A stretch of 39,803 nucleotides of DNA from an uncultured Candidatus Peribacteria bacterium (GCA_964437055.1 CAYTFB010000002.1:1-39803), one strand, 5' to 3'. Shown: positions 1-39,803, counted from the stretch's first letter. Made by a program: numbers and translations. Notes: generated by a model not told the origin, from the letters alone.

Positions 1-85
1 TGAGTGAATGGGGAGGATTTCAGCGTTTTGTGGGTGGTTTATGATGGATGGGAGGGCTTGTTTTTTTCTCGGATGTGATGACATT

Positions 86-273
86 GTCCCGTCATTGCGA
101 GGAGCGTTAGCGACGCGGCAATCCATTAGAATAGAGTTTTAGGTATCTGGATCGTTTCACTGTGTTCGCGATGACGAAAGTCCCGTCGTTGCGAGGAGCG
201 TTAGCGACGTGGCAATCCATTAGGATAGGATTTTAGGTATCTGGATCGCTTCGCTGTGCTCGCGATGACGAAG
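86..273. repeat. Two abutting 94-bp direct repeat units (86-179 and 180-273), GC-rich relative to the rest of the window
   Basis: Unit 1 reads GTCCCGTCATTGCGAGGAGCGTTAGCGACGCGGCAATCC...GTTCGCGATGACGAAA. Unit 2 reads GTCCCGTCGTTGCGAGGAGCGTTAGCGACGTGGCAATCC...GCTCGCGATGACGAAG. I count 9 mismatches by hand. Each unit has complementary ends (GTCATTGCGA / TCGCGATGAC) that could close a long stem. A degraded extra arm (TTTCGCTCGGAATGATAG) lies at about 412-429. Confidence 0.85.
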
Positions 274-297
274 TATTACTTTACAAATCTCCTCTAT

Positions 298-367
298 CTC
301 CTCTTTATCAAGAGGAGAAATGCTTTAGATATTTTTTTTAAAGTTCCCCTCCTTGATAAAGGAGGGG
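298..367. repeat. Pair of related perfect hairpins: CTCCTCTT-tatc-AAGAGGAG (298-317) and CCCCTCCTT-gata-AAGGAGGGG (346-367)
   Basis: Read directly from the sequence. The stems are 8 bp and 9 bp with 4-nt loops and share a purine/pyrimidine pattern. They lie 48 bp apart, just downstream of the 94-bp repeats. Confidence 0.75.
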
Positions 368-501
368 GTGAGGGAGGAATTTTGTCTTTAATCTGCTTCA
401 TGATTTCTCAATTTCGCTCGGAATGATAGATCATCCCACCCAGTTGAAAATAGAAATACTTTAAAATGCTTTTGCTTACAAATAAAAAAATGAAAATTCT
501 C

Positions 502-529
502 TTGAATTTGACTTTCAGATTCATATAAA
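502..529 (+). promoter_or_regulatory. Candidate sigma70-like promoter for the tRNA cluster (TTGAAT-N16-TATAAA)
   Basis: TTGAAT at 502-507 and TATAAA at 524-529, about 20 nt upstream of the tRNA-Phe 5' end. This is a motif match only, in AT-rich DNA. Confidence 0.35.
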
Positions 530-549
530 TTGTGCTGTTATCATCTTGG

Positions 550-624
550 GCCAAGGTAGCTCAGTGGTAGAGCAGAGGCCTGAAAAGCCTTGTGTCGGCA
601 GTTCGATTCTGCCTCTTGGCACCA
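550..624 (+). tRNA. tRNA-Phe (anticodon GAA), CCA encoded
   Basis: Hand-folded cloverleaf: acceptor GCCAAGG/TCTTGGC, D arm GCTC..GAGC, anticodon stem GAGGC/GCCTT with loop CTGAAAA, T arm GGCAG-TTCGATT-CTGCC, discriminator A, then CCA at 622-624. Confidence 0.9.
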
Positions 625-663
625 CTTGAAACTTAAAAAAACAAAAAAAGTAGGATTTGTTAT

Positions 664-740
664 GGGCGTGTAGCTCAGCTGGTTAGATCGCACCTCTGAT
701 AAGGGTGAGGCCGGTGGTTCGAGTCCACCCACGCCCACCA
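664..740 (+). tRNA. tRNA-Ile (anticodon GAU), CCA encoded
   Basis: Acceptor GGGCGTG/CACGCCC, anticodon stem CACCT/GGGTG with loop CTGATAA, T arm GGTGG-TTCGAGT-CCACC, discriminator A, then CCA at 738-740. Confidence 0.9.
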
Positions 741-774
741 TTTCAAATCATAATCTACTTCTTTGAGAGTATTT

Positions 775-848
775 CGGGGATTAGCTCAGATGGCTAGAGC
801 GCTTGGTTTGGGACCAAGAGGTCGCGAGTTCGAGTCCCGCATCCCCGA
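775..848 (+). tRNA. tRNA-Pro (anticodon UGG), no encoded CCA
   Basis: Acceptor CGGGGAT/ATCCCCG, anticodon stem CTTGG/CCAAG with loop TTTGGGA, T loop TTCGAGT, discriminator A at 848 followed by GAT. Confidence 0.9.
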
Positions 849-1059
849 GATTTGAAACAATCTTTCCAAATAATGATGAGGTTCTTTGGGGTAAAAAATA
901 ACGTCAGGCTTTGTCTTTATTGTTGCTTTTATGCTATGATTTAGGTGCAGTTTCTGTAGATACAATGATCTTTCGAGGTTTATTATCTATGGGTTGGTTT
1001 TTCACTCAGATTTCTTGCCTTTTGAGCTGGAAAGTGGGTAAAATCATTTTTTTTAGAGT

Positions 1060-1089
1060 TTGACTTGCAATTGCTGGGGAGATTAGTAT
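1060..1089 (+). promoter_or_regulatory. Candidate promoter upstream of tuf (TTGACT-N18-TAGTAT)
   Basis: TTGACT at 1060-1065 and TAGTAT at 1084-1089, about 40 nt upstream of the tuf ATG. Motif match only. Confidence 0.3.
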
Positions 1090-1130
1090 ATATGTTGTTA
1101 TGTTTTTTAATTTTATAAACAATTATTGTT

Positions 1131-2303
1131 ATGGCTACAAAACCACACGTAAATGTTGGTACCATTGGTCACGTAGATCATGGGAAGACTACATTGACTG
1201 CTGCGCTTACAGCTGTTGCAGCTACCAAGGGATTTGCTCAGGTATCTGCGTATGATCAGATTGACAATGCTCCAGAGGAGAAAGCGAGAGGAATTACTAT
1301 TGCATCTAGGCATGTAGAGTATGAGACAGATGGTAGACATTATGCACATATTGATTGTCCAGGGCATGCTGATTATGTAAAAAATATGATCGTTGGTGCT
1401 GCTCAGATGGATGGTGCGATTCTTGTTGTGTCTGCTGTTGATGGACCAATGCCTCAGACGAGAGAACATGTTCTTTTGGCAAAACAAGTAAATGTTCCAA
1501 AGATCGTTGTTTTCTTGAACAAATGTGATATGGTGGATGATGCTGATATGCTTGATCTAGTAGAAGAAGAGGTGAGAGAAATTTTGAAAAATAATGGCTT
1601 TGATGAAAATGCTCCTGTGATTAGAGGGTCTGCATTGAAAGCTACCGAAAATCCTACAGATGAGGCAGTAAATGCTCCTATTTTTGAACTTTTTGGTGCA
1701 TTGGATACTTATATTCCTGTTCCAGAGAGAGATAATGAAAAACCTTTCTTGATGCCAGTTGAGGATGTTTTCTCTATCAAAGGTAGAGGAACTGTTGCTA
1801 CAGGTAGAATTGAAAGAGGTATTGTAAAAATGGGAGATGAGCTTGAACTCCTAGGACTAGGGGCGGCTCCTGTAAAGACAGTTGTGACTGGAGTAGAGAT
1901 GTTTCACAAACAGTTTGATCAGGCAGAGGCTGGTATGAATGTTGGAATTCTCTTGAGAGGTGTTGATAAAGAGGCGATTGAAAGAGGTCAAGTACTTTCA
2001 AAGCCAGGTACTGTAAAAACTTATAAAAGATTTGAAGCGGAGGTGTACGTTTTGAAAAAAGAAGAAGGAGGAAGGCATACTCCATTTATGACTGGATATA
2101 GACCTCAGTTTTTCTTGAGAACGACAGATGTTACTGGAAATATCGAATTACCTGCAGGTACAGAGATGATTATGCCTGGAGATAATGCAAATATTGTTGT
2201 AGATCTTATCTATCCTGTAGCTATGGAAGATGGTTTGAGATTTGCAATTAGAGAGGGAGGAAGAACTGTTGGTGCAGGTGTTGTTACAAAGGTTTTAGAC
2301 TAA
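1131..2303 (+). CDS. tuf: Elongation factor Tu
   Basis: Intact 390-aa ORF. It carries [10 protein letters not shown] (G1), DCPGHADY (G3) and NKCD (G4), and ends ..[15 protein letters not shown]. No in-frame TGA. Confidence 0.98.
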
Positions 2304-2321
2304 TTAGATTGATTTTTCCTT

Positions 2322-2360
2322 GAGAGGCCAGTGGTTTTTGTTTGGGTCTCTCTTTTCTTT
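2322..2360 (+). terminator. Imperfect hairpin plus T-rich tract between tuf and rpsJ (possible attenuator or partial terminator)
   Basis: GAGAGGCCA...TGGGTCTCTC stem with one bulge at 2322-2352, followed by TTTTCTTT. Confidence 0.35.
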
Positions 2361-2385
2361 GCTTTATATTTAAATGTTTTCTTGA

Positions 2386-2715
2386 ATGTCGGTAGATAAA
2401 AAAAATCAGGCTCCTAGGATGAGAATAAAGCTTAAAAGTTATGATGTGAGGATGCTGGAGTCTTCTGTTTCCAAGGTAGTTGCACTATTGGTAAAATCTG
2501 GTGCTGAGATAAAAGGACCGATCCCTTTGCCAAAGTCTAGAAAGGTGTATACAGTCTTGAGGTCAAACTTTATGTATAAAAAATCTAGAGAGCAGTTTGA
2601 GAGGATTTCTTATGCTAGAGTTATCGATGTGGTAGAAAGCGGTTCTAAAACTATGGAATATCTCCAAAATTTGGCAATCCCTGTTGGAGTTCTGGTAGAT
2701 ATCAAGGTTTTTTAA
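2386..2715 (+). CDS. rpsJ: 30S ribosomal protein S10
   Basis: 109-aa ORF reading ..RIKLKSYDVRMLESS..KGPIPLP... It occupies the canonical slot between tuf and rplC. Confidence 0.95.
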   Translation: MSVDKKNQAPRMRIKLKSYDVRMLESSVSKVVALLVKSGAEIKGPIPLPKSRKVYTVLRSNFMYKKSREQFERISYARVIDVVESGSKTMEYLQNLAIPVGVLVDIKVF

Positions 2716-2823
2716 AGATAAAAGACAAATGACAAACCGCGGATTTATTATTGTAGATGGGATGAATTCGTGGTTCATGATTTGTAGTTTGTTGTTTTAA
2801 TTTATGTTATTGGGTTTTGTAGG

Positions 2824-3432
2824 ATGTATACAAAGTGAGGACTTATAGTTACAAAACAAGAGATGATGAAGATTTGGGTAGATAGCGTTTTTACTCCAGT
2901 TACCTTGGTAAAGGTACTTCCTCAAGAGGTTTTGAGATACAAGACTTTGGAAAAAGATGGCTACGCTGCTGTTGTAGTGGGGGTTGAAAAGAAGCCTGAA
3001 GATAAAAAGTTGAGAAAAAATGAACTGCCTTTCTCAAAGTTGGTGGAATTTTCTATTAATGATTCTTTTGTTGAAAAATACAAAGAAGGGGATGTTTTGG
3101 ATGCTACTGCATTGGAGTGAATAGAAACAGTTTCTGTTGTGGGAACTTCTAAGTGAAAGGGTTTTCAGGGAATTATCAAAAGACGAAATATGATTACAGG
3201 GTGAGCTACTCATGGACACAAGTTTACTAGAGCTGGTGCTTCAAAGGGAAATAGAAAACCTAGAAGAGTACAAAAATGACACCCTTTGCCAGGGCATATG
3301 GGATCAGAAAAAATTATCCTCAAAAAAATAAAATTATTAGATGTTATTCAAAATGACCAAGAAACACTTTTGGTGTTGAAAGGTTCTTTGCCTGGTCATA
3401 AAAATGCTCAATTAAAATTAATACTTGAATAG
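2824..3432 (+). CDS. rplC: 50S ribosomal protein L3
   Basis: Extends ORF 2863..3120 through in-frame TGA at 2836, 3118, 3154, 3202 and 3277 to TAG at 3430. It reads ..VGTSKgKGFQG.. and ..VQKgHPLPGHMG.. (g = TGA). I prefer ATG 2824 (MYTKgGLIVTKQEMMKIW) over 2863. Confidence 0.92.
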
Positions 3433-3462
3433 TTTTTTTAGTTTTTTCTTCTAGAAAAAAAG

Positions 3463-4086
3463 ATGTCTTATGTTATCAAGGTTTATGATAAGTGATGAAA
3501 GTCTGTTCGTGATTTTGAATTTGATGCAACTAGATTTGCTGCAGAAAAAATCAACCCTTCTTTGATCCATGAATATTTATTATACCAGCAGTCAAATGCT
3601 CGTAAAGCGATAGCTTCTACAAAAACAAGAGGAGAAGTTGCAGGATCTGGTAGAAAACTTTATAGACAAAAAGGGACTGGTAGGGCAAGAGTTGGAGACA
3701 AAAATTCTCCTATTAGAAGAGGTGGTTGAGTGGCTTTTGGTCCTAGTTCTGAAAGAAATTTTGAAAAGTCAATGAATAAAAAGATGAGAAATCTGGCTTT
3801 AGATAGTACTATTTCTGCAAAATTAGATGATAATGCGGTGATTGGTTTAGAATTATCTAGTATGGAAGTAAAAACAAAAGATGCAATTGCCGTACTCTCT
3901 GCTCTCTCACTCCAAGAAAAAAAGATTCTTTTGGTTTTGGGAGAAAAAAATGAAGGAATAGAAAAGTCTTTTAGAAATATTGAAGGACTAAAATTGCTTT
4001 TGGTAGATTATTTGAATCCTTATGATTTGTTACATGCAGATTCTGTAGTCTTTTGTGAATCGGCTTTACAAAAATTTGCAAAATAG
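3463..4086 (+). CDS. rplD: 50S ribosomal protein L4
   Basis: Starts [12 protein letters not shown].. and continues ..[27 protein letters not shown]... It joins ORF 3730..4086 (offset 267 nt) through TGA at 3493, 3496 and 3727. Confidence 0.93.
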
Positions 4087-4125
4087 TTGAAAAATATATT
4101 TATGTTTTCTAATTAAATAATCATC

Positions 4126-4467
4126 ATGACATTCAAGGATATTTTAAAACAAAGAGCTAGAAAATCTGTTGCTCCTAAGGCAATCGATAAGGTATGACCT
4201 TACGGAATTATTCTTGCACCAGTTTTTACAGAAAAGACCTACCAAAAACAAGAGGAGGAAAATAAGTATGTATTCAAGGTGCATCCAGATGCCAACAAAA
4301 ATGATGTTGCTTTGGCTATAAAGTATATTTATAAGGTAACACCAGTAAAAATAAATGTTTTAAATACAGCTTTTAAGGGAAGATCTAGAAGACCTTTGGT
4401 AAAAAGATCTTATAAAAAAGCAATCATTACCCTCTCTGAAAAAGAAAAAATCGATTTTGCTATTTAA
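4126..4467 (+). CDS. rplW: 50S ribosomal protein L23
   Basis: Starts MTFKDILKQRARKSV..KVgPYGIILAPVFTEKT... It joins ORF 4279..4467 (offset 153 nt) through one TGA. Confidence 0.92.
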
Positions 4468-4508
4468 TTAAGGTTGATCTATTTATCTATTATAAATGTT
4501 AGTTTGCA

Positions 4509-5360
4509 ATGGCATTAAAAAAATATAAACCCTATACCCCATCTAGAAGATTTATGCTGTGATATGATTTTTCTGAACTTACCAAAAAAAGACCAGAGAA
4601 ATCTCTTACAAAAACCATTTCTGGAAGTGGTGGAAGAAATAATCAAGGAAGAACTACTGTGAGATTTATGGGTTGAAGGCATAAAAGACTCTACAGGTTA
4701 GTTGATTTTAGAGGTTATGATAAATTAGATATTCCTGCAAAAGTTGCAAGTGTTGAATATGATCCTTATAGAACTGCTAGAATTGCTCTTTTGAATTATG
4801 TAGATGGAGAAAAAAGGTACGTACTTGCCTGGAAAGGAATCCTAGTAGGACAAGAAGTTATGAATGGAGTTAAAGGTGAAATTGCTGCTGGAAATAGAAA
4901 ACAATTGAAAGATATTCCAGAAGGAATGCAAATTTATAATTTGGAGATTACGCCTTTTTCTAAAGGAAAGTTGATCAAATCTGCTGGTGCTTCTGCAACA
5001 ATATCAGGAAAAGATGAAGCTTCAGGGTTGGTTTTTGTAAAAATGCCTTCTGGAGAGGTGAGAAAATTTAATGCAAATTGTTGGGCTACTATTGGAGAGG
5101 TTTCCAATGCTGATCATAAAAACATGGTGATAGGAAAGGCTGGTAGACAAAGATGGCTTTGAAAAAAACCAAGAGTTCTTGGTAAGAGTATGAACCCAGT
5201 AGACCATCCTCATGGAGGAGGTGAGGGACATGCACCTATTGGTTCAAAACGTGGTCCTAAGTCTTTTGCTGGTAAGTTGGTTGGATCTGGAATTAAAACC
5301 AGAAGAGGAAAAAAACGATCAGATGATTTTATCGTATCCAAAAGAAAGAAGAAGAAATAG
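4509..5360 (+). CDS. rplB: 50S ribosomal protein L2
   Basis: Starts [21 protein letters not shown].. and continues ..RFMGgRHKRLYR.. (TGA 4674-4676 in the GGGHK motif) and ..[26 protein letters not shown]... It contains ORF 4791..5162. Stop is TAG at 5358. Confidence 0.96.
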
Positions 5361-5406
5361 GAATAGAAGTGGTGAAATATTTTATTTACTTTATTGTAGT
5401 TGTTAA

Positions 5407-5664
5407 ATGGCTAGATCTCTGAAAAAAGGTTTCTATGTAAATGAAAAACTGTTAAAAAAGGTTCTAAAAATGAATGAAACCTGAGATAAGAAAGTACTAA
5501 AGGTTTGGGATAGAGCATCTCAAATTGTACCTGAAATGATCGGTTTTACCTTTGCTGTGCATAGTGGAAAACAATTTGTGAGTGTATATGTGACAGAAGA
5601 TATGCTTTGACATAGATTGGGAGAGTTTGTTCCAACGAGATCATTTAGGGGACATCCTTTCTAG
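5407..5664 (+). CDS. rpsS: 30S ribosomal protein S19
   Basis: Starts [19 protein letters not shown]..ETgDKK..[18 protein letters not shown]. In-frame TGA at 5482 and 5608. The gene is absent from the ORF track because of these. Confidence 0.94.
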
Positions 5665-5701
5665 TTTGCTTATTTACTTTATCTAATATCGTATCTTAAT
5701 T

Positions 5702-6040
5702 ATGAAAACTGAGGTTTCAGCGACATTAAAATATGCTCTTATATCAGACAAAAAACTCAATTTAGTTGCTGATTTGGTGAGAGATAAAAGCGTTTTGGAC
5801 GCTCTAAATGTTTTAGAATATATGCCTAAAAAATGAGCCAGAATTCTTTACAAGTTGATCAAATCTGCTTCTGCTAATGCAGTAAATAATAATAAATTGG
5901 CTTTAGATGATTTACTTATCAAAGAGATTTTGGTTGGAAAGTGACCAAAAATTAGGAGGGTAAGGTTTGTTTCTAGATCTAGAATTAGCCATTATGAAAA
6001 ATATAGATCTTATGTAAAGGTTGTTTTAACTACTAAGTAA
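5702..6040 (+). CDS. rplV: 50S ribosomal protein L22
   Basis: Starts MKTEVSATLKYALISDKKLNLVADLVRDK..MPKKgARILYKLIKSASANA..VGKgPKIRRVRF... Stop is TAA at 6038. Confidence 0.93.
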
Positions 6041-6050
6041 TAATTAATTA

Positions 6051-6719
6051 ATGGGACAAAAGGTAAATCCAATAGGAATGAGAGTTGGAATTATGAAATC
6101 TTGGCCAGGTGAATGGTATGCAAAAGACCAAAGAACTGGAGCAGACTTTTTTGTGGAAGATGTTGCTATCAGAAATATGATTGAAAAAGAGTTTGTAAGA
6201 GCTGGGATTGCAAAAGTAGTTATTAGAAAAACTCTTAAAGAGGTAGAAGTAATTATCTTTGCATCCAAGGTTGGAGTATTGATGGGAAAGTGAGGTGAAA
6301 GAATTAAGGCCTTTGAGCAGAAAATGCAAAAAAAGCTGAATAAAACCTTCAAAATAACGGTAAAGGAGGTTAGAAATCCAGAGCTTTCTGCAAAAATTAT
6401 GGCTGAATTTATTGCTACTCAATTAGAGTCTAGAATGCCTTATAGGAGGGTTGCAAAAAATGCCTTATCAAGGATTATGGATAGAGGTGCAAATGGAGCA
6501 AAAATTCAGATTGGATGAAGACTTTGAGGGGCAGATATGGCAAGAAGTGAAAAGTTTATTGAAGGAAGGGTTTCTCTTCAAACTTTTAGGTCTGATGTTG
6601 ATTATCATTATATGCAAGCAATGACCAAATATGGAGTATTGTGAATAAAGGTTTGGATAGAAAAAAAATCTACTCTTGGACCAAAAAAATCAAAAAAAAG
6701 AAGCATCAATTTGGATTAA
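6051..6719 (+). CDS. rpsC: 30S ribosomal protein S3
   Basis: Starts [13 protein letters not shown].. and joins ORFs 6051..6293 and 6324..6518 plus a tail. It reads ..[16 protein letters not shown].. with TGA at 6516 and 6525. Stop is TAA at 6717. Confidence 0.96.
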
Positions 6720-6757
6720 AATATTATTTTTTTAGTTATCATTAGTTAGATATAATC

Positions 6758-7177
6758 ATGTTGTTGACACCAAAAAAATGGAAGCATAGAAAGCAGATGG
6801 TGCCTTCTCTCAAAGGAAAAACAACCAAGGGAAGTCAGGTAGTTTTTTGAGAGTTTGGAATGAAAGCACTTACAAGCGCTTATATCACCAATAAACAACT
6901 CGAGGCTGCTAGAAAGGTTATTGTTAGGCATACCAGAAAGGTTGGAAAATTTTGGATTAGGGTATTTCCGGATACTCCAATTACCAAAAAATGATTGGAA
7001 ATGCCGATGGGATCTGGAAAAGGAGACGTGGATATTTATGCTGCTCCAGTGAGAAAAGGAAAAATTCTATTTGAGGTGTCAGGAATTGATAGAGAGTTGG
7101 CAGAAAAGGTGCTTATCAGTGCAGGTAAAAAGTTACCAGTAAAGGTAAGAGTTGTAGAAAAAGGAGAAGTTAGATAG
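6758..7177 (+). CDS. rplP: 50S ribosomal protein L16
   Basis: Starts MLLTPKKWKHRKQM..VVFgEFGMKAL..ITKKgLEMPMGSGKG... It joins ORF 6995..7177 (offset 237 nt). Confidence 0.94.
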
Positions 7178-7205
7178 TTTTATATATTTTCATTTAAAAT
7201 TTACA

Positions 7206-7412
7206 ATGAAGGGTACTGGTTTATTTATAAAAGAACTTCAGTGAAAAACTCCAAAGGAGTTGGTGCTTATGAGGAGAAAACTCAAGCAAGAATTGTTTGA
7301 ACTTAGGATGAAAAATAGTCTCAGAGCCCTAAAAGAAACTCATAAAATTGGTGAAATTAGGCTTAAAATTGCTAGGATAAATACTATTTTACACTCTAAG
7401 ATTAATAACTAA
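7206..7412 (+). CDS. rpmC: 50S ribosomal protein L29
   Basis: Starts MKGTGLFIKELQgKTPKELVLMRRKLKQELFELRMK... The TAA stop overlaps the rpsQ ATG (TAATG at 7410-7414). Confidence 0.9.
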
Positions 7413-7663
7413 TGACAATTATTGGAGATAAAAATATCAAAGAACTCGTTGGGGAGATCGTTAGTTCTAAAATGAATCTAACCTCTGTAGTGTTAGTGAA
7501 ATCTGTGAAGGTGCATCCTCTTTATAAAAAAAGATATGTGGTTAGAAAAAAATACTATGCTCACAATCCAGAAAATAAAGCTGTAGAAGGGGATAATGTA
7601 AAAATTAGAGCTATTAGTCCTATGAGTAAGACTAAAAAATGGGAAATTGTGGAAATTATGTAA
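7412..7663 (+). CDS. rpsQ: 30S ribosomal protein S17
   Basis: 83-aa ORF reading ..ELVGEIVSSKMNLTSVVLV..HPLYKKRY... Its position fits the S10-spc order. Confidence 0.92.
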   Translation: MTIIGDKNIKELVGEIVSSKMNLTSVVLVKSVKVHPLYKKRYVVRKKYYAHNPENKAVEGDNVKIRAISPMSKTKKWEIVEIM

Positions 7664-7689
7664 TTTTAGATATTATTTTGTCTTAAAAG

Positions 7690-8067
7690 ATGTTACAACA
7701 AGAGTCAATGGTCGTAGTAGCTGATAACTCTCAAGCTAAGAAAGCAAAAGTAATTAGAGTTTTAAAATGAAGCTCTGGAAGATTTGCAAAGGTTGGAGAT
7801 AGAGTTGTTGTTGCTGTGAGAGAAGTAGCTCCTGGTTCTACCTTAAAAAAAGGAGATATTGCGCAGGCAGTAGTGGTGAGAACTAAAAAAGAAACAAGAA
7901 GAACTGATGGTAGTTATATTAGATTTGCAGATAATGCAGTAGTATTGCTTACCAAAGATGCGAAGGGAAATATGAGCCCAATTGGAAAAAGGGTCTTTGG
8001 GCCTGTAGCTAGAGAGTTAAGAGAAAATTATAGAAATATTACTAATATGGCAGAAGAGGTATTGTAA
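7690..8067 (+). CDS. rplN: 50S ribosomal protein L14
   Basis: Starts MLQQESMVVVADNSQAKKAKVIRVLKgSSGRFAKVGD... It joins ORF 7816..8067 (offset 126 nt). Confidence 0.95.
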
Positions 8068-8098
8068 TTTATTTACTTGTTTTATAGCTTTTAAAAAA

Positions 8099-8389
8099 AT
8101 GAGAAAGTTGAGAAAATGAGATCCAGTTGTTGTGATTTCAGGAAAACATAAAGGAGCTGTTTCAAAAATTGAAAAAGTTTCTGGAGATTTGGTCTATCTA
8201 GATGGAGTAAATGTAGTTAAAAAAGCGATGAAAGGGCAAGGTTTCGTAAAAAAAACTCTTCCTCTTCATATTTCAAATGTGGCATATTATCTTTCAGAAG
8301 AAAAAAAGCCGACAAGAATCGCTATTGAAACTACAAAATCTGGAAATAGAGTGAGAAGAGCTGTTAAAACTTGAAAAATTATTGATTAG
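8099..8389 (+). CDS. rplX: 50S ribosomal protein L24
   Basis: Starts MRKLRKgDPVVVISGKHKG.. and ends ..RRAVKTgKIID. It contains ORF 8132..8374. Stop is TAG at 8387. Confidence 0.92.
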
Positions 8390-8418
8390 TATTTTAGTTA
8401 TCTGTTTTACCATCCAAG

Positions 8419-8943
8419 ATGAAAAAGTCAGAATTATATTCAAAACTAAAAGACCATTTGGGACTAAAAAATGTTAATGAGGTTCCAAAGATAGATAAGG
8501 TTGTTGTTGCTATGGGAATTGGTTCTTTAGTTACAAGAAAGGGGCATAAAGATTTTGAGGAATTTGAGAGAAATATGAGACAGATTACAGGACAAAAACC
8601 TGTGATGGTACATTCCAAAAAATCTATCTCAAATTTTAAATTGAGAGAAGGAATGCCAGTAATGTTGAGAGTTACTTTGAGAGGACAGAGAGCTTATGAT
8701 TTCTTGGAAAGATTGAATAAATTGGTTTTCCCTAGGATTAGAGACTTTTCATGAATTTCAAAGAGAAAGTTTGATCAGGGGGGAAATCTTAGTATTGGTA
8801 TTAAAAATTATAATGTTTTTCCGGAGTTGGGATTAGATGATGTTAGTATCCCAATGGGATTGCAGATCACCGTTGTTCCAACGACAGCAAATAAAAATGA
8901 CTCACAAAAGTTATTAGAAGAAATCTGATTTATCTTTCAATAG
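8419..8943 (+). CDS. rplE: 50S ribosomal protein L5
   Basis: Extends ORF 8419..8754 through TGA: ..PRIRDFSgISKRKFDQGGNLSIGIK.. and ..LLEEIgFIFQ. Stop is TAG at 8941. Confidence 0.94.
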
Positions 8944-8972
8944 AATTTTTTATTCCTATCTTGTTATAAATT

Positions 8973-9188
8973 ATGGCTAGAGCAGCGTTAAAAGCAAAAC
9001 AATCCAAGATGTATCACAAAAGATTTACCAAGGGAGAAAAACTTTCTCAACCAACAAAATACTACAATAGATGTAGAGTTTGTGGCAGATCTAAAGCATA
9101 TGTAAGAGATTTTGGAGTTTGTAGAGTATGTTTGAGAAAGTATGCCAGAGAAGGACTGATTATTGGTTTAAGGAAAGCTAGTTGGTAG
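8973..9188 (+). CDS. rpsN: 30S ribosomal protein S14, zinc-ribbon (type Z-like) form
   Basis: 71-aa ORF with CRVCGR...CRVCLR (CxxC-x12-CxxC) ending ..GLRKASW. Confidence 0.92.
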
Positions 9189-9222
9189 AATATTTTTTAT
9201 CTTATGATAATGACAGCAAAAA

Positions 9223-9627
9223 ATGACATATGTAAATGCACCCATTCATGATCTTTTGATTAGAATCAAAAATGCATACATGGCAAGAAAGACAACAGTA
9301 AATGATGTTGTTCACTCGAAGTTTAAAGTAAGTATTTTGGAACTCTTACAAGAGTATGGTTTTGTGAAAGGATTTGAAGTGCTTGAACAAGACAATAAAA
9401 GAGTAATAAATATTACCTTAAAAAAGGTTGTAGATCCAATCAATGATATCCCAGAGATCAAATTTTTTTCCAAACCCTCTAGACCATGGTATGTGGGATA
9501 CAAGGATCTCAAGGGAGTTGCTGGAGGTAAGGGAATAGGAATTATTTCTACAAGTCAGTGATTGATGGCGGTTCATGTAGCAAAAGAGAAAAAACTCTGA
9601 GGAGAGTTGATTGCTGAAATTTATTAA
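9223..9627 (+). CDS. rpsH: 30S ribosomal protein S8
   Basis: Extends ORF 9223..9561 through TGA at 9559 and 9598: ..GIGIISTSQgLMAVHVAKEKKLgGELIAEIY. Stop is TAA at 9625. Confidence 0.93.
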
Positions 9628-9659
9628 GATATCTTTATTTATTTTACAAGCTTTGTTAA

Positions 9660-10202
9660 ATGTCTAATATTGGAAGAAAGCCTTTATTATTGCCTGATGG
9701 AGTTTCTTTTCAGATGGAAAATACTTTGGCTAAAGTTCAAGGACCAAAAGGATCCCTAGAGCTTCAAATCCTTGAGGATGTGATTATAAAACAAGAAGAG
9801 GGAGTTCTTACTTTTTCTATCAAAGATGAAGAAAAAAGAAATTTACGAGGATTGTATAGGAGTTTGGTAGAAAATATGGTACTAGGAGTATCCGAAGGAT
9901 TTCAAAAAAAACTTTTGATTATTTGAGTAGGATATGCTGCAAAACTAGAAGGAAAAACTTTAGTATTGTCTTTGGGATTTGCACATAAGGTTAACTTTGA
10001 GATTCCAGAGGGAATCGATATCTTGGTAGAACAGGATGCGAAGGGAAATACTATTTTGACAATTTCTGGTATCAATAAAGAATTGGTAGGAGAAGTTTCT
10101 GCAAAAATTAGATCCTTTAGAAAACCAGAACCTTACAAAGGAAAAGGAATTAGATATATGGATGAAGTAGTGAGACTCAAAGCAGGGAAAGCCGCAAAAT
10201 AA
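9660..10202 (+). CDS. rplF: 50S ribosomal protein L6
   Basis: Joins ORFs 9660..9926 and 9966..10202 (offset 306 nt) through one TGA: ..KKLLIIgVGYAAKLEGKTL... Confidence 0.94.
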
Positions 10203-10231
10203 TATTTTAACTATCTAATTAGATTGAGGAG

Positions 10232-10591
10232 ATGAACTATCTAAAAAATAAGTCATTGGAAAAGCAAAGAAAATTCCAAAGAAGAAGGAATAAAGTTGCT
10301 AGTAAAATTAAATCTCTAGAGCCAGATTTTAGATTGGTTATAGATAAGAGTCTGTTATATATTTCTGCACAAGTATTGGATAAAGAGGGAAAGGTGCTGG
10401 GATCTATTACAGATAAGGATATGCAGGCAAAAACTAAGACTGAAAGAGCTGCTTTAGCAGGAGCAACTTTCGGAAAAATACTGAAAGATCAAAAAATTAC
10501 TAAAATAACTTTTGATAGGGGCGGATACCTTTATCATGGAAGAATTAAAGCTTTTGCTGAAGGATTGAGATCTTCAGGAGTTGAGTTTTAA
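10232..10591 (+). CDS. rplR: 50S ribosomal protein L18
   Basis: 119-aa ORF reading ..RLVIDKSLLYISAQVLD..FDRGGYLYHGRIKAFAEGLR... Confidence 0.94.
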   Translation: MNYLKNKSLEKQRKFQRRRNKVASKIKSLEPDFRLVIDKSLLYISAQVLDKEGKVLGSITDKDMQAKTKTERAALAGATFGKILKDQKITKITFDRGGYLYHGRIKAFAEGLRSSGVEF

Positions 10592-10621
10592 ACATCTTTA
10601 TTATATAATTATTGTTTATCT

Positions 10622-11329
10622 ATGAGAGCAGAAAGAAATAATAGGAGAGAAAAACCAAAAAAAGAGTTCGAAGAGCTTTTGTTGGAGGTGAGAAGAGTAA
10701 CCAGAGTTACTACCTGAGGGAGAAGAATGTCCTTTAGAGCAACTATTTTGATTGGAAACAAGAAGTGAAAAATTGGACTAGGTACTGCCAAAGGAAATGA
10801 TGTTGCAAGTGCAGTACAAAAAGCTTCAAATGAAGCTTATAAACATCTTTTTGAGGTTCCTATTACAAAAAATTGAAGTGTTCCATATCCTATTACTCTA
10901 AAGTATAAAGCTTGTATTGTAAGACTCCTTCCAGGAGCTGAAGGTACCGGTTTGAAGGCAGGTTCTTCTATTAGAGCGGTACTAGAAATGGCTGGATATT
11001 CTAACATCCTTTCAAAGATGATTGGATCAAACAATAAACTTAATAATGCATTGGCTACAATTAAAGCACTTTCTTCTTATAAACATGCAGATCATTTCTC
11101 TGCAATAGAAGATAAAACTTCTACAGAAGATATTGAAAAATCAGAAGAAAAAATAGAAGGGAAATCAGATAAAAAACCAACAGATAAAAAACCTGTTGAG
11201 AAAAAAATTGCTAGCAAAAAAGTAGAAAAAAAATCAGAAGAAAAGATAGAGAAAAAACCTGCTGTAAAAAAACCTGCTAGCAAAAAAGCAGATACAACAG
11301 AAACTCCATCAGAAGAAAAGTCAGAATAA
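10622..11329 (+). CDS. rpsE: 30S ribosomal protein S5 with a roughly 80-aa Lys/Glu-rich C-terminal tail
   Basis: Starts MRAERNNRREKPKKEFEELLLEVRRVTRVTTgGRRMSFRA..GNKKgKIGLG..KNgSVPY... It joins ORF 10952..11329 (offset 330 nt). From about 11081 the tail reads ..KKPTDKKPVEKKIASKKVEKKSEEKIEKKPAVKKPASKK... Confidence 0.93.
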
Positions 11330-11364
11330 TTATTTTTTTATCTATACTTAATCGTTGTATCAAA

Positions 11365-11817
11365 ATGAAATTACATTCTTTATCAAGAAGCAAGGGATTA
11401 CATAAAAAATCTATTAGAGTGGGAAGATGAGATGGTTCTGGTAGAGGAAATTATTCCGGAAAATGACTTAAGGGTCAAAAAGCTAGAAGTGGTGCTCAGG
11501 TAAGTCCATTTTTTGAGTGAGGACAAACTCCTTTGATACAAAAAATGCCTAAAAAAAGAGGATTTAAAAGATATTTTAAACTAAAAGAAGAACTTACAAT
11601 TCTCAATCTTGCAGAAATAGAAAGAAATCCAAATATTACAGATACTTTAACTAAAGAAGTTTTGATTCAAGAAAAATATATTTCTGATAGTAAAAATATT
11701 GTAAAAATTCTTTGAAATGGAGATTTATCTAAAAAATTAAAGGTATCAGGCATCGATAAATTATCTGTTTCTGCTAAATCTAAAATAGAAAGTGTTGGAT
11801 GAACTATAGAGGGATAA
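11365..11817 (+). CDS. rplO: 50S ribosomal protein L15
   Basis: Starts MKLHSLSRSKGLHKKSIRVGRgDGSGRGNYSGKgLKGQKARSG..FFEgGQTPL... It contains ORF 11533..11715. There are five in-frame TGA, and the stop is TAA at 11815. It follows rpsE directly, with no L30 gene. Confidence 0.93.
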
Positions 11818-11891
11818 TGCTATAGTTTATTTTCATATAATGTTTTTTTTGAATTCGTTTGGCTGCTCAATTTATCTTATATTAATTATTG

Positions 11892-13229
11892 ATGAAAGCA
11901 ATAACTAAGGCTTTAGAAAAGATGTCTTCTGCATTCAGAAACAAGAAGATTAGAAAAAAGATATTTTTCACTTTATTTATTTTGGCAATTTATAGGTTAC
12001 TAATTTTCATTCCAGTTCCTTTTGCAGATATTGCTTTATTGACTCAACAGACTCTTTGAACTAACTCTGATTTTTGATATTTTATGATGATGCTTTGAGG
12101 AGCATTAGAACAGTTTGCATTTATTGCTATTGGTATCTCTCCTTATATTACGGCTTCAATTATTATGCAGTTGATGGGAGTGGTAGTTCCTAGTATTGAA
12201 CAATTAACAGAACAGGGAGAGGTTGGACAAATTAAGATCAATCAATATACCAGATATTTAACAGTTCCTCTTGCATTCATTCAGGGAATTGGAGCAGTAT
12301 ATTTGATCAATAGCATCTTATGAGCAGGAGCGTTACCAATCATTGAAACTTCGTTAGTAAATGTATTGCTCTCTGGATTTGTGATGATGGTAGGATCAAT
12401 CTTGTTGATGCGACTTTGAGAATTAATTACAGAAAAAGGTATTTCAAATGGAATTTCTATGATTATCTTCTCTTCTATTGTAGCAGGGATTACACAACAA
12501 CTTTACGGATCAGTAACTACAAGTACGAATCTTTGGGGAATGCTTTTCTTTATGGTAGTAATTGTCGGAGTATTAGTGGTTCTTTCTATTTTGATTCTCA
12601 AATCTATTAAAGAAATCCCTATTATCTATGCTAAACAGGGACAAATACAACAATCTTCTCAGTTACCTATTCCTCTCAATCCGGTAGGAATGGTTCCAAT
12701 TATCTTTGCGATGGCTTTTGTTTCTTTTCCAAATCTTTTGGCAAAACTGATTACTCAATTTCATCCAGGAAATTTAAAATTAGTAGGAATAGCTGATTGG
12801 GTTAGTGCACATCTAAATATCTACTCTCAAAATCCAGGATTCCTTGCTGTATTTGTTTACCTGGTACTAATAGTACTGTTTACTTTCTTTTACGCTCTAA
12901 TTACTTTTAGTCCTGATAGGATCTCGGATAATATCCAAAAGAAGGGAGGATACGTTCCTGGAATCAGACCAGGTAATGCTACAGCAAAATATATCAATTC
13001 CATTTTAATGCATCTTTGCCTTTGGGGGTGAGTGGGATTAGGATTGATTGGAATCTATACCTATATTTTACAATGGATTCCATTTGTACAATCTATTGTG
13101 ACTGCAGTTGGTGGACTCCCAATGATTGTAGCAGGATCTGGAGTAATTATTATTGTAGGAGTGGTACAAGAAATTATCAACAAAATTGATGGAGACTTGG
13201 TGATGGAAAAATATGAAGCTTATGAATAA
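11892..13229 (+). CDS. secY: Preprotein translocase subunit SecY
   Basis: Starts MKAITKALEKMSSAFRNKKIRKKIFFTL..MMMLgGALEQFAFIAIGISPYITASIIMQL... It joins ORFs 12459..13031 and 13032..13229 with upstream pieces (offset 567 nt). At least six in-frame TGA. Confidence 0.95.
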
Positions 13230-13257
13230 TTAAATCATATTTTATAAAAAATAACTA

Positions 13258-13291
13258 AAAGACTGGTTTTGAAAAGAATCAGTCTTTTTTC
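13258..13291 (+). terminator. Rho-independent terminator after secY
   Basis: AAGACTG (13259-13265) pairs with CAGTCTT (13280-13286), followed by a T tract. Confidence 0.6.
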
Positions 13292-13445
13292 TACTCTAAA
13301 ATTTGTGTTTTTTTAAAAAAAGATTATACTTGTAATAAAGAATAGTTTAATTCAATTAAATTAATTCTTGAGATACTAAGTGCTTACTTGATTAAAGTTT
13401 TGTTAGTAAGGAATAAAATTTAATTGTCTCTATTTCCTTTTGCCT

Positions 13446-15638
13446 ATGAAAGAAACGATATTTTTTAATAAAGAACAGGTAAAGATTATCACTATCTACG
13501 GATGGATGTATAAGATAATTTTTAAATATGGAGTATATCTCTCAGCTTTTTTGTTTTCTATTATTATTTTGATTTTTTTCCCTGAGATAGCAAAAATAAA
13601 AAACTTTTCTCTAAAAAATACGGAAAATATTATCCCACAAATAAAAGCTATTGAAGATACTTTTTGAGAAAGAAATAGTTCTTTGAATGCTTTTGAAAAC
13701 TTACAATTTCCTATTATTGATGGAAAAATTTTGCTTGATTGAGATACTGTCTTTTCGGAAGATAATATCCTTATTTATAAAGAATCTCTTGTTTTGCCGA
13801 GAGTTACTAATGTTAGTCAAAAGAAACTGGACTACTATTATAATTTTTATGAAAATAAAACTTATAATCCTGCAATTATAGATGCTTTTTATAAGGAGGT
13901 TCTTCTTTATCCTTTGGTAAACCCTCCAGTGGTTAAATCACTTGATTTGCCTAAGCTTTATTTAAAGTGAAATATTAGATCAAATTTTTCTTTAGATTGT
14001 TTGGAAAATTCAAGCAAAAATTCTCCAATTTGTAAGTTCTATGTTAATGAATTTTTAGATACTTTTCCCTATTATAAATTAGATGCTTATTACTTAGATT
14101 TTAAAAATATTGTTTCTCATTTTTCTTCAAATCCCATTTATCATCAAAAAATTTGTGCTTGAATAAATAAGATGTTACAATTATGAGCAGAACCAGATAC
14201 TTTTTTGAGAAATATCGTTTATGATTGTGAGGATACTTATAGAAATGAATATCTTTTATGGAATGATTTTGAAGAAATAAAAAAATGACTAAGTATTGGA
14301 TATATTAATAATTCGGTATATGCAAGTTCCTTTTTAAATTATTATAAACTACTTTCTACTCAACAATTACTTTTAAAGCAGATAAGGGGATGAGAATCTA
14401 TCGCTTCTCTATTGTCTTCCTATTTATCTTTTTTAAAAGAGTTCCTAATCAAGGACTCTGCCTCAAAAGAAGGAAACTTTTTTGGATCCTTTTATAAGGG
14501 ACTTACTTATTGGTTTAATAACCAAATCTTGTTGCCAGTGCTAAATAATGAAAGTTCTAAAATTACCAAAGAACAAAAAAGTGCATTACTCAATGACCTG
14601 CTTATTATCAATAATTGAAATAAAAATATGGGATTTATTTGATTGCAAACTAGCATAGAGGGAGATATTGTTGCTAATGTAGATCAAAACAAAAATACTG
14701 GAACTCCTTCTCTTGATTTGGAAAAAATATTTAAAGATAATTATCTTCCGCCTCAGTTTGCATTACATTCTTCTGAATTAACATGAGAAAACTCTTTAAA
14801 AGTTATAGGAATTGATAAAAAATCAGAATTAGATTTAATTTTGCAATTAAAATTTGAGTGAAATATCTTGTATGTTGAAAAAATTGAGATTATTACAAAT
14901 GAAAAACTTGCGGATTATCTCAATATTTTGCTGAAAAACAATCGTTATACCCTTACAAGAGTTTTAGGACTAATAGAGGAACACCAAGATATTGCGATAG
15001 GGGAAGTTGAAAAAAGCTCTTTATGTGTGGAGATGAAGGAAAAATATTCTGAATTTTTATTTTCTTGTTCTCCTACGACTTTGGTGTTAAAAAATGAGGA
15101 AGAGGTTGCTTATACTTTTCATTTAATAAATAATCAATTAGTTGGGCTAAATATTTCTGATAAGATTTTAGAAAAACAGATCTTAGCTAGTATTGAATTT
15201 TCTGAAATTACAGCAACAAATTCTAAAGTATGGATTCATAGCATCTTTTCTTATAGGATAGAAGATGAGGAAGAAGGATATGGAATCAGGGCCAGTTTAC
15301 AGGTTTTAGATTCTTTTAGAACTTATCTTAATGTAGAACCTGATGATATTGTACATGATCATGGTGTTATTAGAGTCTACTTTACTGTTCAAAATATTAA
15401 GTTTATTGCAAGATATGATTTATCAAAAAATATTTTGTCTCAAGTTGGTTTTGATGTTTGAGTTTGGAAAGATTGAGTCGTGATCAAAAATTTTGAATTG
15501 GCTTTTTCAAAGGATGAATTAGAAAAGATTAATTCTTTTATTTTTGATCCTTTGGCTACGATAAAAAAGATCAACTCAACCGTTGTAGAAAAATATTTCG
15601 GTACTTGAGCTATCCTACTTCCAAAAGATCAATGGTAG
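13446..15638 (+). CDS. Orphan membrane-anchored/exported protein, about 730 aa (island protein P1)
   Basis: Joins ORFs 13440..13667, 14412..14618 and 14868..15461 (offsets 972 and 1428 nt) with unlisted pieces through 14 in-frame TGA. Stop is TAG at 15636. It has an N-terminal hydrophobic helix (YGVYLSAFLFSIIILIFFPEI) and 6 Cys. I recognise no family. Confidence 0.7.
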
Positions 15639-15688
15639 TTTTTTTCCAGTTAGACTTGATGAGTGTTAAAAAAAACTGGTCATTTTTT

Positions 15689-17617
15689 CTATGCTCTGGG
15701 TTTTTCTAAAACTCCATTGATAATACTGGTTCGTTCAATAACACTATTATTGAGATGTTCTAAAAATATTGCACTTTTTTCTAGAAAGTCTCGGATATTG
15801 AGCCAGTAATCAAGATCTTTTTCCTTGTATAATAGGTTATCTATGTAGAGTTCTTGTTGGATTTGAAAAGTATCAATTCTTATTGCCTCTGTTGGCGTAG
15901 GGTATTGGATTCTTTCGTTGTGATCCCATCAAAGGATATATTGATTGTTATCTAAAGCTGGGTTTAGTGTTTTGCTCTGAGTATAGTTGATGTTATCGAA
16001 AGTTTCCTGCCTTTGTTGTTGTTTCTTTAATGTTAGATCATTACTGATTGGTGTTTGTACAATATTGAATACAAATGAGGTAATTTCCGAAAACTTGAAT
16101 GTTTTAAGGCTACTATCTAGAAATTCTCTTTTTCTATTTCTGGTAGAAAGTTCTCATTTTTCTATGAGATTTTTTACTACAGAGTAAATTTCTTCTATAA
16201 AACTGTTAATTCCATAGAGTGTTTTTGTACCTTTATCTAAAGCTATTGGTTCGCTAGGAATGGTACAAAATCTGAGTCTAAAAGATCATTCCTCTAGTAA
16301 AGTAAAAGGATTTGGAGGGTTTGGAAGTGATGGTGAAATCAACAAAGAGCAGAGACAATCTAATCTACACACTAATTTAAGATCTAACGCTAGATCATCA
16401 CATTTTTTTGAACATTGACCAAGGTCTTCTAGCTGATTTTTTTGTTCTTCAGGATTTGTTGCTAGGTTGCTAGTTGAAGATCATTTCTCGCTAGAGAATT
16501 GGGGAGAAAAATTATACTTTAGTTGTTCTATTCGATCATTTTCTTTGATTGTATTGAGTAAATATTCTTCTAATTCTTTTTCTGAAAACTTTCCTAAATT
16601 TAGAATTTCATCTTCTAGAAAAAGGGGATCTTGGCCTTCTGGAATATCGCACTGATTGACAAAAAATGGTGCATCAATACTATTGTTCTCGTTTATGGAT
16701 GTTCAGTTTATTTTTTCTAAAAAATTATTGATTTCTGAATCTTGAAAGATTGTCTGATTTTGATTTTTTTCTCAAAAATTATTTAGATTTTCTATATCTG
16801 TAGTTATTCCATCTTCTGTTCAATTACTTTCTTGGTTCTTACTGTTGTTAGAAAAATTTGATGTTATTCCTCCTTCTGGACTTGATTGAGAAGAAGATTG
16901 TGTTGATGCAAAAAGAGGAGTTCTATAAAAAATAAGTTCTAAATCTTCATTACCTTCTTCTCCAAAAAGTATTTTTTTGATATGAATGATATCATAAAGG
17001 ATATCAAAGGGACTATCTTCAATACTATTGTTTAAATATTTATCCATTCCTTTGTTGCTATCATTGATGTTTTCTTGATTTTCAAAATAACTAATCCCTT
17101 GAAGATAAAAGTTATTGACGGTATGATTACAGTCAAATGATAAAAGTTTGCTTGGAGATCCTTGGATACAATTGCTTATTTGATTACAAATATTCAAATA
17201 TTCTTTTCATTGAGGGGTTTTAAAATTTTCTATATATTTTTTTTCTAGTTCTAGATCTATTTCTTTTTGAAAATCATTATTGCTAAAATAGAGGATTGTT
17301 GCAATATTAGGAAAGTTTTGAACACAAGATGGAAAGTTTTCTTCTATCCTTTTCTGGGCAAACTGAACTCAATATAAGAGTTTTTTTATAGAATTTCGTT
17401 GATTACTTTCAAGGTTTTGCTTGAAAATGTTAAATTGTATACTATTATTGACCATATTTTTATTGTCTTCATTTTCTTGGTAGGTTTCACTTCGTTCTTT
17501 AAAGAGTCCATTGATATTTTTTTGTGCATTTACTGGTTGCATAAAAACTATTCCACCTATGAGGAGAATCCAAAAAAGAAATCAGATTTTTATCTTATTT
17601 GTCTTGAATTTGTACAT
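15689..17617 (-). CDS. Orphan secreted protein, about 642 aa (island protein P2)
   Basis: Extends ORF 16820..17197(-) in both directions through about 10 in-frame TGA. ATG is at 17615-17617 and the stop is TAG at 15689-15691. The N-terminus MYKFKTNKIKIgFLFWILLIGGIVFMQPVNAQ looks like a signal peptide. About 11 Cys. I recognise no family. Confidence 0.7.
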
Positions 17618-18749
17618 TTCTTACTTTTTCATAGATATTATAAAAAGGAGTAATTAACTTGCTTAGTCACTTATCTCTCATACGCAAAAGGTCTTCCTGG
17701 TGACTCAATAATCCAATATGAACTATGTAGCTATTATGAAAATCTAAAAGATCTCTAATACTCTGGTGGATTGTTTCATACATGACATTTAGATTCTTTG
17801 GAATTTCAATCAATTCTTGTTGTTCTAAGCTAGTAATATTGTTTGGTTCTCTATCAGAAATATATTGATTGTAATAAGATAAGAAGAGTTGATACCGGAG
17901 TACTTCATTGTAAATTACATTTATGAACGGTTTTAATCAGCTTTCAGTCTCTCCTACAGTTCAGCATAAAATAATATTATATTCATCTGGATATTTTTCG
18001 AGGTCACAGGTTCTCAAAACTTCACCTTTTTCTCTTATTTGAGCTTGCTTTAAAAGACTGTCAATCTTAAAGATTCTTAGCTGCTTTAGGCTCGTATAGT
18101 ATCATTTGATATGTCCCTCCCAAATATTGCATGTCTTTGGATAATTATGGGTTTTATCACTACAAAATCCTTGAATCATAAATGATTCGTAGGCTAGATC
18201 ATCGATCTTTTGTTGTATTTCTTTGTTATCTGTAGCAACGAGAGTTAGTCCAATACTGCGAGCTTGCTGGAGAATAAAAAGTTCTTCTAAAATATCACTC
18301 AGAATTTTTTTTGTTATGAGAGGAATATTGCAGGTTTCTTGATACTTTTCTGGACAATAATCTTCATATCATAGTTTGATAAAATTACTATGTTTGAGAT
18401 ATTGTTCTTCAGATTCTCACAAAAAATCAGCAAAACTTTCTTGATACTTGAGTCACTGATTGTTGCACAAAAGGTATAAAAACACCGATTGTTTTGCATC
18501 ATAATTTCGGTATCTAGAGCCAATTTGATTGCTGTTGTTTGGGTCCAACATTGTCTGGCAATAGTCATTAATGAGATTTCTTTTGCCAACTGATCTATTT
18601 TTCCCTCTTACTAGTTGAGTATTTATTTGGTTGATAAGATAAGAGAATGAAAAACTATTTGAGAGATCATAGTCAAAAGAAAAGCTAAGATTATTGTTTA
18701 GCAATCCTAGAATAAGTAGTGTGATTAAACTAAATTGTAGTTTTTTCAT
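17595..18749 (-). CDS. Orphan secreted protein, about 384 aa (island protein P3)
   Basis: Extends ORF 18453..18749(-) through TGA at 18453, 18417, 18369, 18102, 17961, 17937 and 17667 to TAA at 17595-17597. The N-terminus is MKKLQFSLITLLILGLLNNNLS. 8 Cys. The last 23 nt overlap the P2 start. Confidence 0.65.
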
Positions 18750-18783
18750 ATTTATATTGGTGGTGCTAAATATGCTATAGATT

Positions 18784-20469
18784 TTATGGGATATAACATC
18801 CCTTTGTTCCCTTATTTTGTGCTTGAAATGTACATCGTTGGTTTACTACGTATCTGAGTCCATGGTCTTTATTTCCAATACTATAAATAACACGCTTGAT
18901 ACTATTAGAGAGTTCTCAAAATTTAAAGGTGATTCCTGCAGGGAGAGTATCTTGGCTATAATATTTGTCTAAATTTTGCTCCTGCTGCAATCTTAAAAGT
19001 CAGCTGATCATTGCTAGATTAAAAGCATCTTTTGCTGATTCATTTGGAAAGTCTTCTTGGAATCTCTCTAAAATATCTTGGGCATTTTTTTGTTCTATCA
19101 AATTAATAATTGAATTAGCCTCCTGAAGAGATAAATCTTTGATTAATTGTTTTTCTAGATCTCTTTTTGATATTTTATCTCCTTTCTTGAGTATACTAGT
19201 AGTTGTTTCTCTAAAGTTTTTAAATGTTTTTTTGACATTAGCCCATGATTGATTAGAATTTTCTGAAAAAATTTTAGCACTATCTTGTATATGGTTGATG
19301 GTTGTGATAGTGCTATCTCTTGTATTATACAGATCATTTTTCATATCTAAAAAATTATTTCTCGTCTGTTTTGATATATTTAAAATTGATAGTTTGTTTT
19401 CTCTTGTTATTTGTGATGTTTTGATGCCATAGACACTCCTTAGTAGTTCCTTTTCTCTTTCACTCAGATAGGGTTCTGTATCTTTCCCTTTGATATTATT
19501 CCAAACTCCTTTAGGAGTTAGCATTAAAGCCTCCCAAAGATTTATTCCGGCTTGTTTGATTATTTCTCGAGAGTTGCTAGTTTCTTCTCAGAAATTTTTA
19601 AAGATCCCCTTGGTGTTGGTAGAAAATTTTTGAAAAGATTTGTTGCATTTAAATCCAAATCATGCTCTAGTTCCGATATAATCCTCTTTTATTTCATTAG
19701 CTCGATCTGGATGAAAATAAATGGTAAAATCTGTTTGAGCTGGCTTTCCTTCTGCTTTTTTATCGTCTGGTTCCAAAGATACTCCTCGTAGAAGAAAGTA
19801 TTTTACTTTGGTGTTTTGCCATCCAAGAAAAGAAAGCAAGTTTGCATAGCTGGTACTATTGCTAAAATGGCTATTTTCTGAAAATAATCCTTGTTGTTTA
19901 TAATATTCTATCAATTGTTGAAATTCTTGGGTATTAGATATTTTTCTGGTGAGAAGATCATCTTTCCCTATATAGTAGATAAGTTTGCTGACCTCTCGTT
20001 CTAGGTCCATTATCTTTGCTCGATCTCTGAGGATAGGCCTTTCAGCGAAGAGTATTTTAATTGTTGAAAAGGGAGAACTGATCGCTGTACTTACTGCACT
20101 TACAGCAAATAAAAGACTTGTGGTAGCGGTTTGAATAATAAGTTTACTTGTACTATTACCTATATGAGCAAGGATATTACTGATAGTATTGTTAGAATTT
20201 AGTTGTAATACTCCATGGCTAAATAATCCAGACTCTAGTTGTCCAATATTAGCAATTTCGAGTGGGAATGATTTTTTCGCAATAAGATTAATTGCTTCTC
20301 TTTGAAAATCCATAAAAAGTTGCATTGTTTGAGGAGTACTCGAACAAACAAGTGGATAATCAGTGATGTTGGAATTTTTATTTTGAGCAAAAATAGGATA
20401 GGGAATAATATTTCCCAAAAAAATAATGGACATGATGAACCAGATTCCTATTTTTTTTCTTTGCATCAA
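18784..20469 (-). CDS. Orphan secreted protein, about 561 aa (island protein P4)
   Basis: ORFs 19660..20469(-) and 19000..19524(-) share a frame and are linked through TGA at 19660, 19588, 19000 and 18916. Stop is TAA at 18784. The N-terminus MMQRKKIGIWFIMSIIFLGNIIPYPIFAQ looks like a signal peptide (the ATG is one codon inside the TTG at 20469). The C-terminal half is K/E/N/S-rich and looks helical. Confidence 0.7.
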
Positions 20470-20518
20470 TCAAATTCAATATTAAATTGTTATTTTTTTG
20501 ATTTATCGCTTTTATCTC

Positions 20519-20546
20519 TTGAAAAAAAGAGTATTTTAATTATATA
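20519..20546 (+). promoter_or_regulatory. Candidate promoter for frr (TTGAAA-N16-TATATA) in the divergent P4/frr spacer
   Basis: TTGAAA at 20519-20524 and TATATA at 20541-20546. Motif match only, in AT-rich DNA. Confidence 0.3.
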
Positions 20547-20584
20547 CAAATATGATTCTTTTTATCAAGTAATAATACATTATT

Positions 20585-21133
20585 ATGGATTTGAAAAACT
20601 ACGAACAAGCAATGCAAAAAGCTTTAGATTTTCTCTTGCGTGAGTTTTCATGATTGCAGGTTGGGAGGGCTACGAGTTGATTGGTAGAAAATCTCAATGT
20701 AGATACTGATTATGGAACGATGAAACTTAATGCTTTGGGACATATTACCGTTATGGATACTACCACTCTCAAGATAGAACCACGAGATAAAACCAATGCA
20801 AAATCCATTACTAATGCAATCTATGAAGCAAATCTTGGAGTAGGAGTTGATAATCAGGGTTCTCATATTTTGGTAAAAATTCCGGCATTGACCCAGGAGA
20901 GGAGAGAGGCAATTACCAAACAAGTTAAAGCGATGGGAGAAGAAACCAAAGCTCAGATTAGGTTGGTGAGACAAGATGCAATGTCGATATCTAAAAAACT
21001 TTTTGGAGACAAAGAAATTTCAGAAGATGCTCACAAAGTAAATGAAAATAATATTGAAAATCTGACTAAACAAATGAATCTCAAGGTAGATGAAGTGGTA
21101 AAGGTGAAATCTGAAGAAGTGATGAAGTTATAA
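20585..21133 (+). CDS. frr: Ribosome recycling factor
   Basis: Starts MDLKNYEQAMQKALDFLLREFSgLQVGRATSgLVENLNVDTDYG... It joins ORF 20681..21133 (offset 96 nt). It also reads ..IPALTQERREAITKQVK.. and ..ISEDAHK... Confidence 0.92.
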
Positions 21134-21159
21134 TTTTTATTCTTTTTTGATATAAATAA

Positions 21160-21966
21160 ATGAATCGATTCAAGATTCTTTGGGCAGAAATCCTATATCG
21201 CCCAATCTTCAATTTATTGGTGATTTTTCTAGCAATTTTCTGAGGGAATTTGGGACTTGCTATTGTTTTTCTTACTTTGGTAGTGAGATTTGCTCTGATA
21301 AAAACTAGCGTTGCTGGAGCAAATATGGGAGCAGGAATGTCCAAAATTCAACCTAAAATGGAAGAGATTCAAAAAAAATATGCGGATAATCCTGAAAAAA
21401 TATCAGAGGAAACTATGAAACTTCTCAAAAAAGAAGGAGGAGCCCCACTCAAAGGGTGTTTGGGAATGTTGGTACAATTGCCAGTATTTATCTGACTTTT
21501 CTTTGTGGTTAGACAATTTGTAGCAGGGACGGTACCTGCAGATTGGCTTTATAGCTTTTTTTGGAGTTTTGGAAATAAATATCTAGATGTTGCAAATATT
21601 AATGCTAATTTTTTAGGAATTAATCTTTTTGAGACTGGAAATTGGATTCTTACAGGATTAGTTGCTATCCTCAATTATATTCAGTTTCAATTGACTAGTC
21701 TCACTCAAAAAAATGCTCCGGCACAAAACTCAAATATCCCTGGTGTAAAGATGCCCGATATGTCAAAAATGATGGGAATGATGAATATTATGATGACTGC
21801 GATGATGGCGACTTTTGTATATTCTGTACAATCGGCGGTAGGAATTTATATTCTTACTACTTCGGTATTTAGTATCGTTCAGTACAGTATTCAGTATAGG
21901 GTTTTGCTCAGAGCAAAATGGGATAGTATTTTTCACAAAGACAAACCACAAATCATTTCTAAATAA
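21160..21966 (+). CDS. yidC: Membrane protein insertase YidC/Oxa1 family (short form)
   Basis: Joins ORFs 21250..21495 and 21505..21966 with an upstream piece (offsets 90 and 345 nt). It reads ..LAIVFLTLVVRFALIKTS..KIQPKMEEIQKKYADNPEK..GCLGMLVQLPVFIgLFF... Confidence 0.88.
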
Positions 21967-21997
21967 TGTAGAATTTATTTTTCTTATCAGTAATTAT

Positions 21998-22339
21998 ATG
22001 GCAAGTAGGACTAATAAACAAGGAATTGCAAAAAAGAAAGCTCAACAGCAAAAGCAAGCAAGTAGACTAAAAGGAGCAAAAAGATTTGACTATCCAAGGA
22101 GAAAGTTGGATTTGGAAGAGGCAAAAATGCTTTGAGTCGTTGGAGAGTGGGTAAATCCTAGATGAGCTACTTACAATTGGTTTTTAAGAGGGAGAAAAGT
22201 TTGTTGGGAAACAAGGATGAGACTTGATCCAGATGGATATAGATATATTAGGACTCCTTCTGGAGGTTCAGAAATGGTTTCTGTATCGGCTTCTGGTTGG
22301 GTGAGAACCAAACTTAAAAAATCTTTGAGAACTAGATAG
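21998..22339 (+). CDS. Small, very basic orphan protein (113 aa)
   Basis: Starts MASRTNKQGIAKKKAQQQKQASRLKGAKRF..MLgVVGEWVNPRgATYNWFLRGRKVCWETR... Two in-frame TGA, stop TAG at 22337. I recognise no family. Confidence 0.6.
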
Positions 22340-22370
22340 TCGTGGTGTAGTAGTGTTTTAAAAAAAGTAA

Positions 22371-22402
22371 AGAGAGATTGTGCTATTCAGTCTCTTTTTT
22401 TT
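22371..22402 (+). terminator. Rho-independent terminator after the small basic ORF
   Basis: AGAGAGATTG (22371-22380) pairs with CAGTCTCTTT (22388-22397), allowing G-U pairs, and runs into a T tract. Confidence 0.5.
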
Positions 22403-22428
22403 GACAAGAAAAAAACTTTGGATATACT
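22401..22428 (+). promoter_or_regulatory. Near-consensus promoter TTGACA-N16-TATACT upstream of the AMP phosphorylase gene
   Basis: TTGACA at 22401-22406 and TATACT at 22423-22428, about 40 nt upstream of the start codon. Confidence 0.5.
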
Positions 22429-22464
22429 TGACACTGAAAGTTTTATTTTATTTTTTATATCAAA

Positions 22465-24027
22465 GTGATGATTACAAAAAAAACCAAACAAAAAGTCGTA
22501 AAAAATGGATTTAATGAAGTATTAGAGTCTTTTTATTTAGCAAAAGTTCAGCTCCTAGATATCAGAGATGGAGAAAAAATGATCATCCTCCTCAATCCCA
22601 AACAAGCTACTGCTTTTGGGATCAATATCCATGATAGAGTAAGTTTGATCAGGGAAAATGATGAAAAACTTGTAGTAGAGGTTGGATTTTCTGCTGCTGT
22701 TGCTGAGTGACATGTGGCACTCTTTGCTGATGTGACAGAACAAGTTGCATTTAAAAATAATGAAATAATTGCTATCAAGTTGGCAGAAAGTTCTAGTATT
22801 GCGAATAATGCTATTAGGAAAAAAATGAAAGGAGAAGCAATTTCTTATGATGAAATGTTTGCGATTATCAAAGATATTTCAGAAAATAAACTAGATGAAA
22901 TTATGATGACTTACTATGTAGCATCCAGTTTTTTCTATCCTACGACAGATCTAGAGATGTATCAGACCGCTAAAGCGATGGCAGAAAATGGAGAAATGTT
23001 TCGTTACCCTGAGGGAGAAATTGTCGCGGATAAGCACTGTATTGGAGGAGTACCTGGAAATGAGACAACGATGATTTTGATTCCTTTGATTGCGAGTTTG
23101 GGGATCAAGATTCCTAAAAACTTTTCCAAATCCATTACCTCTCCGGCAGCTACAGGAGAATGTGTAAATGTATTGATGGATATTTCTTTCAATAGAACTG
23201 AGATAGAACAATTGGTTCAGGATTTGAATTGTTGTTTGGTTCGATGAGGAGGATTAGCACTAGCGCCGGCAGATGATAAACTCATCAAAGTGCAGTATCC
23301 TCTCTCCATGCAATCAAGAGCAAAGGTAGTAAGTTCGATTATGGCCAAAAAATATGCGATGGGAATCACTCATTTATTGATTGATGTGCCAGTAGGTCCA
23401 ACTGCGAAAGTCACTACCATGGAAGAAGCAAAGGACTGGAAAAAGAAATTTGAATATGTGGGGAAAAAACTCTGAATCCTAACAAAAGTAGCAATTACTC
23501 CAGCAAATGAAGTGATCTGAAATGGAGTAGGTGCAAAATTACAGGTCCGTGAAGTACTGAGGGTATTACAACAACACCCTTTGAGACCGAAAGATTTGGA
23601 AGAAAAAACTCTCCTTTTGGCACAAGATCTCATTGAGATGGTTGGTTTGGCGAAAGGAAAGGTAGCATACAAATTGGCAAAAGAACAGCTCACTTCTGGT
23701 AAAGCTCGAGCAAAAATGCAAGAAATTATCCAGGTACAGAGAGGAAATCCGGAAATTACTTCAGAAGCTTTAGAACTCTGAAAAGCTACCCAAGAGATGC
23801 TTGCAGAAAAAGATGGAAAAGTTACTGCGATCAATCTTCATGATGTTAATTTAATCTCTAGAAAATTAGGTTGTCCAATCATTGATGAAGCAGGAATGTA
23901 CTTGCATAAAAAAATCGGAGATCCCGTAAAGAAAGGAGAGCCACTTTGTACGCTCTATGCAGATGATGAGACAAAGCTTGGATTTGGAGTAGAAAGATTT
24001 AAAGAAGGAAGTCCTTTTGAATATTAA
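22465..24027 (+). CDS. deoA: AMP phosphorylase-like, archaeal-type member of the thymidine phosphorylase family (about 520 aa)
   Basis: Five track ORFs (22465, 22714, 23290, 23581, 23797) share one frame (offsets 249, 825, 1116 and 1332 nt) and are joined by TGA. It reads ..[25 protein letters not shown].., ..[14 protein letters not shown].. and ..[22 protein letters not shown]... It also has the extra N-terminal domain typical of AMP phosphorylases ([38 protein letters not shown]). Confidence 0.85.
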
Positions 24028-24051
24028 AATATAGTATTATAATATTTATTT

Positions 24052-24077
24052 AAAGCTACTTTAAAGTAGCTTTTTTT
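24052..24077 (+). terminator. Strong Rho-independent terminator after deoA
   Basis: A perfect 9-bp stem AAAGCTACT / AGTAGCTTT with loop TTAA, followed by a T tract. Confidence 0.75.
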
Positions 24078-24636
24078 GTTTTTTAAAATTAAAGATTCAA
24101 ACTCTTTTGAAATACAGTTAATTTAAAGTTTTGTTCTTTAAAATTGTGAATAAATATTTACATAGATGTTATCTTTTTTTGATAGTCTATGTTTAATTTT
24201 TTATTTAAAAAATTAAAATTGAATAATTTTATGATTTTTTATCTAGATATCAAATTTTTTTAAAAGATACTCAAAAAGATTGAAAAAATTAAAAAAAGTT
24301 TTTGGTGAATTAGTAAGAAACTTGTGCTAAATGCTGCCAAAAAAGCCATGAAGTATTGTGATTTAGAATTACTGTATCTCTTCAACAAATATTAGAATTA
24401 GAGAAAATGGTTGAGGATGCGGTAATTTTTGATTATTAAAGTTGACAAGAATGGTTTTCTGTAATACAAAAGATTTTTCCTCAACAGAATCTATAAGAAT
24501 GGTTTTAAGATATCTAAAAAAACCTTCAGGATATGCAAAGAGTCTTAGAACAACACACTACTATCATCTCACAGAAATAATACTACAGAAATTTATTCTT
24601 AATAAAGTGAAATATAGTTAGAGTTGTGTTCTCCTT

Positions 24637-25581
24637 CTAAATTTTGGTAGTATCCCAAGGTCTCCATCCTTGGTAATAAAGTTCTTGCTTTCCTTGGCTG
24701 AGATATTTTCCTAGAAAGAGATTTGCGAGAAAGTTATATTTTTTATTGAGTACTGGATTGTCTTTCCCTATTTCTTGAAAGAGTTGGTTATTGGTGAGAT
24801 AGAGATTGAAACACTCTGCGAAATCCTCAAAAGGATTGCTCATCCCATATCCACTACAGAAGTCCTCTTTCTTTGCCTTTTCTTGTCTGATATCTTCCGT
24901 CCATCGTGAATAACGATAAAACTCCAAGGAAGGATCATCTATCTCAAAAACAGTCCTACCAAATTCTGTAAAATTTCCATTTTTGGCTCTACTTTTTCCT
25001 TGCAAACTTCCCAGATCCACGATATGTCCAAACTCATGGACCAAAACTTTATAAAATTCAGAAAGATCTGCAAAAGATGCGAGATTGATGGTTATTTTTT
25101 CCCAAGTAGCTCCTCAGCGCCTATTTCCGAGTGCATTATTGATGATTAGATGTTTGAATACCTCTTTTAGACTTTTCCCTTTACTAAGTGAACTCTGGAG
25201 AAAACTATAAATCTCTAGATGATTTTGAAAAGTCAGATTTTGATCTGCTATGGAGATTGTTCCAGAATAGATAATTTTTTCACAGAGCTGAGGATAGTTT
25301 GGGCAGGTTTCTGCAAAAGAAAGTTGGGAAAAATCCAGATTTCAAAATCCTTTGGGACTAAAGTGTTCTAGGTTGTTTTCAATCTCCTCTAGCTCTTTAT
25401 CTGAATTATTTTCTATCTTTTCTTCAACTTGTTCTAGAGGAAGATATTCTTGCTGGATCATGCTGTTAGGATTGCCTACATCTTTGCTAAAAATTACTAA
25501 TCATAAAAAACATAGCAGTGTGGCTCCTAGGAGTTTATAAATCTCATACTGATGTTTGTGGACCCAAGAGCGTAGCTCCAT
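24637..25581 (-). CDS. Membrane-anchored zinc metallopeptidase-like protein (HEFGH ... EDFAE)
   Basis: Extends ORF 24637..25044(-) upstream through TGA at 25114, 25342 and 25501. It has an HExxH motif (VLVHEFGHIVD) and a downstream NPFEDFAECF that could supply a third ligand (gluzincin-like). The N-terminus MELRSWVHKHQYEIYKLLGATLLCFLgLVIFS contains a TM helix. The start at 25579-25581 is tentative. Stop is TAG at 24637. Confidence 0.7.
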
Positions 25582-27748
25582 ACCAGAGAATATCATGTAA
25601 AATCGTGGCTTGTTGTTTACCTTTATTATTATACACAATTAGATCAAAAATTGCAACTTTTTGAGCAAAAAGCTGGAGTAAAAAATTATAACCACCGATG
25701 ATAATTGTTTTCCCTTGTTGTTGAGCTTTAAAAATATTTTTTCCCACACCACCAGTGATATTTTCTACCAAGAGAGTATATTCTTTGTCAAATCCTGCTG
25801 CTATCAGAGATTCAAAGATTTCTTTAGATTCTGTTTTGATGACTGAGAGGATAAAAATGGTTGCATTGGGAGCTTTACTGAGATCAAAATGCTGAATTCT
25901 TTGTTTGATTGCAGGGATTTTCAAGGCAGGAAGTTCTAGTTTTGGGAGATTTTTGTTTTGAGATTTTTCTGCTTCTTGAGTGATGGTTTCAGGGAGAAGT
26001 AACTGTCTTACTTGATCATGATGGCTGAGGAAAAGCGTATGATGTGAAGCAAAGATATCCAAAAACTCTTCCCAATTGGTAAAGCTTGTCTCTTGAGCAT
26101 AGAGAAAATAAAATCCTGACTTTTCATACATTTTCTTTTCTACCTTCATCAATCCTTGGAAAATTTCTAGCATTTCAAAAAATTGTTTCCATAAGGTGCT
26201 AAATTCTTCTGGATTGAGTAATTTTTCCAAAAACATTTCATAGTTTCTGAGTTTTTCGATCAATTTATTACTCTGATAAAAAGCGATATTGCCGATGATA
26301 GGATTTAAGGTGATTTCGCTGGCATCAGTATGGGTAAAAAATCTTTTCGTTTCTTGTCCCAAGATTCCGATAAACATCAAAAATTCCTGCTGAAAATTTA
26401 CGAGATGAGCATAGTCAGAATCATGGATTTTGTTGTATTCTAGCTGTAGTTGATATTTATATACGAGCATCTCGATATAATTGATGGTATAGTTTGGATC
26501 ATAAGGGCGAGAACGAAAAAAGTTATAATTTTTGTATCGCCATTCAGTATCAAAAAAGATAATTCCATAATCTTCAAATGCTTTTTCTCTATTTTCTAGA
26601 AACGCAAACAATCCCCCATGAGTGGTTAAAATGAGAGGATAGTTTACGGATTCTCTTTGATCTTTGAGGGCGGTGTAGATTTCATAATTTGCTTTGCTAT
26701 TGAGATCTAGTACTCCTAGTCCCTGTTCTAGATGAGAAAAATATTTGATCAAAAACAAAAATTCTAAAAAATTAAACTGCTCTTTATTGACGAAATCTTC
26801 TAATGCTTGCCTATTCAAGGTTTGTTCCGGTTTGAGGAATCCTAAGTTTTTGATCCCCATTTCGTTGAGAATGTTTTTTGCAATCGCAAACTTTGCTTGA
26901 TTGGAAAAGGCAAGAATCAATTTTTGCTGTTTGGCAAATGCTTGCAAGAGTAGTTTGAGTTTGAGATGATCGTAGCGATATCTTTGCCCATGGGGGTAGT
27001 TTTTGAGATCAAAATCATAATCAGATTCTTTGATGCTGGTATTGGCTGGACTGATTTTTTTGAGGGGAGGAATGCTGATTTTATCATTACTTTCTCAGTT
27101 TTGAGGATCATTAAGATAAAAAAAATCAGAATCTGTTTTTTGAAAGGTTTGCCAAAGTTGTGGATAGTTTTCTCCAATCAAATAAATGCGCTCGATGAGG
27201 TAGAGGAAGAGTGATGCGGTCAACTTTGCATCAAAAAGTGCATCATGAAAATTTGCTCCTTGATTGAGATTACAGCCAAATTCTTTGCAATATTTACTGA
27301 AATTCCCCTGGATTGAGAGTTTTTCTACCAAGACCTCCAATGCATAGCTAGGAGTGTAATGGATTAAACTTTGTGCTAAGGGAAATGTATCAATACTCGC
27401 AAACCATTTAAGTGAAGGAAAGAACTTTTGTAAAAAATGGGTATCAAAGGCAATATTGTGTCCTACAATGACCGTATTTTCTCAGAAAAAATGCTCAATC
27501 TCTTCCACGATTTGTGCTGGATAAGGTGCTTTTTGGAGTTGTTCTAGAGAGAGTCCTGTGATAAATCCAACGATACTTTTGAGTTGTTGAGTGTCTCTTT
27601 GAGGTTTTAAGAGTGATTGAAAAGATTGCAACAACTTTCCTTGTGGATCAAATTCTAGTATTCCAATTTGGATAGGCTCATCACAATCCAAATCTAATCC
27701 GGTAGTTTCAAAGTCTAGAGCCAAGTAGCGATAGTTGGGATTGAGCAT
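25535..27748 (-). CDS. dinG: DnaQ-type 3'-5' exonuclease fused to a DinG-like helicase-like domain (about 737 aa)
   Basis: ORFs 27482..27748, 27095..27340 and 25544..26947 (all minus strand) share a frame and are joined through TGA at 27482, 27095 and 25544. Stop is TAA at 25535. Exonuclease motifs are LALDFETTGLD, VGHNIAFDTHFL and HDALFDA. The C-terminal two thirds are colinear with DinG-type proteins, but I could not find a GxGKS/T Walker A or a DEAH box. Confidence 0.75.
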
Positions 27749-27915
27749 AAAAAATATAAGATATCATTATTAAAAAGCGCGATTACTATTGAGTATAGTA
27801 TAGATTTTTATGTCTATTTTACAATAGGGAATTGTTTTATTATCCCTTGATATTTTTTTTCTTATAAATATCATCATGAGGTGAGCTTATCTTTTTATTT
27901 TATTATTTTTTTCTT

Positions 27916-28560
27916 ATGAAAGAGTTATTTAAAAAACCTTTATTATGGGGATGGATTGCTTGAGGAGTGATCATTATTCTTTTACTTCTTGCTTGGATCT
28001 TTGGATGGTTTAGTTTCAAAGGTATGCTTGGAACTACTATTTTATCTTTTGAAAATAATGAAACAATGAATGTAAAGGAAACAGTAAATCAGGTTGCGGA
28101 TCTAAATGATAAAGTATTTGTTGACTATATTGGAAAGTTTGAAGATGGAGAGCTTTTTGACACTAGTTTTGAACAACTTGCGAAAGAAAATGATCTTTAC
28201 CAAGAGGGTAGACCTTATGAACCACTTTCTTTTGTGATAGGAGAAGGAGGAATGATTGCTGGATTTGAAAATGGTGTTTTAGATATGAAGGTTGGAGAAA
28301 CAAAATCTATTATTATAGATCCTATTGATGCTTATGGAGAGGCAACTTACAAAATTCCATTAGCCCTTTCTTCTCCTGATAATGTAGAGTTTGTAAATTA
28401 TAAGATTTGAGAATCTATAGATCTTTGAGGAGGGTTTGAAGCAATAGTTGTAGAAAAAGATGAAGAAACAATTACATTAGAAATGGATAATCCTCATCCC
28501 TTGGCTGGTAAAACTTTGATTTTTGATATTACTCTAGTAAATCTAGAAAAAAATCAATAA
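27916..28560 (+). CDS. FKBP-type peptidyl-prolyl isomerase, SlyD-like, with an N-terminal TM anchor
   Basis: Starts MKELFKKPLLWGWIAgGVIIILLLLAWIFGWF.. and continues ..VFVDYIGKFEDGELFDTSF..MIAGFENGVLDMKVGE..HPLAGKTLIFDITLV... It contains ORF 27967..28410 (offset 51 nt). Stop is TAA at 28558. Confidence 0.85.
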
Positions 28561-28626
28561 TATTCAGATTCCTTTGTTTTCTCTCAATTTTTTGATTCTC
28601 TATACTTTATTGTTTGTATTACCATT

Positions 28627-29076
28627 ATGCAGATTTATTCATGAGAAATTTTTGAAAAATGAATTTGGTGGTACCTCATTTTTGCTGCACTGCTTCTCGT
28701 TGTGATTATTGTTTCTCTATGGTATAAAAACTTTTGGTGAGTAGTTGTTATATTGCTACTCTTGGCAGGATATTTCTTTTTTATGCTCAAAAGCTATACT
28801 GAAACGAATATGTCCTTGGGAGAACAGTCACTTAGTATAGGAGAGAGAAATATTCCTTATGCTCTTTTGAAAGGTTTCCTTTTAGAGCAGGATCTCAAAA
28901 CTGGAGCTTTGAAAAATATCGTCTTAGTTTTTGAGCATACGGTGGAAATTTATAGTCTCAAGGATGATCTTTGGCAGATTCAAGGATTTGTGGAGGATTT
29001 TTCTCAAGTAGTTCCTCTTTTAGAAGGTTATGAACAAACAACTTTTGAGAGGTTCCTTAGAAAGTGTAAATTATAA
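28627..29076 (+). CDS. Small membrane protein (two predicted TM helices plus a roughly 90-aa soluble domain), function unknown
   Basis: Starts MQIYSgEIFEKgIWWYLIFAALLLVVIIVSLWYKNFWgVVVILLLLAGYFFFML... It joins ORF 28753..29076 (offset 126 nt). Confidence 0.65.
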
Positions 29077-29243
29077 GAACCTCACTAGATTGAAAGATAC
29101 TATATCTGAAATTAAACTCTAATTTTAAAATTAAGTTCTAAAAGGCCCTTTGATGGGTCTTTTTCTTATCCTTGTTTATCTAGAGGAATTCTTTATAGTT
29201 TATTTTTATGAGTCTTGAAGGTAAAGTATTGAATTAGGATAGA

Positions 29244-30884
29244 TTGGTATTTATGTATTCAGGATTATTTATCTTTTTTCTGGGATATTATTGGGAGATG
29301 TCAGGTTCACATAAACTGGTAATCAAAGATGCTTTGTGGCAATTATTTGGGAGAGTGCTGAGTGCACTCTTTGGTTTTGTAATTACCAAAATTATTTCCT
29401 CCTACCTTGGACCGTTGAGATATGGAGACTATGGAACGATTCTGAGATATTTTGCTTGGTGGACAGCTTTGGTGGATTTTGGAGTTTATGTGATTGCATT
29501 AAAGCAACTAGGACTGATCAAAAATAAAGACAAAAGTCTGAGTGAAAATCCAGAAAATGCCAACCTACAACCAGCAATCAAATCTGAGTTACAATCAGAA
29601 TATTCCAAATTTTTGGGGATGAGAGTCTTTATGATCATGATCATTTATACTTTAGCGATCGTAGTAGCTTATTTGATCCCAGCATATACTGACAATCTTT
29701 TTATCATTTGGGGATTGCCACTAGGGATGCTCTACTCTGCTAGTAATATGTTTGTAGGAGTGCAGCAGTTACCGCTTCAATTATTTTGGAAGATGAAAAG
29801 ACTGAGTCGATCTTTGATTGTAGCAAGGTTTTCTCAGCTGGCAGTCTTACTTCCAGTGGTGTATCTGTTATTTAAAAATATTGAGTTTTCTGCTGCTGAG
29901 CCAACGAAGATAGCTATCTTGGCCTTTGTTTTGGTATTTTTCTCTGTAGTAGCAAGTTCAATCGGACAAAATATTGAGATTAATCTCAGGACAAGGGATT
30001 TGCTCAAACTCAAAATCAATATCAATTTCTCTTTTATTAAAAAAATTCTTCAAGGTAACTGGAAATACGGTTTTTCTTATTTTTTTAGTAGTTTTCATAC
30101 CTTGATTGTTTTGATGTTTTTGGGATGGTTTTTCCCAACAGCAGAGGGCTTTGTTTTTGCAGGAATCTGGGCTTTAGCGCTTTCTCTAGTAGAAATATTA
30201 TTGATTATCCCTTCCTCACTAGGAAATAGTCTCTTACACAAAATACCTGCTTATTCGATCGAAGAAAAAAGAAAATCTTTTGGGAGTCTTTTGACAATTA
30301 TCATCTGGATTGGAGCATTGATTGCTCTAAATTTTTGGATTTTTGCTGATGCAATCATCCCTATTGTTTCTAGTAAGGCCTTTCTTGGTTCTCGAGCAAA
30401 TACAGAACTACGAGGATCCAATCAGGTTCTAGTTTTTCTAGGAATTGTACTTTTACTTAGTTTTATCAAGCAGGTTTATAATTATCTTTTTGTGGCAATT
30501 GAAAAACAGAATGTCTTATTTTGGAATAATTTGATTGGGGTAGTGATTGGAGTAGCGGTAGGAGTTCCTCTGGTTGCTCGTTATGCATTATTGGGAGGAG
30601 TGATTACACAAATTATGATTGAATTGCTTTTTACCTTTGGAGCGATCGGTATTGCGGCTCATTATCGTAGTAGCCCACTTTTTTCAAAAACAACACTAGT
30701 CCAATTGCCTTTGATTCTGATCTTTTCATTATTTTTAGCGTTGCTTTTTTACCATTATCCTTTAGCATTAAATATCCATTTCTTCTGGAATTTTTTGATC
30801 CAAGCAGTAGTATTTAATATCATAGTTTTATCACTATCATTACCATTGCTCAAAAAAAGTGCCAAAGGTCTGACTTTTGACTAA
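29244..30884 (+). CDS. MOP-superfamily flippase (Wzx/MurJ-like polysaccharide or lipid-linked oligosaccharide transporter)
   Basis: Intact 546-aa polytopic ORF with no in-frame TGA. The N-terminal region ..LVIKDALWQLFGRVLSALFGFVITKIISSYLGPLRYGDYG.. is typical of this family. The true start may be an internal Met. Confidence 0.75.
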   Translation: MVFMYSGLFIFFLGYYWEMSGSHKLVIKDALWQLFGRVLSALFGFVITKIISSYLGPLRYGDYGTILRYFAWWTALVDFGVYVIALKQLGLIKNKDKSLSENPENANLQPAIKSELQSEYSKFLGMRVFMIMIIYTLAIVVAYLIPAYTDNLFIIWGLPLGMLYSASNMFVGVQQLPLQLFWKMKRLSRSLIVARFSQLAVLLPVVYLLFKNIEFSAAEPTKIAILAFVLVFFSVVASSIGQNIEINLRTRDLLKLKININFSFIKKILQGNWKYGFSYFFSSFHTLIVLMFLGWFFPTAEGFVFAGIWALALSLVEILLIIPSSLGNSLLHKIPAYSIEEKRKSFGSLLTIIIWIGALIALNFWIFADAIIPIVSSKAFLGSRANTELRGSNQVLVFLGIVLLLSFIKQVYNYLFVAIEKQNVLFWNNLIGVVIGVAVGVPLVARYALLGGVITQIMIELLFTFGAIGIAAHYRSSPLFSKTTLVQLPLILIFSLFLALLFYHYPLALNIHFFWNFLIQAVVFNIIVLSLSLPLLKKSAKGLTFD

Positions 30885-30903
30885 TTTAGCTCTCAGAGAT
30901 AGG

Positions 30904-31779
30904 ATGTTTAAAAGTATTTTTCGTGAAACGATTGCAGTACTGCTAAAATACCCCAAAATCTTGAGGTTATGAGCTTTTGGGCTAATTTCTTTTTCCTTGG
31001 TGCGTATTTATTTAGTGGTTTATTATATCAACAATCTTTTGCTCCAAAAATATGAATCAGGTCTAGATATCTCAGATGCTTTACTCTATTTGATTGAATC
31101 TATTGGACTAGGGAAACAACTAATTTTTGTGATCATTCTTATATTATTGGTGGTTGTTGGTTATCTCCGACTTTATCCTATCGGGCAATCAGGGATAGTT
31201 TTTGCCTTAGAAAAAAAAGAAAAATCTGCATTTTCTTCTTTTGTAAAAGGTGGTTCAAGGTTTTTTCCAATGCTGGAGTATAATGGACTTTCTATTTCAT
31301 TTGGAATTTTTGTTTTTCTAACGGTACTTCTGAGACTCTTTATCATGGATATTTTATGAAATGGTTTGATTCTCGTTTTGATTAGTATCTGGTGATTGGT
31401 CGTATTTTTTGCGTTATTTTTTTGGCCTTATGCGAGGATTTTGATTGTATTGGAGGGAATTGCAGTCTTTGATGCGATCAAAAGGAGTGTGGCATTAACC
31501 TTTGCAAATCTTGCTCTAACTTTTCAGTTAGTGATCTTTGAGGTAATTTTACTTTTGAGGTTTGTCATCAATGCACTACTAGTAATTGGGGTGCCTTTAT
31601 TATTTATTTATTTGGCTTTTGCACTCAATATTATTCAATACTCAATCGTAGAAATCATTATTTGGGTTATTACAATTGTATTGGTTCTTTTCTTAGCTTA
31701 TATTAATTCCTTGATAGAAACCTTCTTTTTGACTTATTGGTATACCGCTTATCAAAAAATTATTAATTCAGAGGAATAA
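30904..31779 (+). CDS. Polytopic membrane protein, function unknown (about 291 aa)
   Basis: Starts MFKSIFRETIAVLLKYPKILRLgAFGLISF... It joins ORFs 30997..31359 and 31396..31779 (offsets 93 and 492 nt) through TGA. Confidence 0.7.
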
Positions 31780-31858
31780 TTTTTATTGTATAAATTCTAA
31801 CTTATCCAGGTAGAATTAGCTGGATGGAAATGAAAAAATGCTAGGAATGATAGTTTCC

Positions 31859-32668
31859 TTATTTTTTAAGGAAATGGTAGAATTGATAAAAATTATACTC
31901 TATCTGTTGCCAGAGGATTTGAGGATCTAGATTTAAAAAATCTGCAACAAAAAGTCAGATTTCTTTGAGTTTTCTTGGAGCATTTAGGGTGCCACGGGAA
32001 GATTGAGGAGAGAGATAGGGCGCGTCAGTTTCCAGAAATAATTGCTCAAGAGGGGTAATTCCCAAGGATGCTCTCAGTTGGTGTGCATTGGGGTAGCTGA
32101 TATTTCCGGTATAACCGATATAGAGATCAGAGAAAGTGCCTTGTAATATTTTAAGTTCTTCTGGGCCATATCCTCGACAGTGAAAGTAGATTGTGAGATC
32201 AGAATACTTTTTGAGTATTTGAAAAGTCGTATCAAAAGCATCTCTAGAGTGGATCACGATAGGTAATTGTAGTTTCCTAGCTAACTGACATTGGAGATCA
32301 AAAATTTCTTTTTGGAAAGTAATCTGTTCTGCATTGATTGGGTAGTGAAAATCTATTCCGATTTCTCCGATTGCAAGGACTTCGCTAGGATGTGCTAGAT
32401 ATAATGATTCGATCTCAGTAAGGGCTTGTTGGGGAGAGGCTTTAAGGGAATCTAGATCTCAAGGATGGAGACCAATAGCACTAGCGATTTTTAGTTCAGG
32501 AAAGTTATCTTTAGCTTGCTGTGTGATCTGGATTGCGCGTAAATTGTAAACCTGATTGGCTCCGATATTGATCAAGCCTTGACCTCAATTTTGGATAAAG
32601 TCAGAGAGATGCTGCTTTCGATCCGGAAATAGCTGTTCTGAGTTGAGGTGAGTATGGGCATCAAACAT
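31859..32668 (-). CDS. tatD: TatD-family metal-dependent hydrolase/DNase
   Basis: Starts MFDAHTHLNSEQ..NgGQGLINIGAN..AIGLHPg..AIGEIGIDFHY..LQLPIVIHSRDA..ETDAPYLSPQ... It extends ORF 31955..32257(-) in both directions. Stop is TAA at 31859. Confidence 0.9.
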
Positions 32669-32874
32669 TGGATAGAATTTTGTGAGTTAAAAGTATTGAC
32701 TTTTGGGTGGATGGAAATTTGGATTTCTTGTCTTTTTTGTTGAGAAAAAATGAGTATAGTGATTTGCTAAAATGATACAATCAAGACTCCAATAAAATCG
32801 GTTTGATTTTATCGAGCTAAAGGTTATATAAGAGCTGAATGTAAAGTCTGATTTATTTTTTTGTTTCTTTGGAG

Positions 32875-33273
32875 ATGCAGTATCGATATCTAATTTTGTG
32901 AGCAGTAGCGGGAGGAGCTTTGGCCTATGTGGTATATTATCTCCAGTATCAGCATAGAGATGTAGTCTGAGAGTTGAGAAAAAATCTCAAAGATGCAAAT
33001 GATCAGATCCTCTATCTCCAGGAAGAATTGGATGAATTGTCGGCTCAGAATGATCTTTTTAGAGACAAATCTAGTGAACTTCTCAAGAGAAATGATGAAC
33101 TTTCTGATGTCGTGGCAGAGTTAGGAAAGTATTATGTCCATATCAAAAAAGCTGCAGAAAAGACTAGTGAGCTTTCCAAATTTCTTCATGATCCTAATCC
33201 AGAAATCGAAGATAAACTTTCTTATTATAGTAAGTTTAATAGCAAAGAAGAAGAAAAAAAATCTTTCTTTTAA
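32875..33273 (+). CDS. Small TM plus coiled-coil protein (FtsB/DivIC-like architecture, inferred only)
   Basis: Starts MQYRYLILgAVAGGALAYVVYYLQYQ.., followed by ORF 32974..33273 (offset 99 nt), which shows a heptad-like pattern (..ILYLQEELDELSAQNDLFRDKSSELLKRNDELS..). GGAG lies immediately upstream of the ATG. Confidence 0.65.
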
Positions 33274-33327
33274 GATAATTTTTGTTTTTTTTCTTTTTAT
33301 AAAAAAATAGCTTTTCCCTTGCAAATT

Positions 33328-33343
33328 GTAGGAATATTCCTAC
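33328..33343. promoter_or_regulatory. Perfect 16-bp palindrome GTAGGAATATTCCTAC between the coiled-coil gene and rel
   Basis: Read directly from the sequence. TTGCAA lies just upstream (33319-33324) and TTTT just downstream. It could be an operator or a weak terminator hairpin. Confidence 0.4.
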
Positions 33344-33386
33344 TTTTGAGATACTATTTCATTTTAGGTCCAATTACCTCCAAAAA

Positions 33387-35621
33387 ATGGATATCTCAGA
33401 AATATGAAATTTTTTTGACTATCAGTTGGTCTTTGATGAAGATCCAGATTTTTTGATTAAAGATATTGTAGAAAAAGCCTCAGAATATCTAGAGCCAGTA
33501 CATATTGAAGGAATTTATCAAGCGTACGAATTTACCAAACAGGCCCATGCAGGAGTCAAAAGGCTTTCTGGAGAACCTTATATCGTCCATCCCTTGAGAG
33601 CCACTCAGTTTCTCATGCAGATTAAACCAGATATGGAATCAATTCAGGCTTGTTTGATGCATGATATCATCGAAGATACTGAAATTACTCGTGAAGAAAT
33701 TGCCAAAGAGTTTTCTCCTCAGGTTGCGGAGATTTGTGAAGGTTTGGTTAAAGTCTCCAAAGTAAGATATAAGGGAGAAGATAGGCATCTAGAGACGATT
33801 AAAAAAACTTTTTTGGCTATGGCCAAGGATTTGAGGGTGATTTTCATTAAATTGGCAGATCGTATCCACAATATTCAGACTTTACAGTTTCATCCTGAAG
33901 AGTCCAAGAGGAAAAAAATTGCAGAAGAGACGATCAAAATCTATGCTCCAGTAGCCAAAAGACTTGGACTTTACCAGTATCAACTCTATCTTGAAAATGG
34001 TTCTTTTGCAATTTTATATCCAGAAGAGTTTGAGAGAATTCTGGCTTATCTAAGAAAATATTTTCGTGAAGGGGAAAAGTATACTGAGAAAGGAGTTAAA
34101 ATGATTTCTATGATGCTAGAAAATGAGGGAATTACAGATTTTGAGGTAAAAGGAAGGATTAAAAGCCCCTACAGAATCTTTGAAAAACTGAGCAAAAAGT
34201 ATCATGAAACAGATATTTCTTCCGTGATGGATTTGCTGGCATTTAGAGTGATTACGAGCAATGTCGGAGATTGTTATATGGTTTTGGGGATTATCCACAA
34301 ATATTATACTCCTTTGATCAAAAAAATTAAAGACTATATTGCTGTGCCAAAGTTTAATGGTTACAAGAGTATTCATACTACAGTTTTAGGAATGTTTCGT
34401 TTCCCAGTTGAGATCCAGATTAGAACTCAAGATATGGATGAGGTAGCTGAGTATGGGGTAGCAGCTCATTTTGCCTATGCAGAAAAAAATCAAGCAACCA
34501 TGGTTTCAGAAAATCAAGGAATTTGGATCCAAAAATTACAAAAGATTGTGGCTGATTATACCGATACTGATCAAAAAGAAAAATTTAAATCTGAACTCAA
34601 TATTGAGATTCTAGATAAATCTATTTTTGTTTATACCCCGAGAGGAGATATCAAGGAATTGCCCATTGGTTCATCAGTGTTAGATTTCGCTTTTAGTGTG
34701 CATAGTGAGATTGGTCTAAAATTCAAAAATGCGATAGTAAATGGTCAAATCAAGCCCATTACTTATATCCTCAAAACTTGAGATATTATTAATATCAATA
34801 CCTTCAAAAATAAATATGTTGCCAATAAACACTGGTTAGATTTTTTACGTACTCCCTCTGCAAAAAATCAGTTATCCAAATATCTCAAAAATATTGAAAG
34901 AGATTTGCGTTTAGAAGAAATTATTGAACAACTTAATATTTATCTAAAAGATCTTGGACTTCCTCTTTTTCGCTCAGATAAAGATACAATCCATAAATTG
35001 TGAGATGCTTTAGAGGTTGAAAAAAGACTTTTAGGAATTTTAGATAAACAAGAAACTTTTGGGAGTTTAGTGAGGGAGGCATATCCTGATTTACTAAAAA
35101 ATGTACTAGAAAAATCTATTATCAAGGATGTTGGTGATCAGACAGAAAGTTTAAAACAAGAACTTAATCCTTTAGAGATCAAAGAAAGAGTGATTGTTGA
35201 TGGAAATAACTATCTCTCTTATACCCTTTGTCCTGAATGTAAACCAACTCCTCAGGATAAAATTATTGCAAAATCTTCCAAAAATGGGATCAAAATTCAT
35301 GATTTAGAGTGCTCGGGATTGAGAACGATTGCTTTTGATTCTCTGCTAGAAGCTCATTGGGAAACTCAAGAAGCATTTGTGTATCATTTACAGCTAAAAA
35401 TACAGCTTAAATCCGATGAATTAACAATCTTAGATGTTATTCAGACTTTTGCTCAGTTTAATATTCCTTTGTTAGAGATGTCGGTAAATAGCCATCAGAA
35501 CAAACTTTTGGTAGTAGATTTTACACTCAAATTTCAAAATCCAGCAAAAGTGAGTTTCCTTTTGAAAGACTTGAAAAAATATGGGACATCTTTATCTTTG
35601 ATTAGTAAAAGATTGTTTTAA
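33387..35621 (+). CDS. rel: Bifunctional (p)ppGpp synthetase/hydrolase, long RSH (Rel/SpoT)
   Basis: Joins ORFs 33426..34781 and 35070..35621 (offsets 39 and 1683 nt) through TGA. It has an HD hydrolase motif (..CLMHDIIEDT..), a synthetase region (..YRIFEKL..GYKSIHTTV..EIQIRTQDMDEVAEYGVAAH..), a TGS region, a Cys-containing zinc-finger-like region and an ACT-like C-terminus. Confidence 0.92.
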
Positions 35622-35636
35622 TCTTTATATTTTTGT

Positions 35637-36110
35637 TTGATGATTGAAGCTATAAATTCATCTAGTGCTGTTGCTTTTGATACCCCACGAAAACTTATTG
35701 TTTATGGTATAAAGTATGGAGAACCGACAATTTTGTCTGTATTATTGCTTTTATTATTTCTTTGGATTTTAATTATCTTTTGGGTACTTAGAGATAGTAA
35801 TTCAAGGACTAATAGTATGGGATTTCAGATTTTTTCACTTATATTAGTGCTTTTTTTTACTCCAATTTTAGGGTTGCCTCTCTATTTGGTATTGAGACCA
35901 AAGCATTATTTACAAGATCAAATCCCTTGGAGGGAAGCCATTCTTTCCTCATTTTTGGAATGTTCAAATTGTAAAGCATTGAATCATCCTGATCACAATG
36001 TTTGTGTTTCTTGTGGAGAATCTCTCAAAATTAGCTGTAAAGAATGTCAAAAAAAATATCATTATTTCTATCATTATTGCCCTGATTGTTGAGCTCCAAA
36101 TATTGATTAG
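35637..36110 (+). CDS. Membrane protein with a PLDc_N-like TM hairpin and a C-terminal double zinc ribbon
   Basis: Reads ..LLLLLFLWILIIFWVLRDSNSR..FFTPILGLPLYLVLRPK.., followed by CSNC..CVSC..CKEC..CPDCg. It extends ORF 35637..36092 through a TGA to TAG at 36108. Confidence 0.7.
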
Positions 36111-36135
36111 TTTTAGCTTTCACTTGCTAATTTAA

Positions 36136-37305
36136 ATGTTAATAATTTTTGTTTTTTGAGTGGTTTTGTTGGTGATAGCCTTATTGTTTGCTATGTTTTC
36201 CTCATTTATGCCTTTTATGGAAAAGTTTGGAGATGCTGTGGAGTACAATACAGCATATTATGGAGCACTTTCTGCAGTAGAGAGAGGAGCTTTGGTTTTA
36301 AGATATAGAGGCCCTGGTTTTGATGGAGAATCGGGATGGATTTATTCAGGAACCAATATTAATACAGGAAATCAGGCAGATGAATATTTGCCAGAATTCT
36401 ATACTTATGGAGCAGGTGCTACGGATATGTATCGAAAAATTCGTTCTCGTACCACAGAAATACCATTTGTTGGTGAAGGAAATGTAGAAAAAATATTTAT
36501 CAACCCTTTGAGTGAAGATAGTTTGACGAGTCGTGATTATAATGCTTTAGATTATGGTATTTCAGAAATTATTCCTTTAGGAGTTGACATTGACGCTACT
36601 ACTACTTGAGCTTATTATTCAGGTTGAAATAAAAATTTTAAAGCAAACTGATTTAATTTATCAGGAAGTTTTAGATTGAATCCTTTTTTGGTAAGTAATT
36701 TTATTGAAAAGCAAGGTTTGCTATCTAAAGCAGAGTTATGTATCAATGATTTGGAGGGTTGTAATTATGATGCTAGAGGATTATCTGATTTGCCAGTTGT
36801 TTCTTGGAGTCTGAAGGGTGAATACGATGGAGCACAATTTACACTCTTACCGAAAGAAGCGGTGATTTTTGGAACAACTCAAACTCCATTAGTTTTATCT
36901 TCAGATACTCTTCTCAGAAAAAGCAGAATAAATGAACAAAATAATTTTATTTTAGGAGATAACTCTAATCCTTTTGATATAACTTCTCCAAATCCTCCTT
37001 TAAATATTGTTTCTGAAAGAGAACAAGATATGCTAGATAGTGGTATAGAAACCTATCAAAATATTTTTTCTCATCCTAGTACTCAAAATGGAGTACTCAA
37101 TCTTTCTTTAGTTAATTTTTTGATTAGTAATATGGGAGGGGTATATCCTTTCTTGGAGTATCAGTTTACCTCAGATGCTCCTATTTCAGATCGTTTTTTT
37201 AGATTAGATGGACATGGAAAGGTTGGAGCTTATGATGTGTTGATTCGTGTATATAAACCGACTTTAGAACAACCTTCCGTAGGAAGTTTTACAATTATTT
37301 TTTAG
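36136..37305 (+). CDS. Orphan membrane-anchored protein (about 389 aa)
   Basis: Starts MLIIFVFgVVLLVIALLFAMFSSF... It joins ORFs 36160..36609 and 36676..37305 (offsets 24 and 540 nt) through TGA. I recognise no family. Confidence 0.65.
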
Positions 37306-37325
37306 TTTAAGTTTTAGATTTTATT

Positions 37326-38561
37326 ATGAGACGTGAGTTAGTTCAGGTTTTTGCTTTGGCGGGATTTTGAATTTTGACTTCTATTTTTACACTTTATATT
37401 TCCTTTGGATCTTTAGAAAAGGAAACTACAGATAGCGTTGTTATAGATGATTCTAGACTTTACTCGGGGACTTCAAGTGAGGATTTATGAGCAAAAGATT
37501 TTTCCTCAGATGAGCTTTTTTTGTCAATCCCTGATAATTTATGGAATAGTGGATTCCAGAATTTTCTCCTTAATTTTCAGGAAAATTATTGAGCAAAAGT
37601 TACTTTAGATTTTTACTGAGAAAATGTATCTTCTGCTCACTCTTTTTCTGGAATAGATGTTGCTTTAGTTGCTTATGAAATGCTTGATAGTTTGATAACA
37701 GAAGAGGTACATTTCCAAGAAAATCTCTCAGCATTATTTCATCCAGCACTTAATGCAATTTTTGAACAAAGAGCAGACTTTTTGCCTTATGCTTTAGATC
37801 CTTTACTAACCTTTTCTTTTCAAAAGTTAGACTTCCCTTTTAGGTTATCGGAGTTTTCCAACTATCTTGCTTCTTGGAAAAAAAAGCATAGATTTGCAAT
37901 TCCTTTTCTTTGATTTTTAAAAAAGGATGGGCTAGAAAAAAATAATCAGATTTTTGCTTTTTGGATAGATCGTTTATTACAGGTAAATGATATTTCTGGC
38001 TTTAAAATCTTTGTAGAAAATTATGCTCAAACTTTGGATGAAACTGAGTTTAGTTTGAGTTTTTTAGAAAAGTCAGAAATCTGATCTACTTGCCTTCAAA
38101 ATCAAGCTCTCTGTTTGTTTGTACAAGGAATTGTTGATCTCTATTTTGGTACTTTTTCAGATCGAAAAACTCTTGAGCTTTTGATGAAAGATTTGGATAG
38201 TACTCAGCGTAAGCTAGAGATTACAAGTTTCCCTTATCAAGTATTTGGATATCCTACTAAGCTTTATGGATTAGTGGTATTGTCTGGACAAAGTTCTCCT
38301 TTGACGGATCAGTTTCTTTTAGACTATTTGCAGTTAATGTTTCAGGATGATTTGAGTCTCCGAGAAAATTCTTTTTCTGCATTCAAAGACCTTTATGATC
38401 AGCAGTGCCAAGAGTCAGTTTTTTGTAAGCTTTTTACTCAGCTAGATCTTCTAGATCTATGAAATCAAAGAGTGAATGAGGTTTTATCTGATCCTTTCTT
38501 GATCAATATTTTACAGAAAAAACTTGACCCAAGCTTGTTTTTTAAAAATACATCCTTATAA
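37326..38561 (+). CDS. Orphan membrane-anchored protein (about 411 aa)
   Basis: Starts MRRELVQVFALAGFgILTSIFTLYISF... It joins ORFs 37680..37913 and 38115..38462 (offsets 354 and 789 nt). Stop is TAA at 38559. It shows only a faint solute-binding-protein-like pattern (..DFLPYALDPLLTFSFQKL..), which is not enough for a call. Confidence 0.6.
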
Positions 38562-38595
38562 TATTCGTTGCTTTTTATTTTTTTCTCTCATTAAC

Positions 38596-38883
38596 ATGCT
38601 TGGACAGTTTTTAGAGTTTTTGGCAGAGTACAATGTGATTGGAATGGCAATCGGTTTGCTCATTGCAGCAAAAGTAGGTGAATTGGTTAAAGGGATTGTT
38701 GAGGATTTGATCACTCCTTTGATTTTTACTCGTCTTTTCAAAAAACTTAAAATTGAAAAACTAGAAGATCTTTCACGAGGTGGAGTGCTTTATGGAAAAG
38801 TATTGGCTAGATTGATTGATTTTTTTATCGTAGCTTTTTTTGTGTTTTTGGTGATCAAATATATGGGAGTAAGTAAAGCTTAG
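38596..38883 (+). CDS. mscL: Large-conductance mechanosensitive channel MscL, short form (95 aa)
   Basis: Starts MLGQFLEFLAEYNVIGMAIGLLIAAKVGELVKGIVEDLITPLI... This is an internal ATG of ORF 38524..38883 (offset 72 nt). The protein ends right after the second TM helix. Confidence 0.85.
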   Translation: MLGQFLEFLAEYNVIGMAIGLLIAAKVGELVKGIVEDLITPLIFTRLFKKLKIEKLEDLSRGGVLYGKVLARLIDFFIVAFFVFLVIKYMGVSKA

Positions 38884-38972
38884 ATTTTGTTTAGAGATTT
38901 TAGAAATAGTAAAAATCTGATTTTTACTTTAGTGTTTTGAGTACTTTTTTTTATTTTATAGTATTATTTGTG

Positions 38973-39353
38973 ATGTTTGATAAAATGTGAGAATTGAAGA
39001 AAATGTATGACAAGTACAAAGTCCTTCAAAAAAGTTTACAAAAACTCGTGATTAGAGCGAAAGAGTGAGAATATGTAGATGAACATTGAGAAACTACTCC
39101 TCGTGTGGTGATCGATATTACTGGAGAGATGAAGATCAGAGCTTTGAATATCAATGATGAATCGCTTTTGAGTCCTCAGCAAAAAGGTGAATTAGAGTCT
39201 ATTTTGATCGAAGCTTTTCAAAAAGCTCAAAATAAAGCTCAAGAAGTAGCTGCAGAAAAGACCAAAGAAATCCTCTGATTTGACCCTAGCAATCTAGGAT
39301 CGCTCTTTGGAGGAGGAATGGGTGGAGGGATGCCAAGTATTCCTGGGCTATAA
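38973..39353 (+). CDS. ybaB: YbaB/EbfC-family nucleoid-associated protein
   Basis: Starts MFDKMgELKKMYDKYKVLQKSLQKL..VVIDITGEMKIRALNINDESLL..LESILIEAFQKAQNKAQ.. and ends in a Gly-rich tail. Four in-frame TGA, stop TAA at 39351. Confidence 0.75.
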
Positions 39354-39374
39354 GATTTTTTGTTGATGGTGTTT

Positions 39375-39400
39375 GGGGAGAGTTTTCTCCCGCTCTTTTT
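39375..39400 (+). terminator. Hairpin plus T tract after ybaB
   Basis: GGGAGA (39376-39381) pairs with TCTCCC (39386-39391) across loop GTTT, followed by GCTCTTTTT. Confidence 0.45.
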
Positions 39401-39421
39401 GTATATTTTTTGCTGCTTTTT

Positions 39422-39803
39422 ATGTATAAAAGGTTTTCTCTATCTGATCTTGGACAAATTCAAAATAATTTGATTCCTCATTTTTATGATCTTCTCAAAA
39501 AAGAGAGATTACAATCAGCAAATGAGTTTTTTAAGATTGCATTCAAGGAGGGAAATCATCTTTATTATTTCAATAGAGGAGATATTGCATTTAGGGTTTC
39601 TTATGATCCTGAGTGAGATCTCTTATTTCTTCATGATGAGATAGATAAAATTGAGATTGTTCTACCTTTTGCAGAAAGAGCGAAAATCCAAAATTTACTA
39701 AAAAATTATATTGTCAAAAAAGAAAGACAATTAGGTCAAAAAACAATTGAAGAGATTTTGATGGAAGAGTTTAAAGCAGGAGCTTATACTCAGATTTTGG
39801 GAA
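39422..39803 (+). CDS. Orphan protein, 5' part only (runs off the window)
   Basis: Starts MYKRFSLSDLGQIQNNLIPHFYDLLKKE... ORF 39410..39616 continues through a TGA (..SYDPEgDLLFLHDEIDK..) to the window end. Confidence 0.55.

Follow-up and report, generated by a model that had tools for sequence, protein, structure and literature searches.

In this genome of the SR1 (Absconditabacteria) type, secY and frr are separated by 7.35 kb, and this interval consists of four open reading frames, P1 to P4, when it is read with translation table 25. The window, i.e. the whole stretch of 39,803 nucleotides that was analysed, contains an intact upstream ribosomal-protein cluster, which runs from tuf and rpsJ through rplO to secY. 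The features of the locus are listed below, with coordinates counted from the first nucleotide of the window.

11889-13229, + strand: secY (Pfam SecY, E 3.9e-78), final gene of the ribosomal-protein cluster here
13257-13294, + strand: intrinsic terminator 3' of secY, with a 14-bp stem (13257-13288), a 4-nt loop and a U-run
13446-15638, + strand: P1, 730 aa, ORF opening at TTG 13440, 14 in-frame TGA, 6 Cys
15639-15688, no strand: convergent spacer between the P1 stop and the P4 stop, 50 bp, AT-rich, with a weak CCAGTT/AACTGG hairpin
15689-17617, - strand: P4, 642 aa, 10 in-frame TGA, 11 Cys
17595-18749, - strand: P3, 384 aa, 7 in-frame TGA, 8 Cys
18784-20469, - strand: P2, 561 aa, 4 in-frame TGA, 4 Cys
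20539-20568, - strand: promoter-like site TTGATA-18-TATAAT, 11 of 12 consensus matches, located in the divergent P2-frr spacer (115 bp)
20585-21133, + strand: frr (Pfam RRF, E 2.9e-42)
21160-21966, + strand: yidC (Pfam 60KD_IMP, E 1.3e-38)

The sizes and Cys counts of the four proteins and the 14 TGA codons of P1 agree with an earlier note on this DNA, as does its total of about 35 in-frame TGA (35 by our count). The Pfam matches confirm that frr and yidC resume after the cluster. secY is 97% identical to its counterpart in MAG CAYIZS01 and 72-76% identical to those of oral SR1 genomes. The terminator that the earlier note had placed after secY was found as well, with a folding energy of -15.2 kcal/mol (z = -4.08); equal folding was reached by 1 of 200 shuffles. 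A second terminator, considered for the P1/P4 spacer, was rejected, its folding being no better than that of shuffled sequences (z = -0.6 and -0.1).

The start of P1 is likely the ATG at 13446, in agreement with the MKE(T/S)IFFN N-termini of its homologues. P2 is the first gene of a minus-strand operon, P2-P3-P4, which converges on P1; P1 and the operon are therefore not co-transcribed. Within the operon, the spacing was again as previously described, with a gap of 34 bp between P3 and P2 and an overlap of 23 nt between P4 and P3, the stop of P3 lying inside the start of P4. From this overlap, P3 and P4 are probably translationally coupled. The promoter-like site upstream of P2 is the best of the region by consensus match alone, and such sites are no more numerous in the region than expected from shuffles.

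Purifying selection and use of UGA as Gly codon

AT-rich DNA that is read with two stop codons yields many long spurious ORFs, and overlapping ones are present here. On this ground, P1-P4 could be taken for chance open frames or decaying pseudogenes that are open just through TGA readthrough, a reading whose probability we regard as negligible. Compared with the sister species, dN/dS values are 0.066 for P1, 0.139 for P4, 0.062 for P3 and 0.086 for P2 at dS values of 0.6-0.8; the comparison genes secY and rplO yielded 0.030 and 0.118, respectively. The range of 0.06-0.14 for the four genes was counted as already refuting chance frames. Full-length orthologues in up to five lineages, invariant Cys residues and the confident AlphaFold model of P1 obtained from a 59-sequence family alignment are also against such an explanation.

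In the sister species, 32 of the 35 in-frame TGA codons occur at the same aligned position, and five TGA/GGN swaps were observed. The share of TGA among Gly codons is 37-41% in P1, P4 and P3 vs 0-25% in housekeeping genes. Taken from these alignments, all four are genuine genes under purifying selection and native to the UGA = Gly code. The codon conservation, the swaps and the dN/dS values thereby support the earlier proposal that the genes evolved within a lineage that reads UGA as Gly.

End of the ribosomal cluster and inheritance of the locus

The canonical S10-spc-alpha superoperon continues after secY with adk-map-infA-rpmJ-rpsM-rpsK-rpsD-rpoA-rplQ. This continuation is absent here, where a terminator is located 3' of secY. 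In tblastn searches, adk, map, infA, rpsM, rpsK, rpsD, rpoA and rplQ were not found downstream of secY in the window; the probes for these post-secY genes do detect them in outgroups and in loci L009-11. The earlier note had interpreted the break as a superoperon cut by an island and had suggested a comparison of synteny around secY. This comparison, performed on SR1-like and Gracilibacteria-like loci, revealed that the post-secY genes are missing in nearly all of them. No adk, map, infA, rpsM or rpoA was found within 10 kb of secY in 17 of the 20 SR1-like loci (those with at least 4 kb of sequence downstream of secY were counted), nor after secY in any of the nine Gracilibacteria-like loci (9/9). 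The order secY-adk(-map) was found only in non-recoded outgroups. Three relatives have the order secY-gatA-infC-rplT-rplU-infA-rpsM...rplQ...adk. Since 17/20 and 9/9 loci lack the continuation, the break is characteristic of the lineages examined and older than the cluster, and the notion of a cut superoperon has to be abandoned. Judged from gene order, the stop of the ribosomal cluster after secY is a feature separate from the P1-P4 cluster, which did not cause it. A ribosomal cluster that ends at secY is normal in the recoded lineages examined, which corrects an easy misreading of the locus.

A related explanation holds that a recently acquired mobile or phage-derived island split the superoperon. 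The G + C content of the four genes (0.27-0.32) is indeed slightly below that of the flanking genes (0.33-0.40), the genes lack curated families and relatives differ in what follows secY. However, flanking direct or inverted repeats were not detected (those found are short and at chance level), no tRNA gene is adjacent (the only ones in the window are located at 550-849), no integrase-like ORF is present in 13230-20584, and there was neither a PHROG match nor a relative in IMG/VR. The mobile-element reading was rejected for want of repeats, tRNA, integrase and phage matches, and the same observations give no support to the term 'island', used in the earlier note, in the sense of an insertion. 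Close homologues in standard-code donors or phages and attachment-site repeats were likewise not seen in this analysis. The genes make heavy use of UGA = Gly at conserved positions, their order is the same where secY is just 85% and P1 just 30-50% identical, and in almost all recoded relatives secY is already the last gene of the superoperon. We consider a mobile origin very improbable.

The order P1 -> <- P4 <- P3 was found in five lineages (the window with L042; L047-50; L043-45; L055; L056). It is preserved where P1 identity has fallen to 30-35%, and in L056 without secY upstream. The 23-nt overlap of P3 and P4 is conserved in three lineages (also in L047 and L043), and the identities of P1, P4 and P3 fall in step with that of secY across lineages. 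With its occurrence in five lineages, at P1 identities as low as 30%, the order marks P1, P4 and P3 as an old linked module, and the term 'orphan', which the earlier note had used, is not supported for P4 and P3. Many lineages (L002, L004, L046, L051-54, L057, L058) harbour P1 without adjacent P4 and P3. P1 is therefore not dependent on P4 and P3, and the three genes could have stayed neighbours by inherited synteny, with no physical interaction of the proteins.

The P1 family and the P4, P3 and P2 proteins

P1 comprises a short conserved cytoplasmic N-tail and one transmembrane helix predicted from hydropathy (residues 32-50 form the hydrophobic anchor); its ectodomain of about 680 aa contains six conserved Cys. 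An exhaustive profile search yielded at least 263 representative clusters at E<=1e-3 and 95 at E<=1e-30, so that P1 is not an orphan either. Most matches span profile positions of about 10-723 and are mostly full length. Family members were defined by an end-to-end profile match (alignment A3) over about 710-775 aa, which also holds for P1. In the 59 members aligned, which share about 20% identity, a hydrophobic 19-mer is present within the first ~100 aa of every sequence (59/59), residues C165, C176, C217, C507 and C521 never vary and C241 is conserved in 98%; the median is six Cys per member. Five family genes that were checked contain 5-38 in-frame TGA. On the basis of these matches, the family appears as an old, widespread and uncharacterised one of UGA-recoded low-GC bacteria. 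Its ectodomain may be multi-domain and held by three conserved Cys pairs. The 59-member alignment contains no conserved Asp, Glu or His, which is why a structural or binding component is most likely, rather than an enzyme.

Structure prediction and a Foldseek search, both of which the earlier note had proposed, were carried out for P1. The AlphaFold model, based on the 59-sequence family alignment, reached a pLDDT of 86.5. At Foldseek E<=1e-3, the fold had no match in the PDB (best E 0.2, TM <=0.14) or in BFVD (best E 1.4e-3, TM 0.09).

The N-termini of P4, P3 and P2 are of the n-h-c type according to a heuristic based on hydropathy and motif. Hydropathy peaks at residues 11-29 in P4 and 9-27 in P2, and P3 begins with MKK followed by a 14-residue hydrophobic run. 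The predicted signal peptides end with VNA in P4 and IFA in P2, each followed by Q. All Cys of the four proteins are located in the mature parts. By this heuristic, each of P1-P4 has the signal peptide or anchor of a Sec-dependent exported protein, as the earlier note had stated. A lipobox, an LPXTG motif (regex scan of all four proteins) or a second transmembrane segment was not found in P4, P3 and P2.

In P4, two conserved domains, one N-terminal (residues 32-240, with 4 Cys) and one C-terminal (396-642, with 6 Cys), flank an acidic linker (241-395) that is rich in N, S and E and evolves fast. Three lineages retain all 11 Cys without exception; in L055 (27% identity) ten are conserved, and the remaining one lies 5 residues away from its usual position. 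The P4 homologue of L043 is 38% identical. P3 shows 60% identity in L043 and 36% in L055. P2 is basic (net charge +16) and has a moderately hydrophobic stretch at about 108-140, which was read by eye and is below the hydropathy cut-off used. An orthologue of P2 (86-89% identical) was found in the sister species only, the contigs of the other lineages ending before the position of P2. Its AlphaFold model (4-sequence alignment) is mostly helical, with a pLDDT of 34.8, a confidence too low to read a fold.

None of the four proteins matched Pfam, NCBIfam, PHROG or PDB sequences, in line with the earlier failure to recognise a family. Paralogy among P1-P4 was considered and nothing significant was obtained, nor did profile-profile comparison of P2, P3 and P4 with the P1 family give a significant result (a shared C-x10-12-C loop motif has an hhalign probability <1%). 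No relatives were detected in JGI metagenomes with the P3 and P4 profiles or in IMG/VR with P4, P3 and P2, and second-round HMMs for P4 and P3 retrieved no further homologues among 58 loci. Word-indexed homologue searches returned just 2-3 clusters for each protein, and the P4 of L043, at 38% identity, escaped them; such a small number is therefore no evidence of orphan status. When collections in which TGA is translated as Trp are searched by word index, P1-P4 look more orphan than they are.

Possible roles of the cluster

Absconditabacteria are obligate epibionts or predators and barely culturable. To our knowledge, little has been established about the machinery by which they contact their hosts, and the majority of the proteins they export are unannotated. 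We favour the reading that P1-P4 are a vertically inherited, native four-gene cluster of exported proteins that forms a Sec-exported, disulfide-bonded surface or envelope module anchored by P1; on balance, this is probably correct. It builds on the heuristic export signals, the conservation of Cys, the breadth of the P1 family and the recurrent P1/P4/P3 neighbourhood, from which we infer disulfide bonding, complex formation, surface retention and any host-interaction role. Sec/YidC would export the four proteins, and oxidative folding would follow outside the membrane. P3 and P4, possibly with P2, would then assemble into an extracellular complex, which the anchor of P1 may hold at the surface, where it could serve the envelope or contact with a host bacterium. 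The odd number of Cys in P4 (11), the lack of co-transcription of P1 with the convergent operon and the occurrence of P1 without P4 and P3 beside it count against such a module. A cell-surface or host-interaction function of the cluster is plausible.

P1 could instead be a housekeeping factor of envelope or cell-wall biogenesis (with penicillin-binding proteins, the divisome or the Sec/YidC machinery as example partners), and P4, P3 and P2 clade-specific accessories, none of them directed at a host. The family is broad, the dN/dS of P1 is low (0.066) and P1 sits between secY and yidC in this clade. In L057 its homologue adjoins a class A PBP, in L054 a transpeptidase, which speaks for a wall-related function rather than for host contact, and a faint CHAP-domain neighbour was found in L052. 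However, the neighbourhood is not constant, the commonest neighbour of P1 being a PF13482 nuclease-like gene. A PBP is the neighbour in just 2 of about 13 contexts, the genomes concerned being small and dense, and no known wall-related domain or fold was detected. We regard this explanation as possible but somewhat unlikely.

Tripartite alpha-pore-forming toxins (Hbl, Nhe, AhlABC/SmhABC) consist of paralogous components with a ClyA-like fold. They resemble P2-P3-P4 in being encoded by a three-gene operon of predicted secreted proteins, and P2 has a moderately hydrophobic internal stretch. P2, P3 and P4 might be released effectors that attack the host bacterium, such as a multi-component pore-former or lytic factors, and not a surface-retained complex, with P1 being unrelated; we judge this to be rather unlikely. 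The three predicted signal-peptide proteins of one operon have no anchor, lipobox or LPXTG motif, P2 is basic, mostly helical in its low-confidence model and has the sub-cut-off stretch at ~108-140, and cultured relatives are predators secreting lytic enzymes (PMC8080830). In contrast to the components of Hbl, Nhe or Ahl, however, P2, P3 and P4 are not mutual paralogues and show no pairwise or profile similarity. None of them has a Pfam, PDB or PADLOC-type match to any toxin or hydrolase family, the P2 model is too uncertain for its fold to be read, and the conserved adjacency of P4 and P3 to P1 in five lineages suggests a link.

With regard to the favoured surface module, the locus is a concrete conserved candidate: the P1 family has a confident model without structural relative and has co-inherited secreted partners in several lineages. 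If the link between P1, P4 and P3 is functional, it offers a testable handle on the envelope or host-interaction biology of Absconditabacteria. In a more far-reaching version, which we put forward as speculative and improbable, P1 would represent a new class of membrane-anchored, disulfide-stabilised ectoproteins, novel in architecture and widespread among candidate-phyla bacteria recoded to UGA = Gly. In a subclade, a co-inherited secreted complex of P4-P3(-P2) would dock onto it, giving a new surface apparatus for attachment to or recognition of the host bacterium that helps to set host range.

Moreira et al. (2021, Nat Commun, PMC8080830) reported large membrane proteins and an elaborate cell surface for Vampirococcus lugosii. 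The bacterium studied here is likewise UGA-recoded and of the SR1 type, and is presumably epibiotic like its cultured relatives. In both cases, the candidates are exported or membrane proteins without a metabolic role and with a proposed function in host contact. They differ by size and domains: the Vampirococcus candidates are giant proteins of 1392-4163 aa with WD40, PKD, integrin, fibronectin and similar adhesion or interaction domains, whereas P1-P4 have 384-730 aa and no recognisable domain.

At the level of family presence and absence, small modules of hypothetical proteins were found to be acquired or retained in animal-associated clades of Absconditabacteria and Gracilibacteria (Jaffe et al. 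2021, mBio, PMC8406219). Like these, P1-P4 are clade-restricted unannotated families of an SR1-type genome that are vertically inherited within a subclade, and the relatives are human oral (by record names) and probably of rumen or gut origin (by MAG name tags only). Unlike in those modules, P1 itself is not clade-restricted, with its family of at least 263 clusters, and the module here has a fixed gene order beside P1.

Genes between secY and frr

The four genes between secY and frr are genuine, native and selected; their products have export-type N-termini and conserved Cys residues, and one of them, P1, belongs to a large family. The interval and its surroundings contain the following features.

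11889-13229: secY (Pfam)
13257-13294: 14-bp hairpin with U-run after secY (fold -15.2 kcal/mol, z = -4.1)
13440/13446-15638, forward strand: P1 (14 in-frame TGA, 6 Cys)
15689-17617, reverse strand: P4 (10 in-frame TGA, 11 Cys)
17595-18749, reverse strand: P3 (7 in-frame TGA, 8 Cys)
18784-20469, reverse strand: P2 (4 in-frame TGA, 4 Cys)
20585-21133: frr (Pfam)
21160-21966: yidC (Pfam)
21998-22339, forward strand: very basic 113-aa ORF without Pfam match
22378-24027, forward strand: nucleoside/AMP-phosphorylase-like gene (Glycos_transf_3 and PYNP_C)

P4 and P3 overlap by 23 nt, and a 34-bp gap separates P3 from P2. The terminator, reading frames, spacing, TGA and Cys counts and the flanking frr and yidC were all as described in the earlier note. 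The ATG at 13446 is the most likely start codon of P1, since its homologues open with MKE(T/S)IFFN. P1 has a single strongly hydrophobic segment (residues 32-50), P4 and P2 have classical predicted signal peptides, ending in VNA (P4) and IFA (P2), each before Q, and P3 starts with MKK and a 14-residue hydrophobic run. A lipobox, an LPXTG motif and a second membrane segment are absent from all four proteins. No significant match was obtained in Pfam, NCBIfam, PHROGs or PDB sequences, which agrees with the earlier view that none belongs to a recognised family.

The window secY is 97% identical to that of MAG CAYIZS01 (GCA_964367985.1), 72-76% to those of human-oral SR1 genomes, e.g. HOT-345, and 35-38% to those of Gracilibacteria-labelled MAGs, which assigns the window to an Absconditabacteria (SR1) genome. 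Samples carrying the locus include SRR8925776, ERR5319970 and SRR11702756. Long ORFs are found in the window only if TGA is taken as a sense codon. Compared with the sister species (loci L047-L050), in-frame TGA codons are mostly kept and occasionally swapped with GGN, which fits UGA=Gly. The gene order secY-P1-P4-P3-P2-frr-yidC, followed by the 113-aa ORF and the phosphorylase-like gene, is identical in the sister species. All four genes are clearly under purifying selection.

Nei-Gojobori dN/dS estimates, window versus sister species
P1: 0.066
P4: 0.139
P3: 0.062
P2: 0.086
secY: 0.030
rplO: 0.118
Phosphorylase-like gene: 0.074

The dS values of P1, P4, P3 and P2 range from 0.62 to 0.82, and their amino acid sequences change at about 3-6 times the rate of SecY (dN 0.047-0.087 vs 0.015). 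The ORF of 113 aa that separates yidC from the phosphorylase-like gene shares 96.5% identity with its counterpart in the sister species at a dN/dS of 0.035, a constraint like that of secY; it may encode an unrecognised RNA-binding or ribosome-associated protein.

Gene order after secY

The four genes had been described as a 7-kb island cutting the ribosomal superoperon after secY. We compared the 10-kb flanks of secY from 41 genomes, with gatA, infC, rplT, rplU, infA, rpsM, rpsK, rpsD, rpoA, rplQ, adk and map as probes. Only in non-recoded outgroups (L035-L037, L039, L040) does adk lie directly 3' of secY; in L035 and L036, map comes next. The order in three SR1 relatives (L009-L011) is secY-gatA-infC-rplT-rplU-infA-rpsM-rpsK-rpsD-rpoA-rplQ...adk. 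Among loci with at least 4 kb downstream of secY, the remaining 17 of 20 SR1-like and all nine Gracilibacteria-like ones have none of the probed genes within reach; an end of the ribosomal cluster at secY is therefore normal for the lineages examined, and not the result of a cut. The content 3' of secY varies, with P1 in some loci, the phosphorylase-like gene in L003 (11441-13033) and L005 (5739-7310) and other genes elsewhere. In the window, the phosphorylase-like gene is located 9 kb downstream of secY. Its first ~29 listed codons are probably untranslated, because an orthologue is called at 519 aa. An AMP-salvage pathway has been reported for SR1 (PMC8080830), and the gene is consistent with it.

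An insertion of foreign origin is not supported either. The share of TGA among Gly codons is 37-41% for P1, P4 and P3, 14% for P2 and 0-25% for housekeeping genes. Neither flanking repeats beyond chance nor a tRNA, Rfam element or integrase were found at the cluster, its genes include no phage families and scans of IMG/VR with P4, P3 and P2 yielded no relatives. The P1/P4/P3 cluster also occurs in lineages with as little as 85% secY identity to the window. Based on TGA use, the lack of repeats, integrase and phage matches, and the presence in diverged lineages, we reject the foreign-island reading.

Genes for tRNA-Phe, tRNA-Ile and tRNA-Pro (550-849, forward strand) precede tuf at the start of the block of ribosomal genes. 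One compared contig (L015, JAEEWY010000029.1), assigned to a bin named 'Methanobrevibacter sp. Tb.RUG.508', has a secY of SR1 type, 64% identical to that of the window, and is probably mis-binned.

The P1 family and its neighbourhoods

A word-indexed search with P1 returned only three clusters. When 1.84 billion representatives were searched exhaustively with a profile, 263 matched at E<=1e-3 (95 at E<=1e-30), nearly all of 710-775 aa and matching end to end, so that the earlier label of orphan does not hold for P1. None of the family members has a Pfam match above noise. The public collection (entries P0001, P0004, P0006) renders TGA in these genes as Trp. The word-indexed search also missed a 38%-identical P4 homologue present in the collection, owing to this translation and to Asn/Lys/Ser-rich low-complexity words filling the 8000-candidate list. 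Few matches for recoded genomes should not be taken as orphan status.

In an alignment of 59 family members (~20% identity), five Cys are invariant, the sixth is 98% conserved and a hydrophobic anchor is present at the N-terminus of all 59. Strong conservation is otherwise confined to aromatic residues, Pro, Asn, Lys and Ser, without any conserved Asp, Glu or His, which speaks for a structural or binding role and against an enzyme. Five inspected genes contain 5-38 in-frame TGA on contigs of 18-31% GC, indicating that the family lives in recoded lineages. The AlphaFold model based on this alignment is confident (mean pLDDT 86.5, pTM 0.61) and predicts, after a TM helix and a small beta domain, a large helical domain of ~300 residues, in which two Cys pairs would sit, and then mixed alpha/beta domains. 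The candidate Cys pairs are 165-176, 217-241 and 507-521. Foldseek found nothing similar to the model in the PDB (best E 0.2, TM <=0.14) or BFVD (best E 1.4e-3, TM <=0.12). Nine members of 879-973 aa have N-terminal extensions, as has the homologue at locus L054 (~200 aa).

The P1/P4/P3 neighbourhood is conserved, with the convergent arrangement found in five lineages.

Window and near-identical strain L042: P1 -> <- P4 <- P3
Sister species (L047-L050): P1 -> <- P4 <- P3
L043-45 lineage: P1 -> <- P4 <- P3 (identities P1 50%, P4 38%, P3 60%)
L055: P1 35% identical, P4 HMM E 1e-77, P3 E 9e-42, secY C-terminus upstream
L056: P1 30% identical, P4 E 2e-33, no secY upstream, contig ending inside P4

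The 23-nt P3/P4 overlap is conserved in three lineages, as are all 11 Cys of P4; in L055 (27% identity), ten are kept and the eleventh is displaced by five residues. P4 has two conserved domains, between which lies an acidic linker rich in Asn, Ser and Glu that evolves fast. Only the two closest species show P2, as the other contigs end before its place. Paralogy of the cluster genes with each other or with P1 was rejected, as comparisons show none. A Cys-x10-12-Cys loop is common to P1 (~187-198), P3 (196-207) and P4 (150-163), followed by an aromatic/Asn-rich helix in P1 (C..C.FYVNEF) and P4 (C..CNHTVNNFY); its hhalign probability of <1% gives no evidence for homology.

P1 homologues are also found without P4 and P3 nearby, indicating that the function of P1 does not depend on them. 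In L002 and L004, P1 follows secY; next come a lipoprotein-like gene with an LTGC lipobox and a gene for a distinct Cys-rich, secreted-type protein (758-817 aa) that belongs to no Pfam family, and beyond them lie genes for a DUF4012 protein and a sortase. The stretches concerned are 13740-21312 in L004 and 6553-9690 in L002. The region adjoining P1 seems to collect exported-protein genes. A PF13482 RNase-H-like gene lies directly 3' of the P1 homologue in L046, L051, L052 and probably L053. The start of such a gene (RNase_H_2-like) is found at 39422-39802 on the forward strand, cut by the window end and 24 kb from P1.

Possible role of the cluster

The cluster comprises lineage-specific exported proteins, a gene set of a sort that is usual in such genomes. 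Its interest lies in P1 as a large membrane-anchored family without structural match and in a neighbourhood with secreted partners kept over deep divergence. All four proteins would be exported via Sec/YidC and undergo oxidative folding outside the membrane; in L054, a gene for a DsbA-like thioredoxin lies near the P1 homologue. P3 and P4 may be made in coupled amounts and, perhaps with P2, form an extracellular complex, which would lack a covalent anchor and be held by the P1 ectodomain. Speculatively, the cluster could serve contact with a host bacterium, which would fit knowledge of cultured relatives (PMC8080830) and the hypothetical-protein modules reported in animal-associated SR1 clades (PMC8406219). 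A cell-wall connection of P1 is a live alternative, for which the penicillin-binding proteins adjoining P1 homologues in two lineages, L054 and L057, speak. The stretches concerned, including the DsbA-like gene of L054, are 5330-10922 and 13337-14287 in L054 and 2929-6924 in L057.

Additional candidates for exported proteins were observed in the window, with N-terminal hydrophobic segments judged by eye.

24637-25638, reverse strand: 333-aa protein with putative Zn-metallopeptidase domain (Peptidase_Mx1 E 7e-6, HEFGH motif)
36136-37305 and 37326-38561, forward strand: adjacent proteins of 389 and 411 aa without Pfam family

The former may be a further exported enzyme encoded near the cluster; the latter, in which the segment is an anchor, may be another lineage-specific envelope pair.
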